Shown in pieces: positions 1 to 64,000 of a stretch of 64,000 nt of DNA. The stretch is taken from assembly GCA_964457775.1 (NCBI GenBank), contig CAYWEW010000007.1:6961-70960 (forward strand), written 5' to 3'. Source of the stretch: an uncultured Candidatus Saccharibacteria bacterium. Lineage in GTDB: Bacteria; Patescibacteriota; Minisyncoccia; Phycocordibacterales; UBA5272. The number at the start of each line of letters is the position of its first letter. Within the stretch, counting starts at the first letter, position 1. The position numbers were made by a program, and so were the translations under genes. Under the pieces are notes generated by a model. It was not told where the DNA came from and made no database searches. It saw nothing but the letters and a program-made list of their open reading frames with translations.

Positions 1-947
1 TTACCTCATCTATAGAGCATCCAGCTGTTCTCGAACCAATACAAAAATTAGAAAGAGAAAGGAAAATCAAAGTTACATATTTACCTGTTTACGAAAATGG
101 AATTGTAAAAGTTAATGACATTCGTGAAGCTTTAACTGAAGACACAATACTTGTGAGTGTAATGTATGCGAATAATGAAATAGGGACATTGCAACCATTA
201 AAAGAAATTGGGCGCATGTTGGAAGAATGGAAGAAAGAAAATAACCGCACTCACACTAGTTATCCATATTTTCACATAGATGCCTGCCAAGCGGGGAATT
301 ATTGTAATCTTGATGCTGTTAGACTTCGTGCACATTTAATGACAGTGAACAGTAGTAAAGTATATGGACCGAAAGGTATAGCATTATTGTACAAAAGAGA
401 GGGAATAAAAATTGAAAGTATTATTCTAGGTGGTGGACAGGAGAGAGGGTTACGTAGTGGGACAGAAGCTGTACCACTTGCATATTCATTTGGAGTTGCA
501 CTAACTGAAGCAAAAGAGATGAAAGAAAAAGAAAGTGAGAGATTAAGAGTTCTTCGTGATTATTGTAAAGAAGAGCTCACAAAGAAGATAGATGGTGTGA
601 AATTTTATGGTGCTTGGGATGAATATGATAGTCGAAAGTTTAAGGTCGAAGGTCAAAAGTTTTTGCATAATGAATTACGTTTACCTAACAATATTAATTG
701 TCGAATTCCTGGTATATCAAGTGAGGAGATGATTATAAGATTAGACACAGAAGGGTTCGCTGTTTCACACAAGAGTGCGTGTTCATCACAAGTTGATGAT
801 GGGAGTTATGTTATAAAAGCGCTCGGAGCAAGTGATACTGAGTCGAATGAAAATATAAGAATTACACTTGGAAGAAATACAACAAAAAGTGACATTGATA
901 GTTTAATAGTTGTGGTAGTGAGTATATTTAAAAAGTATTCTAAATAG
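1..947 (+). CDS. Cysteine desulfurase, class I (IscS/NifS-like), 5'-truncated at window edge
   Basis: Frame 3 is open from position 3 into the listed ORF (TSSIEHPAVLEPIQKLE...). The C-terminal SHKSACSSQ...SYVIKALG matches the class-I active-site Cys loop SSGSAC...SYVLRALG. Confidence 0.85.
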   Translation, partial: TSSIEHPAVLEPIQKLERERKIKVTYLPVYENGIVKVNDIREALTEDTILVSVMYANNEIGTLQPLKEIGRMLEEWKKENNRTHTSYPYFHIDACQAGNYCNLDAVRLRAHLMTVNSSKVYGPKGIALLYKREGIKIESIILGGGQERGLRSGTEAVPLAYSFGVALTEAKEMKEKESERLRVLRDYCKEELTKKIDGVKFYGAWDEYDSRKFKVEGQKFLHNELRLPNNINCRIPGISSEEMIIRLDTEGFAVSHKSACSSQVDDGSYVIKALGASDTESNENIRITLGRNTTKSDIDSLIVVVVSIFKKYSK

Positions 948-967
948 AATTTTGGGTAAAATAAAAA

Positions 968-984
968 GTCGCGCTAAGCGCGAC
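968..984. terminator. Hairpin gtcgcgc-taa-gcgcgac between convergent genes. The T-run is on the minus-strand side only, so it probably terminates the 990..1361 gene.
   Basis: Perfect 7-bp GC-rich stem with a 3-nt loop. Flanked by ataaaaa on the plus strand, which reads ttttttat on the minus strand. Confidence 0.5.
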
Positions 985-989
985 CCAAA

Positions 990-1361
990 TCAAGCAAATT
1001 TTTTTGCAAAACGTAACCATTGTGACTTGTGCTCACCATCTATTTTTTTGGTTACTGCTCTTACTTGAGCGGTTCCATTTTCCGTATTTGGTACGACCTC
1101 GAAAATTAAGTTTTCACCTAAGTGGTCGTATACAAATCTAAGAACTTGATAACCTGCGCCACTCCTTGGTTTTGTTTTAGGAGAATAAAGATTGCATTCA
1201 TCAGGAACAATTGGACCCCGCCCTGTTACATGTGTATATATTGGCATATATGCAAGAACAGCACGTCTTCCAATTACTTCCTCAAGAATTATTATTTCTT
1301 CCTCTCTGCTCTCCACTACCCAACCACGAGAGGCTAAGTTTTCAAGATAGTCGTAAGGCAT
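990..1361 (-). CDS. Hypothetical protein (123 aa), no family recognised
   Basis: Intact ORF convergent with the cysteine desulfurase gene. GC is somewhat above the local average. Confidence 0.45.
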   Translation of the reverse strand: MPYDYLENLASRGWVVESREEEIIILEEVIGRRAVLAYMPIYTHVTGRGPIVPDECNLYSPKTKPRSGAGYQVLRFVYDHLGENLIFEVVPNTENGTAQVRAVTKKIDGEHKSQWLRFAKKFA

Positions 1362-1491
1362 CTTATTTCCCTTCGTGTAATTTATGTGGACCTTTTTACA
1401 TTATAACATATTATTAATTTTTGTCCAGTATTATGTCACTTTGTTTTTTTGAGTTTTAACTATAAACTACAAAATATTAACTATCTTATTT

Positions 1492-2052
1492 ATGTACACA
1501 GCAAAAAATTTTTCACAACTATTAGGTATACAAGGTATGAGTGATGCTCTACTTAACAATCACTTCACTCTTTATCAGGGGTATATTACTAATACAAATA
1601 AATTAATTGATTTAATGAAGGAGAAAGAGGTTGGTACTCCAGAATTCGCAGAACTTCATCGTCGTTTTGGTTGGGAATGGAATGGCATGAGATTGCATGA
1701 ACTTTATTTTGGTAATCTTGTAAAAGGTGGTGTGGAATTAAGTGGAAGAAGACTTAAGCCAAAGATTGAAAGTACTTGGGGAAGTTATGAAGCTTGGCAA
1801 AAGGAATTCGTAGGATTAGCATCTATGCGAGGTATAGGTTGGGTAATACTTGCTCATGATAAGGCTGATGGAAAGTTGTTCAATGTTTGGGTAAATGAAC
1901 ATGATACTGGATTGTTAGCTGGAGCTACACCAATACTAGTCATGGACGTTTTTGAACATGCATTCATGCTTGATTATGGAGTAAAGCGTATTGATTATAT
2001 TACAGCCTTTATGTCATCAATTGATTGGCATGCGGTAGAAGAAAGAATTTAA
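1492..2052 (+). CDS. Fe/Mn superoxide dismutase family protein (divergent)
   Basis: C-terminal DVFEHAF...IDWHAVEER parallels the SOD motif D-V-W-E-H-A-Y-Y with its Asp/His metal ligands. Central LHELYFGNL parallels NHxLFW. The N-terminal HH-x-K-HH pattern is degenerate (NHFTLYQGY). Confidence 0.65.
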   Translation: MYTAKNFSQLLGIQGMSDALLNNHFTLYQGYITNTNKLIDLMKEKEVGTPEFAELHRRFGWEWNGMRLHELYFGNLVKGGVELSGRRLKPKIESTWGSYEAWQKEFVGLASMRGIGWVILAHDKADGKLFNVWVNEHDTGLLAGATPILVMDVFEHAFMLDYGVKRIDYITAFMSSIDWHAVEERI

Positions 2053-2072
2053 TTAAATGTTATATATTATGA

Positions 2073-2099
2073 TGGGTGACATGCGAAGCATGCCACCCA
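2073..2099 (+). terminator. Weak stem-loop downstream of the SOD-like gene
   Basis: tgggtgacatgc-gaa-gcatgccaccca, 11 of 12 bp paired. No strong T-run follows. Confidence 0.35.
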
Positions 2100-2262
2100 T
2101 TTGACTTATCTATTGGTTTTATATATAAAGAGGATATACTGTAATGGCTGACAGACTGTTAATCTCCCGAATACCCGTATTATATTGATTTTACATGTTT
2201 TTATTTTTGATTTTAATTTTGAATTTATATAGTAACTAACAACAATAATTAATAATTGCCCC

Positions 2263-4977
2263 ATGCCTCCATCATTTAATAATTTCACCACCAAGGCCAA
2301 AGAAGTCATTCGTCGTGCGCATGAGCTTGCAATTGAACGTGGTCAAAATCAAGTAAACCCACTACATCTTATGGGTGCACTTCTCACACAAGAGGAGTCA
2401 CTTGTTCATGCTATTTTGGAAAAGTTAGAAATCGATATTATTCATCTTACTGATAGTATCGTCGACGCCATAGAAGTTCCCGGAGCATCATCCACTATGA
2501 GTCAGTCATATCAGATGTATCTTACACCAGAACTTGCTCAAACTCTTGAAGTGTCACTTAAAGTTGCTCAATCATACAATGATGAATTCGTTTCGACCGA
2601 ACATCTTTTCCTTGCACTTTTAGAATCCACAGGACAAGTACGCGAAATACTTGCTCGTTTTCGCATCGACAAAGAACAAGCTTATCATATTCTGGAAGAA
2701 CTTCGTTCAAGTAATATTACTGATGCTCAAGGTCCAAAGAAAAACAAAGCACTTGCGAAATTTACTCGTAACTTCACAGATCTTGCACGTCAGGACAAAC
2801 TCGATCCAGTTATTGGGCGTGATGTTGAGATTATGCGCCTAATGCAAATTCTTTCTCGTCGTACAAAGAACAATCCAATTGTAATTGGTGAAGCGGGAAC
2901 AGGAAAGACTGCTGTTGTTGAAGGTCTTGCAATTCGTATGGCAAAAGGGGATGTACCAGAAAGTTTGAAAGGAAAGGAACTCGTATCACTCGATCTTGGT
3001 ATGTTAATTGCTGGAACAAAGTTTCGTGGAGAATTCGAAGAGAGATTAAAATCAATCATGAAAGAAATAGAACGCTCAGAAGGAGGGATTATTCTTTTCA
3101 TTGATGAAATACATACAATAGTTGGAGCAGGGGCAACAGAAGGTTCAGCAGATGCGGCGAACTTGCTTAAACCAGCACTTTCTCGTGGAGAGTTGCGCGC
3201 GATAGGTGCGACAACTCTTAAGGAATATCAAAAGCATATTGAAAAGGATCCTGCACTTGCGCGTCGTTTTCAACCAGTGTTTGTTGAAGAGCCGAATGAG
3301 GTGGACGCTCTTGCTATTTTGCGCGGTCTAAAAGAAAAGTATGAATTATTCCATGGTGTACGCATTACAGATGATGCACTTGTGTCTGCGGTTAATCTTT
3401 CAACAAGATATATCACATCTCGTTTCCTTCCAGATAAGGCTATTGACCTTATCGATGAAGCAGCATCATCACTTCGTATTGCACTTGAGAATAAGCCACC
3501 AGTTTTAGATGAGGCACACCGTAGAATTATGCGTCTTGAAATTGAAAAAGAAGCTCTTACAAAAGAGTTGATTGCTCATAGTGATGATAATGTCACTGGT
3601 ACAAAGAAACGTATCGCAACTATTGAAGAAGAAATTGCAAATGTAAAAGAAAAAACACATGAACTAGAACTTAAGTGGAAGAATGAGAAGAAAACACTTT
3701 TAGAAATAGGCGAGATTAAAAAGTCACTAGAGTCATTAAGAGCTGAGTCAGAGAAAGCAGAACTCAGAGCTGACCTTACTCGTGTTGCTGAGATTCGTTA
3801 TGGCCAAATACCAGAACTTACAAAAGAACTTGGAGAAAGGATTGAAAGACTAAAGAAACTTCAAAAGACTAGAAGAATCTTAAAAGAAGAAGTTACAGAA
3901 GAAGATGTGGCTGGTGTTGTTGCGCGTTGGACGGGTATTCCAGTTGTTCGCATGCTTGAAGAAGAAGAGGATAAATTGTCACGAATGGAAGATGAACTTG
4001 GTAAGCGTGTTATAAGTCAACGTGATGCAATTGCGAAGATTAGTGGTGCAGTACGTCGCTCACGCGCGGGAATCAATGATCCACAGCGACCAATCGGATC
4101 ATTTATGTTCTTGGGCCCAACCGGTGTTGGTAAGACTGAACTTACTAAGGCTCTTGCTGAATTTATGTTCAACGATGAAAAGGCTTTGATTAAAGTCGAC
4201 ATGAGTGAATACATGGAGAAACATAGTACAAGCAAATTAATTGGTTCACCTCCAGGATATGTTGGTTATGACGAATCAGGACAATTAACAGAAGCAGTAC
4301 GTCATCGTCCATATGCAGTTATTTTGTTTGACGAAATAGAAAAGGCTCATCCTGAAGTATTTAATCTCTTACTTCAAGTGTTAGATGAAGGACGTCTCAC
4401 TGACAGTAAAGGTCGTGTTGTTAATTTCAAAAACACAATTATTATTATGACTTCAAATATTGGAAGCCAATATATTCAAAAAATGGAAACAATTGGATTT
4501 TCTAACAATGAAGTTGGAAGTGAATATGTTCAAGTAAAAGAACGTGTTATGGAAGCACTTAAGGAATTCTTCAAACCAGAATTTTTGAATAGACTTGATG
4601 AAACAATTATCTTTGATGTTCTTTCCAAAGAAGAAGTCAAAAAAATTGTATCACTTCAAATTAATCTACTTGCAGACAGACTTACAGAAAAAGAAATTGT
4701 ACTTGATGTAACCCATGAAGCAGTGTCACATATTGCAGAAAAATCATATGACCCACATTATGGTGCGCGACCAATTAAGAGATTTATGCAAACAAATATT
4801 CTTAATCAAATCGCCGCACTTATGCTTTCTAAGAAATTTGGAAAGGGAGGAATTGCACATGTATCACTTAATAAAAAAGGTGACATAGAAGTGGATGCTA
4901 GAAAAGCAAAGAAAATACCTAGTCCATTAAATGTAGAATTACGTAGAACAAAAACAGAAGGACGTGGAAAGAAATAA
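2263..4977 (+). CDS. clpB: ATP-dependent chaperone ClpB (Hsp100, two AAA+ modules)
   Basis: 904 aa. N-terminal Clp_N repeats, Walker A GEAGTGKT and LGPTGVGKT, a middle coiled-coil, and near-colinear similarity to E. coli ClpB throughout. Confidence 0.95.
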
Positions 4978-5005
4978 AATTACTAAGAAAATGGAACTGC
5001 GTATA

Positions 5006-5033
5006 ACATATTAATTTGACTTTTGTCAAGTTT
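5006..5033 (+). promoter_or_regulatory. Sigma70-like promoter TTGACT-16-TATACT for the small ORF below
   Basis: Read directly from the sequence. An AAAAGGGG ribosome-binding site precedes the ATG at 5094. Confidence 0.4.
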
Positions 5034-5093
5034 GTGCTATACTGCATAGAGGTTACACAAGTTTTTGTTTTTGTAATGAAAAGGGGTGTAAAA

Positions 5094-5327
5094 ATGAAAG
5101 TCCTTTCCTTGAAAGAAGTGCGTCCCGGTATGAAAGTATTCGTTTCAATGCCTGGGTCTCCCCCAATAAAAAATGCAACTGTAAGGAAGGTTGCAGTAGA
5201 AAAGATTCATGGATGGCAAGAAGTAATTAGTTTGTTCCTCAACGTAGGAGAAGGTCAAAGTCATATTTTGGTTGCTGGAGTGGATGATTTCTCCAGGTCT
5301 AATAATCAGATATTTTTGACTGCATAA
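5094..5327 (+). CDS. Small hypothetical protein (77 aa), internal start of the listed 5016..5327 ORF
   Basis: The ATG at 5094 has an AAAAGGGGTG SD sequence and lies downstream of the predicted promoter. No family recognised. Confidence 0.4.
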   Translation: MKVLSLKEVRPGMKVFVSMPGSPPIKNATVRKVAVEKIHGWQEVISLFLNVGEGQSHILVAGVDDFSRSNNQIFLTA

Positions 5328-5361
5328 AACAAAAAACAAAATAAGAATAAAATGAGGAGAG

Positions 5362-5390
5362 GCTCGCCACACACAGTTGGCGAGCTTTTA
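5362..5390 (+). terminator. Rho-independent terminator
   Basis: gctcgcca-acacagt-tggcgagc followed by tttt. Confidence 0.6.
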
Positions 5391-5451
5391 GTTTGATAGG
5401 TTGTAAATTAGGTCAAAAAAGTATAGAATATACAGGTGCCAAATAATAAAT

Positions 5452-5534
5452 GCGTCGGTGGTGGAGTGGTCAATCACAACAGACTGTAAATCTGTCGCCT
5501 TCGGGCTTCGCTGGTTCAAATCCAGCCCGGCGCA
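5452..5534 (+). tRNA. tRNA-Tyr (anticodon GTA), type II with long variable arm, no encoded CCA
   Basis: Acceptor stem GCGTCGG/CCGGCGC with one G-U pair. Anticodon stem acaga/tctgt with loop cuGUAaa. Variable arm gccttcgggc. T-arm gctgg-ttcaaat-ccagc. Discriminator A. Confidence 0.85.
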
Positions 5535-5547
5535 CAAATATAATAAA

Positions 5548-5577
5548 AGTCCTACATGTAATCATGTGGGACTTTTA
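5548..5577 (+). terminator. Terminator after tRNA-Tyr
   Basis: agtcctacatg-taat-catgtgggact (one G-U pair) followed by tttt. Confidence 0.6.
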
Positions 5578-5813
5578 ATATATTCTGTCTGCCATAGAAG
5601 CAAGACAACTTCTTGTCTTGCGATGGATTTGAATTGGCGAACTAGCAAGTTCGGTTCTTGGAACCAAGCGAAACTACTTCGAGCGCAGCGAGGAGTTTTG
5701 TGACCTAATCCAGCCAGACTCATAATCTAAAATAAAGGAATGAAAAGGTACTCTTTCAGTTGTTTTGTTTATACTTAGCTTTTCTGATATTTTATTGTTA
5801 AACTTCAATCATT

Positions 5814-6209
5814 ATGAAAATATCAAAATATATTGCAATTTTTCTGACAGCACTTTTTATTGGAATTGTTACTATTGAGAGATTGCCAGGAGTACTCACA
5901 TCAACAGATGTTCCATTTGAGTGGTTAATGTTTGGACTCTTTAAAATTTCACTTCTTGATGATATTACTCACGGTATATCTGGCGTTTTAGGTCTGCTTG
6001 CTATTATTGGTGGTTATAGATGGACAATAAAATGGCTTATGCTTGTCGGAGGATACTATTCACTGGATGCTATATTTTTTATTGTAAATGGTTTTGTAAC
6101 AGGGCAGTCATTTATTGAAAATATTTTGTTAAATGGTCCTCATATTGGTATTACTATTCTTGTTATTATTGCGATTCATAGTTCAGTAAAAAGAATTGAA
6201 CTTAAGTAG
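5814..6209 (+). CDS. Small integral membrane protein (about 4 TM, DUF4383-like)
   Basis: Hydrophobic profile with a glycine-rich helix pattern. No enzymatic motifs. Confidence 0.45.
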   Translation: MKISKYIAIFLTALFIGIVTIERLPGVLTSTDVPFEWLMFGLFKISLLDDITHGISGVLGLLAIIGGYRWTIKWLMLVGGYYSLDAIFFIVNGFVTGQSFIENILLNGPHIGITILVIIAIHSSVKRIELK

Positions 6210-6218
6210 TTTAATTAA

Positions 6219-8720
6219 ATGAAGTTTTTTAAAGTTAGGAGTTATTTTAGTAGAATATCAGTATCTAAGTTTTTGTTATGTTTCTTCTTATTTATATTTT
6301 TTGGAGTCCTTATTTCTTTTTTTTATATAGTACTTACAACTCATAATAATCCAATCCCAGATAAAGCAGTTCAAGAAAAAATAAATAATCAAAAAAATAT
6401 TGTTTTAGATGCTTCAGAACTATACCCAGTTATTGTTAAAGGTATTATTGTTCCTCATACAACAGAAGAAATCGTAAAAGCTGTTAAGGAAAACGATTAT
6501 GTATCAATCGGTGGTGGACGAAACAGTATGGGAGGTCAAACAGCAAGTGAAAAAGCTATACAGATTGATATGAGAGAGCTTAATAAAATTATTTCTTTTT
6601 CAACAACTACGAAAGAAATAACGGTGCAGGCTGGTATTAGATGGAGAGATATTCAAGATTTTATTGATCCATATAATCTCTCAGTTAAAATAATGCAGAC
6701 ATATAGTAATTTTACTGTAGGTGGATCACTTTCTGTAAATGTTCACGGTAGATATATTGGGCTTGGGCCGATTATTTTAAGTGTAAAAGGTTTCACAATT
6801 GTGCTTGCTGATGGAAGTATTGTACATGCTACACCAGAAGAGAATTCAGATATTTTTTATAGTGCAATTGGTGGAATGGGAGGAATTGGTGTGATTACTG
6901 ACGTTACGCTCTCGCTTGCTGATAATGTTAATGTAGAAAGAAGTCCTGTACTTTTAACGACAGTAGAATATAAAGATTATTTTAAAAATAATGTTCGAAA
7001 TGACTCAAAAGTTATTTTTCATAATGGGGATATGTATCCGCCAGAATTCAAATATGTTCGTGCTGTAAGCTGGAAAGAAACAATAAAGGATCAGACAACA
7101 TATAATCGACTTATTCCACAAAGAAAAGATTATTGGAAAGAAAGAATTGCTTGGGTTGTGATGAGTGAATGGCCGAAAGGAAGATGGATTAGAGAATATA
7201 TTATTGACCCAATTCTTTATTTCGGTGATCAACCTGTTCATACGCGCAACTACGAAGCTAGCTATGATTTTGCTGAACTTGAGCCAGAGAGTAGAGATAA
7301 AAGTAGTTATGTTTTACAGGAATATTTTGTACCAGTGGAAAAATTTGATGAGTGGGTTCCCAAGATGAAGAAAGTTTTTAATGATAATAATGTAAATGTT
7401 ATCAATGTATCTATTCGTCACTCTCTCCCAGATAATGGGGCAAAGTTAGCTTGGGCAAGAACTGAGAGTTTTGCATTTGTTGTTTATTATAAACAAGGAA
7501 CAAGCGATAAAGAAAGAGCTAAGGTCTCTAATTGGACAAGAGAGATGATCGATCAAGTCATAAGTGTTGGTGGTACTTATTATTTACCCTATCAGCTTCA
7601 CGCGAGCGATGATCAGTTCCACTCATCATATCCGCAAGCAATAGAATATTTTGAAATAAAAAAACAATATGACCCAGCTGACAAGTTTACTAATAAATTG
7701 TGGGAAAAATATTATAGCGAGGATAAACTTAAATATTATAAGAATCGTAACTCAATTCTCCGCTTGGCTAGTACTACAAGTGAGTACTTTAGGCCGTACG
7801 ACAATGCGTGTCTCTCTATTCCTGAATGGTTTATTGTTTATAATTCACTAGAGTATTCACGAGCGCTTTCTAATTCAACCCCGTCTTCCTTTAAGTATTT
7901 CTCAGCAATAAAAGAATATTGGAAGGAGTATTCAAATGTGAATAGTCTTTTAGCTTCAAGTACTAACAATAATAGTGACTATGTAATGGTGTTAAGAGTT
8001 ATCGGGATTAGTTATTCTTTTGAACTTGCAGTCAAAGGCGTATATGAAAATACTTTAGGAAGATTAACTGAATGGCTAGCGCAAGGTAAACCTGTTTATG
8101 AAGAAAAAGTTGCAGCACAGATGAATAGTGATTATGGAGAATTTATATATGATTATCCATGGTATGACTTTCCTTACGGGTCATACTTTAAACCTCTTTG
8201 GTCAAGAAGTGATGATTCAAATTTAACGTTTGGGCAGTATATAAGAAAAATTGAACGACTTGTATTTATTTCTTTAGAGTTAGAAGTAAAAATTGCATAT
8301 TCAAAACTTATAGCATTTTTTACGCATCAGAAATTTGGAGTGCAGGATGATAATATTTATGCAATTATTTCTAGGGACGGAGGAAAGAATCTTGAGCTAT
8401 TTTCAGCACCACACTATCAACCATTTACTCGAGCTCTTTTATCTGAGATGAATGATGCTATTGTTTATGGAAATGATTTTCAGGTGCTGGATATTTCAGG
8501 GAATAAAAAAATAACGTTTAGTTTTCTGATACCAGAAGGTGATGCTTCATCAGATAAGATTATAGAATTATTTCGAACAAAAGAGGGTTATTTTAAAAAT
8601 GACATTAATTTAATTACAAAAGAAAGAGTTCATGCGGAAGTTGAGGTAATTAATATTTTTTCAGTTTATAAAAATCTAAGGGAACAACGACTCACAATCG
8701 ACCATTTTTATGATTATTAA
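6219..8720 (+). CDS. Membrane-anchored FAD-linked oxidase (PCMH-type FAD-binding domain) with a long uncharacterised C-terminal extension
   Basis: N-terminal TM helix. VSIGGGRNSMGGQ and GGSLSVNVHGRYIG motifs typical of the FAD_binding_4 / vanillyl-alcohol-oxidase superfamily. About 500 aa downstream have no recognised family. Confidence 0.65.
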   Translation: MKFFKVRSYFSRISVSKFLLCFFLFIFFGVLISFFYIVLTTHNNPIPDKAVQEKINNQKNIVLDASELYPVIVKGIIVPHTTEEIVKAVKENDYVSIGGGRNSMGGQTASEKAIQIDMRELNKIISFSTTTKEITVQAGIRWRDIQDFIDPYNLSVKIMQTYSNFTVGGSLSVNVHGRYIGLGPIILSVKGFTIVLADGSIVHATPEENSDIFYSAIGGMGGIGVITDVTLSLADNVNVERSPVLLTTVEYKDYFKNNVRNDSKVIFHNGDMYPPEFKYVRAVSWKETIKDQTTYNRLIPQRKDYWKERIAWVVMSEWPKGRWIREYIIDPILYFGDQPVHTRNYEASYDFAELEPESRDKSSYVLQEYFVPVEKFDEWVPKMKKVFNDNNVNVINVSIRHSLPDNGAKLAWARTESFAFVVYYKQGTSDKERAKVSNWTREMIDQVISVGGTYYLPYQLHASDDQFHSSYPQAIEYFEIKKQYDPADKFTNKLWEKYYSEDKLKYYKNRNSILRLASTTSEYFRPYDNACLSIPEWFIVYNSLEYSRALSNSTPSSFKYFSAIKEYWKEYSNVNSLLASSTNNNSDYVMVLRVIGISYSFELAVKGVYENTLGRLTEWLAQGKPVYEEKVAAQMNSDYGEFIYDYPWYDFPYGSYFKPLWSRSDDSNLTFGQYIRKIERLVFISLELEVKIAYSKLIAFFTHQKFGVQDDNIYAIISRDGGKNLELFSAPHYQPFTRALLSEMNDAIVYGNDFQVLDISGNKKITFSFLIPEGDASSDKIIELFRTKEGYFKNDINLITKERVHAEVEVINIFSVYKNLREQRLTIDHFYDY

Positions 8721-8756
8721 AAATTTAATTTATTAACAGTGTGTTATAATTATTTT

Positions 8757-9407
8757 ATGAGTAAAAAACTTCCTACAGCTTTAGTCGCCGTTGATATATG
8801 TATTTTTAAGATTATTGATAATCAGCTTTGTGTTTATGTTACTAAGGTTGATAATGATAATTATAAAAATATGAGATGTTTACCCGGGGGACTTATATAT
8901 TTAAATGAAAATGCAGATGAGACAGTTAAGAGAATTATTGAAGAAAAAACCTGCCTAGAGGATAATAAGGTTTATAGAGAACAACTCTGTTCTTTTTCTA
9001 AAGTAAATAGAGACAAGAGAAGTAGAGTGGTTTCAGTTGCATATCTTGCTATTTATTCTGGTAATAGTAATGAAGGTTTTTTTAATATTAATTCGATAGG
9101 CAAACTGGCTTATGATCATAATGAGATTTTGGAAAAAGCAGAACACAGAATTTCTTCTAAGCTTGAATATACAACTATTGTGAAGAAGTTTATGAAAAAT
9201 AAGTTTACTTATTCTGAATTACAGAAGGCGTATGAGGTTATACTAAGAAAAGAAATAGATAAAAGAAATTTTAGAAAAAAGATAGACAGTTTGGATATTT
9301 TAAAGGAGGCAGGAACAATGAGAAAAGAAGGGAGGATGAGACCAGCTCAAGAATACACTTTCAAATCTGAAAAGGTTCAGAATTTCAAACTCTTTGGAGA
9401 ATTTTAA
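8757..9407 (+). CDS. NrtR-like regulator: Nudix-like domain plus C-terminal winged-helix (Nudix-related transcriptional regulator of NAD metabolism)
   Basis: Nudix-box-like LPGGLIYLNENADETVKRIIEEKT (G-x5-E-x7-R-x-x-E-E). C-terminal FTYSELQKAYEVILRKEIDKRNFRKKI resembles the NrtR wHTH signature. It sits at the head of an NAD-salvage cluster with matching palindromic operators. Start chosen at the second ATG (MSKKL). Confidence 0.55.
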   Translation: MSKKLPTALVAVDICIFKIIDNQLCVYVTKVDNDNYKNMRCLPGGLIYLNENADETVKRIIEEKTCLEDNKVYREQLCSFSKVNRDKRSRVVSVAYLAIYSGNSNEGFFNINSIGKLAYDHNEILEKAEHRISSKLEYTTIVKKFMKNKFTYSELQKAYEVILRKEIDKRNFRKKIDSLDILKEAGTMRKEGRMRPAQEYTFKSEKVQNFKLFGEF

Positions 9408-9532
9408 ATATAGCAGTTACGATTTGCGATTAAGGTGGTAATATTTCTAGTATTTGTAGTGCGAGTTATTTATTAAAATTGTGCATTTTTTGTTTGTTAT
9501 TAAATAATTTTAAAGTATTAATAATATACTAT

Positions 9533-9553
9533 TTAGTGTTCACTTGACACTAA
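9533..9553. promoter_or_regulatory. 21-bp palindrome TTAGTGT-TCACTTG-ACACTAA (candidate NrtR operator 1) overlapping the -35 box
   Basis: Perfect inverted repeat read from the sequence. It overlaps the TTGACA at 9544-9549. Confidence 0.5.
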
Positions 9554-9572
9554 AATGTGATAGGTGTACAAT
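9544..9572 (+). promoter_or_regulatory. Sigma70-like promoter TTGACA-17-TACAAT upstream of the island's first gene
   Basis: Canonical hexamers with 17-nt spacing. Flanked by two identical-arm palindromes. Confidence 0.5.
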
Positions 9573-9584
9573 AAGATTAGATAA

Positions 9585-9605
9585 TTAGTGTATAGTTAAC
9601 ACTAA
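9585..9605. promoter_or_regulatory. 21-bp palindrome TTAGTGT-ATAGTTA-ACACTAA (candidate NrtR operator 2) downstream of the predicted start site
   Basis: Perfect inverted repeat with the same arms as operator 1. Centres are 52 bp apart. Confidence 0.5.
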
Positions 9606-9704
9606 TTAAGGGAATGTCATTTTGACACATTAGGCAGATTGTGGTAGTGTCATTCCTAATGATTGTTGTTTGACAATTAGGTTTAATTCGAAAAGGAGTA
9701 TTCC

Positions 9705-10529
9705 ATGAATACTGTTTCTGTAAGTGGTAAGTGTGATTATCTTGTAGGGAAACCTCTTGGTGGGAATAGTCGGTTCAATTTGTATCGGGCGTCCTCAAAT
9801 GCTTATCCTGATCAAGACTTCATACTCAAGATTGCAAAAACAACTGCGCAAAATCCACTTTTGGAGCGTGAGGCTTTTATTTTTTCGATTATGAATGATG
9901 AAGCTAAACGTCTTGAAGAAGAATATGCGCGGGTTACTGAAGGAAAAGGGTTTCTTAATTATCAGGTTGGTTTCCCTGTTTTGGTCGAAACATTTTTGGC
10001 TGACTCACAGGATAATCGACGGGTTATTGTTGCATCTCTTAGCTCAGAAAATATTAGCAATTTTGTTTCTCTTTCTATGGTGCGTGAACGTGATCGTGTT
10101 CGTGTTGATCCAAAAACAAGTGCCTGGATAATGGGAAAACTTCTCAAGATTCTTGCATTTTGTCACAACCAAAAAATCATAAACAAAAATATTTCTTGTG
10201 GTAATGTTCTCATAGAACGAGGTAATCATCTAGTTACTGTATACGATTGGTCAACTGCTTCAATTCACAACGAAGGTATTCCTCAGGCAGATTCACGAGA
10301 AGAAATAAAGTGCGCTACGCGTGAAGTGGTTCGTGTTTTGGGTGGTAATATCGTTTCGGGAGAAATCCCTGATGATAAACAACTCGTAGATGGTAAGTAT
10401 CAAGAATTTCTCATCAAGCTACTTAGTGGTTCTTATAGCAATGCAAAGGAAGCCCATTCGCGTTTTTACGAAGTTGTAGAAGCAGTCTGGGGCAGAAAGT
10501 TTCACCCGTACGCCTCTTACCCACTGTAA
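9705..10529 (+). CDS. Atypical protein-kinase-like (RIO/Kdo-kinase-like) protein, possibly a pseudokinase
   Basis: FILKIAK (VAIK-like beta3 Lys), LEREAF (alphaC Glu), NKNISCGNVLI (parallels RIO HGDLSEYNILV but with the catalytic Asp replaced by Asn), VTVYDWSTAS (DFG-like). GC about 40%, above the genome background. Confidence 0.5.
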   Translation: MNTVSVSGKCDYLVGKPLGGNSRFNLYRASSNAYPDQDFILKIAKTTAQNPLLEREAFIFSIMNDEAKRLEEEYARVTEGKGFLNYQVGFPVLVETFLADSQDNRRVIVASLSSENISNFVSLSMVRERDRVRVDPKTSAWIMGKLLKILAFCHNQKIINKNISCGNVLIERGNHLVTVYDWSTASIHNEGIPQADSREEIKCATREVVRVLGGNIVSGEIPDDKQLVDGKYQEFLIKLLSGSYSNAKEAHSRFYEVVEAVWGRKFHPYASYPL

Positions 10530-10540
10530 AGGAGAAGGAA

Positions 10541-11650
10541 ATGGAAAAGCGACGCTTTACCAGGGAAACATTCGCTGGTGTCAGGGAAAAAGTCTCTGCT
10601 GCTGGCGGAGATACGTCTTTTGCTGGTCGTCAGCATATCAAGAAAACCAACAAGCTTCACCCGCTTGTTGACCCTGCCGGCTATGGACTTGTTCGCAGGT
10701 CTTTGCCACGGTACTCAGAGTTGGCTGATGGACGGTTACTGTTGCCGAACGGCATTCCGATGCTTGACGAAACATTGTTCGACACGACTGGTTCGATGGG
10801 GCACAATGTTGCCCTTGCGTTTGAGTCATTGCCGACGATGTATGACCTTTTGACTGTGGGTGATTGTCCGGTTTTTGGCCGGTACGACCCGCAGATCATC
10901 AATGCCATCTTCGGCGATGTTGTGGATGACTACATCTGTGCTCGCTCACAAGCGGAAATGGATGAAAAAATCCCTGAACAGCTAACGCTGATGGTTCCAG
11001 AAAACGCTGGTGGTGATAATCCGGAAGATCCGGAATACGGCCTGTTTGGTGCGGCATTCCTCACGGATGCTTTTATCAACAGGTACGGCCTGAAAAGCTA
11101 TCATTCACTGGTTACCGATGCGACCAGTCATGGCCGTATCGACAAACCCAACCTGATTCGTGTGTTCGGTGATACGGTGTTCGATGTGGTTAAGGAAAAT
11201 GGTCATAGCATTACTGCGAAAGACCTACCTACCACAAAGGAAATCGTTGACGAACTAAAGAAGCGTACACACGCTTTCATGGTTCAGGTCGGTGATGAGG
11301 CTTATGTTGGAAGGTACTGGTCCGAAATTTACGGAGTTGATCACCTCGTCGTTATTGAATCGACGAAGTATCTTCCGTTCGTTAAGGCAGCCATTATCGG
11401 TCTAACTGAAGGCATCTTCGATTTGCAGTTTGTGCCTCAGTACCTTGAGTCGGTCGGTTGTGCGAAGAGTGCAGCAAAAAGCATTCAACGCGCAGTTGCC
11501 GGTATTCCTCTCGGTGCACAAGTGATGCTTCCCAACTTCGGTAAGATTCCGAATAGGGGAAGTGTGTTCGCAAAGAAACAGGACCTCTGGCCCATTGCGG
11601 ACGGTGCCACTGTTGACGAGGAAGAAACTGACGACGTTAAGTGGCTGTAA
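10541..11650 (+). CDS. von Willebrand factor A (vWA) domain protein, TerY-like
   Basis: MIDAS motif LFDTTGSMG parallels the D-x-S-G-S-M of TerY-type vWA domains. GC about 50%. Confidence 0.65.
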   Translation: MEKRRFTRETFAGVREKVSAAGGDTSFAGRQHIKKTNKLHPLVDPAGYGLVRRSLPRYSELADGRLLLPNGIPMLDETLFDTTGSMGHNVALAFESLPTMYDLLTVGDCPVFGRYDPQIINAIFGDVVDDYICARSQAEMDEKIPEQLTLMVPENAGGDNPEDPEYGLFGAAFLTDAFINRYGLKSYHSLVTDATSHGRIDKPNLIRVFGDTVFDVVKENGHSITAKDLPTTKEIVDELKKRTHAFMVQVGDEAYVGRYWSEIYGVDHLVVIESTKYLPFVKAAIIGLTEGIFDLQFVPQYLESVGCAKSAAKSIQRAVAGIPLGAQVMLPNFGKIPNRGSVFAKKQDLWPIADGATVDEEETDDVKWL

Positions 11651-11666
11651 TTTACGCCACATCAAG

Positions 11667-11704
11667 TGTTGGTGGGGTCATGGTTAAAATGGCCCCACCA
11701 ACAT
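11667..11704 (+). other. Strong intergenic hairpin (11-bp GC-rich stem) between the vWA and PurA-like genes, no T-tract
   Basis: tgttggtgggg-(15-nt loop)-ccccaccaaca. Confidence 0.5.
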
Positions 11705-11731
11705 TAACATTAACCAAAAGGGAGGTGAAGA

Positions 11732-13123
11732 ATGGCTATCAAAAAAGCATATACTGTCACTGACCTTGGTGGTGGTGATGGAGGTAAGGGTGGTGTTATA
11801 CACAAGTTGTGTGCACTTCGTCGCCCTCATACAGTTATCAAAGTTGGTGGAGCACAAGGTAGTCATGGTGTTTTTACTTCACATGGTGAAAGATTCAATT
11901 TCAGTCAGTTTGGATGTGGGACATTCAATGGATCAAGGACATTTATATCTAATCGATTTGTTGTCTCACCCGTGGGATTACTTAATGAAGCACATGCGCT
12001 TCGATATGAATTAGGTGTACACGATCCGATGTCACTTCTAACGGTGGATGGTAATGCTCTCTGCACAACCCCATACCACGGGATAGCGTCTCGTCTTAAA
12101 GAACTCGCAAGAAAAGAAAATCCACGAGGAATTGTGGGTGTCGGGGTTGGTGAGGCGTTTATAGATGCCAAACAATTTCCTGAGCTTGCGTTTCGTGCGG
12201 CGGATCTTGGTCGTAAAGACATGAGATCTCGTCTTGCTCAGGTTCGAGCACAGAAGCTAGAAGAAGTTGCTAACGTGTTTGCATCTGGCTTTATGGCGGG
12301 GGATATAGAAGAAGCCAAAGAACAGCTTGATTTAATTCGTAATGATGATTTTCTTGATTGGGCCGCAGAACAATTCGAAGAATTTGCTAAACGTGTTAAG
12401 GTTGTCGATGAAGATTTTATTCGTCGGGAAATTTTTTCACGTGATGGTATTATTGTTTTGGAAAGTTCACACGGCGTTCTCACTGACAGGTATTATGGTT
12501 TTGGCCCTCATACATCACGCTTTCGTACATTGCCCGAAATTACTTCTTGGAGCTTGCTCCGTGATTATGATTATGGTGGTGATATTGTTAAGTTTGGTGT
12601 GACTCGTGCTTATCAAATTAGGCATGGGGCAGGACCACTTGTAACTGAAGACACAGAAATGGCAAATGATTTGCTTCCACATGAAGTGGGCGCAGTCGAC
12701 CGCTATCGTGGAAAGGTTCGTGTTGGTCCACTAGATACAGTTTCTCTTCGTTATGCAATTAATGTTTGTGGAGGTAGTAATGCTTTTGATGCAATTGCTG
12801 TAACGTGGTTTGATAGTGTAATTAGAAAGGGTGAATGGAAGGTTTGTAATCGTTATTATGACGCAACGGACCCGCTATTCTTTAACCAATCTGGGGACAT
12901 TATTGTACGTAGAGGGGATGACGATGTTCAGTTAAGGCGACAAGAAAGTTTAACTAAGGTGCTTAAGTCTTGTCGTCCAAGTGTTACAACGTTTCAATTA
13001 TCAAATGGTACTTCGCAAGAAAAGGCGATTAAACTGTGCAGCGACGTGCTAGCTGAGAGGCTTGGTACACCTGTGCGGATGATATCGTTTGGTCCAACAG
13101 AAGCAGATAAAGTTTGCTTCTAG
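11732..13123 (+). CDS. Adenylosuccinate synthetase (PurA) family protein, divergent paralogue
   Basis: Colinear with PurA. GDGGKGG parallels the P-loop GDEGKGK. VGGAQGSHGV parallels GGHNAGHT. The C-terminal ISFGPTEADKV parallels ISTGPDRTETM. The IMP-binding GTTGRRRR element is altered (VDRYRGKVRVG), as is GTTGRGIGP (NPRGIVGVGVG). Strong AAGGGAGGTG ribosome-binding site. GC about 47%. Confidence 0.8.
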   Translation: MAIKKAYTVTDLGGGDGGKGGVIHKLCALRRPHTVIKVGGAQGSHGVFTSHGERFNFSQFGCGTFNGSRTFISNRFVVSPVGLLNEAHALRYELGVHDPMSLLTVDGNALCTTPYHGIASRLKELARKENPRGIVGVGVGEAFIDAKQFPELAFRAADLGRKDMRSRLAQVRAQKLEEVANVFASGFMAGDIEEAKEQLDLIRNDDFLDWAAEQFEEFAKRVKVVDEDFIRREIFSRDGIIVLESSHGVLTDRYYGFGPHTSRFRTLPEITSWSLLRDYDYGGDIVKFGVTRAYQIRHGAGPLVTEDTEMANDLLPHEVGAVDRYRGKVRVGPLDTVSLRYAINVCGGSNAFDAIAVTWFDSVIRKGEWKVCNRYYDATDPLFFNQSGDIIVRRGDDDVQLRRQESLTKVLKSCRPSVTTFQLSNGTSQEKAIKLCSDVLAERLGTPVRMISFGPTEADKVCF

Positions 13124-13173
13124 TTCTAAGCCGCGAGGAATTTTCTCGCATCAACCAACATTAGGAGAAAAGC

Positions 13174-14301
13174 ATGAACGATATACTGAAGGCCCGTTTG
13201 ATTGAGCTCGGACTCGGTGAAGACCAGGTTGCGAAGCTTGAAGCGGAAGGTGTCAAGGAAGAAGCCGATCTGCAGCTTCTCAATCGGGATGAATTGAAAT
13301 CACTCACCGGTTGCGGACTTGTGGCGGCGGCGAAGATTGCGGCGGCATTTACTGCTACTGTCGTAGCCACTCCGGCCGAGTCTGCGGTTCCGCCGATGGG
13401 GGCAGCAACGTTTGACATCCTCCCCCCGGTTCCGAGTGATGAAGCCTGGATGAATGCTCTCAAGGTTGGCGGCGTGCTCAAGTTCAATTCGAGTACTGTC
13501 ATCGGCACGGTGAGTGCAGCCCTAGCTGCCAAGGTGGGTCTTTACGAACTGCCGGGCAAGATCGGGGTGGCCATGGAAAGGCAGGCGGAGTCGCTCGAAG
13601 AACCTGTCGGTGAGGATTATTACCAGATGCAAAACCTCCTCACCCGTCGTAGCTATGCGGACATCTTTGCAGCAATGCCAGGTGTTGACGGCCGGTTCGC
13701 GACTCAGACGCGCAAGGATGTACTGCTTCGTCGTTTGAATGAGCGGTTGTGGGGCTCATTGAGCTCCTATCAACAACAGCTCAAGCAGTGGGTCGAGGCG
13801 TGGCAACAAGGGATGTCCAACCCTGCGGCCATGATGAGTGTGTTTACTGCAATGGCTGGTGGGGTCGGCGCTGTTCCTCCGGGAATGATGCAACCGCCCC
13901 CGATTGACGTTTTGCGGGATGCTGCTGACGGTGTTGTGAACGACATCAACTACGTGTTTGCCGGAACTGGCATTCCCGTTGCGATGGCGCTTGCATACGA
14001 CGCTCAGCAAATCCGCAAAGTTCTCGAAAACCCGTCGCTTCCTGCGCAAGTCGGAGCAGCGAATCGGGAACAAATGCTGCGCATGCTTGGTGCAGCGGTA
14101 TCGTCGGACTATCCGCGTCTCGAAAAAAACCTGAAGCAGTTTGCGCTCGGCATCATCGAGTTTCAAAATGTGACTTCAGGGCAAGCAGAGCTTCAATATG
14201 TCGTCGCGCTTTATCAGCTTGGTTCCATGATTCCGTGGGACAAGCTTGATACCAGCGACGGCGGTCATTCCGGCCTTGGTCGGGGAGGTAAGAAGCTCTA
14301 A
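13174..14301 (+). CDS. Hypothetical Ala/Gly/Pro-rich protein with an N-terminal SAP/HeH (Rho-N-like) motif
   Basis: ILKARLIELGLGEDQVAKLEAEGVKEEADLQLLNRDELKSL resembles HeH/SAP DNA- or RNA-binding motifs. The rest is low-complexity (MQPPPIDVL, AMAGGVGAVPPG). GC about 57%, the most atypical in the window. Confidence 0.45.
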   Translation: MNDILKARLIELGLGEDQVAKLEAEGVKEEADLQLLNRDELKSLTGCGLVAAAKIAAAFTATVVATPAESAVPPMGAATFDILPPVPSDEAWMNALKVGGVLKFNSSTVIGTVSAALAAKVGLYELPGKIGVAMERQAESLEEPVGEDYYQMQNLLTRRSYADIFAAMPGVDGRFATQTRKDVLLRRLNERLWGSLSSYQQQLKQWVEAWQQGMSNPAAMMSVFTAMAGGVGAVPPGMMQPPPIDVLRDAADGVVNDINYVFAGTGIPVAMALAYDAQQIRKVLENPSLPAQVGAANREQMLRMLGAAVSSDYPRLEKNLKQFALGIIEFQNVTSGQAELQYVVALYQLGSMIPWDKLDTSDGGHSGLGRGGKKL

Positions 14302-14341
14302 TCAGTTCTTTCTGTTTGTAATGTTGCTAATTTTGCAACAA

Positions 14342-14368
14342 AGGCGATCTTCGGATCGCCTTTTTTTA
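14342..14368. terminator. Bidirectional rho-independent terminator with a UUCG tetraloop, shared by the convergent 13174..14301 and 14384..16399 genes
   Basis: aggcgatc-ttcg-gatcgcct followed by ttttttt. Confidence 0.7.
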
Positions 14369-14383
14369 TACATAAGTTATTTT

Positions 14384-16399
14384 TTATTTTGGTTTACTTA
14401 ATTGTGGGAGAAATACTCTGTTAATAAATAATTGAGTAGCCAGTCTACGGTACCCAGAGTCATAAAAAGCACTATCACTATCAACGTTATCTGAATGTTC
14501 AGTTTCTAGATTTCCTTTTTTTGGAAAGAAATGTCTATATCCTTTGTGCATTAATCTGTATTGTAAAGTGTCACGCCCGATTTCCTCAGTCCAAACTTTT
14601 TGTGCACCTTGTCCAAGGATATATTTGTCCTCTGAATAAAGATATCCAGGCATTAATTTTTTATATAATTCTTTTATTGTTTCTGTGTCTCCATACCAAG
14701 CTCCGATGAGAGGATGAGTAAGAGTGCTATCGCCAAGTTTGGTGTCAGGATTATCAAAGTCTAAAATGGACATATTGCCGTCATTTTCTTCTAACCAAAA
14801 CTCCATAACCTCACCTTGTATTTTTTCATGAGTGAATGTTTTTTTTATTAAATCTTGGAGATGTTTACGTTTTTCAAATGGAGTACCAGGTTTAACAAAG
14901 ACTGCGATATCAAGGTCTGCTTTACTTTTTGCATATCCTTTTATTCTTGATCCAAGCATTATAACGACCGGATATATTAATTCGGATAATTCTTTATCTT
15001 TTTCGATGGATTCTATTGTTGATGTTATATCTTTAGTATGTATTTCTAAACTGTCCATTCTACCAGTTAAATCAAAATTTAAATTAGGTGATTTTATTCC
15101 AAAACTTGCCAGCTGTTCTTCATTTATAATTTGTAATGAATATAGATGAAGTATCAATTCTTCCGTGGCAGTATGAACATCAGAATCATTTTCAATTAAC
15201 CATAGACTTTTTATTAAGTTCTCATGTTTTTGATAAAATTCCTTAGCTTCAATGTTGCTTGTTTTTACTAAAGTTTCTATTACTTCTTGTATAGATTTAA
15301 TTATAAGTGTGTTTTCTATATTTTCTCCATCAATCGACAATTTATTTTTTATTAATGTTTCAAATTGTTCTGGTCCGAATGATAAAGTGTGAAGTGCTAT
15401 AATTTTTGAGTACCTTTCTAAAAGAAGCCTTCTTTTTTCTTCTTTAAGCCAAAGACCACGACGGTTGGTTGCTTCAGGGTAATCTCTATCAATAATTGCG
15501 GCTTCATTTTCAAAATCTTTTTGCATCATATCTGTAATATTTGAAATATCTGATTTAGGTAAGTCTAGTTTTGTTTCCTGAGAGCTAGATTTGTTTGCTT
15601 GTATGATTCTGGCCATGTTTGAGACCAGGCGATTTTCTGATTTTTCAATGAGGTCGAGGTCGTTTTCATTAATTAATCCCATATCTGCTAATACTGGTAA
15701 TGTATCAGCAATGCTATCCGCGAGTATCTTATCTGTCGTTGTTTCTAGTAAATTAATTATTTCTTCAAAAGATAATATTCCTCTTTTTAAAAATTGAGGA
15801 ATAAGATGCGCAGCTTTAACTACTTCAGGTAAGGGTTCTTTTCTGTACTCAACTTCTGGAATGTTACCATCTATGAAGTCAGCTCTAAGATTGTGTTGAG
15901 TAAGTAAATTCCCCCATCCATTTTTAATGTTAGACGCTAGTTTTGAGTTTGCCTTCGAAAGTTCATCTGTCTTTATTTGTGAATTTAAGTTGGGAAGAAG
16001 TTCAAAAGGCAAGTAAAGTAAAATTTGAGCATTATTTTTATCTTGTTCTAGCAAAAGAGAAAGGGTGTCGTAAAGTTCAACTAAATCTTTTTCCTGAAGT
16101 GTCTCATTTTTTATACTATCCCAGATATCTGTAGTTGCTTCTGGAATAAGATTATATAAATGACTAAGTTCTTTAGAAAGCCTTCGTCTTGTCCTTGCTT
16201 GCTCTTGCAGGTTTTTGTTATTTCGCACTTCTTCTGTCCAAGGTACATTTGTTGTTTCTATATACAATAATGATTCGGTGGCAGGGGAGGTGAGCACTAT
16301 TTTCGGAGATGATTCCAATGTTGCAAATGGCTGCTTGTTTTCCATAGTATTACATATATTATACAAGACAAGACTAGAGATGACTATTATCCTTGACAT
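14384..16399 (-). CDS. Large protein (671 aa) with an alpha-helical N-region and a C-terminal minimal nucleotidyltransferase (Pol-beta superfamily) domain
   Basis: NTase signature GSRIKGYAKSKADLDIAVFV (G-S-x9-13-D-x-D). Transcribed divergently from pncA and shares its operator-bearing intergenic region. Confidence 0.55.
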   Translation of the reverse strand: MSRIIVISSLVLYNICNTMENKQPFATLESSPKIVLTSPATESLLYIETTNVPWTEEVRNNKNLQEQARTRRRLSKELSHLYNLIPEATTDIWDSIKNETLQEKDLVELYDTLSLLLEQDKNNAQILLYLPFELLPNLNSQIKTDELSKANSKLASNIKNGWGNLLTQHNLRADFIDGNIPEVEYRKEPLPEVVKAAHLIPQFLKRGILSFEEIINLLETTTDKILADSIADTLPVLADMGLINENDLDLIEKSENRLVSNMARIIQANKSSSQETKLDLPKSDISNITDMMQKDFENEAAIIDRDYPEATNRRGLWLKEEKRRLLLERYSKIIALHTLSFGPEQFETLIKNKLSIDGENIENTLIIKSIQEVIETLVKTSNIEAKEFYQKHENLIKSLWLIENDSDVHTATEELILHLYSLQIINEEQLASFGIKSPNLNFDLTGRMDSLEIHTKDITSTIESIEKDKELSELIYPVVIMLGSRIKGYAKSKADLDIAVFVKPGTPFEKRKHLQDLIKKTFTHEKIQGEVMEFWLEENDGNMSILDFDNPDTKLGDSTLTHPLIGAWYGDTETIKELYKKLMPGYLYSEDKYILGQGAQKVWTEEIGRDTLQYRLMHKGYRHFFPKKGNLETEHSDNVDSDSAFYDSGYRRLATQLFINRVFLPQLSKPK

Positions 16400-16431
16400 T
16401 TCTAAATTTATGTTGTAGGGTTTTAAAAGAT

Positions 16432-16469
16432 TTGCATTAAAAAACTATATAGTGTATAATATACACTAT
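16432..16469. promoter_or_regulatory. pncA promoter TTGCAT-17-TATAAT with the 21-bp palindrome ATAGTGTATA-A-TATACACTAT (candidate NrtR operator 3) overlapping the -10
   Basis: Perfect palindrome at 16449..16469 with the same TAGTGT-N7-ACACTA core as operators 1 and 2. Confidence 0.5.
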
Positions 16470-16537
16470 TAAGGTAGATTACCTTGGTAAGGAAGTTCTT
16501 TGTAATAAAATCATTCAACAAACAAGGAGAAGTTATC

Positions 16538-17194
16538 ATGAAAAACAAATGGAAAATCGGTGAAAATGGTAACAAGGATGCACTGGTAATCATTGATGCA
16601 GAAGTCGATTTTGTGAATCCTGGTGGCAAACTTTATGTGTCCGGGGTAGATGGTGAATCAAGTGGAGATGATGTTGTTTTCGGTATAATCGAACTCAACA
16701 AACAGCCGTTCGATTATCGAGTCACCTCAGAAGATGAACATCCTCCTGGCCATATTGAGTTTGATATTTTTCCTCCACATTGTGAAAAAGGAAAAGTTGG
16801 TCAAGAATACGTAGCGGTCCTTGACCCCGTGTATGAAAGCAGTGATGAAAATCTCGTCAAAGGTGATGATGTTAGCATTATTGCCTACTCTATTGCAACG
16901 AGTAAGGAATTCGCCAATCACATTGGCCGTCTTCGTGCAAAGGGCATCAAGCGAATTTTCGTTACTGGCTGGGCATATACCCACTGTGTAGGAGAATCTG
17001 CAATTGCATACGCATCTCAAGGTTTCGAAACCTTTGTTGTGCGTGACCTTACTCGCAGTGTTGCTCCTCCTTACGGAGATCCTGAAGTCATGAAACAAAA
17101 ACTCGCACTTTATGGTGTCAAAGAAGTTTATATGGCAGATATGGAAAGTGCTGACTCATTTCTTTCTGTGGCCATAAGCAGCCCTTGTCCGTGA
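16538..17194 (+). CDS. pncA: Nicotinamidase / isochorismatase-family hydrolase (PncA-like)
   Basis: ALVIIDAEVDF (the ALLLVDxQNDF region of PncA). The Cys FVTGWAYTHCV parallels the catalytic GLATDYCV. AAGGAG ribosome-binding site before the ATG at 16538. Confidence 0.7.
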   Translation: MKNKWKIGENGNKDALVIIDAEVDFVNPGGKLYVSGVDGESSGDDVVFGIIELNKQPFDYRVTSEDEHPPGHIEFDIFPPHCEKGKVGQEYVAVLDPVYESSDENLVKGDDVSIIAYSIATSKEFANHIGRLRAKGIKRIFVTGWAYTHCVGESAIAYASQGFETFVVRDLTRSVAPPYGDPEVMKQKLALYGVKEVYMADMESADSFLSVAISSPCP

Positions 17195-17203
17195 TTTGTT
17201 GTT

Positions 17204-17246
17204 GGGTTTCTGCTCTATGTTTGCTCATTTAGCAGAAACCCTTTTT
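17204..17246 (+). terminator. Rho-independent terminator after pncA
   Basis: gggtttctgct-...-agcagaaaccc followed by ttttt. Confidence 0.65.
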
Positions 17247-17287
17247 ATAAAGTATCTAAATAATTATTTGGGTATTTTTAGAAAATA

Positions 17288-19150
17288 ATGAAAAAAATTT
17301 ATACTAACAATTTAAAAATATCAGTTGCGCAAATGAGTCCAACACCAATGAATGTTGTGGCTAATTTGTCAGCAATTAAAGACTATATAAATAAAGCTAA
17401 AAATACTGGTTCACAAGTAGTTGTCTTTCCTGAGCTTTGTGTTTCTGGATATGTACTTGGTGATAGATTTGAGTACAGCGATTTTATAAATGAATTACAA
17501 GAAGCAAATGATACTATTCGTGAAATGAGTGAAGGTATTGTTGTTGTATGGGGGAACATTGTAAGTGACACTACTAAGATTGGTGAAGACGGACGCATTA
17601 GAAAATATAATGCTGTACTTATTGCGTACAATGGAAAGTGGGTAAGTAACGGTGTACTTCTAGGATTTTTACCAAAGAATAATCTTCCTAAATATCGTAT
17701 CTTTGATGATTCAAGACACTTTTATCCTGCATATAAATTAGTCAAAGAAATGAATTTAGAGTTGAACGATTTTTTTAAAGCTTTTGAAATAAATATTGAT
17801 GGTGTAATTTACAAAATAGCTTTGGCTATTTGTGAAGATATGTGGGAGGATGAATATTCAATAAAATTATCTAAGATATATCAAAAACAAAATATTGATT
17901 TGCTTGTCGACGTATCTGCCTCACCTTGGACACTGGGTAAGTGGCACGCACGTGAGAATATGCTTGTGAAAAGGGTTAAAGATTTGAATGCGCCAATGCT
18001 ATATGTTAATTGTGTTGGGCTACAAAATAATGGCAAGAATTTAATCTGGTTTGATGGAGCTTCTGTATTCGTTAAGGAGGATGGAGAATTTGTTTTTCGT
18101 GCAGAGAATAATATAAATAATTTGTATTCTTTTTCTGTTGCTGATTTAAAAGCAAATAATTCTTATAAACAAAAAAGTGAAGTAGAAGAACTTTATTCCA
18201 ATATCACAAGTGCAATGTATGAGTTCTATAAAGATTTTAATAAAGTAGTTGTTGGATTGTCAGGTGGCATAGATTCAGCACTTACACTTGCTTTACTTTG
18301 TGCTGTTTTACCAAAAGAAAAAATTCTTACAGTTAATATGCCAACTAGATTTAATTCTTCCACTACTAAAGATTTGGCTAAGAAATGTGCAGAGAATTTT
18401 GGTGTTGAGTATAAAGTAGTAGCAATTGATGAATTATTCGAAGCACAATGTAAAGTACTTTTGGATTCAGGTTTATCATCACTTAATACTTTAGTAAAAG
18501 AGAATATTCAAGCTCGTCTTCGTTTACAACAACTCGCAACTATTTCGGCATCTTATGGTGGGGTGTTTACCAACAATGGAAACAAGACAGAGGTATCCCT
18601 TAATTACTTTACACTTTATGGAGATGCAGGCGGATCATCAGCATTTCTTGGAGATCTTTGGAAAGGACAAGTGTATGAATTATCTAAATATATTAATTTA
18701 ATTAATAACAAAGAACTTATTCCAGAAGGAATTATAAATATTATTCCAAGTGCTGAACTTTCAGAAAATCAAAATGTAGACGAAGGGAAAGGGGATCCAA
18801 TCTTTTATGAATATCACGACAAATTACTTTTGGCTTTTGTTGAATCTCGTATAGGTATTACGGATATTCTTGTGAAATATGAGGCAGGCACCCTTGAAAA
18901 ATATTTGAAGTGTGAAGAAGGTACAATCGCAAAATATTTTAAGACAACAGCTGAATTCATTAATAATCTAGAATGGGCATGGAATGCATACAACACAGAA
19001 TATAAACGAGTACAGTTACCACCAGTATTTCTAGCATCTCGCAGAGCTTTTGGTTTTGACAGAAGAGACACTATCGCACCAGCTTTTTTCTCCCAAGAAT
19101 ATGTAACACTAAAAGAAAAACTCCTTACTTCATCTGATACTGCTACATAA
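17288..19150 (+). CDS. nadE: Glutamine-dependent NAD+ synthetase (N-terminal CN-hydrolase/nitrilase domain plus C-terminal NadE domain)
   Basis: PP-loop VVVGLSGGIDSA and an N-terminal carbon-nitrogen hydrolase fold. 620 aa. Confidence 0.9.
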   Translation: MKKIYTNNLKISVAQMSPTPMNVVANLSAIKDYINKAKNTGSQVVVFPELCVSGYVLGDRFEYSDFINELQEANDTIREMSEGIVVVWGNIVSDTTKIGEDGRIRKYNAVLIAYNGKWVSNGVLLGFLPKNNLPKYRIFDDSRHFYPAYKLVKEMNLELNDFFKAFEINIDGVIYKIALAICEDMWEDEYSIKLSKIYQKQNIDLLVDVSASPWTLGKWHARENMLVKRVKDLNAPMLYVNCVGLQNNGKNLIWFDGASVFVKEDGEFVFRAENNINNLYSFSVADLKANNSYKQKSEVEELYSNITSAMYEFYKDFNKVVVGLSGGIDSALTLALLCAVLPKEKILTVNMPTRFNSSTTKDLAKKCAENFGVEYKVVAIDELFEAQCKVLLDSGLSSLNTLVKENIQARLRLQQLATISASYGGVFTNNGNKTEVSLNYFTLYGDAGGSSAFLGDLWKGQVYELSKYINLINNKELIPEGIINIIPSAELSENQNVDEGKGDPIFYEYHDKLLLAFVESRIGITDILVKYEAGTLEKYLKCEEGTIAKYFKTTAEFINNLEWAWNAYNTEYKRVQLPPVFLASRRAFGFDRRDTIAPAFFSQEYVTLKEKLLTSSDTAT

Positions 19151-19212
19151 CAGGATGCAGTGTCAGATGAACCGTAGTTCTTTGTTAATTTTAAGGAAAG
19201 GAAGGGAATCAA

Positions 19213-20523
19213 ATGAACCCGAAACTTCGTGAGCTTATTGAAGAAACGATTAGGATTGTTCGCAGTAAGGAATTTGTTCCGCCTGTTCAAAATGTAACAG
19301 ATATTGATGTTTACAAATTATTCATGATGCAATTTATCAGGCATTATTACCCAGATGTTGAAGCAACTTTCAAGTTGACCGTAAGAGATAAAGCGATAAG
19401 ACTTTGGAAGTATGTTGACCAAGATGAGCTTCGTCAATCTTTTGACCACATGAGGTCACTTTCGCTACGAAAGACTGACCGATATTATCTTCGTGGCATG
19501 GATCTCTACGACAAGTACATGTTTAGCGAAGATTTTCTTTCTTCTTTCGGAAGTTTTCATCTTCCGGAGTACAAGATTGACCACAAAGATGGGATTATGG
19601 ATGTTCAATTTCCTGGTCTGTGGTCAGAGAGCTCTCTTTGGGAAACTGGCGGAATGGCTGTTATTTCTGAGTTGTACTATCGCGGATTTTTGAAGGAGCT
19701 TACTGATGATCAAATACGTGACCTCTATATAGTTGCGGATAACAGACTTCAGAATGATCTACTTCGAATCAAAAAGAATCCTTGGGTTCGATTTGCTGAT
19801 TTCGGACATCGTCGTCGTCATAGTTTTCTTTGGCAGAAGTATGTCATTGGTGAAACCAAACGTGTTCTCGGTGATCAGTTCATCGGTACCTCGGATGTCT
19901 GGATGGCTTTTCATTATGACTTGAACGTGATTGGTACGAATGCTCATGAATTGCCAATGGTAGTAACGGCAATTGCTAAGAGCGATGAGGAAATGCGTCA
20001 AGCTCAATACCAAGTTCTTTGGCAGTGGCAAGAGATGTACGGCAAGGGTCTACGCATCATTCTTCCTGACACTTATGGGTCTGAGCAGTTTTTTGCAAAT
20101 GCACCTAAGTGGTTATTGGAGTGGCGTGGTCAAAGGCAGGATTCTGGAGACCCTATTACTGAAATTGATAGGTACAAGGATTGGCTCATTTCTAATGGGG
20201 TTAATCCCAATGAAAGAATCTCTCTCCCTTCCGATGGTCTTGATGTTTCGTCGATGATTTCAATCGCGTCGCATTATGAAGGTAAGCATGTAACTGGTTT
20301 TGGTTACGGTACGGGCCTCACCAATAACTTCAATGGCATTCTACCTGGGAATGAAGATTTTCGGTCATTCTCAATGGTGATAAAAGCCTATTTGGCAAAT
20401 GGTAATCCTTGCGTGAAGTTGCCAAACGATATCAATAAGGCAACAGGGGAAGCTTCTGCAAAAGAGCGCTATCTCAGAGTCTTTGGTCGACAGCATCGAG
20501 TCGAAAGAGAAGTGTTTGTTTGA
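19213..20523 (+). CDS. pncB: Nicotinate phosphoribosyltransferase (PncB family)
   Basis: DVYKLFMMQ, FADFGHRRRHS (the FxDFGTRRR motif), IGTSDV and GTNAHE motifs of the type II PRTase NAPRTase family. Confidence 0.8.
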   Translation: MNPKLRELIEETIRIVRSKEFVPPVQNVTDIDVYKLFMMQFIRHYYPDVEATFKLTVRDKAIRLWKYVDQDELRQSFDHMRSLSLRKTDRYYLRGMDLYDKYMFSEDFLSSFGSFHLPEYKIDHKDGIMDVQFPGLWSESSLWETGGMAVISELYYRGFLKELTDDQIRDLYIVADNRLQNDLLRIKKNPWVRFADFGHRRRHSFLWQKYVIGETKRVLGDQFIGTSDVWMAFHYDLNVIGTNAHELPMVVTAIAKSDEEMRQAQYQVLWQWQEMYGKGLRIILPDTYGSEQFFANAPKWLLEWRGQRQDSGDPITEIDRYKDWLISNGVNPNERISLPSDGLDVSSMISIASHYEGKHVTGFGYGTGLTNNFNGILPGNEDFRSFSMVIKAYLANGNPCVKLPNDINKATGEASAKERYLRVFGRQHRVEREVFV

Positions 20524-20532
20524 AAAACTTTG

Positions 20533-20567
20533 AATCCGGTCAATATATTTTGACCGGATTTTTCTTT
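20533..20567 (+). terminator. Rho-independent terminator after pncB
   Basis: aatccggtcaa-tatattt-tgaccggatt followed by tttcttttat. Confidence 0.7.
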
Positions 20568-20588
20568 TATCTGGGTATTTAATTTTAC

Positions 20589-20628
20589 TTGCATTATATT
20601 TTATATAGTGTATAATGAACACTATATA
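20589..20628. promoter_or_regulatory. nadM promoter TTGCAT-16-TATAAT with the palindrome TATATAGTGT-ATAATGA-ACACTATATA (candidate NrtR operator 4) overlapping the -10
   Basis: Same TAGTGT-N7-ACACTA core and the same TTGCAT -35 as the pncA promoter. Confidence 0.5.
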
Positions 20629-20639
20629 ATTAATAAACT

Positions 20640-21554
20640 ATGAAAATAATCAAAAATATCAATCAATCAAAACAAAAGACCGTCGGAGTTGTAATCGGTA
20701 GATTTCAGCTTGCTAATTTGCACGAAGGTCACAAACACTTAATTGATACAGTTAAATCAAAGAATGATGAGATTTGTATTTTGCTTGGTTCATCAGGCGG
20801 GGCACCAACTAAGAGGAATCCACTTCCTTTTTCCATAAGAAAAGAAATGATTCAGGATTTATATAAAGATGCTAAGGTTTTTGAAATAGTTGATTCCAAA
20901 AATAAGTGGTCAGAGAATGTCGATAAAATTCTGAAGAAGAATTTTAAGAATAAAAATATTCGATTATACGGATCTAGAGATTCATTTTCCAAGTGGTACT
21001 TCGGAGAATTTCCTTTTGTCTATGTAAAAGAGATGCACGATATATCTGGAACAGAAATTAGAAATAGTAATATTTTACCAAAAGAAAAAGAAAGTTTTCG
21101 TCTCGGTATGATTGAAAGTCACAAGGTTAGATATCCTATTTCTTATCAAACAGCTGATATTGTTTTATTTGATGAAAAGAAAAGCAAAATTGTTTTAGGC
21201 CAAAAGGAGGATGTAAAAACTTGGTTCTTTCCTGGGGGCTTCGTTGATCCAAGTGATCTTTCTTTAGAAGATTCTGCAAAAAGAGAGTTAAGTGAAGAAG
21301 TGGTAAATATTGAAACAAAAGACGATGTTAAATATTTGGGCTCAATTAGAGTGAACGACCACAGATATAGAAATGAGGAAGACAAGATTATGACAAGTCT
21401 TTTTCTTATTAAATATAAAAGCGGAAAGATAAAAGCAGGAGATGATTTAAAAAGAGTAAAATGGTTTTCTTTAAAAGAGGCCAAGGAAGTCATTTCTGAC
21501 ACTCATACACCATTATTAAATATGTTATTAGAAAAGTACAGTAATGTATTATAA
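20640..21554 (+). CDS. nadM: Bifunctional NMN adenylyltransferase (NadM-type) / Nudix ADP-ribose pyrophosphatase
   Basis: N-terminal GRFQLANLHEGH (the HxGH nucleotidyltransferase motif). C-terminal Nudix box FPGGFVDPSDLSLEDSAKRELSEEV. Confidence 0.8.
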   Translation: MKIIKNINQSKQKTVGVVIGRFQLANLHEGHKHLIDTVKSKNDEICILLGSSGGAPTKRNPLPFSIRKEMIQDLYKDAKVFEIVDSKNKWSENVDKILKKNFKNKNIRLYGSRDSFSKWYFGEFPFVYVKEMHDISGTEIRNSNILPKEKESFRLGMIESHKVRYPISYQTADIVLFDEKKSKIVLGQKEDVKTWFFPGGFVDPSDLSLEDSAKRELSEEVVNIETKDDVKYLGSIRVNDHRYRNEEDKIMTSLFLIKYKSGKIKAGDDLKRVKWFSLKEAKEVISDTHTPLLNMLLEKYSNVL

Positions 21555-22266
21555 TATAGCAATGAAAAAGTTTTATATTATTGGGATTAATAACGAGGAA
21601 ATAAAAGATGAGTTTATTGGTCTTGGCTTTGTTTTGGATAAAGATAATCCCGATTTTGTGATTAGTTTTGGTGGGGATGGTACTTTACTTAAAAGTGAAT
21701 TTGAATATCCAGGTATACCAAAATTATTTTTGAAAAATACTAATGTTGGTAAATTGGCTCAAAATAAAAAGAATCAAGAAATAATTGATGGTTTTGTTAA
21801 TGGCCATTTTTTTATAAAAGAATATAAAAAATTAAAGATTACATTAAATCACGATAAATTTTTAATTGCATGTAATGAAATTAATATACATAATGCCAAT
21901 CCTCGCTCTGCAATAAGATTTAAAATTAAAGTTGATGATGATTATCTTCATCATGAGCTTATCGGAGACGGGGCGATTATTGCAAATGCTCTTGGTTCAA
22001 CTGGTTATTATAAATCGATTACCGACAGTTATTTTGAAGTTGGTATTGGTGTGGCATTTAATAATTCAACAGAAGCTGCTGACCACGTAGTGTTAGATGC
22101 GAAGAGAAAGATAAAGATTGAAATTACTCGTGGACCAGCAGAAGTGTTTGCAGATAATCAAGAAGAGTTTTTGAATGCAAAAGAAGGGGATGTTTTAGAA
22201 ATTGGAGAGATGGAAGAAACAGTAAAGCTTATCAGAATTCATGATGAAATTTTGGAGCAGGAATAG
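21544..22266 (+). CDS. nadK: NAD kinase (the start may be the internal ATG at 21565)
   Basis: GGDGT motif (ISFGGDGTLL) and GDGAIIANALGSTGYYKS (the DGxxxxTPTGSTAY motif). Confidence 0.8.
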   Translation: MYYNIAMKKFYIIGINNEEIKDEFIGLGFVLDKDNPDFVISFGGDGTLLKSEFEYPGIPKLFLKNTNVGKLAQNKKNQEIIDGFVNGHFFIKEYKKLKITLNHDKFLIACNEINIHNANPRSAIRFKIKVDDDYLHHELIGDGAIIANALGSTGYYKSITDSYFEVGIGVAFNNSTEAADHVVLDAKRKIKIEITRGPAEVFADNQEEFLNAKEGDVLEIGEMEETVKLIRIHDEILEQE

Positions 22267-22289
22267 GTTGTAAAAAGCCTGGTAATAAT

Positions 22290-22318
22290 TTGACACATGT
22301 CAAATTATGTTCTATAAT
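22290..22318 (+). promoter_or_regulatory. Canonical sigma70 promoter TTGACA-17-TATAAT. The -35 is embedded in the inverted repeat TTGACA-ca-TGTCAA.
   Basis: Exact consensus hexamers. About 75 nt upstream of the CPBP gene. Confidence 0.5.
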
Positions 22319-22392
22319 ATAAAAAGTAAAGTTGTAAAGAGTTAAATTATTCTTTATTTTGATTTAATGATTCTAATCAAGAGGAGAGACAT

Positions 22393-23133
22393 ATGTCTTT
22401 TTCTGCTAAAGAAGATTCAGAAGAAAATGATACCCCTTGGCCAGTTAGTGCGGTCGGAGCTTTCTTCTTCATTGGTGGCCTAGTTTACTTTTTTCCACAC
22501 CTCATTAAGCCATTTGGTTTCTTTGAGTTTTGGACAATAAAAGGCAATTTCTGGAATGCGGTCAAAGAAGCGTGGCCGTGGTATGCCTGGGGTTTTGGTG
22601 CCACGTTTATGTTTTTACTTTTTCGCAACGACAATATATCCACGCATAATAGCCCAATGGACAAGTTCATCAGTGGTGTATTAATTAGTGTTTGGGCTGG
22701 AGTTGCAGAAGAGATGGCATTTCGATGGTTATTTTTCTTTTCTGCCATTGTAATATTACCAGTATCAAACTGGATCTTTGGTGGCTGGTTTGGTCTCGAA
22801 CTGATTCGGTGGCTATACGAAGATGCTCTCTGTCCAATTGCAAACTTTTTCACTTTTGGATACCTTGAGCCTTATCTCATTAATGGATATGGTTGGGTAA
22901 TTGGTGCAGCTGTTATTAGTTCAAATGGTCGTTTCCGTAACGGTCATGCATACCAGGGAACACTAGGGTTAGTTAACTCTTGGTTTTTTGGAATGTACAT
23001 GCACTGGATGGTGTTCAAGTATGGCATTTTGCCGGCTATCTTTGTTCATTTTTTGTATGACTTTATTATCTTCACTATGGAAGCGATTAGTTCCATTTTT
23101 GATAAAAGTCGTTTTCAATCTCGTGCCCGGTAG
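22393..23133 (+). CDS. CPBP-family (CAAX protease / bacteriocin-processing) intramembrane metalloprotease
   Basis: Motif 1 VAEEMAFRW (EExxxR), motif 3 HFLYDF (HxxxD/N), multi-TM. Confidence 0.65.
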   Translation: MSFSAKEDSEENDTPWPVSAVGAFFFIGGLVYFFPHLIKPFGFFEFWTIKGNFWNAVKEAWPWYAWGFGATFMFLLFRNDNISTHNSPMDKFISGVLISVWAGVAEEMAFRWLFFFSAIVILPVSNWIFGGWFGLELIRWLYEDALCPIANFFTFGYLEPYLINGYGWVIGAAVISSNGRFRNGHAYQGTLGLVNSWFFGMYMHWMVFKYGILPAIFVHFLYDFIIFTMEAISSIFDKSRFQSRAR

Positions 23134-23145
23134 TAGAAATTCATT

Positions 23146-23199
23146 GGCTATTGAGTCTGACACATTACAAGTGTCGCACTCAATAGCCTTTTTATTTTT
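23146..23199 (+). terminator. Strong rho-independent terminator (10-bp outer stem with a nested inner stem) followed by tttttattttt
   Basis: ggctattgag-(tctgacacattacaagtgtcgca)-ctcaatagcc, then a T-run. Confidence 0.75.
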
Positions 23200-23405
23200 C
23201 TGTAAAATTATATTACTTGATGATTGTAAAAATACAATCTATTTTCCAAATACCAATATTGTGATTGTCGCGGAGAAATAAATAGCCTTTTGAGGTACAT
23301 TGAATTGATTTTAAAATGATTAATTGCTAGTATTCGAATCGGAAACAACTTCGTTCTTTTTAGTAACATAGACAGAAATAGACATTTAAAACCAGGGAGA
23401 AAATC

Positions 23406-23714
23406 GTGGAAAATCCAAAAGATGTGGTTAGGAAGCTTAATTTGTACATACTTCAAGTCATTTCTCAGTTGGCAAGAAATGATATTGCTGACACCATACT
23501 TCGATTCGATATTTCAAGAGAAGTTGCTGAATCTTTGGCAAAATTGAATACTGCCGAACTTGACGATCTGTCAATGTCACCAGTTTTTATGTTCGACATT
23601 AATCAAAAAAGTATTTTGGATGCTTTGAAAGACAGAGAACAAGGACATGGTTATAGAAGTTTACATAATTCTATAGTTGGTGTTTGTGCATTGATTAATG
23701 ATGAGGATAAATGA
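23406..23714 (+). CDS. flhD: FlhD-like transcriptional activator subunit (GTG start)
   Basis: 102 aa. KLNLYILQVISQLARNDIADTILRFDI...LAKLNTAELDDLSMSPVFMFDIN is colinear with E. coli FlhD ([27 protein letters not shown]...[25 protein letters not shown]). The 4-nt overlap with flhC gives the operon arrangement. Confidence 0.6.
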   Translation: MENPKDVVRKLNLYILQVISQLARNDIADTILRFDISREVAESLAKLNTAELDDLSMSPVFMFDINQKSILDALKDREQGHGYRSLHNSIVGVCALINDEDK

Positions 23715-24271
23715 TGAGAAAAACTACCCCTTATCAACAAATGATTGACACATCGTTAGCGGTAAGACTGATTCAGCTTGGAGCCAGGTTAATAGTTCTT
23801 TCAAATGAGCTGAATGTTTCCAAAGAAAAGTTGCTTGCGCTATACAAAGAAGTTAGCGGTGGAGATTCATCACCAAAAGGAATGTTACCATCTTCCGTTG
23901 ATTGGTTTGTGACATGGCAACCATGCGCACACTCTTCTTTGTTCATGGCGTACTACAAATTTTTTGAATCAACAACGACATTGTCTAAAGTAGAGTTATT
24001 GATAAAATCTTATGAAATGTATCTTGAGGAAGTTTCTCGACATAGGAATTATGATGAGGAACAACCAGTTTTATCTATAACTAGAGCGTGGATGATGTTG
24101 AGGATGATAAATGTAAATCACCCATTGCTTGTACTAACAAGATGCAAAAATTGCATTGGAAATTTTGTCACCAGAAGTAATGAGGGTGATAAGTTTTACG
24201 AAAACTATGTTTGTGGTTTCTGTAACAAACCAATAAGAGCAGGGAAAACTGAAAAATATTCCTTTGTTTGA
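23711..24271 (+). CDS. flhC: FlhC-like transcriptional activator subunit with the zinc-ribbon cysteines
   Basis: 186 aa. LGARLIVLSNELNVSKEKLLALYKEVSGGDSSPKGMLPSSVDWFVTWQPCAHSSLF parallels E. coli FlhC [55 protein letters not shown]. The four Zn-ligand Cys (CKNC...CGFC) are conserved. Confidence 0.8.
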   Translation: MMRKTTPYQQMIDTSLAVRLIQLGARLIVLSNELNVSKEKLLALYKEVSGGDSSPKGMLPSSVDWFVTWQPCAHSSLFMAYYKFFESTTTLSKVELLIKSYEMYLEEVSRHRNYDEEQPVLSITRAWMMLRMINVNHPLLVLTRCKNCIGNFVTRSNEGDKFYENYVCGFCNKPIRAGKTEKYSFV

Positions 24272-24313
24272 TTTTGGAACAGAGGACATAAGAAATTATG
24301 CCCTCTTTTTGTT

Positions 24314-25138
24314 TTATATTTTTTTCTTCAATTCCAGAATATTTTTAAAAAGATGTGCAACTGTAAGTGGTCCAACACCACCAGGGACAGGAGTAATTAT
24401 ACTTGCAATTTCTTCGCACGACGGGTGAAAGTCTCCAGCGAGCACACCAGCTTGTTCGCTTGTGCCAGCGTCAATGAGTATTACTCCGCCTTTGAAAAAT
24501 TCTTTTTTAAGATGATGAGGTTTACCAATTCCTGAAATAACAATATCTGCTTCTTTGTATAATTTCATTTTAGTCTCTTCTTCAGTATTTATATCTATAA
24601 TATTTGGATATGCCCCTTGATGCCTGAACCAGGCTGTAACAGGTAGACCAACAAGTATTCCTTGGCCAACAATAACTACTTTTTTATGTGTAATGTGAGT
24701 GTCGGTATCTTTTAAAATATGAGCAACAGCTAAAGCAACAGGAGGGGCAGGATTGTTATTTTTAATAAATGACACCCAAGCATCTTTTCCTAAAACATCA
24801 GCATCTAATTCTTTTGATATAGTATCAAGTACTCGTTTAGTGTTATATGAAGAAGGTAGTGGTAATTGAACAATAAGAGAGGTACATTCCTTTTTATTTA
24901 TTATATTTTGTATTTCACAAATTAAATTTTCTTCACCGATAGATTCTGGAAAATTGTATTCACTTATTGAGACATCAACAGCTTCAGCAAACTTTCTTTT
25001 AATTTTAATAAATGAAGCAATGCTTGGATGTGTTGAAACAGAAACAATGGCAAGTATTGGCTTATCTTTTAAATTATAAACTTCTAATTTTAGTTGTTCT
25101 TGTAGGAGGAGTGAAGCTTTTTTGCCATCGTATATCAT
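24314..25138 (-). CDS. folD: Bifunctional methylenetetrahydrofolate dehydrogenase / methenyl-THF cyclohydrolase
   Basis: 274 aa. The NAD(P)-binding VVIVGQGILVGLPV and overall FolD architecture. Confidence 0.9.
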   Translation of the reverse strand: MIYDGKKASLLLQEQLKLEVYNLKDKPILAIVSVSTHPSIASFIKIKRKFAEAVDVSISEYNFPESIGEENLICEIQNIINKKECTSLIVQLPLPSSYNTKRVLDTISKELDADVLGKDAWVSFIKNNNPAPPVALAVAHILKDTDTHITHKKVVIVGQGILVGLPVTAWFRHQGAYPNIIDINTEEETKMKLYKEADIVISGIGKPHHLKKEFFKGGVILIDAGTSEQAGVLAGDFHPSCEEIASIITPVPGGVGPLTVAHLFKNILELKKKI

Positions 25139-25194
25139 AGTGATTAGTATTGTATCAAAAATATTGTATACGTGTTGTGTGCTATGATAAGTAT

Positions 25195-25896
25195 ATGAAA
25201 AAAATATTACTCAGTATTGTATGGTTATTGGTTATTATCAGTACTTTTTATCTTGTTAACTACTTTTCAAAAAAGAATATTGTTACAGAAAAGACAAATG
25301 AAAATATTATAAACTCGGTAACTTTTGTGTGTGAGGGAAACAAAACCATTCAAGCAGTATTTTTTGAAGATAAAGTTGAACTTAATTTAAGTGATAAAAG
25401 AAATATTTTGCTAATGCAAGCGATATCAGCATCTGGTGCTCGTTATACAAATAGTGATGAATCATTTGTATTTTGGAATAAAGGAAATACAGCTTTTGTG
25501 GATGAGGGGGGTATAGTTACTTTTAAGGATTGTGTAGAAAAAAGTAAAGATGAAGAAAATAAACCCGTAGCACAAATGGGTAACCACGCATCTATTAATT
25601 GTCAGAAGGTTGGTGGTAATTTAGTAATACAAAAACGAGGCGACGGTGGTGAATATGGGCTATGTTATTTTGAAGAAAACAGAGCTTGTGAAGAATGGGC
25701 GCTTATGCGAGGTGAGTGTCCTTATGGTGGAAGAAAAACAACTGGGTATGACACAATAGATCAAAATTATTGTGCATGGTTAGGTGGAGAAACATTTGCT
25801 GTAAAAGATTCTGTATGTACATTCAAGAATGGCTCAAAATGTAAAACAATAGATTTGTATAATGGTAAATGTTCACCATCAAATACGACTCAATAA
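25195..25896 (+). CDS. Secreted/membrane-anchored MliC-like lysozyme-inhibitor domain fused to a DUF333 (putative hemolysin-like) Cys-rich domain
   Basis: N-terminal TM/signal helix. VTFVCEGNKTIQAVFFEDKVELNLSD...ASGARYTNSDESFVFWNKGNTAF fits the MliC beta-barrel pattern. The C-terminal CEEWALMRGECP...YCAWLGG fits DUF333. Confidence 0.5.
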   Translation: MKKILLSIVWLLVIISTFYLVNYFSKKNIVTEKTNENIINSVTFVCEGNKTIQAVFFEDKVELNLSDKRNILLMQAISASGARYTNSDESFVFWNKGNTAFVDEGGIVTFKDCVEKSKDEENKPVAQMGNHASINCQKVGGNLVIQKRGDGGEYGLCYFEENRACEEWALMRGECPYGGRKTTGYDTIDQNYCAWLGGETFAVKDSVCTFKNGSKCKTIDLYNGKCSPSNTTQ

Positions 25897-26000
25897 AAGT
25901 TTGCTTTCCTTGAGTTGTTTTGTTAGTCTTGTTTCCAGATGTGGATTTAGGCCAAACTACACGGCATTGTTGTGTGGAACTTGTTCCTTGAAAGGGGATT

Positions 26001-26672
26001 TTGATGTTCAGAGATGAAGATGGTTGGATGGATGTATATCGAGAAAAGGATGCATTCTGGCTACATAATGGAAATCCGAAATTTCCACATGCGATTCTTA
26101 CTTCAGGGAAACATTCGAATGGCTTTTTTAACAGCCGTTTGGTGATTCCTTATGATGAATTGATGGGAGAAGCAGCTTCTGATCTTGTTGAAAAAATGAA
26201 AATACAGATTGAGCCAATGTTAACAATTGACATGGTTGTTGGTCCTCAAACAGGAGCAACAAAATTGTCCAGGTTGATTTGTGGTGAGGTTGCCAAATAC
26301 ACAAGAAGTCATTGTTTTTGGTCTTCGCCTGCAAAGGGTGAAATCGACGGCAGAAAAGCTATGATTTTTGAGTCCGAGGAAAAGGAGTTATTTTCGGGTC
26401 GTTCAGTGTTGCTCTGTGAGGACGTACTTTCAACTGGTGGTAGTATTGATTTGACGGTTGAGGCAGTTCTGAATGCTGAGTGCATTGTCCTCCCATGTGT
26501 CCTTGTCCTTGTGAATCGTTCCGGACTTAAGGAATTGAATGGAAAAAAGATTGTCGCTCTCATTGATCGAGAAATGACGATGTGGGAACCCGATGATTGT
26601 CCGCTTTGCAAACAAGGTTCCAGTGCGGTTCGTGCGAAGGACAACTGGGCTCTGCTCACGGCCCCATATTGA
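26001..26672 (+). CDS. pyrE: Type I phosphoribosyltransferase, orotate PRTase-like
   Basis: PRPP-binding motif VLLCEDVLSTGGS. Immediately followed by pyrF. Confidence 0.6.
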   Translation: MMFRDEDGWMDVYREKDAFWLHNGNPKFPHAILTSGKHSNGFFNSRLVIPYDELMGEAASDLVEKMKIQIEPMLTIDMVVGPQTGATKLSRLICGEVAKYTRSHCFWSSPAKGEIDGRKAMIFESEEKELFSGRSVLLCEDVLSTGGSIDLTVEAVLNAECIVLPCVLVLVNRSGLKELNGKKIVALIDREMTMWEPDDCPLCKQGSSAVRAKDNWALLTAPY

Positions 26673-26701
26673 AGTGTTTATCAACAGAAAAGGAGTTTAT
26701 T

Positions 26702-27469
26702 ATGAAATCAAAAATCATTGTTGCATTTGATGTCCCAAATTTCCAGTCAGCAATCACTCTAGCCCATCAAATTGATCCAAAACAATGCAGAGCAAAAATT
26801 GGCATGGAACTTTTCACTGCCTGTGGACCTTCAGTAGTTGAGGCTTTAATGAAATTGGGATTTGAAATTTTTCTTGATTTGAAATTCAAGGACATTCCTA
26901 ATACTGTAAAAGGAGCGATTCGCTCTGCTTGTGGTATGGGTGTATGGATGACAAATGTCCACTGTGATGGTGGTCGCAAGATGTTGGATGCTGCCAAGGA
27001 AGCGGTTAGTAATGTTTCTAATCCACCCATACTCATTGGTGTTACTGTTCTCACCAGTATGGAGATTGTTGATCTTGAAGAGATTGGCGTACTTAATCAT
27101 GACATGATTCCACCGATGGATTATTTCGTCAACGAAGAAGCAAAAAAGAACTATGACAGTTCTTCAAAAACTCTTGGTCAAGTATTACGTCTGTCAGAAT
27201 TAGCACAAAAGGCAGGTCTAGACGGTGTTGTTTGCTCCGGTAAGGAAGTTTTAAGCTTAAGAAAAGAGAGAGGGGACAGCTTCCTTCTTGTGGTTCCCGG
27301 CATTCGTCTTACTGATGGAAAGAGTAATGACCAAGCACGCATTGTGACACCTGAAATTGCAATACAATCCGGAGCAGATTATCTTGTTGTTGGAAGACCA
27401 ATTACCGACGCCGTATATCCAAATGTTGCACTTGGTGATTTCAATAATCGAGTAGCTTCTGTTTCTTGA
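26702..27469 (+). CDS. pyrF: Orotidine 5'-phosphate decarboxylase (internal start of the listed ORF, with an AAAAGGAG ribosome-binding site)
   Basis: IIVAFDVPN...DLKFKDIPNT motifs of the OMP decarboxylase family. Confidence 0.85.
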   Translation: MKSKIIVAFDVPNFQSAITLAHQIDPKQCRAKIGMELFTACGPSVVEALMKLGFEIFLDLKFKDIPNTVKGAIRSACGMGVWMTNVHCDGGRKMLDAAKEAVSNVSNPPILIGVTVLTSMEIVDLEEIGVLNHDMIPPMDYFVNEEAKKNYDSSSKTLGQVLRLSELAQKAGLDGVVCSGKEVLSLRKERGDSFLLVVPGIRLTDGKSNDQARIVTPEIAIQSGADYLVVGRPITDAVYPNVALGDFNNRVASVS

Positions 27470-27495
27470 AAAATATATAATATTGTTATCGTTTA

Positions 27496-27526
27496 AACCG
27501 CAACCAGTAATGGTTGCGGTTTTTTC
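27496..27526 (+). terminator. Rho-independent terminator after pyrF
   Basis: aaccgcaacc-agtaat-ggttgcggtt followed by ttttcttt. Confidence 0.7.
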
Positions 27527-27558
27527 TTTTATAACCAATTGTATATACTGATTCAATT

Positions 27559-28158
27559 ATGAAATATGTTATCGGAATTGATGAAGTTGGGCGTGGACCA
27601 ATTGCTGGACCGGTTGTTGTGGTTGCATGTGCTGTAATGGAAGGTGTTAACCTAATACACTTATTTCCAAAAAATGAATTGCGTGATAGTAAAAAGTTGT
27701 CAGAAAAAAATAGAGAAAAAATTAGAAATGAATTGGATTATTTAAATAATGAGAAAAAAGTATTGTGGGGAATAGGAGAAGTAAGTGCAAAGCGTATTGA
27801 TGAAATAGGAATATCACCATCAATAAAAGAGGCGATGAATCAGGCTCTTACTCAATTAGAAGAAAAAGGAATTTCTTCGGAAACAAAAATTGTTCTTGAT
27901 GGTTCACTTTACGCACCTGAAAGATATGTGAATCAAGAAACACATATTAAAGGTGATGAGAAGTTTGTGGAAATATCTTTCGCCTCAATTATTGCAAAAG
28001 TGTATCGAGATAATTTGATGAAAGAAGTTGCAAAAGAATTTTCAGATTATGGATTTGAGAATCATGTAGGATATGGAACAAAAGTGCATTATGAAGCAAT
28101 TGCGAAAAACGGTATGACAATACATCACAGAAGAAGTTTTCTCAGAAAATTACTATAG
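27559..28158 (+). CDS. rnhB: Ribonuclease HII
   Basis: GIDEVGRGPIAGPVVVVA N-terminal motif. Confidence 0.9.
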   Translation: MKYVIGIDEVGRGPIAGPVVVVACAVMEGVNLIHLFPKNELRDSKKLSEKNREKIRNELDYLNNEKKVLWGIGEVSAKRIDEIGISPSIKEAMNQALTQLEEKGISSETKIVLDGSLYAPERYVNQETHIKGDEKFVEISFASIIAKVYRDNLMKEVAKEFSDYGFENHVGYGTKVHYEAIAKNGMTIHHRRSFLRKLL

Positions 28159-28205
28159 TTTTCTATGGTGTGCTAATAGTTTTGTAAGGTGTATACTTCT
28201 TACAT

Positions 28206-28745
28206 ATGACAAAGACACTTATTCTCGCAGGAGGATGTTTCTGGTGTTTAGAGCATGATATGCGTCAGGCTCACGGGGGTATCTCCGTTGTTTCTGGTTA
28301 TTCTGGTGGGGACACATTTACACCAACTTATGAAGATCACACTGGTCACAGAGAAGTTATTTTGGTTGAGTATGATTCCTCTTTTACAACCTATAAAAAG
28401 TTATTACAGTATTTTATAGACCATATTGATCCAACAGACGGCGAAGGACAATTTACAGACATAGGAGAGAGTTACAGACCAGCAATCTTTTGTGAAAATG
28501 AAGAAGAAAGGGATGTTGCAAAAAATGTGATTGATGAATTAAATAAAAGCGGAGTATATAAAGTTCCTTCAGCCGTAGAAATACTTTTACGTAAACCATT
28601 TTATAAAGCAGAAGAATATCATCAGAATTATGCAGAAAAGAACTCTACTCAGTATGGATTATATCGTCTAGCAAGTGGACGTGAGGACTTCATTCAAAAC
28701 ACCTGCGAGATAAGAGAAGAAAAAAATATAGTTTGGAGCAAATAA
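28206..28745 (+). CDS. msrA: Peptide methionine sulfoxide reductase MsrA
   Basis: Active-site GGCFWC motif. Confidence 0.9.
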   Translation: MTKTLILAGGCFWCLEHDMRQAHGGISVVSGYSGGDTFTPTYEDHTGHREVILVEYDSSFTTYKKLLQYFIDHIDPTDGEGQFTDIGESYRPAIFCENEEERDVAKNVIDELNKSGVYKVPSAVEILLRKPFYKAEEYHQNYAEKNSTQYGLYRLASGREDFIQNTCEIREEKNIVWSK

Positions 28746-28832
28746 ACGCTGAATAACCTATTGCTATTGACAATATTATTTATAGGTGTAATATTATTAT
28801 TAAGTAGTTCAATCAAAAGGGGGTTTTTGAAA

Positions 28833-29159
28833 ATGGGTAGACATAATGGTAGTCAAAAGAGGAGACCGGTTCCTCAGGTAGAATCAAATCCAAAACTTGC
28901 AGAAGTTGTGCAACTTCATCCACTCGCACAGTTTCAGCAACAGGAAAGATTGATACCTTTTAGTCAGCTCAAAATTGGAGAAAAGTTCAAACTTCCGCGC
29001 ACTGAAAGTTCACCGAAAGATGTGGAATGTCCCGTGTTTATAAAGACTGAGCTAACCAGGAAGGACATAAATAATCCAGTGTCTGATTTGTTCAACTGTA
29101 AAGCAGGACATTGGACAGGATGGTTATCTGGAGTTATTCAAGTAATCCCTGTTTTCTAA
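28833..29159 (+). CDS. Hypothetical protein (108 aa). The internal ATG is preferred over the TTG start of the listed ORF.
   Basis: TTGACA-17 promoter-like element at 28767, followed by an AAAAGGGGG ribosome-binding site before the ATG at 28833. Confidence 0.4.
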   Translation: MGRHNGSQKRRPVPQVESNPKLAEVVQLHPLAQFQQQERLIPFSQLKIGEKFKLPRTESSPKDVECPVFIKTELTRKDINNPVSDLFNCKAGHWTGWLSGVIQVIPVF

Positions 29160-29185
29160 ACCGTTCTAAACAAAAAGGAACAGAG

Positions 29186-29209
29186 CCTCGCATATTTTGC
29201 GAGGTTTTT
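29186..29209 (+). terminator. Rho-independent terminator
   Basis: cctcgca-tatttt-gcgagg followed by ttttt. Confidence 0.6.
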
Positions 29210-29277
29210 GTATTTTTGAATTGGTATTAATGATGTATTTACTATAAACTAATAACCACTAACCACTAACCATCTTT

Positions 29278-29661
29278 ATGAGTACAATTTTTTCAAAAAT
29301 TATTTCCGGTGAGATATCAGCATACAAAATTTATGAGGATGAATATGTGTGTGCTTTTCTTGATATTAATCCTATACATAAAGGTCATACACTTGTTGTT
29401 CCAAAAGTGGAAGTTGATGATTTTCTAAAACTTGATGAAGAGATGTTTGATAAAGTGATGCACCGTATACGTTACGTAGCTCAGGTCATCAAAGGAAAAA
29501 TAAATTGCGAAAGAGTTGTTATGTTAGTCGAAGGTTATGAAATTCCACATGCTCATATGCATCTTATTCCGACGAACACTGGAGCAGATTTTGATAAGAA
29601 AAATATTTATAAAGCAACCAAGGAAGAGTTAGAAGAAGTCCAGGAATTATTGCAATCATAA
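29278..29661 (+). CDS. HIT-family (histidine triad) nucleotide hydrolase
   Basis: HAHMHLIP histidine triad. HKGHTLVVPK. Confidence 0.85.
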   Translation: MSTIFSKIISGEISAYKIYEDEYVCAFLDINPIHKGHTLVVPKVEVDDFLKLDEEMFDKVMHRIRYVAQVIKGKINCERVVMLVEGYEIPHAHMHLIPTNTGADFDKKNIYKATKEELEEVQELLQS

Positions 29662-29665
29662 TATC

Positions 29666-29917
29666 ATGAGTTTTACTGAGGCTGTATATAAAGTAGTTGC
29701 AAAAATCCCAAAAGGGAAAGTTCTCACATATAAAGAAGTTGCAATACGTGCAGGTAATCCTAAAGCAAGTCGTGCGGTTGGGAATATCCTTAATAAAAAT
29801 AATGATCCAAATGTTCCATGTCATCGTGTTATTAGAAGTGATGGAAAAATAGGAGGATATAATAAAGGGAATAAAGAAAAGATTAGACGTCTCAAACAAG
29901 AAGGTGCTATTATGTAA
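29666..29917 (+). CDS. Stand-alone MGMT/Ogt-type methylated-DNA-protein-cysteine methyltransferase DNA-binding domain
   Basis: PCHRV active-site motif and a helix-turn-helix. 83 aa, lacking the N-terminal domain. Confidence 0.7.
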   Translation: MSFTEAVYKVVAKIPKGKVLTYKEVAIRAGNPKASRAVGNILNKNNDPNVPCHRVIRSDGKIGGYNKGNKEKIRRLKQEGAIM

Positions 29918-29919
29918 AC

Positions 29920-30273
29920 ATGAAGTATTTAATTATTAGAACCATTGCTGTTCTTGCCACAAGTTATATTACTAGAGTTGGCGTACCGTTAGTTTTTACT
30001 TTGAGTTCAATTGCAAGCACTCTTTGGACCGCTCTTTTAGTAGCTGTTGTTATTGCATTAATTAACCATACCATTAAGCCAATATTCATGTTAGTCTCCA
30101 TTCCGGTTAATTTGATGACACTCGGATTATTTTCATTTGTAATTAACGGAGCAATGATTCTACTTGCAGCGCGTATAATTGGGCCAACCTTTAATATACC
30201 AGGACTATTGATGGCGATATATTTTTCAATTGTTCTTGCTATTATCAACTGGGTACTTCACATATTTGAATAA
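29920..30273 (+). CDS. DUF360 / phage-holin-4-like small membrane protein
   Basis: Four predicted TM helices. VINGAMILLAARIIGP pattern. Confidence 0.5.
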   Translation: MKYLIIRTIAVLATSYITRVGVPLVFTLSSIASTLWTALLVAVVIALINHTIKPIFMLVSIPVNLMTLGLFSFVINGAMILLAARIIGPTFNIPGLLMAIYFSIVLAIINWVLHIFE

Positions 30274-30275
30274 TA

Positions 30276-31022
30276 ATGAAAATAGTTTCTCTTAACATTG
30301 AATGTAATAAACATTACGAAAGGTTTCTTCCTTTTCTGGAAAAAGAGAATCCAGATGTAATTTGTTTACAAGAGGTGCTTGAAGAAGACCTTCAATTTCT
30401 AGTAGAAAAACTTGTAAATTTAAACTATATATTTAAGCCTTTTGAATATGTGACATCTAGTCATCCAGATTATAAGAAACTTTATGGTAAAAAAATGGGG
30501 AATGTTATTTTTTCAAAGAATATTATGAATTCCGGATATTCATATTATTGGGGAGATGAAAGTTACAGTATGATGCCATTTGATGAATATGATACAAAAA
30601 AAGATCAACTTAAAAATTATGTTTTTGTATGGGCTGATATAAAAGACGAATCTGGAGAAATATTTAGATGTGTTACAACACATTTCCCTGTAACTAAAGA
30701 AGGTGAATCAACTCCACTTCAACTAGAAATAACTGCACCATTTTTTGCAAAATTAGATGAACTTGGTGACTTTGTTTTGTGCGGGGATTTTAATGCTCCA
30801 CGAGGAAATGAAACTTTTAGAAGAATTGCAGAAAAATATAAAGACAATATTCCAGCAAAATATGTGACCAGTTTGGACCAAAATTTACACAGAGTAAAAG
30901 GTATTATTTTTATGGTTGATGGTTTGTTCACAACTAATGGCTACATAGCAAAAGACGTATCATTGATTGATGGAGTAAGTGATCATATGGCAGTAGTTGC
31001 AGAAATTTTTCCTGTTAAATAA
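30276..31022 (+). CDS. Endonuclease/exonuclease/phosphatase (EEP) family protein
   Basis: VICLQEV N-terminal motif. C-terminal SDH of the EEP fold. Confidence 0.75.
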   Translation: MKIVSLNIECNKHYERFLPFLEKENPDVICLQEVLEEDLQFLVEKLVNLNYIFKPFEYVTSSHPDYKKLYGKKMGNVIFSKNIMNSGYSYYWGDESYSMMPFDEYDTKKDQLKNYVFVWADIKDESGEIFRCVTTHFPVTKEGESTPLQLEITAPFFAKLDELGDFVLCGDFNAPRGNETFRRIAEKYKDNIPAKYVTSLDQNLHRVKGIIFMVDGLFTTNGYIAKDVSLIDGVSDHMAVVAEIFPVK

Positions 31023-31469
31023 TTATTTGTCTGGGGTGATCTCTTCTACATCTTCTTGAATCTCATCAACATCTTTCTGAATTTCATCCACATCCTTTTG
31101 AATTTCTTCAATATCTTCCTGAATTTCTTCGTGAGCTTCTTGAATATCTTCCACATCTTCTGCAATCTCACCAACGTCTTCTGCGATTTCTTCAACATCT
31201 TCCTGAATCTCATCAATGTCTTTTTCAACGTTTTCAAGTGCGCGTGCTTGGTAGTTAACACTCAATTGTATGAATATAGATAGATATATTGCTTCCAAAG
31301 AAACGATAGTTGTAACAATAAGTAGCACTCTATCAAAATCAAATCCAAAGAACACCATAACAAAAGCACCTGCAAATAAAAGGGTGTGAATAATTATCGA
31401 TGGCACCGAGCCAATGCCTCTAGTTACAGAAAGTGCTATGGTTTCAAGCTTATTAAGAGGTATTTTCAT
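31023..31469 (-). CDS. DUF1003-like two-TM membrane protein with an acidic heptad-repeat tail
   Basis: N-terminal hydrophobic DUF1003-like region. The C-terminal tail has nine 7-aa repeats [VI][DE]EI[QA][EK]D. Confidence 0.5.
   Translation of the reverse strand: MKIPLNKLETIALSVTRGIGSVPSIIIHTLLFAGAFVMVFFGFDFDRVLLIVTTIVSLEAIYLSIFIQLSVNYQARALENVEKDIDEIQEDVEEIAEDVGEIAEDVEDIQEAHEEIQEDIEEIQKDVDEIQKDVDEIQEDVEEITPDK
31034..31228. repeat. Imperfect 21-nt tandem repeat (about 9 copies) encoding the acidic heptad tail of the DUF1003-like protein
   Basis: Reiterated atcttc[ct]tgaatttcttc... units visible on the plus strand. Confidence 0.7.
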
Positions 31470-31508
31470 GTTGTTTTTACTATACCATAAAAGTGTTAGA
31501 ATAGGGAT

Positions 31509-32666
31509 ATGATAACAGTCATACCAATTATTATGTTGTTAATGTTCCTCTTTATTGTTGTAGGAATTGGTTTCCTTATTTATTCATTTACTATTAAAAA
31601 AAATATCATGAACGGAGAAATAAAAACAAAAGCACTAGACGTATTCGTTTACTTGGGAATTGCGATATCACTTGTATGGAGTGTTGTTAATCTTTTACAA
31701 ATTATATTTTCTGCAATTGATAGAAAATTTGTGGATGTATTAAATGCTACGATGTATTTGGATACATATAACAGTGATGTTAGATTTGCTATCGCATCAC
31801 TAGTAGTGATGTACCCAATCTATTTAGGATTGTCGTGGTATGTAGCAAATGATATACAAAAGTTTTTATATAAGCGTGATCTTCTAATTAGAAAAGTAAT
31901 GGTGTACATAACATTATTTGTTACTGTGTGTACTCTTATAGGCACACTTGTCTCACTTATCTATACATATTTAGGTGGTGAGTTATCTGTGAGATTTGAA
32001 TTAAAAGCACTAGCAATATTTGTAGTGGCTCTTTCTTTGTTTGCTTATTATTTGTATTCAATGAAAAGAGATTATTCAAAGAAAAGTAATGTTCCTTTAA
32101 TTTTAAGTATAGTAGTTTCAACTGCAGTTGTTGTATCTTTGGTTTGGAGTGTGAGTATTATTGGAACACCATCACAAATGCGTGCGAAGAGATTAGACAG
32201 TACAAGACTGTCTGATATTTCTAGAATACAACAAGAAGTTTTGAGTCGAGTAAATATGACTGATAAAATTCCAGCTGAACTTTCAGAATTGAATAATGCT
32301 TTCCAGGGATATGCTATTCCAGTTGATCCAGTTACAAAGGAAGCTTATGGATATAATGTTATACAACAACCAACATTTAAAATGAATTATGTTACTAATA
32401 AAAAAGAATTAGTAACACCTGCAATATTCGAATTATGTGCGACATTTGAAACGGTTCGCAATGTTGATGCAAGAGGTATGTCTATTAATGCATCAGAGCC
32501 GATGAAAGTTGGTGTGGGTGGAGGTGTAGGAATTGGTGTAATGGATATACAGTATTCTGCTATGAACTATTATTACGAGGGCGATCAATCACCTTTCTGG
32601 AATCATGAAGTAGGGGAGAAGTGTTTTAAGAGAATTATATCTTCCGAAATGTATTACGGTCGTTAA
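31509..32666 (+). CDS. Hypothetical polytopic membrane protein with a C-terminal soluble domain
   Basis: Five to six TM helices, then a Gly-rich motif VGVGGGVGIGV. No recognised family. Confidence 0.5.
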   Translation: MITVIPIIMLLMFLFIVVGIGFLIYSFTIKKNIMNGEIKTKALDVFVYLGIAISLVWSVVNLLQIIFSAIDRKFVDVLNATMYLDTYNSDVRFAIASLVVMYPIYLGLSWYVANDIQKFLYKRDLLIRKVMVYITLFVTVCTLIGTLVSLIYTYLGGELSVRFELKALAIFVVALSLFAYYLYSMKRDYSKKSNVPLILSIVVSTAVVVSLVWSVSIIGTPSQMRAKRLDSTRLSDISRIQQEVLSRVNMTDKIPAELSELNNAFQGYAIPVDPVTKEAYGYNVIQQPTFKMNYVTNKKELVTPAIFELCATFETVRNVDARGMSINASEPMKVGVGGGVGIGVMDIQYSAMNYYYEGDQSPFWNHEVGEKCFKRIISSEMYYGR

Positions 32667-32936
32667 AAAAAATCACTTTATCTACTGCGTTGTGTGAGAT
32701 TTTTTCTCCATGCGCCGTACTTACTCGTACGCCTTAGTCATAAAAATCTCACACGCCTTTTATCTAAAGCAATTTTTTCATAACGAAAAATAAAGAACTA
32801 CTTTACGAATTAGTTTCGTAAATACAAAGAACGATACCGAAAGTATCGTTCTTTGTATTTCTAAAGAATAACATCCTAACTTCCTAACGTGCATTTTTGT
32901 TTTGCTACTACATGATAATTTGATAGTATAGAGAGT

Positions 32937-35789
32937 ATGAAGTTATACGACCATAAAAATAATGACGCTAAGTGGCAGAAGGATTGGGAAGATAAAAAAA
33001 TATATCAAACTCCCGTCAAACCAAACGGCAAGAAGTCATACATTCTAGACATGTTCCCATATCCATCAGGAGACGGCCTACATGTTGGTCATCCAAAAGG
33101 ATATATTGCAACAGATATTTATTCGAGATTTAAGCGTATGAATGGCTATGACGTGCTGCACCCAATGGGATGGGATGCCTTTGGTCTTCCCGCAGAACAA
33201 TATGCTATCAAAAATAAAATACATCCTAAAATTGCAGTAGAAAAAAATGTTGCAATGTTCAAGCAACAACTTTCTCATCTTGGTCTTAGTTATGATTGGT
33301 CACGAGAAATAGACACAACAGATCCTAATTTTTATAAATGGACTCAGTGGATTTTTACAAAGTTATACGAGAAGGGTTTAGCTTATGAAAGTAATGAACC
33401 AATCAATTGGTGTCCAACATGTAAGACCGGTCTTGCGAATGAAGATGTTAATGCAGATGGGACGTGTGAGAGATGTGATACTAAAGTAGAGAAGAAACCA
33501 ATTCGACAGTGGGTGCTTAAGATTACTGATTATGCAGATAGAATGCTTTCGGATTTAGACACTCTCAATTGGCCTGAAGGGGTGAAGACTGCTCAGAAGA
33601 ATTGGATTGGACGTAGTGAAGGTGCAGAATTTGATTTCAAATTAGTTGACGCACCACAGGAGTCAGTGAGAATTTTTACAACTAGAGCAGATACACTTTT
33701 TGGTGCAACGTATGTAGCTATATCAGCCGAACTAGCTCAATCATGGTTGAAGATGAATTTTAAAATGAGTGAAGATGTCAAGAAGTATATTGTAGCTACA
33801 TTGGAAGATCAAAAGAAAGAAAATGATTATTCTGTCGTTCCTGAAAAAACAGGAGTGTTCACGGGCGTATATGCAATTAATCCTGTAACACAAGAAAAGC
33901 TTCCAGTATGGATTGCGAATTATGTAATGGGTGGAGTTGGCACTGGTGCAATCATGGCCGTACCAGCTCACGATGAACGTGATTATGAATTTGCAAAGAA
34001 ATATAATCTACCAATTAAGCAAGTTGTTCTTCCAGTTTTTGTCGATAAAGTTAATCCACCTAAAGTAGACGCTGAAGATACTGTTCGTCATGGTGTGATT
34101 GTTCTTGTTAAACACTGGTCCGAAGAAAAGTATTTGATTGATTATTCTCCGAAGTTTAATTGGAAGTGTTTATTCACAGGTGGTATAGATGAAGGGGAAG
34201 ACCCACTGGATTCTGCTGTTAGAGAAATAAGAGAAGAAACTGGGTATCAGAATATAAAGGAAGTAAAATATATTCCACTTGAACATGTTGATAAATTCCA
34301 TGCACCACATAAAGGGGTTAATAGAGTTGCATATCAAAAAAATATCTTTATTCAGCTTCTAGATGGAGAAACAAAAGAAAGAACAGAAGAAGAAAAAGAG
34401 CTTCACCATATTTCTTGGTTAACAAAAGAAGAGATGAGAAAAACGATTTCACTTCCAAATCATCTTTTTATTTTTGAGACGGCATTACAAGATGGAAATG
34501 TTTTGACTGAAGACGGTATTCTTTCTAATTCTGGTAATTATTCTAATTTGGAATCAAAAGAAGTAAGAGAAAAAATCATAAAAGATTTTGGTGGTAAAAA
34601 AGTTGTAAAGTACAAAATACAAGATTGGGTATTTGCTCGTCAAAGATATTGGGGTGAACCATTTCCTGTTGTTCGTGATGAAAATGGAAAAGTGTATATG
34701 GTTGACGAAAGTGAACTTCCAGTACTACTTCCAAATGTAGAGAGCTATGAACCAACAGATACTGGAGAGTCACCACTTGCAACTATTACGGACTGGGTAA
34801 ATGTAAAAGGCTTTATTACTGACAAGGGGACATTCAAACAATCAGCTGACGGAAAAGTATTCACTCGCGAAACAAACACAATGCCACAGTGGGCAGGTTC
34901 ATCATGGTACTATCTTCGCTTTGCAGATCCGAGAAATGATAAAGCACTTATTGATCCAGAGATAGAAAAGTCGTGGTTACCAGTTGATGTATATGTTGGA
35001 GGGGATCATGCAACAAGACATCTTATCTATGCGAGATTTTGGCACAAATTTTTGTATGACATTGGAGTCGTGTCATCAATCGAACCATTTTCACGTTTAG
35101 AGTTCTTAGGATTTATTCTTGCTGAAGATGGACGTAAGATGAGTAAGAGATGGGGGAATATTATCAATCCAGACGATGTGGTAGCCGAGCATGGAGCAGA
35201 CACACTTCGAGTGTATGAAATGTTCATGGCACCATTTGAACAAACTGCCTCATGGAGTACATCAAGTATTAAAGGTTCAGATAAATTTTTGGACAGAGTG
35301 TATTCACTTCAATCAAAAATTGTAGAGAAAAGTAATGTGACCAATGTACTTCATAAGACAATTAAAAAAGTCACAGAAGATATTGAGAGTTTTAAGTTCA
35401 ACACAGCAATATCTCAGATGATGATATTAACTAATAGTATGGAAGATGGGGAATTTACAAAAGATGATTACAGTACTTTCTTGCAAATTTTAGCCCCGTT
35501 TGCACCACATCTTACAGAGGAAATTTGGTCCAAATTAGGGCAAAATACATCAATTCATAGCTCGGTTTGGCCATCATTTGATGATAAATATCTAGTCACA
35601 AATGAGGTAACTATAGCAATTCAGATAAGCGGAAAGATGAGGGGAACAACTATTACAACACGAGATTTGTCAGATGACAAGATGATAGAATTGGTAAAAA
35701 CCCTTGAAATATATAGGAAATATGTCGGTGATGCCGTTCCTAAAAAAATAATAGTAATTCCAAATCGGCTAATTAATATAATAATTTGA
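32937..35789 (+). CDS. leuS: Leucyl-tRNA synthetase carrying an inserted Nudix-hydrolase domain
   Basis: HIGH (HVGH), KMSKS (RKMSKRWGN), the CP1 region and AHDERDYEFAKKYNLPI. A Nudix box GGIDEGEDPLDSAVREIREETG is inserted upstream of the conserved leucyl-specific segment ILSNSGNY...YKIQDW, which aligns to E. coli VLFNSGEF...YRLRDW. Confidence 0.95.
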   Translation: MKLYDHKNNDAKWQKDWEDKKIYQTPVKPNGKKSYILDMFPYPSGDGLHVGHPKGYIATDIYSRFKRMNGYDVLHPMGWDAFGLPAEQYAIKNKIHPKIAVEKNVAMFKQQLSHLGLSYDWSREIDTTDPNFYKWTQWIFTKLYEKGLAYESNEPINWCPTCKTGLANEDVNADGTCERCDTKVEKKPIRQWVLKITDYADRMLSDLDTLNWPEGVKTAQKNWIGRSEGAEFDFKLVDAPQESVRIFTTRADTLFGATYVAISAELAQSWLKMNFKMSEDVKKYIVATLEDQKKENDYSVVPEKTGVFTGVYAINPVTQEKLPVWIANYVMGGVGTGAIMAVPAHDERDYEFAKKYNLPIKQVVLPVFVDKVNPPKVDAEDTVRHGVIVLVKHWSEEKYLIDYSPKFNWKCLFTGGIDEGEDPLDSAVREIREETGYQNIKEVKYIPLEHVDKFHAPHKGVNRVAYQKNIFIQLLDGETKERTEEEKELHHISWLTKEEMRKTISLPNHLFIFETALQDGNVLTEDGILSNSGNYSNLESKEVREKIIKDFGGKKVVKYKIQDWVFARQRYWGEPFPVVRDENGKVYMVDESELPVLLPNVESYEPTDTGESPLATITDWVNVKGFITDKGTFKQSADGKVFTRETNTMPQWAGSSWYYLRFADPRNDKALIDPEIEKSWLPVDVYVGGDHATRHLIYARFWHKFLYDIGVVSSIEPFSRLEFLGFILAEDGRKMSKRWGNIINPDDVVAEHGADTLRVYEMFMAPFEQTASWSTSSIKGSDKFLDRVYSLQSKIVEKSNVTNVLHKTIKKVTEDIESFKFNTAISQMMILTNSMEDGEFTKDDYSTFLQILAPFAPHLTEEIWSKLGQNTSIHSSVWPSFDDKYLVTNEVTIAIQISGKMRGTTITTRDLSDDKMIELVKTLEIYRKYVGDAVPKKIIVIPNRLINIII

Positions 35790-35836
35790 CGTTTTTGGCA
35801 AATTCTGTTAGAATAGAGAAAACTAATTAATAATAT

Positions 35837-36865
35837 ATGTCAGGCATTACTTTCAAACCAAAAGCAATTTCTAAGAAACTGTTGACCACACTCAATCCAC
35901 GTACACGTGAGATTGTGGTTAATCGTTACGGGCTAGAGAAGGAGAATCGTATGACTCTTGAGGCAATCGGTAAGACATACGATATTACTCGTGAGCGTGT
36001 TCGTCAGATTGAAAACTTTGCTCTTGGTTCAATCAAGAAGTCAAAAGAATACAAGGAAAGTGCTTTTGTTTTTGAGGAACTCAAAAGTATCATCAAAGAA
36101 TTAGGCTCTGTTGTATCAGAGGACCATTTAATGCGTCACATTTCAAAGGACCCAGTTATTCAGAATCATATTAATCTATATCTCGCTTTAGGTGAAGATT
36201 TTGAAAAGCATAAAGAGAGTGATAATTTCCAAGCTCACTTTTCAACTGACAATAAAACTGCAAAGCATGTTCGTGAAGCACTCGATAAGTTGTACTCTTC
36301 TATAAGTGAAGAAGATTTAGTAAGTGAAGAAGAAATCTTCAGTCGTTTTACAGGACATCTATCAGAACTTGTTTCAGAATATAAAGAGAATAAAGATATT
36401 ATTAATCGCTATCTAGCCTTATCAAAAGTTGTAGGTAAAAATCAATTAAGTGAATGGGGTCGCACATCTTCTCCACACGTAAAGGCCCGTGGTATTAAGG
36501 ATTATGCATATCTCATTATGCGTCGAGCTGGTCGCCCTATGCACTTTAAGGAAGTTGCTACAGAAATTAACAAGACATTTGGAAAGAAAGCTCATGTTGC
36601 AACATGTCATAATGAACTTATTAAGGACTCACGTTTCGTTTTAGTTGGTCGTGGCATGTACGGACTAAAGGACTGGGGTCATACAGGAGGCGTTGTTCGT
36701 GATGTTATTGCAGAAGTTTTGAAAGAAGCTGGACGCCCACTTCATAAAGATGAAGTTATCAAGAGAGTATTAGCAAAGAGAATTGTAAAACCAAATACTA
36801 TTCTTGTTAATCTTCAGAACTCAAAATTTTTCCGTAAAGTAGCAGGGGATTATACATTGGCATAA
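35837..36865 (+). CDS. Sigma-70 region-4 domain plus C-terminal HARE-HTH domain protein
   Basis: EIVVNRYGL...TLEAIGKTYDITRERVRQIE is a classic sigma70_r4. The C-terminal GRPMHFKEVATEI matches HARE-HTH as in the RpoE delta subunit. Confidence 0.65.
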   Translation: MSGITFKPKAISKKLLTTLNPRTREIVVNRYGLEKENRMTLEAIGKTYDITRERVRQIENFALGSIKKSKEYKESAFVFEELKSIIKELGSVVSEDHLMRHISKDPVIQNHINLYLALGEDFEKHKESDNFQAHFSTDNKTAKHVREALDKLYSSISEEDLVSEEEIFSRFTGHLSELVSEYKENKDIINRYLALSKVVGKNQLSEWGRTSSPHVKARGIKDYAYLIMRRAGRPMHFKEVATEINKTFGKKAHVATCHNELIKDSRFVLVGRGMYGLKDWGHTGGVVRDVIAEVLKEAGRPLHKDEVIKRVLAKRIVKPNTILVNLQNSKFFRKVAGDYTLA

Positions 36866-36869
36866 TTAG

Positions 36870-36965
36870 TCAAAAGTCTAAAGTCTGTAAAGTTAAAAGT
36901 AGTAAATGCATAACCTAAAGGGTTATGCATTTACTTTATAAACTTTCAACTTTATAGACTTTTGA
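36870..36965. repeat. About 95-bp imperfect inverted repeat with a central perfect 12-bp hairpin (aaatgcataacc-taaag-ggttatgcattt)
   Basis: Read from the sequence. The arms tcaaaagtctaaagtctgtaaagtt / aactttcaactttatagacttttga flank the hairpin at 36903..36933. Confidence 0.6.
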
Positions 36966-38482
36966 TGTTATACTTTCTTAATATGCAACTCCTTATTGAT
37001 ATAGCATTATCCCTAATATATTTGTGCGCTTTTTTACTTATATGCGCATGGATATGGCGCTTTTGGAAGATGTATGTCAATCAAAAGTTTCTTGATAAAT
37101 TTAATAAGGACAGTATTTTGCTTGAAATTAAACTTCCAAGAGAAATAATGAAGTCTCCACTTGCAGCAGAAATTGCCCTTACTTCGCTACTTCAAAGTGG
37201 TGGAGTTGGACATTGGTATGCCAGAGAGTTTCAAGGAAATCTTCCTGCTTATTCTTCACTTGAAATTGCTTCATTAGAAGGAATTGTTCATTTTTATATT
37301 AGAATTAATAAAAAATTTAAAGGAACTGTAGAATCAAGTTTTTATGCTCAATATCCTGGTATTGAAATAGTTGAAGCAGATGACTATACAAAACTTATTA
37401 GGTATCATCATTTATCAAAAGATACTTCTATGTGGGGAGCAGAGTTTCCTTTATCAGGTAGCTGGAAACCAACTAATCCAGATACTGGTAAGCCGTATGG
37501 TGAAGACTATAAAATGAAAGCCGATTTTCTTCCGATTAAAACTTACGTTGATTATGGTTTGGATAAAGATCCGAAAGAAGAATTCAAAACAGATCCAATT
37601 ACTTCACAGATTGAATTTATGGGTAGTGTTGGAAAGGGGGAATATTTTTGGTATCAAATTCTTGTACAAGATGAGAGTGTATACAGTGGGAAAAAATTTC
37701 CAAAATTTTATTTTAATGAAGTAAATGGAAAACATATGTCTTTGGTAGATATGGCTGACGAAAGAAAGAAACAGATACGTACAGCTTCACACATAATTAA
37801 AGGTGATCCTTTTTTGGATAAATATGGTGACCAAGAATTTAAAAAGAGCGGTAAAAAGGATGCCGAAGGTAAAGATATTTTAATTCCAGCTTTACAACCA
37901 AAAACAAAAGCTGAAAATAAAAAAGAAGTAGATTTAACACAGTCAGAGAAAGAAGAAATCGAAGCAATCAACAAAAAAGTTTCAAAACCTCTTGGTCTTG
38001 TATTGGTGCGATTAATATATGTAGCTAAAAAGGAGAACTTTAGTCCACAACATATTCAAAATATATTAAGTCTAGGGAAACCATTTAAAGGAATTAACTC
38101 ATTTGGTCTTAGCCCAACTGACCCATACGACTTTCCTTGGCAAAATCTTGGAGGCAAAAGAACTGCTTGGAGAGGTGAAGAGATGTTTAGTGCATATGTT
38201 GAAAGAGAGGGATTTTTCCCGCACACAAAAGACAGGAAAAATTTGGATGCATGGGAAGATACAGCGTTTTATCCATACTCTATGAAATCTAGAAAAATAT
38301 TTAGAATGATATATGAGGCAATATTTTATCCGTTTGAGCACCCAACTCCTAAGAATGTGTCTATTATGAATACTGAAGAATTGGCGACATTGTGGCACCT
38401 ACCTGGTCAAGTTGCTGGCACACCAACACTCCCTCGTATTGATAGTAATAAGGGTATGGCACCTACTAATCTTCCTCAGTAA
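36962..38482 (+). CDS. Hypothetical N-terminally membrane-anchored protein (506 aa)
   Basis: One N-terminal TM helix and a Lys-rich linker. No family recognised. Confidence 0.5.
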   Translation: MMLYFLNMQLLIDIALSLIYLCAFLLICAWIWRFWKMYVNQKFLDKFNKDSILLEIKLPREIMKSPLAAEIALTSLLQSGGVGHWYAREFQGNLPAYSSLEIASLEGIVHFYIRINKKFKGTVESSFYAQYPGIEIVEADDYTKLIRYHHLSKDTSMWGAEFPLSGSWKPTNPDTGKPYGEDYKMKADFLPIKTYVDYGLDKDPKEEFKTDPITSQIEFMGSVGKGEYFWYQILVQDESVYSGKKFPKFYFNEVNGKHMSLVDMADERKKQIRTASHIIKGDPFLDKYGDQEFKKSGKKDAEGKDILIPALQPKTKAENKKEVDLTQSEKEEIEAINKKVSKPLGLVLVRLIYVAKKENFSPQHIQNILSLGKPFKGINSFGLSPTDPYDFPWQNLGGKRTAWRGEEMFSAYVEREGFFPHTKDRKNLDAWEDTAFYPYSMKSRKIFRMIYEAIFYPFEHPTPKNVSIMNTEELATLWHLPGQVAGTPTLPRIDSNKGMAPTNLPQ

Positions 38483-38497
38483 ATAATTTATTAGCAC

Positions 38498-39397
38498 ATG
38501 TCACGAATTATTACATTTAGTTTATTAATAATATTCATTGCCGTATCAGTAATTGGCTATGGTTATTATTTAATGCGTACTGTACCAAATAATTTTCCAC
38601 TAGGAAAAGTATTCACAGTTGGAGAGAATGAAAGTCTAAGAAGCCTAAGTAATAGGTTGGAGAATGAAAATTATATTCATTCTGCTTTGTGGTTTAGAGT
38701 TTGGGTCTCATCATTAGGTAAAGATAGAAATATTCAACTTGGAAATTATGAATTTAGCGAGCCTTATGTATTGAGAGATGTTGTTAAAAAATTTGTATTT
38801 GATACACCCGATAAACCACTTGTTCAAGTTACTATTCCAGAAGGAAGTACGTCGTTTGAAGTCGCCACTCTTGTTCATCAAGTCCTCCCAACAATTGATA
38901 TTGATATATTTGGAGAGAAGATTTCTAAGTATGAAGCTGACGGAAAACTTTTTCCATCAACATATTTTCTCTTACCTTCGCACACAGAAGAATATATAGT
39001 TAAGATGATGAAAGAAACATTTGAGAAGAAGTACATGTCTGCATTTAGATGGACAGTAATCCCAGAACCACTTACAAGTAGAGATGAAGTTATATCACTA
39101 GCATCAATTGTAGAAGGAGAGGCGAAATCAGAAGAAGATATGAAAATTGTTGCTGGAATATTACTTACTCGTTTGAATAAAAAAATGCCACTACAAGTTG
39201 ATGTGGCAATGGAAACATACAAATCAAAAGGTATTCCTAGTATACCAATTAACAATCCCGGACTTACAGCGTTAGGAGCAGTACTTAACCCAACAGCATC
39301 ACCACACCTTTTTTACTTAACAGGAAAGGATGGAAAGATGTATTATGCGAAAACTTTCGATGAGCATAAGAGAAACATTAATAAATATTTGAGATAG
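38498..39397 (+). CDS. mltG: Endolytic murein transglycosylase MltG (YceG family)
   Basis: N-terminal TM. LASIVEGEAKSEEDMKIVAGILLTRLNKKMPLQVDVA matches the YceG core. Confidence 0.8.
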   Translation: MSRIITFSLLIIFIAVSVIGYGYYLMRTVPNNFPLGKVFTVGENESLRSLSNRLENENYIHSALWFRVWVSSLGKDRNIQLGNYEFSEPYVLRDVVKKFVFDTPDKPLVQVTIPEGSTSFEVATLVHQVLPTIDIDIFGEKISKYEADGKLFPSTYFLLPSHTEEYIVKMMKETFEKKYMSAFRWTVIPEPLTSRDEVISLASIVEGEAKSEEDMKIVAGILLTRLNKKMPLQVDVAMETYKSKGIPSIPINNPGLTALGAVLNPTASPHLFYLTGKDGKMYYAKTFDEHKRNINKYLR

Positions 39398-39489
39398 TTA
39401 AGTCCAAGACACAAATCTGGTGAGTTGTAGTTGGTGGTTATTGGCTAATGGTTTATACTAAAATATCATTAACTAGTAACTATTTTATT

Positions 39490-40041
39490 ATGAAAGTACA
39501 CAACCTCGCATTTATCGATACAGAAACAACAGGAACAGATCCAGAGAAACATGAGATTATAGAGCTTGCCGTAATTATTGCAAAGCAAGTTGAGCGCGAA
39601 GGTAAGGGCCCTAAGCTTGAAATTATAGAAGAGTGTGAATGGAAAATAAAAATGCAACACCCGGAACGCGCTGAAGAGGCAGCACTTCGTGTGAATGGTT
39701 ATAACGAAGTTGATTGGATGTTTGCAGTTGATAGAAAGAAAGCGATGGAAGAATTTTCTAAGAAGACACAAAGTTGCACTTTTGTATCACACAATCTTGT
39801 ATTTGATTATGGGTTTGTGATGAAAGCATTCGAAGAAACAGGGGTTGAGAATCGTATGCACTATGCGAAACTGGATACTATATCTATGGCATTTGCTAGA
39901 CTCTACGATGCACGTATGGCAGATAAGTTTTCGCTTAGATTTTTATGTGAACTTTTGAAGGTAGAAAATAGCAAAGCTCATACCGCACTTGCAGACACAA
40001 AAGCTCTAGTTGAAGTCTATAAAAAATTGATGGGAGCATAA
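39490..40041 (+). CDS. DEDDh 3'-5' exonuclease (DnaQ / Pol III epsilon-like)
   Basis: Exo I motif FIDTETTG. Exo III HTALADT. Confidence 0.75.
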   Translation: MKVHNLAFIDTETTGTDPEKHEIIELAVIIAKQVEREGKGPKLEIIEECEWKIKMQHPERAEEAALRVNGYNEVDWMFAVDRKKAMEEFSKKTQSCTFVSHNLVFDYGFVMKAFEETGVENRMHYAKLDTISMAFARLYDARMADKFSLRFLCELLKVENSKAHTALADTKALVEVYKKLMGA

Positions 40042-40139
40042 AGACAAAAGGTGGTTTTTGTGGTATAATTCTTTAATTGACCTGTTTGGTTATTGGTTTT
40101 TTAAATTATCTAATGCACTAACTACTAATTATTATCCTT

Positions 40140-42743
40140 ATGGCCCAGAAAAAAATAGAACATATAGAAAGCATAATTGTAAAAGGAGCAAGAACTCATA
40201 ATCTCAAAAACATTACTGTTGAGATGCCTCGTCATAAGATGATTGTTTTCACTGGACTCTCTGGATCAGGAAAATCATCACTTGCATTCGATACTATTTT
40301 TGCGGAAGGACAACGTCGTTATGTTGAATCACTTTCAGCGTATGCAAGGCAATTTTTGACACAATTACAAAAGCCAGATGTGGATGAAATTGTAGGACTC
40401 TCTCCGGCAATTTCTATTGATCAAAAATCAGCAGGACGTAACCCACGTTCAACAGTTGCAACCATCACAGAAATTTATGATTATCTTCGCGTGCTTTATG
40501 CTCGTGTTGGAAAGCCTTATTGTGTAGAATGTGGAGCCAAAATTCAAAAACTTTCCAACGAAGAAATCATGCATTTTATTTTAAATAAAGTAAAAGGTGT
40601 CGATTATAAGAAAGTAAAGAAAGAGTTAATGGGGGTAGAATTTTCTCACGCAGAAATTCATATCATGTCACCACTGGTGAGAGGAAGAAAGGGAGAACAT
40701 TATCAAATGTTATACGATATGTTAGGGAAGGGGTATACCGAAGCCGTGATTGATGGTAATCGTAAGTCGCTTCGTGAACAAATAGTGCTTTCAAAAACAA
40801 AGAAACATGAGATATCAATTATTGTTGACTCAATTTCACTTGATGATTTTCGTACGAAGCAAACTGAGAAGGACGCAATGATACGTCTCTCAGAAGCAAT
40901 TGAGCGAGCACTTCACGAGTCAAATGGATTACTTGAAGTAGAAATACTTGGAGAAAAAACAATAATGAGTAATAAGTTTTCATGTGCAGAATGCGGGTTT
41001 TCATTTCCAGAAATAGAACCTAGATTATTTTCTTTCAACTCACCATATGGTGCATGTCCTACTTGTAATGGTCTTGGGACAAAGTATTTCGGGGGCTTGG
41101 ATGAATGTGATGATTGTCATGGTAAACGCTTACGTCCAGAAGCACTTCACGTATATCTAGATGATGTTGAAAAAATAAATATCGTTGATATTACAGCACT
41201 TTCGATAAAGGATGCGAAGGATTATTTCGCACGTATTCCACTAACACCAAAAGAACAAGAGATTGCATCAGTTGTTATTAAAGAAATAGAATCAAGATTA
41301 GAGTTCATGTTAAATGTGGGACTGGACTATTTATCACTTAATCGAAAGGCAGACACATTATCTGGTGGTGAAGCTCAACGTATAAGACTCGCCTCACAAC
41401 TCGGCTCTCAACTAGTTGGAGCTCTGTATGTACTTGATGAACCAACAATCGGCCTTCATCAACGTGATAATGAAAGACTAATCAAAACATTATTACATCT
41501 TCGTGATATAGGTAATACAATCATTATTGTTGAACACGACGAGGATACTATTTTTGCGTCAGATTATATTGTTGACATTGGTCCAAAAGCTGGAGTACAT
41601 GGTGGTGAAGTAGTTGTGTCTGGATACCTTGAGGAATTATTAACTGCACCTAGAAATAAATCTGGAAGTGTAACGCTCTCATATCTTCGTGGTGAAAAGG
41701 AAATTGCAGTTCCTGTTCGCAGACAACAAGACAAAGGAACGATTCGAGTTACAGGTGGAAATGTTTTCAATATTAAAGATATGAATGTGAATGTTCCACT
41801 TGGAAAATTAGGAGTAATCACTGGTGTGTCTGGTTCTGGTAAAAGTTCACTTATGTATGAAATTCTACATCGTAACTTACTTGCTAGACTTGAGCGTCGT
41901 CATCGCACCGCACAGATTTATAATTGTGCAACATTTACTGGAACGGAATACATTTCACGAGTGGTTATGATTGACCAGTCAGCGATTGGACGCACCCCTA
42001 GATCTAATCCTGCGACATACACTGGATGTTGGACATTTATTCGTGACTTGTTCGCAGAGACAGAAGAAGCGCGTATCAGAGGATGGAAGCCCTCACGCTT
42101 TTCTTTTAATGTGAAAGGTGGACGTTGCGAGGTGTGTCAGGGTAATGGTGAGATTGCGGTTGAGATGCACTTCCTTCCAACTGTTTATGTGCAATGTGAT
42201 GTGTGCCAAGGGAAAAGATTCATGAAAGAAACTCTTGAAGTGAAGTGGAAAGGAAAGAGTATATATGATGTGCTTAATATGACTGTTGAAGAGTCATTAA
42301 CATTTTTTTATGACATTCCTGCAGTTTATGATCGCATCAAAACATTATCTGATGTAGGGTTGGACTATCTTACACTTGGTCAATCAGCAACAACTCTTTC
42401 AGGCGGAGAAGCACAGCGTGTCAAAATTTCTTCAGAACTTTATCGTCCACATGTTGAAAAAACAATATATCTTCTTGATGAGCCATCAATTGGTCTTCAT
42501 TATGAAGACGTTGTGAAGTTGATGGATATATTAAACAAATTAGTTGATAAGGGAAATACAGTTCTACTTATTGAGCATAATTTGGATATAATAAAATGCG
42601 CTGACCATGTTATTGATATTGGACCAGAAGGGGGTGTTGGTGGTGGTAAAGTTGTAGCAACCGGAACCCCAGAGCAAGTAGCAAGTAATCCGAATAGTTA
42701 TACAGGTCAGTACTTGAAAAAAATTCTGAAAAGAAGAAAATAA
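40140..42743 (+). CDS. uvrA: Excinuclease ABC subunit A
   Basis: Two ABC ATPase modules (GLSGSGKSSL and GVSGSGKSSL), the zinc-finger CxxC pairs and the LSGGEAQR signature, present twice. Confidence 0.95.
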   Translation: MAQKKIEHIESIIVKGARTHNLKNITVEMPRHKMIVFTGLSGSGKSSLAFDTIFAEGQRRYVESLSAYARQFLTQLQKPDVDEIVGLSPAISIDQKSAGRNPRSTVATITEIYDYLRVLYARVGKPYCVECGAKIQKLSNEEIMHFILNKVKGVDYKKVKKELMGVEFSHAEIHIMSPLVRGRKGEHYQMLYDMLGKGYTEAVIDGNRKSLREQIVLSKTKKHEISIIVDSISLDDFRTKQTEKDAMIRLSEAIERALHESNGLLEVEILGEKTIMSNKFSCAECGFSFPEIEPRLFSFNSPYGACPTCNGLGTKYFGGLDECDDCHGKRLRPEALHVYLDDVEKINIVDITALSIKDAKDYFARIPLTPKEQEIASVVIKEIESRLEFMLNVGLDYLSLNRKADTLSGGEAQRIRLASQLGSQLVGALYVLDEPTIGLHQRDNERLIKTLLHLRDIGNTIIIVEHDEDTIFASDYIVDIGPKAGVHGGEVVVSGYLEELLTAPRNKSGSVTLSYLRGEKEIAVPVRRQQDKGTIRVTGGNVFNIKDMNVNVPLGKLGVITGVSGSGKSSLMYEILHRNLLARLERRHRTAQIYNCATFTGTEYISRVVMIDQSAIGRTPRSNPATYTGCWTFIRDLFAETEEARIRGWKPSRFSFNVKGGRCEVCQGNGEIAVEMHFLPTVYVQCDVCQGKRFMKETLEVKWKGKSIYDVLNMTVEESLTFFYDIPAVYDRIKTLSDVGLDYLTLGQSATTLSGGEAQRVKISSELYRPHVEKTIYLLDEPSIGLHYEDVVKLMDILNKLVDKGNTVLLIEHNLDIIKCADHVIDIGPEGGVGGGKVVATGTPEQVASNPNSYTGQYLKKILKRRK

Positions 42744-42745
42744 AA

Positions 42746-42775
42746 AAGCAGCAAGTTTTCACTTGCTGCTTTTGG
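42746..42775 (+). terminator. Rho-independent terminator after uvrA
   Basis: aagcagcaagt-tttc-acttgctgctt followed by ttgg. Confidence 0.65.
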
Positions 42776-43270
42776 TTGTTCTAGTCAAGATTACACTGAA
42801 GTGCTTTCTTGAGCTGATTCAACCTTCGATTGATGCAAAGTATGATTCCGATAGGTTCCCATTTCTTGGAACGGGTGACAGTCAGGCCGAGCAGGTATTG
42901 CCCCATTCCCCACTCTTGTGTATGTTCTCGTCGCAATCTTTTCGCGAGTGCAAGATATACACTTAAAGGGACATGGGTGTTCTCCATCAAGATCAGGCAT
43001 GTTCTCCCTCCTTGTTATTGATTTCTTTGTCACCCTCCTTAATTTCAGTTCCGCACAGATAGTGCATGGACTGAAGGAGAAACTTCTGAACACGTTCTTC
43101 GTGCTCATGTTGTGTTGCATGCGGTACTTGATTCGGCATCGATTAGACCCCTTTGAAAAATTGATGAAAGAACTACGTGTTTGCAAAAAAAGCATAAATC
43201 AAGCAAAAAGTTCTTAGTACTTGAAATTTGCATTTTTATCTAAGCAAGAGTATATTATACCATATAATCT

Positions 43271-44485
43271 ATGAAAAAGCAAGAATTATCCACACTTAAA
43301 CTCCCTGATAGACCAGGGGTCTATTTTTTTCGAGATAAAGAAGGAAGTATTTTATATATCGGTAAAGCTACTTCACTTAAAGACAGAGTAAGAAGTTACT
43401 TTAATCCAGACCTTATGGAAACAAGAGGTCTTCGTTTGGTGAGTATGGTAACAATTGCAAATACTGTAACTTATCAAGAAACTGACAGTGTTCTCGAAGC
43501 CTTACTTCTGGAAAGTAAACTAATTAAAGAACACATCCCAATATATAATGCGAAAGAAAAGGATAATAAAAGCTTCGCATGTGTAGTTATTACAAAGGAA
43601 GAATTCCCAAGAGTACTCACAATGCGTATTCGTGATTTTGAAAAGAAAATTTCAAAGAAAGATATTATAGATGTATACGGTCCATTTTCGTCCATGACAC
43701 AACTACGTGATGCAATGAAAATTGTAAGGAAATTATTCCCATATAGAGATACATGTGAACTTGGTCAAACTAAACAATGCTTTAATGCCCAAATTGGTCT
43801 TTGTCCTGGTCTTTGTACTGGGAAAATTACAGCAATTGAGTATAAAAAGAATATAAATAATATTCGCAAATTGTTCAGTGGTAAAAAAACTGAAATCAAA
43901 AAGTCTCTGGAGAAAGATATGAAGGATTATGCCAAAAAACACTTATTTGAAAAGGCTGCATACGCTCGCAACACACTTTTTGCAATCGATCACATAAAAG
44001 ACATTTCATTAATAAAAGGGGAAGAAATAATGTCCTTTAAAAATATTGATTTTCGAATTGAGGCTTATGACGTTGCACACATATCTGGAACCTCTCGTGT
44101 TGGAGTTATGGTTGTATTAGAAGGAAAAGAAAAAGCAAAGAACGAGTATCGTAAGTTTAAGTTGGAAGAAAAAGTAAATGACGACTATGAAGGTTTGCGT
44201 CAAATTTTAAGCAGAAGATTCTCACACAAAGAGTGGCGATATCCAGATATAATTGTAATTGATGGAGGGAATGCCCATAAACAAGTAGCTGAAAAGGTTA
44301 TTGCGAGTTTAGGATTATTAATTCCTTGTGTTTCAGTAGTAAAAGATGACAGACATAAACCAAAAGACATACTAGGGGATAAAGTACATGTGGATTACCA
44401 TAAAAAGGAAATACTTTTAGTCAATGGAGAGGCGCACCGATTCGCGATTAATTATCACAAGAGCTTAAGAAATAAGATAAAGTAG
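43271..44485 (+). CDS. uvrC: Excinuclease ABC subunit C, compact form lacking the C-terminal (HhH)2 domain
   Basis: N-terminal GIY-YIG (GVYFFRDKEGSILYIGKA), a Cys-rich region and the C-terminal RNase-H-like endonuclease segment IIVIDGGNAHKQ. 404 aa. Confidence 0.8.
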   Translation: MKKQELSTLKLPDRPGVYFFRDKEGSILYIGKATSLKDRVRSYFNPDLMETRGLRLVSMVTIANTVTYQETDSVLEALLLESKLIKEHIPIYNAKEKDNKSFACVVITKEEFPRVLTMRIRDFEKKISKKDIIDVYGPFSSMTQLRDAMKIVRKLFPYRDTCELGQTKQCFNAQIGLCPGLCTGKITAIEYKKNINNIRKLFSGKKTEIKKSLEKDMKDYAKKHLFEKAAYARNTLFAIDHIKDISLIKGEEIMSFKNIDFRIEAYDVAHISGTSRVGVMVVLEGKEKAKNEYRKFKLEEKVNDDYEGLRQILSRRFSHKEWRYPDIIVIDGGNAHKQVAEKVIASLGLLIPCVSVVKDDRHKPKDILGDKVHVDYHKKEILLVNGEAHRFAINYHKSLRNKIK

Positions 44486-44738
44486 ACGTAATGATTTTGA
44501 CATGTCAAGAGTAACTATTGACATAGAATTATGGGACAAAAATTGCGTCTTTTACTATTTACTGTGTACACTGAATACATCCAAGGACTTCCAAACCCGA
44601 GCGATATTCTTTGTCAAAACGCCAGATTTTTATTTAGTTTTTAACACCTCCTTCTCTTTAAAATCTTCGTTTTCTCTCAGAATCAATATGGTTTGGAAGT
44701 TCTTTTATTTATAAATGTAATATCAACTAAATTAGTGT

Positions 44739-47639
44739 ATGGCTACCCTACAAATCATAAAAAAGAGAAATGGAGAAATTGTTAGTTTTGATATTGGTAA
44801 AATAGAGAAAGTAATTAAAAAAGCTTTCCTTGCAACTAGATTAGACGAGAATGTTGCTGTAGCAAAAAGCATAGCTGGTCTTGTAAAAAGTGAGCTTGAT
44901 TATAAGTTGTTAGTTAACGAAGAAACAACTTTAACTGTGGAGCAGATACAAGATATAGTTGAAAGACATTTGATGTCAGCTGGATTTTTTGATGTAGCAA
45001 AAAAGTATATTATTTATCGTTATGAGCACGAGAAAATACGAGAACAAGAGAAGTTCGAAGTAATAGAAAAGCTAGAAGAAGGGGCTCTCTACGTTACAAA
45101 GCGAAATGGCAAGAAACAAAAGTTTGATATTGAAAAGGTGAAAAAGAGTCTACTCTTTGTTGTTTCCACATTTAATGACGAAGACAAAAATCTTTTCGAA
45201 ACAGATACCGTTCTCAGTCAAGTGAAGTTAGACGTCTTCGAGAATATGACTACTGAGGATATTCAAAAAATATTAATTATGAATATCAGGTCAATGATTG
45301 AACTAGACCCAATTTATTCAAAAGTTGCAGCGAGACTTTTGCTTTCAAAATTATATAGACAAGTTTTTGGTGGTAATTTGGATTTTGAAAATATCAAAAC
45401 CGAGATGAAGAAGTTCTATCCAAAATATATACAGAAGATGGTAGAGTTGAAAAAGTTCGACCCAAGAATGTTGGATTTCAATTTGGAAAAGCTATCCGAA
45501 TATTTGGTATTAGAGAGAGATTATAATTTTGAGTACATGGGACTTGAGATTTTATCATCAAGATATTTAATAGAAGATAGTGAAACTAATCTACCACTCG
45601 AGACTCCACAGATGTTCTGGATGCGTATTGCGATGGGAACTGCATTAGTTGAGGAGAAAGGTAAGAAAGAAGAAATTGCAAAAAACTTCTATGACATTTT
45701 GTCTGAATTTTATTACACACCTGGAGGTAGAACTTTATTCCAATCAGGAACTATCAAGGCACAGTTATCTAATTGTTTCTTGAATGTTGTACCGGATGAC
45801 CTTCGTGAAATATTCAGAATGTATTCTGACAACGCTCAATTATTGAAGTGGTCAGGAGGGGTAGGAACAAGTTGGTCAAAAATTCGTGGTACAGGTGCAA
45901 GGGTAAAATCAGTAGACATCCACTCTCAAGGAGTTGTTCCATATCTTAAGATTGCTAATGATATAAATGTTTGTGTTATGAGAAGTGGCAAGCGTCGCGC
46001 AGCTTCTGTGGTGTACTTGGAAACATGGCACGTTGATATCGAAGACTTCTTGGAACTTCGTAAGAACACAGGAGATGAACGTCGTCGTACTCATGATTTG
46101 AACACAGCCAACTGGATTCCAGATTTGTTTATGGAAAGAGTGAAGAGAGATGAGGAATGGACATTGTTTTCTCCAGACGAGACTCCAGATTTGCCTGAAT
46201 TGTATGGTAAGAAGTTCAACGCTCGTTATGAACAATATGAGCAAATGGCAAAAGAAGGAAAAATTAAATTGTTCAAAACAATAAAAGCAAAAGATCTTTG
46301 GAAGAAAATGATTGGAATGCTTTTCGAAACTGGACACCCTTGGATTTGTTTCAAAGACCCATCCAATATTCGTAGTCCGCAAGACCATGCTGGAGTTATA
46401 CATTCTTCAAATCTTTGTACAGAGATTATGCTTAATACTTCAGAGAATGAGACCGCTGTATGTAATCTAGGCTCAATTAACTTGGCAAAGTTCGTGACCA
46501 AGAATAAGACTATTGATAAGGAATTATTACAGAAGATAGTTAGATATTCTGTGAGAATGATTGATAACACTGTAGATATTAATTATTATCCAACAGAAGA
46601 TAGTAAGGCGTCTAATATGAAGCATAGACCAATTGGACTTGGTGTTCGTGGTTACCATGATGCACTTTATGGTATGGGTATTTTGTTTGATACTAATGAA
46701 GCAGTGGATTTCGCGGATGAATCAATGGAACTTATTTCCTATTACACCATTCTTTCATCAAGTGAGCTTGCAAGAGAGAAGGGCGCTTATCAATCATATG
46801 AAGGTTCAAAGTGGAGTCGTGGAATATTACCACAAGATACAATTGAATTATTAGAAAAAGAAAGAAACACAGTAATTGATATTCCAAAGGGAGGCAAGTT
46901 GGATTGGACACCAGTGAGAAAGCATATCAAGGAATTCGGAATGAGAAATTCTAACACAATGGCGATTGCACCAACTGCATCTACCGCTAACCTTGTTGGA
47001 TGTATTCCAACTGTTGAGCCAATTTATAAGAATATTTATGTGAAGAGTAACAAGGAAGGTGAATTCATTGTTGTGAACAAATATCTAGTTGAAGATTTGA
47101 AGAAAATAAATCTTTGGAATAGAGACATGGTTAATAAGATTAAGTTCTATGACGGTTCTATTCAAGAAATACATGAGATACCACAAGATATCAAGAACAA
47201 ACACAAGGAAGTGTTCGATATCGATCAGAAGTGGCTCATTCTAGCTGCAGCTCGTCGTGGTAAGTGGATTGACCAAGCTCAGTCTATTAATATATTCTTC
47301 AAGGGTTCATCTGGAAAAGATTTGTCAGAAATATATATGCTCGCATATGATCTTGGACTTAAGACAACTTATTATCTTCGAACACTTGGCGCTTCTCAAG
47401 TAGAAAAGTCCACTGTGAACACATCTGAATTCGGCTCAACACACTTAAGAGACGGTAAGGCATCAATTGTTGCTTCATCAACAGCGGTGAATGATATACC
47501 TTCATCTTTTAATCAAGGAGTGAACATGGTTGCCAGTATTCCTGTAGCAAAAGTTGCAGAGGCAATTACAATTGAAAAACCAAAGTATGTAATTTATCGA
47601 CCAGAACAGATAGAAGAATGTGAAGGATGCTCAGCGTAG
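44739..47639 (+). CDS. nrdA: Ribonucleotide reductase class I alpha subunit with two N-terminal ATP-cone domains
   Basis: ATP-cones (KRNGEIVSFDIGKI and KRNGKKQKFDIEKV), active-site NLCTEI, and a C-terminal CEGCSA tail. Confidence 0.9.
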   Translation: MATLQIIKKRNGEIVSFDIGKIEKVIKKAFLATRLDENVAVAKSIAGLVKSELDYKLLVNEETTLTVEQIQDIVERHLMSAGFFDVAKKYIIYRYEHEKIREQEKFEVIEKLEEGALYVTKRNGKKQKFDIEKVKKSLLFVVSTFNDEDKNLFETDTVLSQVKLDVFENMTTEDIQKILIMNIRSMIELDPIYSKVAARLLLSKLYRQVFGGNLDFENIKTEMKKFYPKYIQKMVELKKFDPRMLDFNLEKLSEYLVLERDYNFEYMGLEILSSRYLIEDSETNLPLETPQMFWMRIAMGTALVEEKGKKEEIAKNFYDILSEFYYTPGGRTLFQSGTIKAQLSNCFLNVVPDDLREIFRMYSDNAQLLKWSGGVGTSWSKIRGTGARVKSVDIHSQGVVPYLKIANDINVCVMRSGKRRAASVVYLETWHVDIEDFLELRKNTGDERRRTHDLNTANWIPDLFMERVKRDEEWTLFSPDETPDLPELYGKKFNARYEQYEQMAKEGKIKLFKTIKAKDLWKKMIGMLFETGHPWICFKDPSNIRSPQDHAGVIHSSNLCTEIMLNTSENETAVCNLGSINLAKFVTKNKTIDKELLQKIVRYSVRMIDNTVDINYYPTEDSKASNMKHRPIGLGVRGYHDALYGMGILFDTNEAVDFADESMELISYYTILSSSELAREKGAYQSYEGSKWSRGILPQDTIELLEKERNTVIDIPKGGKLDWTPVRKHIKEFGMRNSNTMAIAPTASTANLVGCIPTVEPIYKNIYVKSNKEGEFIVVNKYLVEDLKKINLWNRDMVNKIKFYDGSIQEIHEIPQDIKNKHKEVFDIDQKWLILAAARRGKWIDQAQSINIFFKGSSGKDLSEIYMLAYDLGLKTTYYLRTLGASQVEKSTVNTSEFGSTHLRDGKASIVASSTAVNDIPSSFNQGVNMVASIPVAKVAEAITIEKPKYVIYRPEQIEECEGCSA

Positions 47640-47683
47640 CTCAAAATTATAAACCGTTAGAAATTATTAAATAAAAATATATC

Positions 47684-48718
47684 ATGCCTATTATACCGAC
47701 CACCCAAAAGATTGATATCAATCAAAGAAAAATCATCAATGGAAAAGATGCTGATGTTATGCAACTTTATCCGATGAAGCATACTTATGCATGGGATACA
47801 TATCTCGCTGCAAATGCCAATCACTGGCTCCCAACCGAAATATCAATGCAAAGAGATATTGAACAATGGAAGAGTAAAGATACTCTTACTCAAGATGAGA
47901 GAGATGCTTTCGAGACAGTGCTTGGATTCTTCTCCACCGCGGACTCACTCGCCGCGAATAATGTGGTACTCGCATTCTATAAGCACATCACTAGTCCAGA
48001 AGTTAGAATGTATCTTCTTCGTCAAGGTTATGAAGAGGCGATTCATACACATTCATATCAATATATTGTGGAGTCACTTGGGCTAGATCAAGGCAAAATC
48101 TTCAACATGTATCGTGAGAAAAAGGCCATATATGATAAGGATAATTTGGTTTTGTCATTGAATGAAGGAATATTTGATGATAATTTCCATACAGGAACAT
48201 TTGAAAATGACCAGAAGTTTTTGGAGAATATGTGTGTGTTCTCACTCATTATGGAAGGACTATTCTTCTATTCTTCTTTTGCGGTGATGTTTGGTCTTCA
48301 GCGACAAAATAAAATGACAGCGAGTGCAGAGCAGATACAATATATTATGCGTGATGAATCCAATCACTTGAACTTCGGTGTGTTCATGATTAACACTATT
48401 AAGGAAGAACAGCCAGAGTTGTGGACTCCAGAATTCCAACAGCATATTATTGATTTGATGAAGCGCGCGGTTGACCTTGAGTATGAGTTCGCTATTACAG
48501 TTTTCCCTAAAGGAATATTCGGTATGAATGCGCAAGGGTTCAGACAATATACTGAGCATATTGCAGACAGACGTTTGAATGCTGTTGGTTTGCCTTCAGT
48601 ATATGGCTCAGCGAATCCATTCCCATGGATGAGTGAGGCGATTGATTTGTCGAAGGAGAAGAATTTCTTTGAGACCCGCGTGACCGAGTACAAAGTTGGT
48701 GGCACCCTAGAATGGTAA
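47684..48718 (+). CDS. nrdB: Ribonucleotide reductase class I beta subunit
   Basis: Di-iron ligand motifs EEAIHTHSY and ESNH. Follows nrdA. Confidence 0.9.
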   Translation: MPIIPTTQKIDINQRKIINGKDADVMQLYPMKHTYAWDTYLAANANHWLPTEISMQRDIEQWKSKDTLTQDERDAFETVLGFFSTADSLAANNVVLAFYKHITSPEVRMYLLRQGYEEAIHTHSYQYIVESLGLDQGKIFNMYREKKAIYDKDNLVLSLNEGIFDDNFHTGTFENDQKFLENMCVFSLIMEGLFFYSSFAVMFGLQRQNKMTASAEQIQYIMRDESNHLNFGVFMINTIKEEQPELWTPEFQQHIIDLMKRAVDLEYEFAITVFPKGIFGMNAQGFRQYTEHIADRRLNAVGLPSVYGSANPFPWMSEAIDLSKEKNFFETRVTEYKVGGTLEW

Positions 48719-48876
48719 CTATTTCGCAATAAATTACTTCATCTACTTCGTTATGGAGCCTCGCGTGCTCGTCAACGTAGACCTACTACGTCTCCTCGCA
48801 CGCACTCCATGCCTCGTATCTAAAGCAATTTCTTGTGAAATAGAATTAATTATTTAATAATTTAAACAAAATTAAA

Positions 48877-49344
48877 ATGTCATCTGTTGAGATACTTCAC
48901 ATTAAAGACGAAGTTTATGTTTCCATTGGAAAATTAATTTTAACTTTCTCTCAAATAGAATGGTTAATGTCAAATGCAATACTTTTTGGAAAAACTTTAC
49001 CTCATGAATATATAAAAATTAAAGATTTAAAAATAACCCAAGAGTATTTTTTAGTTTTACTCAAGTTAAATTTTTCAAGAAAAATAGAATTACTAAATAA
49101 ACTTGGTTTTAATTGTGAGACATTGAGACAGATAGGAGATTATAGAAATACAATGACACATGGTTTATTATTCCGTGGCACTGTTAAAAATTTATCTAAA
49201 CCAGAAAGTAATGCTGAGCAACTAGATAGTTCTAATATTATTGCAAATATTAATTTATTAGAAAAAGAAGGTGGAAAATTAATTGATTTTATTACTTCAA
49301 AAGGCCATGTATTATTGTCAGAAGTAGATAAAAAAATAATTTGA
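48877..49344 (+). CDS. Hypothetical protein (155 aa), very AT-rich
   Basis: Intact ORF with about 27% GC. No recognised motif. Confidence 0.4.
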   Translation: MSSVEILHIKDEVYVSIGKLILTFSQIEWLMSNAILFGKTLPHEYIKIKDLKITQEYFLVLLKLNFSRKIELLNKLGFNCETLRQIGDYRNTMTHGLLFRGTVKNLSKPESNAEQLDSSNIIANINLLEKEGGKLIDFITSKGHVLLSEVDKKII

Positions 49345-49360
49345 GGTATAATACAACTCT

Positions 49361-49921
49361 ATGAATATAAAAAATATTGAAATTATTGGTGTGGTGTTGG
49401 GGGTTGTTTTGACTGGGTGGTTTTTGATGAGTATTATGCAGGGGTCAAAGGTAACTACAGAGGCAACATCGGTAAGTGATGTTAAGACAAATACAACAGC
49501 AGAAACAAAGGTTGAAACAAAAGTAGAACAACCAAATGCAACAACAAATAATAATACAAATTTAAATACAAATAAAACTATGACAAAAGTAACAGAATTA
49601 ATAATGGAAGATGAGGTGGTAGGAACAGGTGCAGTAGCAAAAGCGGGAGACAGTGTAACTGTACATTATGTTGGAACACTTATGGACGGAACAGTTTTCG
49701 ATGCATCTAAACCAAGAGGCAATCAAGGATTCACATTTACATTAGGTGCTGGTCAAGTTATCAAAGGATGGGATGTCGGTGTTGCAGGAATGAAAGTGGG
49801 CGGCAAGCGTAAGCTGACTATTCCATCTGACATGGCATATGGTAATCAAGCAGTAGGTGGTGTTATTCCAGCGAACTCAGACCTAATCTTTGAAGTAGAA
49901 CTTCTAAGTACAGGCAAGTAA
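49361..49921 (+). CDS. Membrane-anchored FKBP-type peptidyl-prolyl cis-trans isomerase
   Basis: N-terminal TM and a Thr/Asn-rich linker. FKBP core VTVHYVGTLMDGTVFDAS...GAGQVIKGWD...LIFEVELL. Confidence 0.85.
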   Translation: MNIKNIEIIGVVLGVVLTGWFLMSIMQGSKVTTEATSVSDVKTNTTAETKVETKVEQPNATTNNNTNLNTNKTMTKVTELIMEDEVVGTGAVAKAGDSVTVHYVGTLMDGTVFDASKPRGNQGFTFTLGAGQVIKGWDVGVAGMKVGGKRKLTIPSDMAYGNQAVGGVIPANSDLIFEVELLSTGK

Positions 49922-49950
49922 ATTTTAGGTTTTAAAATAAGTTATAAAAT

Positions 49951-49984
49951 AAGAGCAACTACGAAGTAGTTGCTCTTATTTTAT
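49951..49984 (+). terminator. Rho-independent terminator after the FKBP gene
   Basis: aagagcaactac-gaa-gtagttgctctt followed by attttat. Confidence 0.75.
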
Positions 49985-50004
49985 ATAGACAAGCTGTTAG
50001 TATA

Positions 50005-50225
50005 TAAAAAAGCGAGGTAAAGGTTTCCCTTTATCTCGCTTTCAAGTTCAGATACCTGGACCCATAAGTGACCACGGCACTATTCTGGACTTATCAGGTT
50101 ATCTTAAGCAAGGCAAACGAATCAGCTCATTATCCGATTGTCCATCTTTCGATGGAAGTTTGAGGCGACGTTAATGCGTTGCGTGGCTGGTAGTTGATAA
50201 AGGCCTTCTAATCACTATTTTATCA
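50005..50225 (-). ncRNA. Candidate minus-strand small RNA of unknown family, ending in an intrinsic terminator
   Basis: A 400-bp ORF-free region. On the minus strand the hairpin agcgagataaagg-gaaacc-tttacctcgct is followed by ttttttatata, whereas on the plus strand it has no U-run. The minus strand also carries a GNRA hairpin ccatc-gaaa-gatgg and a promoter-like tatgat upstream. No minus-strand CDS is nearby. Confidence 0.3.
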
Positions 50226-50318
50226 TATAGTAGTATTTTTTAATATTTATTTGGGGATAGTAAATTAGCTAACAGCTAAAGGCTACTAGCTAAAAGCTCT
50301 ATCTGATATACTATATTC

Positions 50319-51263
50319 ATGATAAAAGGATCTCGTAGTCTTCCAGATATTGCAGTGCTTCGTGGAGGTAAAAAAGAATTTAAACAATCCCTAGCAGAAG
50401 GGGCTGAAGTTCTTACTTCTCTTACAAAATTAGGATATCAACCACTAGATGTACTTATTGACGGAGAGGGGAATTGGACTTGTAAAGGAAAGCCGACAGA
50501 TGCGCATATGATTTTTACTACAGCTCACACTGTTGTTGACACCACAAGAACTAAAGGAGAAAAGTATCATGAATTAGCCAAGAAGATGAATGTACCACTT
50601 CTTTTTTCTCAAGCACACGATGTACATTTGGACAGAGAGGATATGTATAAAATATTAAGACAACAAGGAGTAAAAGTCCCAGATACAGTTGTAGTAAGAG
50701 CCAAGGCTCCACTTAAGGATAGTCTGTTCCGTGATTTATGGTCGAAGTATCACACACCACTTTTGGTTAGACCACTAAAAAGAAATGATGAAGCACCTTC
50801 AAGATTAATAAAATTATTTTCTGATTTAGAAAAAACAATACGCGATTATCATCGTAAGGGTATTGATATGCACATCATGACATATCGCAAAGCGCCAACA
50901 CTTTCTATTGCCTTACTACCAAACTTTCGTAATCAAAGTTTATATGTTCCAGTTTGGGTTGAAACTTTTAATATAGAAAATGAAATCCCGAACCGTGATT
51001 CTATTGTTCGCGCACATTTACAAGCGCCACAAGATAAGAAGAATGCAATGAAAGACCTAGCAACCAAAGTGTATAAGGCACTAGATTTATCTGGACCGGC
51101 TACAGTTGATGTTATTCATTATAATAATGAACATGTTGTTGTGAATGTTGATACATCTCCTTCACTTAGAAAAGATGGTAGATTTATGCAAGCACTTGAG
51201 ACAACAGGAGCTGACGCAGGGCACTATATCCATTCACATATACAAAACGAATTCGAGAAGTAA
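50319..51263 (+). CDS. ATP-grasp protein of the D-alanine--D-alanine ligase family (divergent)
   Basis: N-terminal IAVLRGGKKEFKQSLAEGAEV resembles the Ddl N-domain (VAVLFGGRSAERE-VSL-SG). The central ATP-grasp region is present but the GSS motif is degenerate. Confidence 0.45.
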   Translation: MIKGSRSLPDIAVLRGGKKEFKQSLAEGAEVLTSLTKLGYQPLDVLIDGEGNWTCKGKPTDAHMIFTTAHTVVDTTRTKGEKYHELAKKMNVPLLFSQAHDVHLDREDMYKILRQQGVKVPDTVVVRAKAPLKDSLFRDLWSKYHTPLLVRPLKRNDEAPSRLIKLFSDLEKTIRDYHRKGIDMHIMTYRKAPTLSIALLPNFRNQSLYVPVWVETFNIENEIPNRDSIVRAHLQAPQDKKNAMKDLATKVYKALDLSGPATVDVIHYNNEHVVVNVDTSPSLRKDGRFMQALETTGADAGHYIHSHIQNEFEK

Positions 51264-51293
51264 AATATCTTTTGCTTTTTAATAAATTCAAAT

Positions 51294-51701
51294 TTAATCA
51301 GCGAAATATTTTTCTAGTATTTTAAAATAAGTATTCCCATCATCTAGTTTTTTATAATTATCTTTTGTAACCCAAGAAAAGTTGGAGTGTTCATCACTCA
51401 TTTTGACTTCTCCAGAAACATAGTCACATTTATATCCAACAAGGAAAAGTTTATTACCAGCTAGTCTGTGTTCAGAAGGGATTATATAATTCCATGTCGC
51501 AAAAGGTTCACCAACGTTAATTTCTAATCCAGTCTCTTCCATAACTTCACGTTTAAGAGATTCAATTAAGTCAGTTTCATGTTCTTGAATTTTGCCACCA
51601 GGGTAGTCTACTCTCCACCTTGAGTCAGCTAGTACGAGTACCTCATCTCCTTTTTTGATAAAGGCTTTTTGTCCAACATAATATAAGGCATCTTCTTTCA
51701 T
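51294..51701 (-). CDS. Nudix hydrolase (MutT-like)
   Basis: Nudix box GGKIQEHETDLIESLKREVMEETG. Confidence 0.8.
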   Translation of the reverse strand: MKEDALYYVGQKAFIKKGDEVLVLADSRWRVDYPGGKIQEHETDLIESLKREVMEETGLEINVGEPFATWNYIIPSEHRLAGNKLFLVGYKCDYVSGEVKMSDEHSNFSWVTKDNYKKLDDGNTYFKILEKYFAD

Positions 51702-51787
51702 AGTTTTTTATTATATCAGAGTTTTGTATTTTTTTTATATCGAAATATGTTGAGTGTGTTTTAGTTCAGATATTGAGTCAGGTACGA

Positions 51788-51852
51788 GGTATAGGAAAAT
51801 TTTTGACTGAAATGTACAGCTAGTACATTGAAAGAAAAAATTTTCCTATACC
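51788..51852. repeat. Nested palindromic element A: 17-bp perfect arms ggtataggaaaattttt / aaaaattttcctatacc enclosing an inner hairpin atgtac-agcta-gtacat
   Basis: Read from the sequence. Lies in a 750-bp ORF-poor region. Confidence 0.6.
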
Positions 51853-51920
51853 GAAGTAGATGGCGCAATATATGGATAATAAAATATATTTACCAAATAA
51901 AACAGTTTAAGATGCGAGGC

Positions 51921-51982
51921 GGAAGAAATTTTTACGACCAAGACGTACGAGTAGTACGTCGCGTGGAGGAAAAATTTCTTCC
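51921..51982. repeat. Nested palindromic element B: 13-bp perfect arms ggaagaaattttt / aaaaatttcttcc enclosing an inner hairpin gacgtac-gagta-gtacgtc
   Basis: Same architecture as element A (GGNNGAAAATTTTT arms, GTAC-containing inner stem with a 5-nt loop), 70 bp downstream. Confidence 0.6.
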
Positions 51983-52013
51983 AACAAAGCAGATTGAACT
52001 GTTTTACAAGGTA

Positions 52014-52054
52014 AAGTAAAAACCGCCCCTCTGGTAAGTACGGCGGTTTTTACT
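52014..52054. terminator. Long (13-bp) stem-loop with U-runs on both sides, a bidirectional terminator
   Basis: agtaaaaaccgcc-(cctctggtaagtac)-ggcggtttttact. Confidence 0.6.
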
Positions 52055-52410
52055 TTGTTACTTTAAATATTAAAGTGACGTCTTTGTTTGATGCGTTACG
52101 GTTGCTTCTGGCTTCCGTTTTTGTTAGTAAGGTTTTAATTTACTTCCAGTTGTTTGAAGCCGCATCTGCTTTTTTATCGGCATCGATATTTGTGATTATA
52201 AGTTCACATTTATCTTCATAGACTCCAAGACCTATCCCTTGATATTCTTTTCTATAGTACTAAAAGCTGATAATGAAACAACTGTCTATACATAGTGTAA
52301 CAACTCATCGTATTATACTCAAGCAAAAGCAACAAAGTTATTCACACCCCCATAAAACAGTCAGTAGTGAATAGGGTGTAGATGGTAGTAGAATTCTAGA
52401 TATACTTTTT

Positions 52411-52456
52411 CTACACGCTACACGCTACACGCTACACGCTACACGCTACACGCTAC
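52411..52456. repeat. Heptanucleotide microsatellite (CTACACG)x6.5. The last unit supplies the TAG stop codon of the minus-strand rluB-like gene.
   Basis: Perfect tandem copies read directly. An inverted partial copy gggtgtag lies 30 bp upstream. Confidence 0.9.
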
Positions 52457-53145
52457 TTACTAACTCCGCATTCAGTAAGTAAAGTTTCAACTTGTTTTGG
52501 TGTAAGTATATGTACTGCTCCAGACTTTAGGCCACGAACGACAAATGACATAATACGTACACGCTTAAGAGATACAACAGTTAAATTAAGTGCATTTAAC
52601 ATGCGACGGATTTCATGCTTTTTTCCTTCAGTTAAAATGATTCTAAGAGAGTAACCTTCTTTATAAATAGAAACAGATTTAACAGGGGCGTATTCAGCTT
52701 CTTGAGTCCTAATTCCCTTTTTAAGAAGGGTTACTACGCGGGGGGTTGCCTTTTCTCGTATAACTACTTCATACTCCTTCTCACGGCCATATTTTGGGTT
52801 AAGGAGGGCATCAACAACGCGATAGTCATTACTATAAAGCAACAATCCTTCACTTTCCTTATCAAGTCTTCCAAGAGGTTCACATCCTGGTATATTTGTA
52901 TTCTTGCCCGTTACTTCTCCACGAGGTTTGTTGTAGAGCGCATAAACCAAATCCTTTGAAATAGCTTTCACACGAACAATATCATTTTCGGAAACTTTAC
53001 TACCTAATGTTGCTGGCTTGTTATTAATAGTCACATAATTTTTAGTAATGTAATCATCAATAGTACGTCGAGAGCCAACACCTTCATCACGCAAGAAAGC
53101 GTTAATACGAATTGGATCTTTTGATTTTACTTTTATTTCTTTCAT
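52453..53145 (-). CDS. Pseudouridine synthase, RsuA/RluB family (S4 domain plus catalytic domain)
   Basis: S4-like N-terminus (RINAFLRDEGVGSRR) and the catalytic GRLDKESEGLLLYSND motif. Confidence 0.8.
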   Translation of the reverse strand: MKEIKVKSKDPIRINAFLRDEGVGSRRTIDDYITKNYVTINNKPATLGSKVSENDIVRVKAISKDLVYALYNKPRGEVTGKNTNIPGCEPLGRLDKESEGLLLYSNDYRVVDALLNPKYGREKEYEVVIREKATPRVVTLLKKGIRTQEAEYAPVKSVSIYKEGYSLRIILTEGKKHEIRRMLNALNLTVVSLKRVRIMSFVVRGLKSGAVHILTPKQVETLLTECGVSK

Positions 53146-53150
53146 ATTTT

Positions 53151-54362
53151 TTATTGATGATGTTGGTGATTATTTGTAGGAGTGATGTGTATTCTCAAAG
53201 CATGAGATATTCCCCACAATATAACACATCCCAAGAGGATAAACATTATTTGTGGTCTTTCAATAAGTAGTGGCGCAAAAATAAAACCAAGACTACCAAC
53301 TAGAATGATTGATATTCCTCTTATATTCATAAACAACGCTGTAAGAGACGCATCCTCTGGGCCAATTTTTTTAAAGAAGGCAGTATATGCCATAGTTTCA
53401 GTAGCTGATGTACCAATACGAGAAACGAAGAAAAGCATAGCCCAAACAAGTGGATTGGAACTATTAAGAACAACACACAAAAATGTTGTCACTGCCATAA
53501 TAAGTAAACCAATGATTAGTATGTTCTTCTCACCATAGCGTCCATCTGCTATATGACCAAGCTCATACGGAAGGACAACAAGAGGTATAAGTGCTATCGG
53601 TAGGATATAAGTAAGATATGTTGTAAGAGGTATACCAAGCGTCACAAGATACAATGGAGAGTAGATAATCATTGTAGAATAAAAAGATTCAACCGCTAAA
53701 TCTGCGATAAAAATAGATTTTAAATTTTTATCTTTGGTTACTTTTCTCAAAGCGCCCCAAACATCAACCTTAGTATATGATGGTTCCTTTATGTGTGTTA
53801 AGTATCTGTGTAAGAAATAAAGAAATGGCAAAAGCACTAATGATGCGACAATATATAGTACTTTGAAAGAACTGTGTGCCAAAATAAATCCACCAATTAG
53901 AGGTGAGGCCAATACTCCTAAATTTAAAATAGTAAGGAATAGTCCACGTATACTTCCGGTCTCCGCATCTTTGCTAAAACTTTCAATGAAGATGTTTAAA
54001 CTAATATATAGAAATGATTGAAGAACAATGTGTATTATAAAAAACAACCCAATTACAAAAAGATTATCTGTGACAGCAAATGTAATAGTTGAAATAATTT
54101 CTGCAATAACTAGAAAGAAAGTGAATCCATAAGTATGAAAACGTCTTATTGATTTTGAAATTGAAACTGAAGCAACCAAAGTAGCAACACTAGCTATAAC
54201 GTATAAAGCACTCACATATGCAGAATTAAAATGCATATGCAGAAATGAAGAAGTTGCATACAAAGGAATAGCATAATGTAATGCATACAAAATCGTCAAC
54301 ATATATGTGACGAGAAGTAATTTATTCTTAAGTATAGAATGCATAATAATATAGTATATCAA
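53151..54362 (-). CDS. MFS-type transporter (12 TM)
   Basis: Twelve hydrophobic segments in a 6+6 arrangement. Confidence 0.7.
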   Translation of the reverse strand: MIYYIIMHSILKNKLLLVTYMLTILYALHYAIPLYATSSFLHMHFNSAYVSALYVIASVATLVASVSISKSIRRFHTYGFTFFLVIAEIISTITFAVTDNLFVIGLFFIIHIVLQSFLYISLNIFIESFSKDAETGSIRGLFLTILNLGVLASPLIGGFILAHSSFKVLYIVASLVLLPFLYFLHRYLTHIKEPSYTKVDVWGALRKVTKDKNLKSIFIADLAVESFYSTMIIYSPLYLVTLGIPLTTYLTYILPIALIPLVVLPYELGHIADGRYGEKNILIIGLLIMAVTTFLCVVLNSSNPLVWAMLFFVSRIGTSATETMAYTAFFKKIGPEDASLTALFMNIRGISIILVGSLGFIFAPLLIERPQIMFILLGCVILWGISHALRIHITPTNNHQHHQ

Positions 54363-54402
54363 ACATAGTATGCATCTAGTAGTTGATAGCTTGTTACAAA
54401 AT

Positions 54403-54440
54403 TAATACTGCGCAACGCCGAAGCTGTTGCGCAGTATTAA
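54403..54440 (-). terminator. Terminator hairpin downstream of rnj (minus strand)
   Basis: ttaatactgcgcaac-gccgaagct-gttgcgcagtattaa. The minus strand continues aattttgt. Confidence 0.6.
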
Positions 54441-54466
54441 GTACTAGCGTTGGTAATTATCTATAA

Positions 54467-56389
54467 TTACACTGAGATAATTACTGGAATAATCACCGGA
54501 CGTTTAGCAGTTTTTTGAAGAAGGAATTTAGTTGTTGCTTCAACCACATCCTGCTTCATTTGGTCTAAATTCGCATACCCACCACGAGCAAGTCCGTCAT
54601 CAATAACTTTCTTTGTAAGTAGTCTTGTTTGATATAACAAGTCTTGCGATTCTTTAAGATAAACGAAACCACGAGAAATAAGATCAGGGGACTTCTTGAG
54701 AGTGTGAGTATGGCTATCGATAACTCCAATAACAACAAACATTCCATCTTCTGCAAGAGTTTGACGGTCACGCATAACTACATCTTGTATTTTTCCAACA
54801 GATGTACCATCTACTACAATCATTTCTCCCGGTGCCAATTCTTTTAGTTTAAGAATTTTATTACCCCCATCTTGAATTTCAATAATCATTCCGTTATCTG
54901 GGATAACAATATTTTCTTCAGGCATACCTAGTTTACGCTCTAGATCAGCATGTACGCGGAGCATGTAATGATATCCGTGAACTGGAATGAAAAACTTTGG
55001 ATGAACTTTACGATGTATCCAAACCAATTCATCTGCATTGGCGTGACCTGAAGAGTGAACATCAGATGTTTTGTAATGAATAATATGAGCACCCATACGA
55101 GATAGTTTATCTTTCAAGTTTTGAACAGCACGCTCATTTCCTGGAACTACTGACGATGACATGAGAATGGTATCACGTGAAGTAAGACGAATAAACTTAT
55201 GAGTCTTAGCTGCAATTCTACCAAGTGCCGCGAACTCTTCTCCTTGTTGACCAGTTGCCAAAATAATAATTTTATTTTCAGGATAGTTAGACATTTCTTC
55301 CAAAGAAATAAGTGTCTCAGGTTTAACCTTGAGCATATTTGCAAGTTTAGAAATTTCAACATTAGTCTTCATGCTACGACCTTCAACAACAACTTTCTTG
55401 CCATACTTTTCTGCAGTTTCAAGCATGAATAACATGCGTTCAACTTGGGAAGCAAAAGTACTAATAATAAGACGACCAGAAGCTTCTTTTATAATATTTT
55501 CTATGTTCTTATAAACAACATTATCTGAAATAGAAAATCCAGGGTTCTCACAGTTAGTAGAGTCAGCCATAAGCAAAAGCGTATTACGATTTTCGAAAAC
55601 CTTATATCTGTCTATTTCATCATCAGTTGGAATATTGTCATTATGTTCAAGACGAAGATCTCCTGTGTGAACGATATCACCGTAAGGTGTCTCAATAATA
55701 ATACCCATTGAGTCAGGAATAGCATGAGTAACACCAAAGAATCTAACTTTTAAATCACCAAATGTAATTGCGTCACCTTTTTCAACAACATTTATTGTAA
55801 GAGGGGAAAGATGAGGGAATTCTTCTTGACGCTTTCTAATCATAAGTGATGTAAAAAGACGAGCATATAATTGCGGATTACCAATACGAGGCATGATGTA
55901 AGGAATAGCTCCAATGTGGTCTAAGTGACCATGAGTAACTAATACACCCTTAATCTTATGCTTATTTTCTTCAAGGTAACGTGTGTTAGGAAGAATGAAA
56001 TCAATACCAGGGGTATGTTTCTCAGTGAACTGAACACCGCAGTCAACAATCAAAATTGTATCTTTATATTCAACCATACTCATATTACGGCCAATTTCTT
56101 CAACGCCACCAAAATGGATAATACGAATATTACCATCAGCTAATTTAGGAATATGACCCAATTCACTTTTTGCAGATACTGTTGTATCAAATTTAGGACC
56201 AACCATAGAGCGAGGTGGTCTATTATTCCTCATACGGTTACCACCACCAGTACGTGGACGTGCGTCGTGCGCTCTTCTAAATGGAGCTTGTTGAGGTGTC
56301 ACTGTTTGAGTTACCGGAGGTTGATTATTATTTCCTTCCCCTGTAGCTTCTGTAATGTTATTTGATTGTGGTGTTGTGTCTGTGTTCAT
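54467..56389 (-). CDS. rnj: Ribonuclease J (metallo-beta-lactamase / beta-CASP) with a roughly 80-aa Arg/Gly/Asn-rich N-terminal tail
   Basis: HxHxDH motif VTHGHLDHIG. Beta-CASP and C-terminal domains colinear with RNase J. Confidence 0.9.
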   Translation of the reverse strand: MNTDTTPQSNNITEATGEGNNNQPPVTQTVTPQQAPFRRAHDARPRTGGGNRMRNNRPPRSMVGPKFDTTVSAKSELGHIPKLADGNIRIIHFGGVEEIGRNMSMVEYKDTILIVDCGVQFTEKHTPGIDFILPNTRYLEENKHKIKGVLVTHGHLDHIGAIPYIMPRIGNPQLYARLFTSLMIRKRQEEFPHLSPLTINVVEKGDAITFGDLKVRFFGVTHAIPDSMGIIIETPYGDIVHTGDLRLEHNDNIPTDDEIDRYKVFENRNTLLLMADSTNCENPGFSISDNVVYKNIENIIKEASGRLIISTFASQVERMLFMLETAEKYGKKVVVEGRSMKTNVEISKLANMLKVKPETLISLEEMSNYPENKIIILATGQQGEEFAALGRIAAKTHKFIRLTSRDTILMSSSVVPGNERAVQNLKDKLSRMGAHIIHYKTSDVHSSGHANADELVWIHRKVHPKFFIPVHGYHYMLRVHADLERKLGMPEENIVIPDNGMIIEIQDGGNKILKLKELAPGEMIVVDGTSVGKIQDVVMRDRQTLAEDGMFVVIGVIDSHTHTLKKSPDLISRGFVYLKESQDLLYQTRLLTKKVIDDGLARGGYANLDQMKQDVVEATTKFLLQKTAKRPVIIPVIISV

Positions 56390-56423
56390 ATGAGTAAAGT
56401 TATTTTATAAAGAAACATTTTAA

Positions 56424-58154
56424 TTAGTGAATAATATTTTCCATTAAAGTTATTAGTGGCTTGTAATATGTTTTTGGCCAAACATAGTCAGTGTGTCTAT
56501 ACCAACTTTCAATTAATGAAAATCTTGATGAATTATCAAAACTATAATCTGGAAGTGGTGACACCACTTTGTCATTGTTAATATATATAAGATAGGGAGC
56601 ATAAAGAAAAATTCCTGGAATTTCTTCAGCAAACTCTTTCTTAACATCATCATAAGCACTTATGCGTTCAAGTTCATTACTACTTGTTCTTAATGTTTCA
56701 AGATTTGTATCAAGTTTTTTACTTACATAATTGGATATATTAAGACCAGGATAATTTCTTTGACTTGAATGCCAAAAAGCATAAAGATCTGAAGGGTTTT
56801 GTGTTATTGTTCCAAAGAGCAATGCTTCGAAGTCTCTTTCCTTAATAACTGTTTGATTCAAATCAGCTACTTCATATATAGCTAAAGTAGTATGCACACC
56901 AATTTTTTCCCAATCAGATTTTATCATTTCAGCAACCTTCTTCATTTCATCTGTGTTAGAGGTGGTAAGAGTAATTTCCATTGTACTTGAAGATTTTTTA
57001 AGTGACTTATTATTCAAAAGTATTTCACGAGCTTTTTCAACATCATACACAGCATTAGTCACTTCTTCGTCAAATGGATACGGATCGTTTATAACTTTCC
57101 CGTACTTTAAAAGAACTTGGTCAACTATAGCTTGTTTGTTTATTGCCATTTGAAGCGCGGAACGTATATTTTTATCTGAAAGAATTGTTGCTTTATTCGG
57201 ATTGAAAAATACCGCAAAAGTTCTTGGTAATAGTGATGTATGTATAGAATCAAGAGGAAGTTCAAGAGTTTTTATTTTCTCAGGATTTACTCCGTAAAAT
57301 CTTGTAAAATCTCCACTATCAAAAGCACGAAGAAGATATTTTTCATTCTGATAAGTTGAAATTATTATATTATCAATGTATGGACGACCAAGAGTATATT
57401 TATCATGAGATATAAGTGTGAAAGTTTCAGGTATGCCAGAGTTTGTTGTAATCTCTTTTATTTTATAAGGACCACTTCCAATTGCGTGCAAATTTAAATC
57501 ACTTAAACTTATTTGTTCATCAGACAAATTTTTCCAAATATGTTTTGGTAGAATTCCGAGTGTTAATATATCCATAAATAGAGGGAACGGCTTTTTCAAT
57601 GAAAAAGTAAATTGATTGTCACTATCTTTTTCAACTGTAATTCCTTCCCATTCAACACGATGTGGGCTTTTTATTATTGGATTTTGAATTAAGTTAACAG
57701 TAAAAATAATATCGTCTGATGTAACATGAACTCCGTCATGAAATTGTGCGTTTTTTTTGAGAACAACGGTGTAATGAAGTTTGTTGTCACTTTCAGTTAT
57801 GGTTTGTGCCATATCAAGCTCAGCTCTCCCTTCTGAATTTTTTCTTGTTAGTCCAGCATAAATAAGCGATGTTAAGTCTTCATCTTGATCACTTGTTGCT
57901 AGTACTGGGTTAATGAATCTAGGGGTTCCAATTATTCCCTCGGATACTGTTCCCCCATATGTTGGAACAGAAATGAGGAATTTTGAATTGTAAGTAATAA
58001 TAGCTGAAAAGAAAAAAATAACTGACAAAAACAAAAACAGCCACAAAACAATAACTCTCTCAGGGGAAAGAGACTTATAAATTAAATCTACCTTACTATA
58101 AAATGTAGACCATTGTTTTTTATAACGTGATATGTCCATAGGTGAGGTATACAC
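56424..58154 (-). CDS. ABC transporter substrate-binding protein, family 5 (oligopeptide/dipeptide-like), N-terminally anchored
   Basis: N-terminal TM helix followed by an SBP_bac_5-like domain (about 520 aa). Confidence 0.7.
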   Translation of the reverse strand: MYTSPMDISRYKKQWSTFYSKVDLIYKSLSPERVIVLWLFLFLSVIFFFSAIITYNSKFLISVPTYGGTVSEGIIGTPRFINPVLATSDQDEDLTSLIYAGLTRKNSEGRAELDMAQTITESDNKLHYTVVLKKNAQFHDGVHVTSDDIIFTVNLIQNPIIKSPHRVEWEGITVEKDSDNQFTFSLKKPFPLFMDILTLGILPKHIWKNLSDEQISLSDLNLHAIGSGPYKIKEITTNSGIPETFTLISHDKYTLGRPYIDNIIISTYQNEKYLLRAFDSGDFTRFYGVNPEKIKTLELPLDSIHTSLLPRTFAVFFNPNKATILSDKNIRSALQMAINKQAIVDQVLLKYGKVINDPYPFDEEVTNAVYDVEKAREILLNNKSLKKSSSTMEITLTTSNTDEMKKVAEMIKSDWEKIGVHTTLAIYEVADLNQTVIKERDFEALLFGTITQNPSDLYAFWHSSQRNYPGLNISNYVSKKLDTNLETLRTSSNELERISAYDDVKKEFAEEIPGIFLYAPYLIYINNDKVVSPLPDYSFDNSSRFSLIESWYRHTDYVWPKTYYKPLITLMENIIH

Positions 58155-58176
58155 AAAGGACTATGTATGTGCGACT

Positions 58177-58401
58177 TTAACGAGCAAAAAGTGTGTAAGC
58201 AAGAGAAAGTACAAACAACACCGCCACAATAATAGTTAAACGATGAAGTGATTTTTCTGCACCACGCTTTTCGAGTGTTGCACTAGATCCTCCGTCAGCA
58301 CCGAAAGCACCTGAGGCGTCAGTATTTGCTCGTTGGATTAGAACGAGAGCTGTTAGGAGAATAGCTAGTATTAATTGCACAATAGATAGCAAGTGAACCA
58401 T
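58177..58401 (-). CDS. secG: Preprotein translocase subunit SecG
   Basis: 74 aa, two TM helices with a Gly-rich loop ASGAFGADGGS. Confidence 0.8.
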   Translation of the reverse strand: MVHLLSIVQLILAILLTALVLIQRANTDASGAFGADGGSSATLEKRGAEKSLHRLTIIVAVLFVLSLAYTLFAR

Positions 58402-58496
58402 GTATTGATTATATCATATACCTATAAACTCTGCAAAATCATGCATGTGGAGAAGGATATTTATTAATTTGGCAATAATATTAAGTATAATTTAAA

Positions 58497-58820
58497 CTAC
58501 TTTTTATTTAGATAAGAAAACCATTTTTTATCAATAGATTCAATTGGGTTAATTCCTTCCTTTTCCGCAAACAGCAACAGATATGCAAAAACATCAGCAA
58601 ATTCATCAGAAAACATATCTTTAATCTCCTCCTTTGTTTTTCCTTTTTGTCTACCTCGATCAGTAAGCATAAGATATGTTTGTAAGCATTCGCCCCATTC
58701 TTCAGTAATCTTGAAAGGGATATAATCTCTATCCATTTTTACATCAGGAAAGTCTTCTTTATATTTTTTTATTACAAAATTTAACTTCTCAGTAATCTCT
58801 AGCAGGTTTACATTTTTCAT
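58497..58820 (-). CDS. MazG-like nucleoside-triphosphate pyrophosphohydrolase (single-domain)
   Basis: EEWGECLQ...DEFADVFAYLLLFAEKEGI matches the MazG EExxE...E..D metal-binding helices. Confidence 0.6.
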   Translation of the reverse strand: MKNVNLLEITEKLNFVIKKYKEDFPDVKMDRDYIPFKITEEWGECLQTYLMLTDRGRQKGKTKEEIKDMFSDEFADVFAYLLLFAEKEGINPIESIDKKWFSYLNKK

Positions 58821-58821
58821 A

Positions 58822-61800
58822 CTATGCTTGAAGTTTTTTTAATTCATCTACTATAATTGTCTTCTCGCCATTTCTGGTTGAAACTTTACCACGTGCAACA
58901 AGAGGGATATCAAGAACAACAAGGTCTTTTTGTCGTTTATATGTTTCTGGAAATACTGCAACTTCAATTGTTCCAGTATAATCACGTAGTCTTACTAATG
59001 CCATCTTATCTCCTTTTTTTGTGACTGTTATTTTTATGTTCTCAATAATTACAGCAATTGATACTTCTGTTCCATCTTTAACATTATGGTGAATTTTATC
59101 AATATTCATATTTCTTGCTTCAATTTTATCTTTCCATGGATCAAGTGGAAAACCCGAAACGAATAATCCAAGAAGATCTTTTTCCCAAATAAGTTTTTGT
59201 TCTTGAGAAACAGGTTCTGCTTTTTTCATAACAAAAGAAGGGGATTCTGATTCTCCAAACAAACTATGTTGTAATATATTATCTTTTACAACACTTTTAT
59301 GAAAATCAAGAATGCTTTCCATGTTAGCAAGAATTTCTCCACGTTCTTTAAATTCGTCCAGTGCTCCACACTTAGTCAAAGCCTCTAAAGATTTTTTGTT
59401 TAAATTTTTATGAGTAACTCTTCTGATAAAATCTTCGAATGATTTATATTTCCCTTTTTTATTTCTCTCTGCAATTATCGCATCTGAAATATCAACCCCA
59501 AGATTTTTAACAGTATATAAACCAAAACGAATTTCTTCTTTACCATCCTTGTCTTTTACTACACTGAAACCACCATCACTCATATTAATATCAGGAGGTA
59601 GTACAGTTATTTTCATTCTCTTACATTCAGCCACAATTTCAGAAATTTTATCCACATCTCCACTTTCGTTGGTCATAATCGCGGTCATGTATGCAACAGG
59701 GAAATTTGCTTTCATGTATGCAGTTTGGTATGCAACCCGTCCATAACTTGCAGCATGAGCCTTATTGAAACCATAAGCCGCAAATGGCTCAATCAGTGAC
59801 CACAGCATCTGACCTTTCTTTGGGGTTAGACCGTGCTCGATGAAGCCTTCTAGAAGCTTTTCTTTCTGTGCCTGCATTTCAGCAGGAATTTTTTTACCCA
59901 TAGCTTTACGAAGCTTATCTGCTTCAAGCCATGAATAACCTGCAAGATGAATAGCAATAAGCATCACGTCGTCCTGATAAACGATAACTCCAAATGATTG
60001 GTCAAGAATTGGTTCAAGACGTGGATCTAGAAAGGTAATGAGTTCAGGGTTGTGTTTACGGGAAATATATTCAGGAATCATTTCAAGAGGACCTGGTCGA
60101 TATAGTGCTACCATCGCGTTAATGTCAAAAATAGTACTCGGCTTTAATTCCTTTAGAAAACGAGTCATCCCAGAACCATTAAGTTGAAACAATCCTACAG
60201 TCTCACCTCTAGATAACATGCTAAAAGTTTTTTCATCATCAAGTGGTATTTCTTCTATATCAACTTCAACACCATATCTATCTTTTGCAATTTTAATAGC
60301 ATCTCCAAGTATTGTTAAGTTGCGAATACCAAGGAAGTCGAATTTAAGCAGACCCGCATCTTCAACAGTATACATATCGTACTGAGTGATAATTTTTCCA
60401 CCTTTAGGATCTTTTTGTATCGGACTGAATTCCCATAAAGGTAGAGGTGAGATAACAGTACCAGCAGCATGGACAGAGATGTGTCGTGCACACCCTTCAA
60501 TTTTTTGAGCCATATCAATTATTGTCTGAACTTCACGATCAGAATCGTACATTGTTTTTAGCTCAGGAACATCAAGAAGTGCACTCGCAATTGTTACAGG
60601 GAAGCCCTGTTTAGGTGGGGGAATCATTTTACTAATTCTGTCACCCACTATATATGGGTATTTCATAGCACGAGCAACATCACGCACAGCACCTCTTGCC
60701 ATCATAGTTCCAAAAGTTCCTATTTGTGCCACATTATCAATTCCATATTTAAAACGTACATAATCAAGCACTTCATCGCGTCTTGTATCCGCATAGTCCA
60801 TGTCTATATCAGGAGCAGAAGGACGCTCAGGGTTTAGAAATCTTTCAAAAGGGAGTTTATAAGCCAACGGGTCACATTTTGTAATACGAAGAAGATAAGT
60901 AACCAACGAACCCGCAACCGAACCTCTAATATTGGTAAGAATATCATTCTCACGAGCGTAGCGCAGAAGATCATACACAACAAGGAAATAAGGGGAGTAA
61001 CCTTTATCGGCAATAACTTTTAATTCGTATTCAAGTCTATTTCTTACGGTATCTGTTAATTCCATGTTTCTCACCTTTAAACCCTCATAAGCTAAATCTC
61101 TAATATCCTCATCATAACCTTTTTTGAATTCAATATTAGGGAAAACCCAAGAACCTAGAGGAATTTCAAAATCACAAGATTCAGCAATTTTAATCGTATT
61201 TGACAATGCTTCCGGAATATCTTTAAATTGATTATTTGCCTCAGCTTCATCAACAAATTCAAATGAATCTTTTTGGAAAAGATGATTATATTCGTCTAGA
61301 GAGTGTTCATCACCATGAATTAAATAAAGCGTTTTCTGGGCGCTTTTATCTGAAGAATTTAGATAATGGGTATTCCAAGTTGCCACAATCGGGGTATCTG
61401 TCTTATGAGCAAATTCTATGGTTTTGGAACGCATAGTTTCCCCGTATTCCATACTGTTTTGTGGGTTTATCTCAAGATAAAAATTTTCACCAAAGTGCTT
61501 TTTGTAAAAAGATATTCTTTCAATAGCTTCCCTTTCATTAATAATTAGTAAATTAGTTATATCCCCCCAAACTCCACCAGAAAGTACAGTCAAACCTTCA
61601 CTAAAATCCAGAAGAGTCTTGTCATTTAATGTAGGGTTTAATGGGTTTTCGGTATTAACAATAGAAGTTATACGCATTAAGTTCTTATAACCAATAAATG
61701 TACGAGCGATTAAGACTATTTGAAAAACTCTGTCACCGTATTTAAGAGAGAACTCAACACCAATAATTGGCTTAATATTAGTTTTTTTACAAGATTTGTA

Positions 61801-61947
61801 AAATTCGATTACCCCGTACATATTACTGTAGTCAGTTATAGCAATAGAATTCATTTTCATTGAACCAGCCTTTTTAACTAATGCATCTATTTTAGGCAAA
61901 GCCTTAAGAAGGGAATAGTGGGTATGATTCCTAAGGTGTATAAACAT
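58822..61947 (-). CDS. dnaE: DNA polymerase III alpha subunit (PHP domain plus polymerase core)
   Basis: N-terminal PHP FIHLRNHTHYSLL. Polymerase palm/fingers motifs. 1041 aa. Confidence 0.95.
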   Translation of the reverse strand: MFIHLRNHTHYSLLKALPKIDALVKKAGSMKMNSIAITDYSNMYGVIEFYKSCKKTNIKPIIGVEFSLKYGDRVFQIVLIARTFIGYKNLMRITSIVNTENPLNPTLNDKTLLDFSEGLTVLSGGVWGDITNLLIINEREAIERISFYKKHFGENFYLEINPQNSMEYGETMRSKTIEFAHKTDTPIVATWNTHYLNSSDKSAQKTLYLIHGDEHSLDEYNHLFQKDSFEFVDEAEANNQFKDIPEALSNTIKIAESCDFEIPLGSWVFPNIEFKKGYDEDIRDLAYEGLKVRNMELTDTVRNRLEYELKVIADKGYSPYFLVVYDLLRYARENDILTNIRGSVAGSLVTYLLRITKCDPLAYKLPFERFLNPERPSAPDIDMDYADTRRDEVLDYVRFKYGIDNVAQIGTFGTMMARGAVRDVARAMKYPYIVGDRISKMIPPPKQGFPVTIASALLDVPELKTMYDSDREVQTIIDMAQKIEGCARHISVHAAGTVISPLPLWEFSPIQKDPKGGKIITQYDMYTVEDAGLLKFDFLGIRNLTILGDAIKIAKDRYGVEVDIEEIPLDDEKTFSMLSRGETVGLFQLNGSGMTRFLKELKPSTIFDINAMVALYRPGPLEMIPEYISRKHNPELITFLDPRLEPILDQSFGVIVYQDDVMLIAIHLAGYSWLEADKLRKAMGKKIPAEMQAQKEKLLEGFIEHGLTPKKGQMLWSLIEPFAAYGFNKAHAASYGRVAYQTAYMKANFPVAYMTAIMTNESGDVDKISEIVAECKRMKITVLPPDINMSDGGFSVVKDKDGKEEIRFGLYTVKNLGVDISDAIIAERNKKGKYKSFEDFIRRVTHKNLNKKSLEALTKCGALDEFKERGEILANMESILDFHKSVVKDNILQHSLFGESESPSFVMKKAEPVSQEQKLIWEKDLLGLFVSGFPLDPWKDKIEARNMNIDKIHHNVKDGTEVSIAVIIENIKITVTKKGDKMALVRLRDYTGTIEVAVFPETYKRQKDLVVLDIPLVARGKVSTRNGEKTIIVDELKKLQA

Positions 61948-62747
61948 ATACTGATCAGTTTATCAGAAAAAAGAAAAAATATACCTAAAGATACCGAACA
62001 TGCTGTGAGTACAGTAGTAAATCATTAGACATAATAGATGTGTTAAATTAGCTATAATTACCAAGGAGATATTAATGCTTAGGTATAACAGAAAGTTTAT
62101 TATAACAATTTATAATTCACACATAATTAAAATCATGTTATTAAATAATTTATATGGTGATTAATTAAGTTAGTATTTTGAAATAGATTAATATCTAGCT
62201 TCTCCTCAACAATTTTGTATTTGGATTTAAAACTTTATACTTTACTAATCATATTGAAAAATAACAACTTACTGGATTAGGGAGGTGAAATTGTTGGACT
62301 AAAGTGTCCTACAATTGCCGTAATTCGCTTAAATTTGAAGGATGTTTGAGTATTGTAGTCGGTTCAGTATTATTGTCCTGCTCTAGTAAAGTAATTTCAT
62401 GTATGTGGATTTTGTTGAATTTAGCATGTTTTTTGTTGTTAGTGATAGTAGTATGGTTACATTGCAATTTAGTACTTTTAAACTATTAGATATATCAGAA
62501 TAATTGTTTTTTATTTTATATATAATTTTCAGCACAATGCGTGAAGTTTCTTTGTTGATTTTTTATTGAATTTTTTTGTTATTTTTTTGTGTTTATTTCA
62601 TTGCAAATTAGTTAAAATATTTGTCATAAAATTCTGATTTACGTTTTTAAAATAAGGTTTTTTCAATTTGTACTTTATCCACAACAATCTTTAATTTTTA
62701 TATATACTTTGGTCTATTTTTTATTATACTTATTTATATAAAACCTC

Positions 62748-64000
62748 ATGCAAGACTCTGGTAAATTTAAGGGCAAAAAAATTAGTTTTCTTTTTAATTT
62801 TTTCTTGTTTTTTTGTTTTGTTTTTTCAACTGGTTATACACAGGTTGTTAATGCTTTTTCTTTGAAGGATTTTTCGAATAGTGTCAATCTTGATCATTCC
62901 TCAGCTGATAGTGTTATTTTAGATTTTTTTTCAATTTCTAGAATTGGGTCTACTGTGTTTGAGCCGGTTGTAGATGAGGGGCGTGGGATATTTAATACTG
63001 AACCTATTACACCTAGATTTGGTTATTCAGAAAACAATTTGTTTGATTTAAGAACAAAAATAGTTAGATTGAATCTTGATTTTGACTTCGAGAGTTTTTC
63101 TGGTTTTTTTGATAAAAATGATTTTAATAACAATATACTTTTTTCTTTACCTAGTAAGAACAATCTTTTGTTTAGTGGAGCTGTGACTAGAGAGATAAAA
63201 GTTGTAGGAGCGCCACTTGATTCACAACTTTTTAGAAGTGGTGTTTCTGTTGTTACTGATAGATTAAGTACGAATGATTTTAACAATAACTCAATTACGG
63301 ATATTGTTTCCAAAGTACATTTAAGTATTCCTAGATTAGTTCAGATTGAATTATTGCCGATTAAGAATTATCAATCTTTGGTATTTGGCACTAAAGTGAA
63401 TGCTTTAGATTCTAAAGCAGTAACATCTCAGAAAGTAAAGAATGTTCCATTTTTAGACAAGTTATCTCTTAGTCTTTATTGTAAATTGTCTTCTTCTGTA
63501 ACCGATTTAAGACGTTGTAATTATAATATTGTTGCCTCTGATTTGTTTACTACACTTTTTTCATCTTCTACGGTCACAACAAATAATTCAGATTTGAATA
63601 ATATTGGAAGTGGTTCAAGTACAATAATCACTCAGACTCCTATATATTTTTCAACAACAACCACAGTCTATGTTACAAATTATATTCCAGTTCCAGGGCC
63701 AAGAGGTGTTGCGGGTAAAGATGGTTTAAATGGTAAAAATGGTAAGGATGGAATAGATGGTTTAAACACTGGTTCAAATCAATCATCATACATACCATTT
63801 TTTGTAAACTCAGGTAATACAACAAGTAATTTAGTAGTTACAACAATAAGTGGCGGTACTTTTAACGCTGGGACTGGAAACAATTTAACATTGTCTTCTT
63901 CGTCATTAACAGACACAATTTTTGGTGGGTATAATATTTTTAATGGTAGTGCAATTTTCAATTCTTCTTTAATTGCTAATAATATTACTGCAACCTCTGC
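62748..64000 (+). CDS. Large secreted/surface protein with a signal peptide and collagen-like Gly-X-Y repeats, 3'-truncated at the window edge (absent from the ORF track because no stop codon is reached)
   Basis: Frame 3 is open from the ATG at 62748 to the window end (more than 417 codons). The N-terminus KISFLFNFFLFFCFVFSTGYTQVVNA is signal-peptide-like. GPRGVAGKDGLNGKNGKDGIDGLNTG lies near 63690-63775. The protein is Ser/Thr/Asn-rich. Confidence 0.6.
   Translation, partial: MQDSGKFKGKKISFLFNFFLFFCFVFSTGYTQVVNAFSLKDFSNSVNLDHSSADSVILDFFSISRIGSTVFEPVVDEGRGIFNTEPITPRFGYSENNLFDLRTKIVRLNLDFDFESFSGFFDKNDFNNNILFSLPSKNNLLFSGAVTREIKVVGAPLDSQLFRSGVSVVTDRLSTNDFNNNSITDIVSKVHLSIPRLVQIELLPIKNYQSLVFGTKVNALDSKAVTSQKVKNVPFLDKLSLSLYCKLSSSVTDLRRCNYNIVASDLFTTLFSSSTVTTNNSDLNNIGSGSSTIITQTPIYFSTTTTVYVTNYIPVPGPRGVAGKDGLNGKNGKDGIDGLNTGSNQSSYIPFFVNSGNTTSNLVVTTISGGTFNAGTGNNLTLSSSSLTDTIFGGYNIFNGSAIFNSSLIANNITATS

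Follow-up and report, generated by a model that had tools for sequence, protein, structure and literature searches.

Three proteins, a kinase-like protein, a vWA-domain protein and a protein similar to adenylosuccinate synthetase (PurA), have homologues that stand together in Bixzunavirus mycobacteriophages. In phage I3, these homologues are gp270, gp271 and gp273, and a polynucleotide kinase adjoins the triad. Phage records that contain both the vWA and the PurA-like gene come from Mycobacterium (about 202), Rhizobium (10) and Vibrio (6), a 224-kb phage-like contig also bears the triad, and each of the three core proteins has a match among the PHROG families. In PurA from E. coli, the IMP 5'-phosphate is contacted by residues N38, T129 and R143, the base by Q224, and aspartate by T300, T301 and R303. 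Here, we analysed a window of 64,000 nucleotides from a Patescibacteria chromosome, in which the triad is accompanied by a SAM/HhH-domain protein and by a nucleotidyltransferase. As a preliminary description of this DNA had stated, the cluster matches none that is known: we found neither a matching cluster nor a published function in the literature, and PADLOC gave only weak generic kinase matches. We are highly confident that these five proteins represent a module that Patescibacteria carry on the chromosome and maintain vertically, with one operon that belongs to the NrtR NAD regulon. With a probability of about 45%, the module as a whole would be an ADP-ribose-induced, GTP-driven nucleotide-ligase complex, regulated by NrtR and involved in NAD/adenylate homeostasis.

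The four co-directional genes (9705-14301), which are all on the forward strand and tightly spaced, form one operon (Table 1). These ORFs, a rise in GC, a promoter and palindromes had been described before and are all present where they had been placed, while the convergent nucleotidyltransferase gene, the fifth member of the module, had been overlooked. The promoter, reported earlier as TTGACA-17-TACAAT, agrees with the consensus at 11 of 12 positions and is the top match in segment 9380-16520. The leader contains the motif GTTTGACAAT, with a near-copy, TTGACACATTAGG, at about 9622-9634. No -10 box follows GTTTGACAAT, the leader has no match in Rfam, and RNAalifold gives no consensus structure for the leaders of the kinase-like genes. 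A PWM score of at least 12 for this motif is found in 36% of 75 kinase-like-gene leaders and in 2.2% of 778 control upstream regions, a partly circular comparison because the matrix was seeded from the same leaders. The hairpin AAAGGCGATCTTCGGATCGCCTTT, with a 10-bp stem that includes 5 G-C pairs and with A and T runs on its flanks, is predicted to act as a bidirectional terminator. The names nadE and pncB come from reading the translations and from the preliminary description, not from family-library matches.

Table 1 Features of the module and of its surroundings, numbered from the first nucleotide of the window.
Feature	Position	Strand	Basis or remark
NrtR-like regulator gene	8739-9407	+	degenerate Nudix + NrtR winged-helix domain; Pfam, NCBIfam
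Operator 1 (predicted)	9533-9553		exact palindrome TTAGTGT-N7-ACACTAA; overlaps -35 box
Sigma-70-type promoter	9544-9572	+	TTGACA (9544-9549), 17-nt spacer, TACAAT (9567-9572)
Operator 2 (predicted)	9585-9605		exact TTAGTGT-N7-ACACTAA; just 3' of -10 box, early transcribed region
Leader motif GTTTGACAAT	9668-9677	+	family consensus YYTTRACAAY; 35 nt 5' of kinase-like ATG
Kinase-fold gene (gene 1)	9705-10529	+	ORF list
vWA-domain gene, intact MIDAS (gene 2)	10541-11650	+	ORF list
PurA-family (adenylosuccinate-synthetase-like) ligase gene (gene 3)	11732-13123	+	PF00709
SAM/(HhH)2-like protein gene (gene 4)	13174-14301	+	ORF list
Putative hairpin terminator AAAGGCGATCTTCGGATCGCCTTT, then T-run	14340-14363		between convergent genes
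Pol-beta-superfamily nucleotidyltransferase gene, 671 aa	14384-16399	-	convergent to the four + genes
Operator 3 (predicted)	16449-16469, core 16450-16468		exact TAGTGT-N7-ACACTA; between divergent nucleotidyltransferase gene and pncA
pncA-like isochorismatase gene	16484-17194	+	Isochorismatase Pfam match
nadE-like gene	17288-19150	+	translation read: nitrilase-like N-terminal part, then NAD-synthase-like part
pncB-like gene	19213-20523	+	translation read: nicotinate-phosphoribosyltransferase-like
Operator 4 (predicted)	20605-20625, core 20606-20624		exact TAGTGT-N7-ACACTA; upstream of nadM-Nudix
Bifunctional NMN-adenylyltransferase/Nudix gene (nadM)	20640-21554	+	CTP_transf_like + NUDIX
NAD kinase gene	21544-22266	+	NAD_kinase_C

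The profile of the kinase-like family matches CK2-alpha (E=1e-7) and phrog_3043, annotated as 'kinase' (E=6e-12). The kinase-like fold and the Asn that replaces the catalytic-loop Asp had been recognised before and are confirmed, whereas the label 'RIO-like' does not hold, the best matches being to ePK/CK2. A Gly-rich loop is absent from the kinase-fold protein. At the VAIK position, 24 of 48 family members have Gln and 18 have Lys, and the position of the HRD Asp, which is N162 in the window, is variable across the family. The catalytic-loop Asn (40/48) and the DFG-like Asp (39/48) are kept. Lacking both the catalytic Asp and the conserved Lys, this protein is probably a pseudokinase. The analogy with TerY-P modules that had been drawn from the kinase and vWA pair fails: the present module has no PP2C phosphatase, its kinase is without the catalytic Asp, and half of the family is without the VAIK Lys.

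The third protein belongs to the PurA family (PF00709, E=7e-34) but scores 80 bits against the TIGR00184 equivalog, the cut-off of which is 395 bits. It keeps the equivalents of E. coli D13, K16, H41, R305 and D333, which include the P-loop Asp and Lys, the catalytic His and the guanine-specifying Asp. In contrast, N38 is replaced by Gln, T129 by Val, Q224 by His, V273 by His, R303 by Lys and K331 by Trp, while R143, T300 and T301 are lost. The divergence and the remodelled IMP-binding elements noted in the preliminary description are therefore confirmed, and the aspartate site is remodelled as well. Judged from these residues, the protein is a PurA-family ligase and not a canonical PurA; it has kept the GTP and catalytic residues and lost the IMP-phosphate and aspartate sites. 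It could still be the working adenylosuccinate synthetase of the organism, a deeply divergent PurA that converts salvaged IMP to AMP for ATP and NAD synthesis, with the other proteins acting as regulators. Patescibacteria rely on nucleotide salvage, the family and the kept catalytic and guanine-specifying residues are those of PurA, the public annotation is adenylosuccinate synthetase, and co-regulation with ATP-consuming NAD synthesis would make sense. We nevertheless regard this as unlikely, given the low equivalog score, the replacement of residues that contact the IMP phosphate, the base and aspartate, and a module without purB. Furthermore, we know of no need of canonical PurA for vWA, pseudokinase or nucleotidyltransferase partners, and of no fusion of it to a nucleotidyltransferase.

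Such a fusion exists for the PurA-like protein. Proteins P0385 and P0422 combine it with the nucleotidyltransferase (hhalign E=1.4e-83), and the locus that encodes P0385 (L088) has the gene order kinase-like, vWA, fusion. As a separate gene, the nucleotidyltransferase (about 650 aa) is convergent and adjacent to the module in about 75 loci. Its homologues match Polbeta in 34 and NTP_transf_2 in 24 of 41 cases, and the GS...D.D motif (G483, S484, D495 and D497) is invariant. Protein 4 comprises an N-terminal domain, an Ala/Pro linker and an all-alpha domain of about 290 residues (type 'p4a') for which no known fold was matched. The N-terminal domain is SAM/(HhH)2-like, rather than the HeH motif proposed earlier. 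The gene has two unrelated forms, a close relative (L001) having the other one, and it is missing in several loci; protein 4 is an exchangeable SAM/HhH-domain member of the module. These features could also be read as those of a nucleic-acid-directed machine, in which the PurA-like protein would turn a 6-oxopurine (G or I) in RNA or DNA into an N6-substituted base while the nucleotidyltransferase and the HhH-type domain handle the polymer. The N-terminal domain of protein 4 does resemble the DNA-binding N-terminal domain of Rad51, RNAP alpha-CTD and (HhH)2 folds, a poly(A)-polymerase-type palm profile matches 11 of the 41 nucleotidyltransferases, and a polynucleotide kinase lies beside the triad of phage I3. 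RNA bases are known to be modified by oxo-activation and subsequent amination, as in TiaS. However, the fold of protein 4 is also that of a SAM protein-protein interaction domain, several loci do without this protein, base modification has no tie to control by NrtR and ADP-ribose, and nuclease, methylase or polymerase partners are not conserved near the module loci. We consider this reading quite improbable.

A genome scan identified 80 Patescibacteria loci, among them loci from Paceibacteria, Saccharimonadia, Daviesbacteria, Uhrbacteria and Falkowbacteria. The order of the five genes is constant in nearly all of the approximately 80 loci, with unrelated flanks. The PurA-like gene has orthologous synteny in relatives, and the preliminary description's possibility that the four genes never co-occur elsewhere is false, since almost every locus has them together. 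The copy in Patescibacteria has the behaviour of a core operon that is kept by vertical inheritance.

The GC content in 1-kb windows over 10-14 kb is 0.45, 0.47, 0.43 and 0.55, while in the rest of the 64 kb it is about 0.30-0.40; the shift is local and not common to the whole contig. A climb from about 40% to about 57% had been described; the rise is real but not steady (0.40, 0.50, 0.43 and 0.56 for genes 1 to 4). Only genes 2 (0.51) and 4 (0.59) are outliers in GC3 (window median 0.25, sd 0.085), and genes 1 (0.28) and 3 (0.27) are at background level. The block had been interpreted as a GC-rich foreign island, recently acquired, partly ameliorated and inserted between nrtR and the NAD genes. 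The local excess in GC and GC3 is genuine, high-GC phages and one phage-like contig of 68% GC contain homologues, the SAM gene has its two unrelated forms, and the vWA and SAM gene distances are less congruent (r = 0.24-0.57) than those of the kinase-like, PurA-like and nucleotidyltransferase genes (r = 0.67-0.73). However, in 91-98% of the 68 loci compared, and at any host GC, the four forward genes exceed their flanks in GC, so that the excess belongs to the genes themselves; the nucleotidyltransferase gene, with background GC, does not share it. Ranked by GC3 within each locus, the SAM gene is one of the first four ORFs in 85% of loci, compared with 75% for the vWA gene. High GC3, most pronounced in these two genes, is a conserved feature of the genes rather than a mark of recent import. 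Moreover, the kinase-like and PurA-like genes, at background GC3, co-vary with the nucleotidyltransferase gene, the phage homologues are only about 35% identical to the Patescibacteria proteins, and a Patescibacteria-type gene occurs in only 2 of 2.9 million viral contigs. Insertion into the NAD cluster is likewise at odds with the same block, in identical gene order, being kept amid variable flanks. As an account of the entire module, a foreign island is for the most part refuted, and we give it very little credence. The weaker congruence of the vWA and SAM genes, together with a dimorphic or missing SAM gene, makes some lateral exchange inside the phylum likely.

The regulator encoded upstream of the operon matches Pfam NrtR_WHD (E=2.3e-20) and NUDIX (E=1e-3), as well as the NCBIfam model of the ADPR-responsive repressor (E=8e-31) with 107 bits, under the 400-bit cut-off of that model. 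The recurrence of the palindrome at pncA and nadM, reported earlier, holds for the exact core TAGTGT-N7-ACACTA, and in several other loci, too, TTGACA is embedded in the right half-site of the operator. Among 75 loci, 19 have an operator with at most one mismatch in the 400 nt that precede the kinase-like gene, which is 32 times the density elsewhere (binomial p = 7e-22); 12 of these 19 loci have no nrtR nearby. For 19 of 78 loci, an nrtR homologue is encoded no more than 10 kb from the module. Nearly all operator sites (48 of 50, in 1.4 Mb) are intergenic, and those that do not lie upstream of the kinase-like gene precede nrtR, nadE, nadD-like, pncA, nadM-Nudix, ADP-ribosylglycohydrolase, PRPP synthetase and NadB genes, the nadE homologues bearing theirs in other loci. 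Since the operator is missing or unrecognisable at this threshold in about 75% of the 75 loci, control by NrtR is common but not universal; none was found in the true host-associated Saccharimonadia loci L078-L085, nor in the more distant L088 and L090-L092. The NrtR-type control proposed from the single window is strengthened by these comparative data, which support the module as a predicted conserved member of the NrtR (ADP-ribose-responsive) NAD regulon in Patescibacteria.

In the nucleotide-ligase model that we favour, NrtR would leave its operators when NAD is consumed and ADP-ribose rises, and the operon would then be expressed along with pncA, nadE, pncB, nadM and nadK. The PurA-like subunit would use GTP to phosphorylate an oxo group on a nucleotide-type acceptor and would exchange the activated group for an amine other than free aspartate. 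Because these steps are read from residues, we infer them only tentatively, and the specific chemistry is doubtful; the contacts to the IMP 5'-phosphate are missing, as is the GTTTGR aspartate loop. The nucleotidyltransferase may carry out a coupled nucleotidyl transfer to the same substrate or to the enzyme. The vWA-MIDAS protein and the pseudokinase would be obligatory non-catalytic partners in assembly or substrate presentation, and the SAM-domain protein would serve as an adaptor that can be swapped. Overall, the module would sustain or restore an adenine-nucleotide/NAD-related pool, and large phages would carry the triad for the same chemistry in infection.

A role in nucleotide-derived signalling, defence or counter-defence had been suggested in the preliminary description, and the phage homologues also allow the module to be described as a conflict system. 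The phage versions would then be counter-defences that replenish the nucleotide or NAD pools targeted by NADase, deaminase or depletion defences, and the Patescibacteria version would be a domesticated or defensive form triggered by ADP-ribose. About 200 large lytic phages and the 224-kb contig have the triad, ADP-ribose, the ligand of NrtR, is a product of NAD-depleting defences, ADP-ribosylglycohydrolase genes adjoin the module in several loci, and the fourth gene varies like a cassette. Phages are also established to possess NAD-reconstitution pathways (10.1101/2024.02.11.579819; PMC13464706). However, the NARP papers make no mention of the module genes, no integrase or defence gene is consistently near the module loci, and the PADLOC matches were weak and generic. 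Phylum-wide conservation, with 37-94% identity of the PurA-like protein among Patescibacteria, and fixed synteny are also unlike defence islands. For the module in general this account seems improbable to us; for the phage-borne triad, a role in host takeover or counter-defence may apply. In Rhizobium phage RHph_Y65, the only signs of an NAD neighbourhood are a ComF-like PRTase and a weak Nudix match. The position of E. coli Q224 is Gln in the phage versions and His in Patescibacteria, and the substrates of the two groups may differ.

The kinase-like, vWA, PurA-like and fourth genes form one co-directional block that faces a convergent gene for a 671-residue Pol-beta nucleotidyltransferase. 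The block (9705-14301), its promoter and the twin palindromes beside it (9533-9605), as well as further copies of the palindrome core near pncA and nadM, were noted in the preliminary description, and all of them are present. The remaining part of the window is ordinary chromosome, with genes for ClpB, SOD, LeuRS, UvrA, ribonucleotide reductase, RNase J, DnaE, FolD, pyrE/pyrF and NAD kinase.

Table. Features of the module and of its control region in the window.
Feature	Position	Strand	Remark
Gene 1, kinase fold	9705-10529	+	ORF
Gene 2, vWA	10541-11650	+	ORF
Gene 3, PurA family	11732-13123	+	ORF
Gene 4, SAM/HhH protein	13174-14301	+	ORF
NrtR-like regulator	8739-9407		Nudix and winged-helix; adjacent to module
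Promoter	TTGACA 9544-9549, 17 nt, TACAAT 9567-9572		Best sigma-70-like match in region
Operators, exact TTAGTGT-N7-ACACTAA	9533-9553; 9585-9605		First copy lies over -35 box
Operator core, exact copy	16450		Between divergent nucleotidyltransferase and pncA genes
Operator core, exact copy	20606		Upstream of bifunctional nadM-Nudix gene
Strong hairpin terminator	14340-14363		Separates gene 4 from convergent 671-aa gene

Homologues of the PurA-like protein, with identities of 52-94%, come from organisms named Patescibacteria, Paceibacterota, Nomurabacteria and similar. Three context look-ups, together with a scan restricted to one genome per species, gave 80 further loci from Paceibacteria, Saccharimonadia, Microgenomates-type and ABY1-type lineages. 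At almost all of these loci, tblastn and ORF clustering recovered the same order: kinase-like, vWA, PurA-like, protein 4 and the convergent nucleotidyltransferase of about 650 residues. The flanks vary among loci and include S15/PNPase, ATP synthase and NAD genes. The pairwise distance matrices of the kinase-like, PurA-like and nucleotidyltransferase genes correlate with r = 0.67-0.73, which is consistent with co-inheritance; the distances are less congruent for the vWA gene (r = 0.40-0.57) and for protein 4 (r = 0.24-0.43). The five genes thus constitute a conserved multi-gene module. Outside Patescibacteria, some PurA-like copies stand alone, for example in an Anaerolineales MAG (L089), where the gene adjoins that of a response regulator, with a TIR/NB-ARC/TPR gene close by. 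A 671-residue neighbour of this Anaerolineales homologue was compared with the nucleotidyltransferase family, with a negative outcome.

The four genes had been read as a foreign island whose GC content climbs along the block. A local rise exists: in 1-kb steps, GC reaches 0.43-0.55 between 10 and 14 kb, with values of about 0.30-0.40 over the remainder of the 64 kb. The climb is not steady, since genes 1 to 4 have GC contents of 0.40, 0.50, 0.43 and 0.56. Only genes 2 (0.51) and 4 (0.59) are outliers in GC3, for which the window has a median of 0.25 and a standard deviation of 0.085, while genes 1 and 3 (0.28 and 0.27) lie near the median. Among 68 loci, the four genes exceed their flanks in GC in 91-98% of cases, by means of 5, 9, 6.5 and 12 points, respectively; the nucleotidyltransferase gene has no such excess. 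Protein 4 is among the top four ORFs of its own locus in GC3 in 85% of loci, and the vWA gene in 75%. Because the excess is present in most of the 68 loci, with the GC3 ranking likewise, it is a conserved property of these particular genes. The foreign, GC-rich origin, which the local rise had suggested, is therefore largely refuted: the same gene order stands between differing flanks across Patescibacteria, and the orthologues share the excess. Local GC excess alone is a poor sign of foreign origin, and here it is a trait of particular genes. Both selection on codon use and recurrent exchange among lineages are possible explanations for the upkeep of the GC3 excess. Across the phylum, the median z of GC3 is 1.9 for the vWA gene and 2.5 for the SAM-domain gene, with the neighbouring nucleotidyltransferase gene at background (68 loci). 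High GC3 also creates long spurious antisense ORFs, such as 13161-13532 (-) and 13756-14166 (-) in the window.

A gene for an NrtR-family regulator adjoins the block in the window and has a homologue in 19 of 78 loci, where NrtR is the only recurrent non-core gene family near the module. The palindromic operator lies at the promoter, is common to NAD genes and is conserved in relatives. With at most one mismatch allowed, 50 operator sites were found in 1.4 Mb of loci, 48 of them intergenic. About half are upstream of the kinase-like gene, and the others precede nrtR, nadE, a nadD-like gene, pncA, nadM-Nudix and genes for ADP-ribosylglycohydrolase, histidine phosphatase, PRPP synthetase and NadB. 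The 400 nt upstream of the kinase-like gene contain an operator in 19 of 75 loci, at 32 times the density found elsewhere (p = 7e-22); 12 of these 19 are without nrtR within reach. When two mismatches are allowed, the number of loci with an operator at this place rises to about 35. No recognisable operator was found in the host-associated Saccharimonadia loci. Given this frequency, the 32-fold enrichment and the recurrence of NrtR, the operon is a frequent and conserved target of an NrtR-type operator, as predicted by comparative genomics, and the NrtR-type control proposed in the preliminary description finds far more support here than a single window could give. ADP-ribosylglycohydrolase genes with the same operator stand beside the module at L038:5844-6950, L055:6682-7722, L073:12735-13793 and L075:5942-6937; operators are also found at histidine-phosphatase genes (L043, L073), a PRPP synthetase gene (L035) and NadB (L039).

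The NrtR regulons described so far are known to comprise genes of NAD synthesis or salvage and some genes of pentose use. The module resembles them in the adjacent Nudix and winged-helix regulator, in its promoter-overlapping 21-bp palindromes, whose core is GT-N7-AC, and in sharing its operator with nrtR, pncA, nadE, nadM-Nudix, prs and nadB, so that comparative genomics places it within such a regulon. It differs in that the kinase-like/vWA/PurA-like operon is the commonest operator target among the loci examined, and no such target was found in the literature searched.

The leaders of the kinase-like gene also carry a motif, YYTTRACAAY, located 25-110 nt upstream of the ATG (loci L001-L085). 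In the window it occupies 9668-9677, with a near-copy at about 9622-9634. Its form is CTTTGACAAY in loci of Paceibacteria type and CRTTAACAACyrGG in those of Saccharimonadia type, and it is above threshold in 36% of leaders vs 2% of control upstream regions. No -10 box was found downstream of the motif, nor any conserved RNA structure. A riboswitch in the 5' leader was considered and rejected; the sole Rfam match, to an miRNA family, is spurious and arises from the palindromes, and RNAalifold on 15 leaders found no structure, leaving a sequence motif only.

The product of gene 1 belongs to a family whose profile matches CK2-alpha (E=1e-7). Column counts over 48 sequences show that the family has no Gly-rich loop, that the VAIK position is Gln in half of its members and that the HRD-Asp position is variable, while most members retain the catalytic-loop Asn and the DFG-like Asp. 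The Asn that had been reported in place of the catalytic-loop Asp is found in the window protein and falls at this variable position. The Gly loop, VAIK Lys and HRD Asp of a competent Ser/Thr kinase are therefore not maintained, and the protein is probably a pseudokinase. The vWA protein has a Rossmann-like vWA fold and an invariant MIDAS composed of D81-x-T83-x-S85, T175 and D193, the latter two residues placed by position and not by structure inspection. It has no match to any vWA or TerY model of Pfam. A MIDAS-type vWA gene beside a gene of protein-kinase fold recalls the TerY-P triad, which consists of the vWA protein TerY, a PP2C phosphatase and a Ser/Thr kinase. However, no PP2C phosphatase is encoded in the window or among the conserved neighbours of the module, the kinase of the module lacks the catalytic Asp and the Gly-rich loop, and its vWA protein lacks the TerY match.

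The product of gene 3 matches PF00709 with E=7e-34 and shares the fold and the family of the adenylosuccinate synthetase PurA (EC 6.3.4.4) and of PurZ. One may ask whether it is a divergent but ordinary PurA. The residues D16, K19, H45 and D361, which correspond to D13, K16, H41 and D333 of E. coli PurA, are invariant in 25 homologues, and R305 is kept as well in the alignment to the E. coli protein. With the Asp and Lys of the P-loop, the catalytic His and the guanine-binding Asp all in place, the expected chemistry would be activation of an oxo group by means of GTP and then attack by an amine. In the same alignment N38 is replaced by Q, T129 by V, Q224 by H, V273 by H, R303 by K and K331 by W, R143 is lost and T300/T301 are lost (Y/R). 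The residues N38, T129, R143', Q224, T300/T301 and R303, which we take to be the contacts of E. coli PurA to the phosphate and base of IMP and to aspartate, are thus not conserved. The curated purA models give only 80.3 bits (TIGR00184, cut-off 395) and 77.9 bits (PRK01117, cut-off 402). Because the catalytic residues are kept and the contacts are changed, GTP-driven phosphoryl chemistry is plausible but IMP and aspartate are an unlikely pair of substrates, and we regard an ordinary PurA as an improbable identity for the protein. Metabolic reconstructions of CPR bacteria that count this gene as purA are probably wrong.

A role in nucleic-acid base modification seems more doubtful still. For PurZ, the phage paralogue of PurA in the 2-aminoadenine pathway, the model amino_Aden_PurZ (NCBIfam, cut-off 300 bits) gives 15.9 bits (E=0.006), and the PurZ partners MazZ, DatZ and DpoZ are not part of the conserved module. 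The PurA-like protein differs from PurA and PurZ also in that vWA and kinase-like partners always accompany it, and in that it is in some cases joined to the nucleotidyltransferase as a fusion. A profile search over 1.84 billion representatives returned 1946 clusters at E<=1e-30, two of which are proteins of 1102 and 1129 residues with a PurA-like N-terminal half. In the longer one (P0385), an alignment to the nucleotidyltransferase family covers the C-terminal 607 columns (E=1.4e-83), and in locus L088 the order is kinase-like, vWA and a PurA-like::nucleotidyltransferase fusion. These fusions support a functional coupling of the putative ligase and the nucleotidyltransferase. Another such fusion, L091:40-3096, lies just 3' of a terminase-like gene and a serine recombinase gene, and may ride on, or sit beside, a prophage. 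In P0402 (700 aa), a PurA-like protein is fused to an unassigned C-terminal domain of 230 residues; a comparison of this extension with the kinase-like domain was negative, and it has no Pfam match.

The 671-residue product of the fifth gene has the hG[GS]...[DE]h[DE]h motif and matches the palm profile, with G483, S484, D495 and D497 invariant (GS...D.D). Polbeta is detected in 34 of 41 members of the family, which also matches HI0073 and GLD2. Protein 4 begins with about 60 residues that are SAM/(HhH)2-like, in place of the HeH motif proposed for it in the preliminary description. An Ala/Pro linker follows, and then an all-helical C-terminal domain of about 290 residues, which is modelled with confidence and has no match in the PDB or in a viral model library. 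A second type of fourth gene is present in at least nine loci, the close relative L001 among them; it has only 66 N-terminal residues (53% identity, hhalign 98.9%) and a short C-terminal tail in common with the first. These loci are L001 (9440-10459), L005, L015, L017, L033, L039, L055, L061 and L077. The fourth gene can be described as a cassette, in which two unrelated C-terminal domains are carried on a common SAM/HhH-like N-terminus and end in a similar '...G(I/L)G(R)...acidic...L' tail. At least five loci (L025, L027, L031, L053 and L076) have no gene between the PurA-like and nucleotidyltransferase genes. The tail of both types of protein 4, '...GIGR...acidic...L', is reminiscent of encapsulin cargo-loading peptides; a function as an encapsulin-type cargo tail was dropped, the module having no HK97-fold shell gene.

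PHROG has matching families for all three core proteins, namely 3043 ('kinase'), 2971 (unknown function) and 1211. Against PHROG 1211 the PurA-like protein of the window scores 157 bits, above its Pfam PurA score. By tblastn, the PurA-like and vWA genes occur together in phage records of Mycobacterium (about 202; Bixzunavirus, cluster C1), Rhizobium (10) and Vibrio (6). In mycobacteriophage I3, gene 1 has a homologue in gp270 ('kinase') and gene 2 in gp271 (hhalign 99.2% and 97.8%, respectively); next come gp272 and the PurA-like gp273. The latter has about 37% identity to the PurA-like protein of the phage-like contig L090 (tblastn), and the same triad is carried by a phage-like contig of 224 kb and 68% GC. 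The order of the homologous triad is the same in cluster C1 and in Patescibacteria, while I3 has the extra small gp272, no annotated nucleotidyltransferase or SAM gene beside the triad and no NrtR. The phage PurA-like proteins have lost the aspartate loop and show the Val to His change as in Patescibacteria, but they keep Gln at the position of E. coli Q224. In the Rhizobium phage RHph_Y65, genes for a ComF-like PRTase, a Nudix protein and a HAD hydrolase are located at a distance of 3-4 kb from the vWA/PurA-like pair, which recalls the nucleotide/NAD context only faintly; the kinase-like gene was not found among the two neighbours tested of the Rhizobium phage pair. Broad phage carriage of the Patescibacteria-type gene was rejected, with 2 contigs among the 2.9 million viral contigs of IMG/VR. 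The phage records carry homology-based labels only: in cluster C1 the triad is annotated as 'kinase', 'hypothetical protein' and 'PurA-like adenylosuccinate synthetase'. The last is the GenBank name; RefSeq and PHROG name the gene '2-aminooxy adenylosuccinate synthetase' (e.g. NC_067270.1 gene 273), a label for which no supporting paper or experimental basis was found in the literature searched.

The module might serve in conflict or counter-defence. PADLOC found no defence-system match for the vWA, PurA-like and SAM proteins, and only weak kinase-domain matches for the kinase-like protein (PD-T4-6, E>=2e-4); we hold a function of this kind to be unlikely. The phage NAD reconstitution pathways NARP1, NARP2 and NARP3 likewise respond to the breakdown of NAD into ADP-ribose and nicotinamide, and it is to this end that phages carry NAD-pool genes (10.1101/2024.02.11.579819; PMC13464706). 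The triad module and NARP are alike in logic only, the NARP enzymes (PRPS-like Adps, Namat, Nampt, Nmnat, PnuC and NadR) being of other families. PurA-like genes are absent from the NARP1/2 (10.1101/2024.02.11.579819) and NARP3 (PMC13464706) papers, and vWA genes from the NARP3 paper. No description or function of the module was found in the literature searched, which included a Tn-seq paper on Patescibacteria, a preprint on NARP1/2 and the NARP3 paper. By the computational comparisons made here, the module does not group with canonical PurA, PurZ, TerY-P or any PADLOC system, and it has the properties of an NrtR regulon member.

In our interpretation, the operon would be induced upon ADP-ribose, and the PurA-like ligase would carry out a GTP-driven ligation on a nucleotide-type acceptor, with substrates other than IMP and aspartate. 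The vWA and pseudokinase proteins could provide a scaffold and the SAM protein an adaptor. A bolder reading, to which we assign a probability of about 0.2, is that the triad and the nucleotidyltransferase may form an undescribed enzymatic machine that rebuilds or converts an adenine-nucleotide or NAD-related metabolite on an ADP-ribose cue, with a PurA-type ligase whose substrate is other than IMP and aspartate. Such a machine would be a further route of NAD or adenylate pool restoration, used by large phages against depletion-type immunity and fixed in Patescibacteria as an ADP-ribose-inducible core function. Much of bacterial diversity falls within the Patescibacteria, in which the majority of conserved genes lack an assigned role. 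The five-gene module, retained throughout this phylum, offers two clear handles, the NrtR/ADP-ribose regulation and a predicted GTP-dependent ligase of PurA type with an altered substrate pocket. About 200 sequenced mycobacteriophages able to grow on M. smegmatis carry the triad core, which opens an experimental route.

Three other genes of the window deserve mention. Directly 5' of nrtR, 6219-8720 (+) encodes a protein of 833 residues that combines an FAD_binding_4 domain with a weak match to ALO (lactone oxidase) and begins with a segment resembling a signal or transmembrane sequence. The 186-residue product of 23711-24271 (+) has a full-length match to the flagellar master regulator FlhC (E=1.5e-57), which is unexpected for a reduced Patescibacteria genome. 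The leucyl-tRNA synthetase encoded by 32937-35789 (+) contains a NUDIX domain at residues 388-502, just past the editing domain (Pfam E=4e-14).

What the first reader, a model, noticed from the sequence alone, without database searches (positions are those of the whole stretch)
9533..20628. Recurrent operator motif TAGTGT-N7-ACACTA at four promoters defines a putative NrtR regulon (island, pncA with the divergent NTase gene, nadM-nadK)
Four perfect 19-27-bp palindromes share the TAGTGT-N7-ACACTA core. They lie at 9533-9553 and 9585-9605 (the first overlaps the -35, the second follows the start site), at 16449-16469 (overlapping the -10 of a TTGCAT-17-TATAAT promoter for pncA) and at 20602-20628 (overlapping the -10 of a TTGCAT-16-TATAAT promoter for nadM). 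An NrtR-like Nudix-wHTH regulator is encoded directly upstream. This is a classical repressor-operator layout. It allows de novo inference of the regulon, which unexpectedly includes the foreign island and, through the shared intergenic region, the divergently transcribed 671-aa nucleotidyltransferase-domain gene.
Basis: seen in the sequence. Interest (0 to 1): 0.65.

Follow-up and report, generated by a model that had tools for sequence, protein, structure and literature searches.

The report
NrtR operators controlling NAD salvage plus unknown module
A repressor of the NrtR family (an NAD-metabolism regulator) in an uncultured Parcubacteria-type bacterium has four clear binding sites that control the expected NAD-recycling genes and also a widely conserved five-gene cassette of unknown function, whose three-gene core also occurs in about 200 large mycobacteriophages.

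Summary
TAGTGT-N7-ACACTA occurs exactly four times in 64 kb, against 0.01 expected, and every copy lies on a sigma-70-like promoter. The 8757-9407 product is a Nudix + NrtR winged-helix protein. The site is a 21-bp palindrome with the GT-N7-AC core published for NrtR. In related Patescibacteria contigs the same motif recurs upstream of nrtR, pncA, pncB, nadM and the first "island" gene, often at the same positions (centre -36; +2 to +17).

The interpretation needs one correction. The "island" and the 671-aa gene are one conserved five-gene module:
- M1, a pseudokinase
- M2, a vWA/MIDAS protein
- M3, a divergent PurA-like enzyme
- M4, a protein with an HhH N-terminus
- M5, a convergent alpha-solenoid + nucleotidyltransferase protein

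About 80 Parcubacteria loci carry the module. NrtR is its only recurrent neighbour (12 of 41 lineages). M1-M4 are richer in GC than their flanks in 32 of 34 loci compared. A 6.8-kb block (9543-16345), which includes one operator, is 87% identical to a relative whose flanks are only 64-70% identical.

M1-M2-M3 also occur, in the same order, in cluster C mycobacteriophages. The regulator is an ordinary new member of the NrtR family. The module as a regulon member is new, and its function is unknown.

The parts
8757..9407 (+). nrtR: Nudix-like domain plus NrtR winged-helix DNA-binding domain (216 aa; the longest ORF starts at GTG 8739)
   Evidence: PF21906 NrtR_WHD 2.2e-20; NUDIX 9e-4, below the curated cut-off; NF050029 1.5e-30, below the curated cut-off. 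Full-length alignment to AraR 5bs6 (1.4e-26) and S. oneidensis NrtR 3gz5 (1.4e-22).
9533..9553 (.). Operator O1, TTAGTGTTCACTTGACACTAA. Its spacer and right arm contain the -35 hexamer TTGACA (9544-9549) of promoter P1.
   Evidence: It scores 23.4 bits and is centred at about -36. The same design is seen in L031, L034, L038, L043 and L107.
9544..9572 (+). Promoter P1 of the module: TTGACA-17-TACAAT, predicted start near 9579
   Evidence: 11 of 12 matches.
9585..9605 (.). Operator O2, TTAGTGTATAGTTAACACTAA, centred at about +16 of P1
   Evidence: It scores 25.8 bits. Equivalent sites at +2 to +17 occur in L033, L031, L034, L066 and L094. It lies inside the 87%-identity block shared with L033.
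9622..9650 (+). Promoter-like element P2: TTGACA-17-TAGTGT preceded by TGG. It lies downstream of both operators and could allow NrtR-independent transcription.
   Evidence: Similar TTGACA-17-TAGnnT elements lie 50-100 nt before M1 in L033, L031, L036, L038, L065, L066, L069 and L093. This is a consensus match only.
9705..10529 (+). M1: kinase-fold protein that lacks the catalytic HRD aspartate (pseudokinase-like), 274 aa
   Evidence: phrog_3043 6e-12. A profile of the family matches CK2 at 1e-7, with HRD aligned to non-acidic residues.
10541..11650 (+). M2: vWA (integrin beta-I-like) fold with a MIDAS-like D81-x-T83-x-S85 motif, 369 aa
   Evidence: AlphaFold2 pLDDT 91.7. Foldseek hits to integrin beta and vWF-A at 6e-6, probability 1.0. 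Viral VWFA proteins also match. The motif residues are invariant.
11732..13123 (+). M3: divergent adenylosuccinate-synthetase-superfamily enzyme, 463 aa
   Evidence: PF00709 7e-34; phrog_1211 1e-45. The alignment to E. coli PurA 1ade keeps D13, K16, H41 and D333 but changes Q224 to H, T300/T301 to Y/R, R303 to K and R305 to V.
13174..14301 (+). M4: 375-aa protein with an N-terminal helix-hairpin-helix-like domain and an unknown C-terminal part. It is the most variable and most GC-rich gene of the module.
   Evidence: Weak profile match to the RNA polymerase alpha C-terminal domain and the RAD51 N-terminal domain (E 0.02-0.03). No Pfam, PADLOC or PHROG match.
14340..14363 (.). Terminator-like hairpin with a T run on the + strand, between the convergent M4 and M5
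14384..16345 (-). M5: about 450 aa of alpha-helical solenoid plus a C-terminal minimal nucleotidyltransferase domain. The likely start is ATG 16345; the longest ORF reaches 16399.
   Evidence: The GS...DxD motif aligns to HI0073 (1.2e-3). Polbeta/MntA matches are weak. AlphaFold2 pLDDT 86.5. No significant PDB fold match. Orthologues are about 16 aa shorter, and the homology block ends at 16345.
16432..16460 (+). pncA operon promoter: TTGCAT-17-TATAAT
16449..16469 (.). Operator O3, ATAGTGTATAATATACACTAT, with the -10 hexamer in its centre. It lies in the M5/pncA divergent intergenic region.
   Evidence: 26.0 bits. The same layout occurs in L001 (TTGCAT-17-TATACT). The closest relatives also have a site in the M5/pncA-like spacer (L027-L030, L033).
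16538..20523 (+). pncA-like (16538-17194), glutamine-dependent nadE (17288-19150) and pncB (19213-20523): an NAD salvage operon
   Evidence: A terminator lies at 20532-20561.
20602..20628 (.). Operator O4, a 27-bp palindrome (core ATAGTGTATAATGAACACTAT, 20605-20625), with the -10 of TTGCAT(20589-20594)-16-TATAAT(20611-20616) inside it
   Evidence: 23.5 bits.
20640..22266 (+). nadM (NMN adenylyltransferase fused to a Nudix domain, 20640-21554) and an NAD kinase gene (21544-22266) overlapping it by 11 nt

Best explanation
The four TTAGTGT-N7-ACACTAA palindromes are operators of the NrtR-family repressor encoded at 8757-9407. A dimer binds each 21-bp site and blocks RNA polymerase, in one of two ways.
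- At the pncA-nadE-pncB and nadM-nadK promoters the -10 hexamer sits inside the operator.
- At the module promoter P1, one operator supplies the -35 hexamer and a second lies just after the start site.

By analogy with characterised NrtR proteins, ADP-ribose or a related NAD breakdown product would release the repressor. NAD consumption would then switch on NAD salvage (nicotinamidase, NaPRTase, NAD synthetase, NMN adenylyltransferase, NAD kinase).

The same signal would switch on a conserved five-gene Parcubacteria module:
- M1, a pseudokinase
- M2, a vWA/MIDAS protein
- M3, a PurA-like enzyme, probably GTP-dependent, with an altered substrate pocket
- M4, a protein with a helix-hairpin-helix-like N-terminus
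- M5, a solenoid plus nucleotidyltransferase protein, encoded convergently

What is shown: the sites, their positions on promoter-like elements, the regulator's domains, and the conservation of motif, positions and gene linkage across lineages. What is inferred: binding, repression, the effector, and any function of the module. The most likely function is a multi-protein nucleotide-processing complex tied to NAD/ADP-ribose turnover.
For: Sites and statistics:
- Four exact sites against 0.01 expected.
- They are the only weight-matrix hits in the 64-kb window.
- No hits in 431 kb of control loci around distant NrtR homologues.

Regulator:
- It has the NrtR winged-helix domain and aligns over its full length with solved NrtR and AraR structures.
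- The published NrtR motif is a 21-bp palindrome with a GT-N7-AC core (PMC2330246).

Promoter overlap.

Comparative evidence:
- 59 matrix hits in 1.05 Mb of related loci. Nearly all lie upstream of nrtR (8 lineages), M1 (about 15 lineages), pncA-like/M5, pncB, nadM or M4.
- Operator centres recur at -36/-37 and at +2 to +17 in independent lineages.
- The closest NrtR relative (61% identity) has TTGCAT-17-TATACT with the operator on its -10, ahead of an operon that ends in a pncA-like gene, a 286-aa unknown and nadE.

Module:
- Gene order is conserved in about 80 loci.
- NrtR is the only recurrent family among genes upstream of M1: 11 of 110 ORFs scanned, equal to 12 of 41 lineages once the inadvertently omitted L043 copy is added.
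- The module is linked to a divergent nrtR-Nudix-NAMPT cluster in L031, and to an ADP-ribosylglycohydrolase gene and a Nudix gene in L094.
- A divergent M5/pncA-like pair is present in four lineages and an adjacent one in L065.
- O2 lies inside the 87%-identity block that moves with the module.
Against: - No binding or expression data exist.
- The best solved-structure match is the arabinose-responsive AraR, not an ADP-ribose-responsive NrtR, so the effector is not established.
- The whole-protein NCBIfam score is far below that model's curated cut-off (106 against 400).
- There is no operator upstream of nrtR itself in this window.
- A promoter-like element, P2, lies downstream of both module operators. 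In several relatives the operator is 60-400 bp upstream of the best promoter match. Repression of the module may therefore be partial.
- About two thirds of module loci show neither an adjacent nrtR nor a motif scoring 15 bits or more.
- For M5, the best promoter match (16386-16358) is about 100 bp from O3.
Confidence: 0.85

Rival explanations
1. The palindromes are bound by a different transcription factor encoded elsewhere in the genome, and their proximity to nrtR is a coincidence of NAD gene clustering.
For: No binding data exist. Only 64 kb of the genome was seen. Some module loci carry the motif with no nrtR in the 10-kb flank (L038, L082, L094, L106).
Against: The GT-N7-AC 21-bp geometry is the NrtR family signature. 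The motif lies directly upstream of nrtR itself in 8 lineages, as expected for autoregulation. Motif and nrtR occur together across rearranged loci, whether nrtR is tandem or divergent to the module. No matrix hit occurs in loci of distant NrtR clades, as expected if the motif co-evolves with this NrtR clade.
Confidence: 0.05
2. NrtR control of the module is incidental. The module was inserted between nrtR and pncA and merely sits behind operators that served the NAD genes, so it has no functional tie to NAD metabolism.
For: - The module is compositionally distinct: GC 40-56% for M1-M4 against 35% for the rest of the window.
- It forms a block of 87% identity to L033, whose flanks are 64-70% identical. 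This indicates recent exchange.
- About two thirds of module loci have no nrtR or motif nearby.
Against: - O2 and the -10 of P1 lie inside the exchanged block, so the module carries its own operator.
- Operators precede M1 in about 15 lineages with different surroundings. These include loci with no pncA next to the module (L031, L094, L107).
- The positions are the same in independent lineages (-36 and +2 to +17).
- NrtR is the only recurrent neighbour family.
Confidence: 0.08
3. The regulator is an NrtR-family protein whose effector is not ADP-ribose. It could be a sugar, as for AraR, or a product of the module itself. The regulon would then respond to a different signal.
For: The best solved homologue is the Bacteroides AraR (1.4e-26), ahead of the S. 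oneidensis NrtR (1.4e-22). The family is known to include members that do not regulate NAD genes (PMC2330246).
Against: Three of the four operators sit on core NAD salvage promoters. Relatives link the regulator to NAMPT, nadM, an ADP-ribosylglycohydrolase gene and Nudix genes. No sugar-utilisation genes were seen in the regulon.
Confidence: 0.15
4. The palindromes act as RNA hairpins (terminators or attenuators, or processing sites), not as protein-binding DNA sites.
For: O2 lies in the transcribed leader and is predicted to form a hairpin. The 132-nt leader folds better than shuffled versions (z = -3.4).
Against: - O1, O3 and O4 overlap -35 or -10 hexamers and are mostly upstream of the predicted start sites.
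- The arm sequence itself is conserved across lineages, not just the pairing. No compensatory changes were seen among the 17 training sites or the 59 hits.
- Loops are AT-rich and 7 nt long, the stems have few G-C pairs, and no T run follows.
Confidence: 0.03

Closest known systems
NrtR regulons of NAD metabolism (Rodionov et al. 2008, PMC2330246; S. oneidensis NrtR structure 3gz5)
   Same: The repressor has a Nudix-like domain plus a winged-helix domain. The operator is a 21-bp palindrome with a GT-N7-AC core. Operators sit on the promoters of pncA, pncB, nadE and nadM. nrtR is clustered with its targets. Autoregulatory sites occur in relatives.
   Different: The host is an uncultured Patescibacteria (Parcubacteria) lineage. 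No paper in the searched library mentions NrtR together with Patescibacteria. The arm sequence TTAGTGT is specific to this clade. The regulon contains a conserved five-gene module with no recognisable NAD enzyme.
Predicted ADP-ribosylglycohydrolase-centred systems regulated by Nudix-HTH or WYL factors (Iyer, Burroughs, Anantharaman and Aravind 2022, PMC9503650, section 3.8)
   Same: An NrtR-like Nudix-HTH repressor is proposed to switch on a non-biosynthetic multi-gene system in response to ADP-ribose. vWA proteins occur as accessory components. One module locus (L094) has an ADP-ribosylglycohydrolase gene divergent from M1.
   Different: The core here is pseudokinase, vWA and PurA-like, plus an HhH protein and a solenoid-nucleotidyltransferase protein. 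None of these is part of the described systems. There are no phosphatase, Macro, NADAR or nuclease effectors. The module is not variable like a defence island: gene order is fixed across about 80 loci.
Adenylosuccinate synthetase PurA and the phage PurZ
   Same: M3 shares the fold and the phosphoryl-transfer residues (P-loop Asp and Lys, catalytic His, guanine-binding Asp).
   Different: The residues aligned with Q224, T300/T301, R303 and R305 are replaced; from my own knowledge of the E. coli enzyme, these contact the IMP base and aspartate. One module locus encodes a canonical PurA nearby (1e-75). M3 is always embedded in the module. It should not be called adenylosuccinate synthetase.
kinase / hypothetical / 'PurA-like adenylosuccinate synthetase' genes of cluster C mycobacteriophages (Bixzunavirus, e.g. 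Mangeria genes 261, 262 and 264)
   Same: The three families occur in the same order: M1 (hhalign 98.4%, 6e-15), M2 (97.9%, 5e-13) and M3 (35% identity, 4e-47). The phage kinase homologue also lacks the HRD aspartate.
   Different: The phages have no M4 or M5 homologue. No NrtR or operator is known there. The function is also uncharacterised in the library searched.
TerY-P type triads (vWA + Ser/Thr kinase + PP2C phosphatase) — recalled from memory, not tested
   Same: A vWA protein is paired with a kinase-fold protein. The nearest NrtR relative (L001) has PP2C and a 626-aa kinase behind the same operator.
   Different: M1 lacks catalytic kinase residues. There is no phosphatase in the module. 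The L001 genes are not homologous to M1 or M2.

Membership tests
NrtR family of Nudix-related transcriptional regulators | C-terminal NrtR-type winged-helix DNA-binding domain | tested here: met
   PF21906 NrtR_WHD: 73 bits against a cut-off of 27, E 2.2e-20, residues 145-202.
NrtR family of Nudix-related transcriptional regulators | N-terminal Nudix-fold effector domain | tested here: met
   Full-length alignment (residues 6-206) to NrtR 3gz5 (1.4e-22) and AraR 5bs6 (1.4e-26). The Pfam NUDIX score of 19.7 bits is just under the 21.1 cut-off.
NrtR family of Nudix-related transcriptional regulators | Degenerate Nudix box (non-catalytic sensor) | tested here: inconclusive
   Read by eye. The stretch GLIYLNENADETVKRIIEEKTCL departs from GX5EX7REUXEEXGU at RE (RI), EE (EK) and G (C). 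The consensus is from my own knowledge.
NrtR family of Nudix-related transcriptional regulators | 21-bp palindromic operator with a GT-N7-AC core | tested here: met
   All four sites fit TTAGTGT-N7-ACACTAA or ATAGTGT-N7-ACACTAT. The consensus is quoted from PMC2330246.
NrtR family of Nudix-related transcriptional regulators | Operators upstream of NAD biosynthesis or salvage genes, conserved in related genomes | tested here: met
   In the window: the pncA-nadE-pncB and nadM-nadK promoters. In relatives: pncA, pncB, nadM and nrtR.
NrtR family of Nudix-related transcriptional regulators | DNA binding relieved by ADP-ribose | not testable with these tools
   This needs purified protein and gel shifts.
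NrtR equivalog NF050029 (NCBIfam) | Score above the curated whole-protein cut-off | tested here: not met
   106 bits against a cut-off of 400. It is a distant family member, not an equivalog of the modelled proteins.
Adenylosuccinate synthetase (PurA), for M3 | P-loop GDxGKG, catalytic Asp13 and His41, guanine-binding Asp333 | tested here: met
   D16, K19, H45 and D361 are invariant and align to D13, K16, H41 and D333 of 1ade.
Adenylosuccinate synthetase (PurA), for M3 | IMP-base and aspartate-binding residues (Q224, T300, T301, R303, R305) | tested here: not met
   They align to H247, Y325, R326, K328 and V329. Scores against the purA equivalog models are 78-80 bits, against cut-offs near 400.
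Eukaryotic-like protein kinases, for M1 | Kinase fold | tested here: met
   The family profile matches the CK2 catalytic subunit at 1.3e-7. phrog_3043 'kinase' matches at 6e-12.
Eukaryotic-like protein kinases, for M1 | Catalytic HRD aspartate and VAIK lysine | tested here: not met
   HRD aligns to S-V-G in the profile (N-K-N in the window protein). The lysine is K or Q across 29 orthologues. Only the DFG-like Asp (D181) is nearly invariant.
von Willebrand factor A (vWA) domain, for M2 | vWA fold with a MIDAS metal site (DxSxS) | tested here: met
   A high-confidence model (pLDDT 91.7) matches integrin beta-I and vWF-A domains: probability 1.0, best E 6.5e-6, TM-score only 0.3-0.4. D81, T83 and S85 are invariant (D-x-T-x-S). 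No Pfam match by sequence.
Pol-beta-type minimal nucleotidyltransferases (MNT), for M5 | G[SG] ... DxD catalytic motif | tested here: met
   G465-S466 and D477-x-D479 are invariant. The profile aligns to HI0073 at 1.2e-3. Precomputed PF18765 or PF01909 hits exist for many orthologues.
Known anti-phage defence systems (PADLOC) | Significant match of module proteins to defence-system models | tested here: not met
   Only weak kinase-fold matches for M1 (best E 1.8e-4) and for the M5 nucleotidyltransferase domain (E 6e-3). M2, M3 and M4 have none.

The most novel reading that the evidence does not exclude
The module of pseudokinase, vWA protein, PurA-like enzyme, HhH protein and solenoid-nucleotidyltransferase is a previously unrecognised system, present across the several Parcubacteria lineages sampled, that is functionally tied to NAD/ADP-ribose turnover. 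It would be switched on by NrtR when NAD is being broken down. The PurA-like enzyme and the nucleotidyltransferase would make or repair a nucleotide derivative, with the pseudokinase and the vWA protein as regulatory or scaffolding subunits. The three-gene core carried by about 200 cluster C mycobacteriophages would carry out the same chemistry during infection, for instance to cope with host NAD depletion.
Probability: 0.3. Interest if true: 0.8.

Novelty: new variant of a known kind. Interest (0 to 1): 0.6.

Why it matters
The regulator and its operator are textbook NrtR. By themselves they only extend a known regulon type to an uncultured Parcubacteria-type lineage; in the searched paper library no paper mentions NrtR together with Patescibacteria.

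The value lies in what the operator points to. It gives the first functional handle on a five-gene module of unknown function that is conserved in order across about 80 sampled Parcubacteria loci, with hundreds of homologues in the protein database. One of its genes is routinely mis-annotated as adenylosuccinate synthetase.

Its three-gene core is also unexplained in more than 200 sequenced mycobacteriophages. Those phages infect a cultivable host, Mycobacterium smegmatis. The hypothesis "linked to NAD/ADP-ribose turnover" can therefore be tested by phage gene deletions and metabolite measurements, even though the bacteria themselves cannot be grown.

The data also show a compact design rule: one half-site doubles as the -35 hexamer, or the spacer holds the -10 hexamer. 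This rule can be used to predict NrtR targets in other genomes of this group.

Tried and rejected
- **L001 gene homology.** I asked whether the genes behind the operator in the nearest relative (PP2C, 626-aa kinase, 360 aa, 286 aa) are homologues of M1, M2, M4 or M5. They are not. The 360-aa protein turned out to be a long PncA-like protein.
- **Close relatives of M3 in viral contigs.** None were found.
- **Exact-sequence look-ups.** Look-ups of M3 and of the 100%-identical M5 database entry gave no contig on record, and the cluster entry carries no name. The source organism is therefore known only by similarity.
- **Sequence searches for M2.** The PDB profile search and Pfam gave nothing. Only the structure prediction revealed the vWA fold.
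- **Fold search for M5.** It gave only non-significant alpha-solenoid matches.
- **Defence-system models (PADLOC).** No convincing match, so I do not call the module a defence system.
- **M3 as the housekeeping PurA.** Rejected. The substrate residues are changed and a canonical PurA lies next to the module in one locus.
- **GC excess as proof of foreign origin.** Rejected as sole evidence. M1-M4 are GC-richer than their flanks in almost every locus compared, 32 of 34.
- **Riboswitch or other known RNA in the long M1 leader.** Rfam found only a tRNA in the window. The leader folds well (z = -3.4) but part of that is the operator palindrome. I did not pursue it.
- **Literature.** Searches for the phage 'PurA-like' gene and for NrtR in Patescibacteria found no functional study.

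Full report
**1. The observation**

The pattern TAGTGT-N7-ACACTA occurs exactly four times in the 64-kb window, at 9534-9552, 9586-9604, 16450-16468 and 20606-20624. Shuffles give 0.01 on average, and none of 100 gave four. Allowing two mismatches adds only scattered sites at the chance rate.

With their flanks the sites are perfect palindromes of 21, 25, 21 and 27 bp. I built a 21-bp weight matrix from 17 sites of the window and its relatives. The four sites score 23-26 bits, and nothing else in the window reaches even 9 bits.

Each site lies on a sigma-70-like promoter match.
- TTGACA(9544)-17-TACAAT scores 11 of 12. Site 1 lies over its -35 and site 2 is centred near +16.
- TTGCAT(16432)-17-TATAAT has its -10 inside site 3.
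- TTGCAT(20589)-16-TATAAT has its -10 inside site 4.

**2. The regulator and the expected targets**

The 8757-9407 product carries the NrtR winged-helix domain (PF21906, 2e-20) behind a weak Nudix match. It aligns from residue 6 to 206 with the solved Shewanella NrtR (3gz5, 1.4e-22) and with the NrtR-family AraR of Bacteroides (5bs6, 1.4e-26).

The founding paper of the family states that most NrtR motifs share a 21-bp palindrome with a conserved GT-N7-AC core (PMC2330246). TTAGTGT-N7-ACACTAA fits this exactly.

The genes behind sites 3 and 4 are standard NrtR targets:
- a PncA-like amidase, a glutamine-dependent NAD synthetase and a nicotinate phosphoribosyltransferase (16538-20523)
- an NMN adenylyltransferase-Nudix fusion and an NAD kinase (20640-22266)

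Terminator-like hairpins at 14340-14363 and 20532-20561 delimit the transcription units.

**3. Where the window comes from**

The closest NrtR homologue in the genome collection (61% identity) is in a Candidatus Paceibacterota MAG. All other hits are at most 38% identical and come from Bacilli and Bacteroidota. Homologues of the island proteins are named by their sources as Patescibacteria, Paceibacterota, Nomurabacteria, Uhrbacteria and similar groups. The window is therefore most likely from an uncultured Parcubacteria-type bacterium.

**4. The motif in relatives**

In the Paceibacterota MAG (L001) the same architecture appears: TTGCAT-17-TATACT with TAGTGTATACTATACACAT over the -10. It precedes an operon encoding PP2C, a kinase, a long PncA-like protein, a 286-aa unknown and NadE.

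In 1.05 Mb of loci from metagenomes the matrix finds 59 sites of 15 bits or more. Nearly all lie upstream of nrtR itself (8 lineages), the first island gene (about 15 lineages), PncA-like genes, pncB, nadM or the fourth island gene. In 431 kb around distant NrtR homologues from other phyla it finds none, so the motif is specific to this NrtR clade.

Positions are conserved too.
- An operator centred at -36/-37, whose spacer and right arm supply the -35 hexamer (CTTGACAC-TAA), recurs in the window, L031, L034, L038, L043 and L107.
- A second operator at +2 to +17 recurs in the window, L033, L031, L034, L066 and L094.

These are classical repressor positions.

**5. The island is a conserved module that includes the 671-aa gene**

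The PurA-like island protein has hundreds of homologues at 52-73% identity in Patescibacteria. I fetched 80 metagenome loci and several contigs encoding close relatives. They show a fixed set and order: a protein of about 275 aa (M1), one of about 370 aa (M2), one of about 462 aa (M3), one of about 375 aa (M4) and a convergent one of about 650 aa (M5).

Among the three genes upstream of M1 in 41 distinct loci, NrtR is the only recurrent family. It accounts for 11 of the 110 ORFs scanned, or 12 lineages once the L043 copy that I left out is added. Next come NAMPT/NaPRTase and NAD synthetase, with two each.

The link survives rearrangement.
- In L031 nrtR is divergent from M1 and is followed by a Nudix gene and NAMPT, with operators on both sides.
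- In L094 an ADP-ribosylglycohydrolase gene is divergent from M1, with two sites between them. A Nudix gene lies upstream of M5, again with sites.
- In the window, the L033 lineage, L036 and L060, M5 is paired divergently with a PncA-like gene with an operator between them. L065 also has a PncA-like gene next to M5, but no site there reaches 15 bits.

**6. Is the island foreign?**

GC is 40-56% in M1-M4 against 35% for the rest of the window. The same offset, a mean of +5 to +12.5 points, is seen in 32 of the 34 distinct loci compared, and in all of them for M2. M5 matches its flanks. The offset tracks host GC. High GC is therefore largely a property of these genes, not proof of recent arrival.

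On the other hand, the window and L033 share one uninterrupted 6.8-kb block (window 9543-16345) at 87% nucleotide identity. The flanking nrtR, nadE and pncB are only 64-70% identical. The block begins inside the P1 promoter, so it includes O2. It ends at the ATG at 16345, which is also the start favoured by orthologue lengths. The module, M5 included, has therefore been exchanged recently between Parcubacteria lineages, and it carries an NrtR operator with it.

**7. What the module proteins are**

- **M1** has a protein-kinase fold (profile against CK2, 1e-7). It lacks the HRD aspartate, and the ATP-anchoring lysine is not conserved. It is best called a pseudokinase.
- **M2** has no sequence match in Pfam or the PDB. 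Its AlphaFold2 model (pLDDT 91.7) matches integrin beta-I and vWF-A domains, and it has an invariant D-x-T-x-S at the MIDAS position.
- **M3** belongs to the adenylosuccinate synthetase superfamily. It keeps the P-loop Asp and Lys, the catalytic His and the guanine-binding Asp. The residues that in the E. coli enzyme contact the IMP base and aspartate are replaced (residue roles are from my own knowledge of the E. coli enzyme). One locus has a canonical PurA next to the module. M3 is thus probably a GTP-dependent ligase with different substrates.
- **M4** has a weak helix-hairpin-helix match at its N-terminus and is otherwise unknown.
- **M5** is an alpha-helical solenoid of about 450 aa followed by a minimal nucleotidyltransferase domain with invariant GS...DxD.

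No module protein matches a known defence-system model convincingly.

**8. A phage connection**

PHROG matches for M1, M2 and M3 led to cluster C mycobacteriophages (Bixzunavirus). About 203 records encode a full-length M3 homologue (35% identity, 4e-47). In phage Mangeria the genes run 261 'kinase', 262 hypothetical, 263 (90 aa) and 264 'PurA-like'.

Profile comparison shows that gene 261 is an M1 homologue (98.4%, 6e-15) and gene 262 is an M2 homologue (97.9%, 5e-13). The phage kinase homologue also lacks the HRD aspartate. M4 and M5 have no phage homologues. I found no functional study of these phage genes.

**9. Mechanism and its limits**

The best-supported model is NrtR repression of four promoters, relieved by an NAD breakdown product. 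For the NAD operons the operator encloses the -10 hexamer, which is strong positional evidence.

For the module, P1 is covered by two operators. However, a second promoter-like element (TTGACA-17-TAGTGT, 9622-9650) lies downstream of both, and similar elements occur in many relatives. The module may therefore have a basal, NrtR-independent level of expression.

For M5, the strongest promoter match (16386-16358) is about 100 bp from O3. A weaker match (16472-16444) overlaps O3. The only clean case of M5-specific sites is L094, and its sites score low (15.0 and 16.4 bits). Control of M5 is plausible but not shown.

The effector is inferred from the family. The best structural homologue is arabinose-responsive, so ADP-ribose is likely but unproven. 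This window has no operator upstream of nrtR, unlike eight relatives.

**10. Comparison with what is known, and verdict**

The regulator and operator are a new member of the NrtR family. Nudix-HTH factors have already been predicted to control non-biosynthetic ADP-ribose-related systems, some with vWA proteins (PMC9503650), but those systems have different components.

No paper in the library links NrtR with Patescibacteria, and none describes this module. I rate the finding as a new variant of a known kind. The regulation is ordinary, and the regulon member it exposes is unexpected. Parts of that member are shared with a large group of experimentally tractable phages.

Noticed in passing
window 23406-24271: An adjacent pair of FlhD-like (102 aa, PF05247, 5e-9) and FlhC-like (186 aa, PF05280, 1.5e-57) genes. 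FlhDC is the flagellar master regulator of enteric and beta-proteobacteria (from my own knowledge), so its presence in a Parcubacteria-like genome is unexpected.
   Followed up: partly
L113 (Mycobacterium phage Mangeria NC_054718) 3541-7320; about 203 cluster C mycobacteriophage records: The phages carry homologues of M1, M2 and M3 in the same order ('kinase', hypothetical, 90-aa ORF, 'PurA-like adenylosuccinate synthetase'), near a polynucleotide kinase gene. The phage M1 homologue also lacks the HRD aspartate.
   Followed up: yes
window 9543-16345 versus L033 7818-14616: A single 6.8-kb block of 87% nucleotide identity is flanked by genes only 64-70% identical. The PncA-like gene next to it is only about 30% identical at protein level between the two genomes. 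This suggests cassette exchange and replacement of the neighbouring pncA.
   Followed up: partly
window 9606-9704 (M1 leader) and 9622-9650: The long leader contains a second promoter-like element (TTGACA-17-TAGTGT with TGG upstream) and a further TTGACAA box at 9672. TTGACA(A) boxes recur 2-3 times upstream of M1 in most loci. The 132-nt leader folds better than shuffles (z = -3.4). It may be a second regulator's sites or an RNA element.
   Followed up: partly
L001 3845-8591: In the nearest relative the NrtR operator and promoter precede a PP2C phosphatase, a 626-aa protein kinase, a 360-aa PncA-like protein, a 286-aa unknown and nadE. This is a different signalling pair in the same regulatory slot as the module.
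   Followed up: partly
L045 11440, L052 2459, L070 2854, L081 1345, L089 11451: In five loci without an adjacent nrtR, operator-like sites (16-19 bits) lie between M3 and M4, where the intergenic gap is longer. They may mark a separate NrtR-controlled promoter for M4.
   Followed up: no
L038 147-589: Five operator-like sites lie within about 450 bp upstream of M1 in one locus.
   Followed up: no
L094 6686-7711 and 14969-15688: An ADP-ribosylglycohydrolase gene (3e-48) is divergent from M1, and a Nudix gene lies upstream of M5. Operator-like sites occur in both intergenic regions.
   Followed up: partly
window 5452-5535: A tRNA-Tyr (GTA) gene lies 3 kb upstream of nrtR. It is the only RNA gene found in the window.
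   Followed up: no
window 6219-8720: An 833-aa FAD-binding oxidase-like protein (PF01565, 2e-22) ends 18 nt before the longest nrtR ORF (GTG 8739; 36 nt before the ATG at 8757). nrtR may be co-transcribed with it, which could explain why this genome lacks an autoregulatory operator.
   Followed up: no

Follow-up and report, generated by a model that had tools for sequence, protein, structure and literature searches.

What does an enzyme do when it keeps the fold and catalytic residues of adenylosuccinate synthetase (PurA) while the residues that should hold its substrates have been replaced? The question is raised by a gene in a 64-kb stretch of DNA (the window) from an uncultured Candidatus Saccharibacteria bacterium. 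The gene, called PurA-like or PurAL here, is certainly real, since it has hundreds of full-length homologues at 52-94% identity. Its family comprises 1,315 clusters at the 50% identity level with E<=1e-30, and public Patescibacteria MAG records that give the gene a name label it adenylosuccinate synthetase. It forms part of a cassette with the following features, given in window positions.

9705..10529, + strand: protein-kinase-fold partner, probable pseudokinase, 274 aa (profile against PDB, PHROG, hhalign)
10541..11650, + strand: vWA / integrin beta-I-like protein with a MIDAS-like motif, D81-T-T83-G-S85, 369 aa
11665..11705, + strand: 17-bp stem-loop in the vWA-PurAL spacer, without T-tract (RNA fold)
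11718..11727, + strand: Shine-Dalgarno sequence AAGGGAGGTG, 4 nt 5' of the PurA-like ATG (direct sequence reading)
11732..13123, + strand: PurA-family enzyme (PurA-like / PurAL, 463 aa) with rebuilt substrate pockets, ATG start
13174..14301, + strand: protein with SAM/HhH-like N-terminal and all-alpha C-terminal parts (SAM-helical, unkB), 375 aa
14340..14363, unstranded: intrinsic terminator-like hairpin, 10-bp stem and T-run, between the convergent unkB and nucleotidyltransferase genes
14384..16399, - strand: Pol-beta-superfamily nucleotidyltransferase (NTase), 671 aa, convergent to the operon (Pfam, motif)

A sequence-only reading of this gene had found its protein colinear with PurA over the whole stretch between the P-loop and the C-terminal SxGP motif, and the Pfam Adenylsucc_synt model (PF00709) does span residues 15-458 (117.8 bits for a cut-off of 27; profile positions 8-413 of 416). 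The motif changes that it listed are all recovered in an alignment with E. coli PurA, where the P-loop GDEGKGK becomes GDGGKGG, GTTGRGIGP becomes GIVGVGVGE and TTGRRRRTGWLD becomes RYRGKVRVGPLD; the C-terminal ISTGP reads ISFGP. The alignment adds two swaps that had gone unlisted, FEGAQG to LESSHG and TKLD to TWFD. The strong Shine-Dalgarno sequence claimed for the gene is also there. The predicted RNA fold of 11648-11740 has an energy of -38.3 kcal/mol (z = -5.8), and an Rfam search with the cassette leader and the hairpin of the vWA-PurAL spacer returned no known RNA family.

Against the curated PurA equivalog TIGR00184 the protein scores 80.3 bits, below the cut-off of 395.55, and against NF002223 it reaches 77.9 bits for a cut-off of 402. 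D13, K16, H41 and D333 have equivalents (D16, K19, H45 and D361) that do not vary among 25 CPR sequences, and that of S414 (S452) is kept in 20 of them. These five positions and that of T239 are retained family-wide. Within the IMP site the sole conserved residue is T239, present as Ser or Thr: N38, T129 and Q224 are replaced by Q42, V135 and H247, and the region of R143 (R143') is deleted. In the aspartate loop, Y325, G327 and V329 stand in place of T301, R303 and R305, and the fourth Arg (R330) alone aligns with PurA. We take the ligand roles of N38, T129, R143, Q224, T301, R303 and R305 to be those of the structural literature on E. coli adenylosuccinate synthetase (AdSS). Similar changes run through the whole family (N38 to Q; T129 to C, V or I; the R143 region deleted; V273 to H; T301 to W or Y; R303 to G; R305 to F or V), with Q224H as an extra change in the CPR clade. 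By alignment, the residues for GTP binding and phosphotransfer are kept and those for the IMP 5'-phosphate and L-aspartate are lost, as expected of the neofunctionalised PurA-family member that had been proposed. Because the fold, the P-loop Asp and Lys, the catalytic His, the guanine-specifying Asp and SxGP are all retained, the protein very probably performs the GTP-dependent phosphoryl activation of PurA. For this machinery the most natural reaction would be the one that had been proposed, in which an amine is joined to the carbonyl of a nucleotide.

Could the public annotation still be right? A genuine but very divergent AdSS, acting on IMP, Asp and GTP, would supply purine-auxotrophic Patescibacteria with a way to make AMP, and its co-regulation with NAD synthesis (see below) could be understood because NAD needs an adenylate. 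The full-length PurA fold, the retention of D13, K16 and H41 and the label in public records agree with such an enzyme, as does the outcome of a proposed check for another purA, which found no second PurA-family ORF within the 64-kb window. We nevertheless consider it very unlikely. The score lies five-fold under the curated cut-off, and the missing residues are conserved ligands of canonical PurA. In addition, the gene is linked to vWA, pseudokinase and nucleotidyltransferase genes, the last being fused to it in two relatives, and in a census of neighbours neither purB nor any other purine gene recurred near the cassette.

The analogy that had been drawn with PurZ, the enzyme of phage Z-genome biosynthesis, fared worse. 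Such an enzyme would provide DNA or RNA with a modified purine nucleotide, and the label of the best-matching viral family, phrog_1211 (157 bits), is PurZ-style ('2-aminooxy adenylosuccinate synthetase'). However, the protein reaches 15.9 of the 300 bits that the PurZ model NF038379 requires, its match being limited to the N-terminal 82 residues, and the PurZ of phiVC8, a shorter protein with the motif GSTGKG, branches outside the family in our tree. The neighbours include no datZ, mazZ or dpoZ-like genes, and members of the family are encoded on the chromosomes of cells, beside NAD genes. These comparisons largely refute the PurZ-like reading, to which we assign an almost negligible probability. 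A motif census and the order of the tree instead find Q42, H298 and the xW/YxGxxRVGxLD loop, all of them family motifs, in the protein. By these sequence features it is a member of a non-canonical PHROG 1211-type family linked to vWA and pseudokinase genes, and neither an adenylosuccinate synthetase nor a PurZ.

Is the cassette a recent acquisition? GC content over 10.5-14.3 kb is 0.43-0.56, compared with about 0.35 for the window, and GC3 amounts to 0.51 in the vWA gene and 0.585 in the SAM-helical gene, as might be expected if the three GC-rich genes were a recent foreign island or prophage remnant devoid of an integrated host function. The PurA-like gene had itself been singled out as GC-rich relative to the host. 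Its content of 0.43 bears this out as a description but not as evidence of foreign origin: since the excess is confined to codon positions 1 and 2 and GC3 is host-like (0.274), it reflects amino-acid composition, and this GC3 rules out a horizontal-transfer reading of the gene's GC content. This host-like gene lies between the other two, and the same pattern of GC3 across vWA, PurA-like and SAM-helical genes is repeated in about 60 loci of different lineages. Host NAD genes flank the cassette and have an operator in common with it, and no phage structural or integration genes were found in the cassette. We therefore give the foreign-island explanation very little credence. A blastn comparison of the island with a phage collection returned no matches.

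We surveyed 83 non-duplicate Patescibacteria (CPR) loci, partner detection being counted over 86 loci. The cassette runs from the pseudokinase through the vWA/MIDAS protein and PurA-like to the SAM-helical protein, followed by the convergent Pol-beta nucleotidyltransferase, and this order and orientation are constant across CPR loci. Near PurA-like, a vWA gene was detected in 86/86 loci, a kinase-like gene in 79/86, the nucleotidyltransferase in 77/86 and the SAM-helical gene in 72/86. Identity across Patescibacteria classes is 50-70%. Two relatives, P0152 and P0171, carry full-length PurA-like::NTase fusions (456 and 429 bits with the NTase HMM).

The profile of the kinase-fold partner matches the catalytic-loop regions of kinases in the PDB (CK2, E 5e-8) as well as phrog_3043 'kinase', and hhalign pairs it with the Ser/Thr kinase of Bixzunavirus at a probability of 98.9. 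The position of the HxD aspartate is Asn here, Ala in 20/22 phage members and variable in CPR, and the beta3 lysine is Gln in 34/72 CPR members, so that the protein is probably a pseudokinase. The vWA gene product matches phrog_2971 (hhalign probability 96), and a PDB profile search with its family gave no sequence matches. The SAM-helical protein belongs exclusively to the five-gene cassettes of cells, and only its N-terminal HhH/SAM region was matched in the PDB. The nucleotidyltransferase contains the motif GS...DxD as the invariant residues G483, S484, D495 and D497. Among 38 members, 34 match Pfam Polbeta, 31 NTP_transf_2 and 21 the MTPAP-like palm; the PDB search with the 671-aa protein recovered the minimal NTase core alone, and a search with the 219-aa C-terminal extension of the relative P0154 recovered nothing.

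If the partners suggest a multiprotein module, the surroundings of the cassette point to its metabolic context. The relevant features are these.

8739..9407, + strand: nrtR-like regulator gene with Nudix-like and NrtR winged-helix domains (Pfam NrtR_WHD, 72.9 bits)
9534..9552, unstranded: NrtR-type operator 1, TAGTGT-N7-ACACTA, an exact palindrome overlapping the -35 of the cassette promoter
9544..9572, + strand: cassette promoter-like site, TTGACA-17-TACAAT (11/12 consensus positions; top score within 9300-16600)
9586..9604, unstranded: NrtR-type operator 2, TAGTGT-N7-ACACTA, just 3' of the -10 hexamer
16450..16468, unstranded: NrtR-type operator 3, exact match, in the divergent region between the NTase and pncA-like genes
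16484-17194, + strand: pncA-like isochorismatase (Pfam Isochorismatase)
17288-19150, + strand: nadE (Pfam NAD_synthase and CN_hydrolase)
19213-20523, + strand: pncB (Pfam NAPRTase)
20606..20624, unstranded: NrtR-type operator 4, exact match, upstream of nadM-Nudix and nadK
20640-21554, + strand: nadM-Nudix (NMNAT and Nudix domain)
21544-22266, + strand: NAD kinase (nadK)

The regulator gene also has weaker Pfam matches to AraR_C and NUDIX, and 17/83 CPR loci have an NrtR-like gene in the vicinity of the cassette. The window contains four exact copies of TAGTGT-N7-ACACTA, all intergenic and all placed before the cassette, pncA-nadE-pncB or nadM-nadK; operators 1 and 2 flank the cassette promoter-like site on both sides, and operator 3 overlaps a promoter-like site at 16431-16460. 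Their cores match GT-N7-AC, the published signature of NrtR operators (PMC2330246). Across the 83 CPR loci, exact AGTGT-N7-ACACT sites number 32, compared with 0-3 for composition-matched control palindromes. Twelve of these occurrences are upstream of the cassette, other lineages included, and the sites also precede nadE, nadM, nrtR, prs, nadB, pncA, NMNAT-type and ADP-ribosylglycohydrolase genes, the last belonging to the putative NrtR regulon in two lineages. Among recurrent neighbours in an unbiased census, those specific to a pathway were all NAD genes. In CPR such genes adjoin the cassette in only about one locus in four, and in phages in about 7% of loci. From the predicted operators and these gene neighbourhoods we infer that the cassette operon is repressed by NrtR jointly with the NAD+ salvage genes, so that its induction would be expected once ADP-ribose indicates that NAD+ is being consumed. 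A process that consumes NAD+, or that responds to its loss, would fit such co-regulation as well as an enzyme acting on an NAD-derived substrate. Nor is any NAD step obviously missing, because the window already contains the genes for the whole Preiss-Handler route of salvage.

The core of the cassette is also found in viruses. The pseudokinase-vWA-PurA-like triad occurs in Bixzunavirus mycobacteriophages and in many large phage contigs, with a vWA gene in 45/48 and a kinase-like gene in 31/48 viral loci that contain PurA-like. Independently of the bacterial loci, two phage contigs tie the triad to NAD genes: L133 and L098 have the order nrtR-NAMPT-vWA-PurAL-kinase-like, and in L133 an NMNAT-like gene comes next. 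An operator search of three phage loci (L133, L098 and L101) gave one plausible site, a weak TGGTGT-N7-ACACCA just upstream of the L098 nrtR.

That large phages carry the module raises the possibility of a biological-conflict system, in bacterial defence or phage counter-defence, with PurA-like as its enzymatic component. Sensing or binding of a target would fall to the vWA protein and the pseudokinase. PurA-like and the nucleotidyltransferase would carry out the modification of a protein or nucleic acid, or the synthesis or destruction of a nucleotide signal; coupling to NrtR would be understandable because NAD+ depletion is a common battlefield. Conflict systems often contain vWA and kinase-fold pairs, as in the TerY-P triad, and often Pol-beta nucleotidyltransferases, and protein types of these kinds are found together here. 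Weak PD-T4-6-like kinase matches, the only ones that PADLOC reported for the kinase-fold partner, and the ADP-ribosylglycohydrolases of the putative regulon point the same way. A precedent exists in phage NAD+ reconstitution, whose pathways are known to act as counter-defences. On the other hand, the PADLOC scan gave no match for the PurA-like, vWA and SAM-helical proteins, and no toxin-like effector domain was found in the cassette. Its very high sequence conservation across Patescibacteria classes and its fixed gene order differ from what is seen in fast-evolving defence islands, and the predicted operators would put it under a metabolic repressor. We regard a conflict module as a real possibility, though one we lean against.

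Our preferred reading, held with slightly better than even confidence, is that PurA-like is a catalytically competent, re-specified ligase of the PurA superfamily, working within a multiprotein, NrtR-controlled module. It would use GTP to phosphorylate an oxygen of a substrate other than IMP, probably a pyridine-nucleotide or ADP-ribose-derived molecule as co-regulation and gene neighbourhood suggest, and the phosphate would then be displaced by a nucleophile other than aspartate. The nucleotidyltransferase may act on the substrate or product of PurA-like, and the vWA protein and pseudokinase may serve as non-catalytic partners or regulatory subunits. We know of no PurA-type reaction that requires either of them.

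A more specific version of this proposal, which we put forward as a speculation and think rather doubtful, is that pseudokinase, vWA and PurA-like constitute an unrecognised, GTP-driven route of NAD+ homeostasis common to Patescibacteria and large phages. The module might start from breakdown products and rebuild NAD+ or one of its precursors: an oxygen of the ADP-ribose- or pyridine-nucleotide-derived substrate would be phosphorylated, and the phosphate would then give way to nicotinamide or some other nitrogen nucleophile. Where the cassette has its five-gene, cellular form, the last step would fall to the nucleotidyltransferase, whether fused or adjacent. If true, enzymes would here have found a new solution that differs from the NARP1, NARP2 and NARP3 pathways of phages and from all classical NAD pathways.

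Whatever the reaction, the consequences extend beyond this locus. If PurA-like makes no adenylosuccinate, as its residues indicate, reconstructions that credit Patescibacteria with the purA step are wrong. The family is large (1,300 or more clusters at the 50% identity level) and uncharacterised; the literature that we searched contains no account of the triad or of the Patescibacteria PurA-like enzyme, and no characterisation of the Bixzunavirus PHROG 1211 proteins. The conserved vWA, pseudokinase and nucleotidyltransferase partners, together with the predicted NrtR regulation, provide a testable handle on a function linked to NAD+/ADP-ribose homeostasis, at a time when NAD+ metabolism is central to research on phage-bacteria conflict. 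The hypothesis can be tested directly, because Bixzunavirus, which carries the core triad, can be engineered in Mycobacterium smegmatis.

How does the module relate to known systems? With PurA (EC 6.3.4.4; PF00709, TIGR00184) the enzyme has in common the full-length fold and the catalytic residues described above, but unlike PurA it is accompanied by vWA, pseudokinase and nucleotidyltransferase partners and by NrtR-type operators. PurZ (N6-succino-2-amino-2'-deoxyadenylate synthase of Z-genome phages; NF038379) is likewise a neofunctionalised PurA-family enzyme found in phages, so that the PurA scaffold would here have been re-specified once more. PurZ forms a separate branch with other motif changes, and whereas purZ of phiVC8 adjoins genes for a dATPase, primase and polymerase, PurA-like adjoins its cassette partners and NAD salvage genes. 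The TerY-P triad (Gao_TerY: vWA, Ser/Thr kinase and PP2C phosphatase) also pairs a MIDAS vWA with a kinase fold in a compact operon. The cassette differs from it in having no phosphatase, a kinase-fold protein devoid of the catalytic Asp, a vWA protein with no PADLOC match and, as third component, a predicted GTP-dependent enzyme.

Phage NAD+ reconstitution comprises NARP1 (Adps and Namat), NARP2 (Nampt and Nmnat) and NARP3, which pairs PnuC with a NadR-like enzyme and which we considered and rejected as a relative of the module. Like PurA-like, these pathways are phage-carried, and the triad inside an nrtR-NAMPT operon in two phage contigs, one with the NMNAT-like gene, recalls NARP2. In bacteria, the cassette sits in a predicted NAD salvage regulon. 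The NARP enzymes include no PurA, vWA or kinase fold. The 'PurA-like adenylosuccinate synthetase' of Bixzunavirus (PHROG 1211) is a true family member with 34% identity over the full length. Together with its neighbours phrog_3043 (kinase) and phrog_2971 it shows the three-gene synteny of the cassette, and it has the altered motifs HGxxGxGxGE, WQGxFRVGxLD and TRHGAGP in common with PurA-like. Phage PHROG 1211 proteins differ from the enzyme described here in keeping Q224 and GD(E/A)GKG, and the Bixzunavirus triad comes without the SAM-helical and nucleotidyltransferase partners of the cellular form.

The gene that the sequence-only reading had described as a divergent adenylosuccinate synthetase (PurA) paralogue is real, with exactly the boundaries it gave:

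11718-11727, + strand: Shine-Dalgarno AAGGGAGGTG, 5' of the PurA-like ORF
11732-13123, + strand: PurA-like ORF, ATG start, 463 aa

The Pfam Adenylsucc_synt match joins residues 15-458 to profile positions 8-413 of 416 (117.8 bits). Residue-by-residue alignment with E. coli PurA recovered every motif substitution already described, together with two more (FEGAQG to LESSHG, TKLD to TWFD). No second PurA-family ORF was found in the 64-kb window. The gene had also been called GC-rich, which holds for its region (0.43 vs ~0.35 for the window), but the excess is confined to codon positions 1 and 2; since GC3 (0.274) equals that of neighbouring host genes, the GC content reflects amino-acid composition and not foreign origin. 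A functionless foreign island, to which a raised GC content could have pointed, is very unlikely.

The protein falls far short of the curated PurA models (80 bits vs a cut-off of 395 for the equivalog TIGR00184), and solved adenylosuccinate synthetases reach just 46-50 bits against it. That it is a genuine adenylosuccinate synthetase, as the Pfam match would allow, is unlikely. The suggested analogy with PurZ, the neofunctionalised PurA relative of Z-genome phages, was not borne out (15.9 vs a cut-off of 300 for the PurZ model), and a PurZ-like enzyme is the least probable of the readings considered. When 1.8 billion cluster representatives were searched exhaustively, 1,315 clusters came back at E<=1e-30; because these score far above canonical PurA, the protein belongs to a large separate family, the uncharacterised PHROG 1211 'PurA-like' group. 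From a motif census of 150 sequences and their neighbour-joining tree, in which E. coli PurA and phiVC8 PurZ served as outgroups, three grades emerged:

Broad 'phage-type' group: GD(E/A)GKG, QAAHN, GSCGMGIGE, EGAQG, xWQGxFRVGxLD
Small intermediate group: GExxKG, EGSHG
Terminal clade, including the window protein: GDGGKGG, QGSHG, GT(I/V)GxGVGE, ESSHG, R(Y/W)xGKVRVGPLD, TWFD

RefSeq and PHROGs give homologues in Bixzunavirus RefSeq records (for instance Mycobacterium phage ChickenPhender, L087, 5992-7320) the name '2-aminooxy adenylosuccinate synthetase', which is also the label of phiVC8 PurZ. As these homologues differ from phiVC8 PurZ in branch and motifs, the name appears to have been mis-propagated.

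We projected the ligand-contact residues of E. coli PurA onto the family alignment (E. coli numbering unless stated). D13, K16, H41, T239 (Ser or Thr), D333 and S414, which form the GTP site and phosphotransfer machinery, are retained family-wide, and the positions matching D16, K19 and H45 of the window protein (its own numbering) are invariant in 25/25 aligned clade members. Altered throughout the family are N38 (to Q), T129 (C/V/I), V273 (H), T301 (W/Y), R303 (G) and R305 (F/V), and the R143 region is deleted; in the window's clade Q224 (H), E14 (G), K18 (G) and T300 (R) are altered as well. With catalytic and GTP residues kept and ligand residues changed, the enzyme looks active, with rebuilt acceptor and amine pockets. 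It would perform PurA-type chemistry, in which GTP-dependent O-phosphorylation precedes attack by a nucleophile that displaces the phosphate; its substrate is probably neither IMP nor aspartate.

Those close homologues that carry a name (52-73% identity) belong to Patescibacteria (CPR; Paceibacterota, Nomurabacteria, Sungbacteria, Spechtbacteria and others), and the nearest named relative of the window gene is in a Ca. Paceibacterota MAG (L007, 71% identity). A scan with one genome per species returned 144 relatives, and the 80 loci retained come from Saccharibacteria, Paceibacteria and Uhr-, Falkow-, Davies-, Moran-, Peri-, Wildermuth- and Ryanbacteria, besides a few TPA MAGs labelled otherwise (e.g. 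Gammaproteobacteria). Outside the CPR clade, family members with 32-33% identity preserve the multi-gene arrangement on the cellular contigs L138 (5796-13984) and L137 (940-6807). Both have a GATGT-N7-ACATC palindrome close to the 5' end of the kinase-like gene; next to the nucleotidyltransferase gene of L138 lies an isochorismatase-like gene, and this contig also has genes resembling TrmB and Csx3.

All loci examined share one gene order: a ~275-aa (kinase-like), a ~370-aa (vWA), the PurA-like and a 340-415-aa (SAM-helical) gene, then a convergent ~650-aa nucleotidyltransferase gene. In tblastn searches with the window proteins across 86 loci, the vWA partner was detected in 86/86, the kinase-like in 79/86, the nucleotidyltransferase in 77/86 and the SAM-helical in 72/86; order and orientation are constant throughout, and missing partners fall mostly at contig ends. 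The same five families rank top in an unbiased all-against-all clustering of neighbour ORFs. A strong terminator stands 3' of the fourth gene in the window.

By its profile match to CK2 (E 5e-8), the 274-aa protein adopts a protein-kinase fold. Its HxD aspartate is absent (Asn in the window, variable across the clade) and its beta3 lysine is Gln in 34/72 clade members, so a pseudokinase or an atypical protein of kinase fold is its most likely identity. In the 375-aa protein a SAM/HhH-like domain at the N terminus precedes an all-alpha remainder that gave no structural match. The 671-aa protein belongs to the Pol-beta superfamily of nucleotidyltransferases; its GS...DxD motif is intact and its palm resembles that of non-canonical poly(A) polymerases. 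Two homologues (P0152 and P0171) fuse the PurA-like protein end-to-end with the entire nucleotidyltransferase (456 and 429 bits with its HMM), one of them encoded after kinase-like and vWA genes on the cellular contig L137. These fusions argue strongly for joint action of the two proteins. The nucleotidyltransferase would act on the molecule that the PurA-like enzyme uses, with the vWA protein and the pseudokinase as non-catalytic partners.

GC3 is 0.51 in the vWA gene (10541-11650) and 0.585 in the SAM-helical gene (13174-14301), vs ~0.22-0.30 for the host and 0.274 for the PurA-like gene between them. This bias recurs as a median over about 60 Patescibacteria loci, is not accounted for by a single transfer event, and yields long spurious antisense ORFs (e.g. 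13161-13532, 13756-14166). The 81-nt spacer from the vWA stop codon to the PurA-like Shine-Dalgarno holds a 17-bp stem-loop (11665-11705) without a T-tract or Rfam match (spacer region -38.3 kcal/mol, z = -5.8); some other loci have strongly structured spacers here, the median spacer being only 36 nt. In a Paceibacterota lineage a major-vault-protein-like gene (Vault_3 + MVP_shoulder, 830-847 aa) adjoins the cassette (L005, 13044-15536; L006, 12816-15359). The title of a 2026 preprint reportedly connects TEP1, a vault protein, with a NADase domain.

The first three genes also form a triad in phages. About 200 Bixzunavirus mycobacteriophages encode a 'PurA-like adenylosuccinate synthetase' (34% identity) directly 3' of a Ser/Thr-kinase-annotated gene and a gene for a 593-aa hypothetical protein, whose products are homologues of the kinase-like and vWA proteins of the window (hhalign probabilities 98.9 and 96; shared phrog_3043 and phrog_2971, respectively); the Bixzunavirus counterpart of the vWA protein is also the top viral structural match of the vWA model. 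Of 48 viral loci with the PurA-like gene, many of them on contigs of 130-437 kb, 45 also have the vWA gene and 31 the kinase-like gene. SAM-helical and nucleotidyltransferase genes are confined to two CPR-like contigs, and no other gene recurs beside the PurA-like gene. The catalytic Asp is Ala in 20/22 phage kinase-like proteins.

The window cassette is flanked by an nrtR-like gene (8739-9407) on one side and by NAD salvage genes (pncA-like, nadE, pncB, nadM-Nudix, nadK) on the other. In the 64 kb there are exactly four copies of the 19-nt palindrome TAGTGT-N7-ACACTA, all of them between genes:

9534 and 9586: operator sites upstream of the cassette, exact palindrome
9544-9572: promoter-like site TTGACA-17-TACAAT, best-scoring of the region, bracketed by these two
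16450: operator site upstream of pncA-nadE-pncB, in the region from which the nucleotidyltransferase gene and pncA diverge, exact palindrome
20606: operator site upstream of nadM-nadK, exact palindrome

Published NrtR operators are 21-bp palindromes with a GT-N7-AC core (PMC2330246). In 83 CPR loci free of duplicates (1.38 Mb) there are 32 copies of AGTGT-N7-ACACT, whereas four control palindromes of matched composition gave 0, 1, 1 and 3. In 12 cases the motif stands ahead of the first cassette gene, and it is also found upstream of nadE, nadM, nrtR, prs, nadB, genes of the pncA and NMNAT types, one gene for a histidine phosphatase and two for ADP-ribosylglycohydrolases. With one arm mismatch allowed, a site lies <=350 bp upstream of the cassette in 21/72 loci, 15 of these 21 without an nrtR gene in view. 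In an unbiased neighbour census the pathway-specific recurrent neighbours were all NAD genes (NrtR in 17 loci, PncB 9, NadE 7, NMNAT-type 6, PncA 5, ADP-ribosylglycohydrolase 4), the remainder being generic (e.g. ABC transporter, two-component system genes). As a separate line of evidence, two large phage contigs, L133 (145 kb) and L098 (275 kb), carry nrtR, NAMPT, vWA, PurA-like and kinase-like genes in this order, a distant phage-type triad; an NMNAT-like gene follows it in L133, and NAMPT lies upstream in a third contig (L101).

In two Saccharibacteria lineages ADP-ribosylglycohydrolase genes adjoin the cassette directly after an NrtR-type operator (L074, 12735-13790; L076, 5942-6934), which suggests that reversible ADP-ribosylation is part of the same regulon. 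The NMNAT-like protein of L133 (10381-11517, 379 aa) matches a cytidylyltransferase-like domain only at residues 217-312, with no Pfam match in its N-terminal ~210 residues. The window's pncA-like ORF (16484-17194) is listed with a TTG start at 16484; the ATG at 16519, preceded by AAGGAG, is more likely, and would place the operator (16450-16468) ~50 nt upstream of the start codon.

The operators point to repression of the cassette by NrtR, and through it to a role of the module in NAD+/ADP-ribose homeostasis. We therefore lean, with modest confidence, towards an NrtR-repressed, NAD+/ADP-ribose-linked module in which a re-specified PurA-type enzyme works with nucleotidyltransferase, vWA and pseudokinase partners. 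Its main rival, possible but distinctly less probable, is a conflict module whose enzymes would modify a macromolecule or a nucleotide signal, the NAD coupling then reflecting NAD+-depletion warfare.

We found no description of the triad or cassette in the full-text literature searched, whose coverage leaves out most subscription journals. The nucleotide-activation half-reaction of the PurA-like protein appears to be that of PurA, but the protein falls outside both PurA and PurZ by their membership tests. The known phage NAD+ reconstitution pathways are NARP1, NARP2 and NARP3, the last consisting of PnuC and a NadR-like enzyme (PMC13464706), and their enzymes have folds unrelated to those of the triad. 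The PurA-like enzyme may thus be one component of a multi-protein, NAD-linked system of a new kind.
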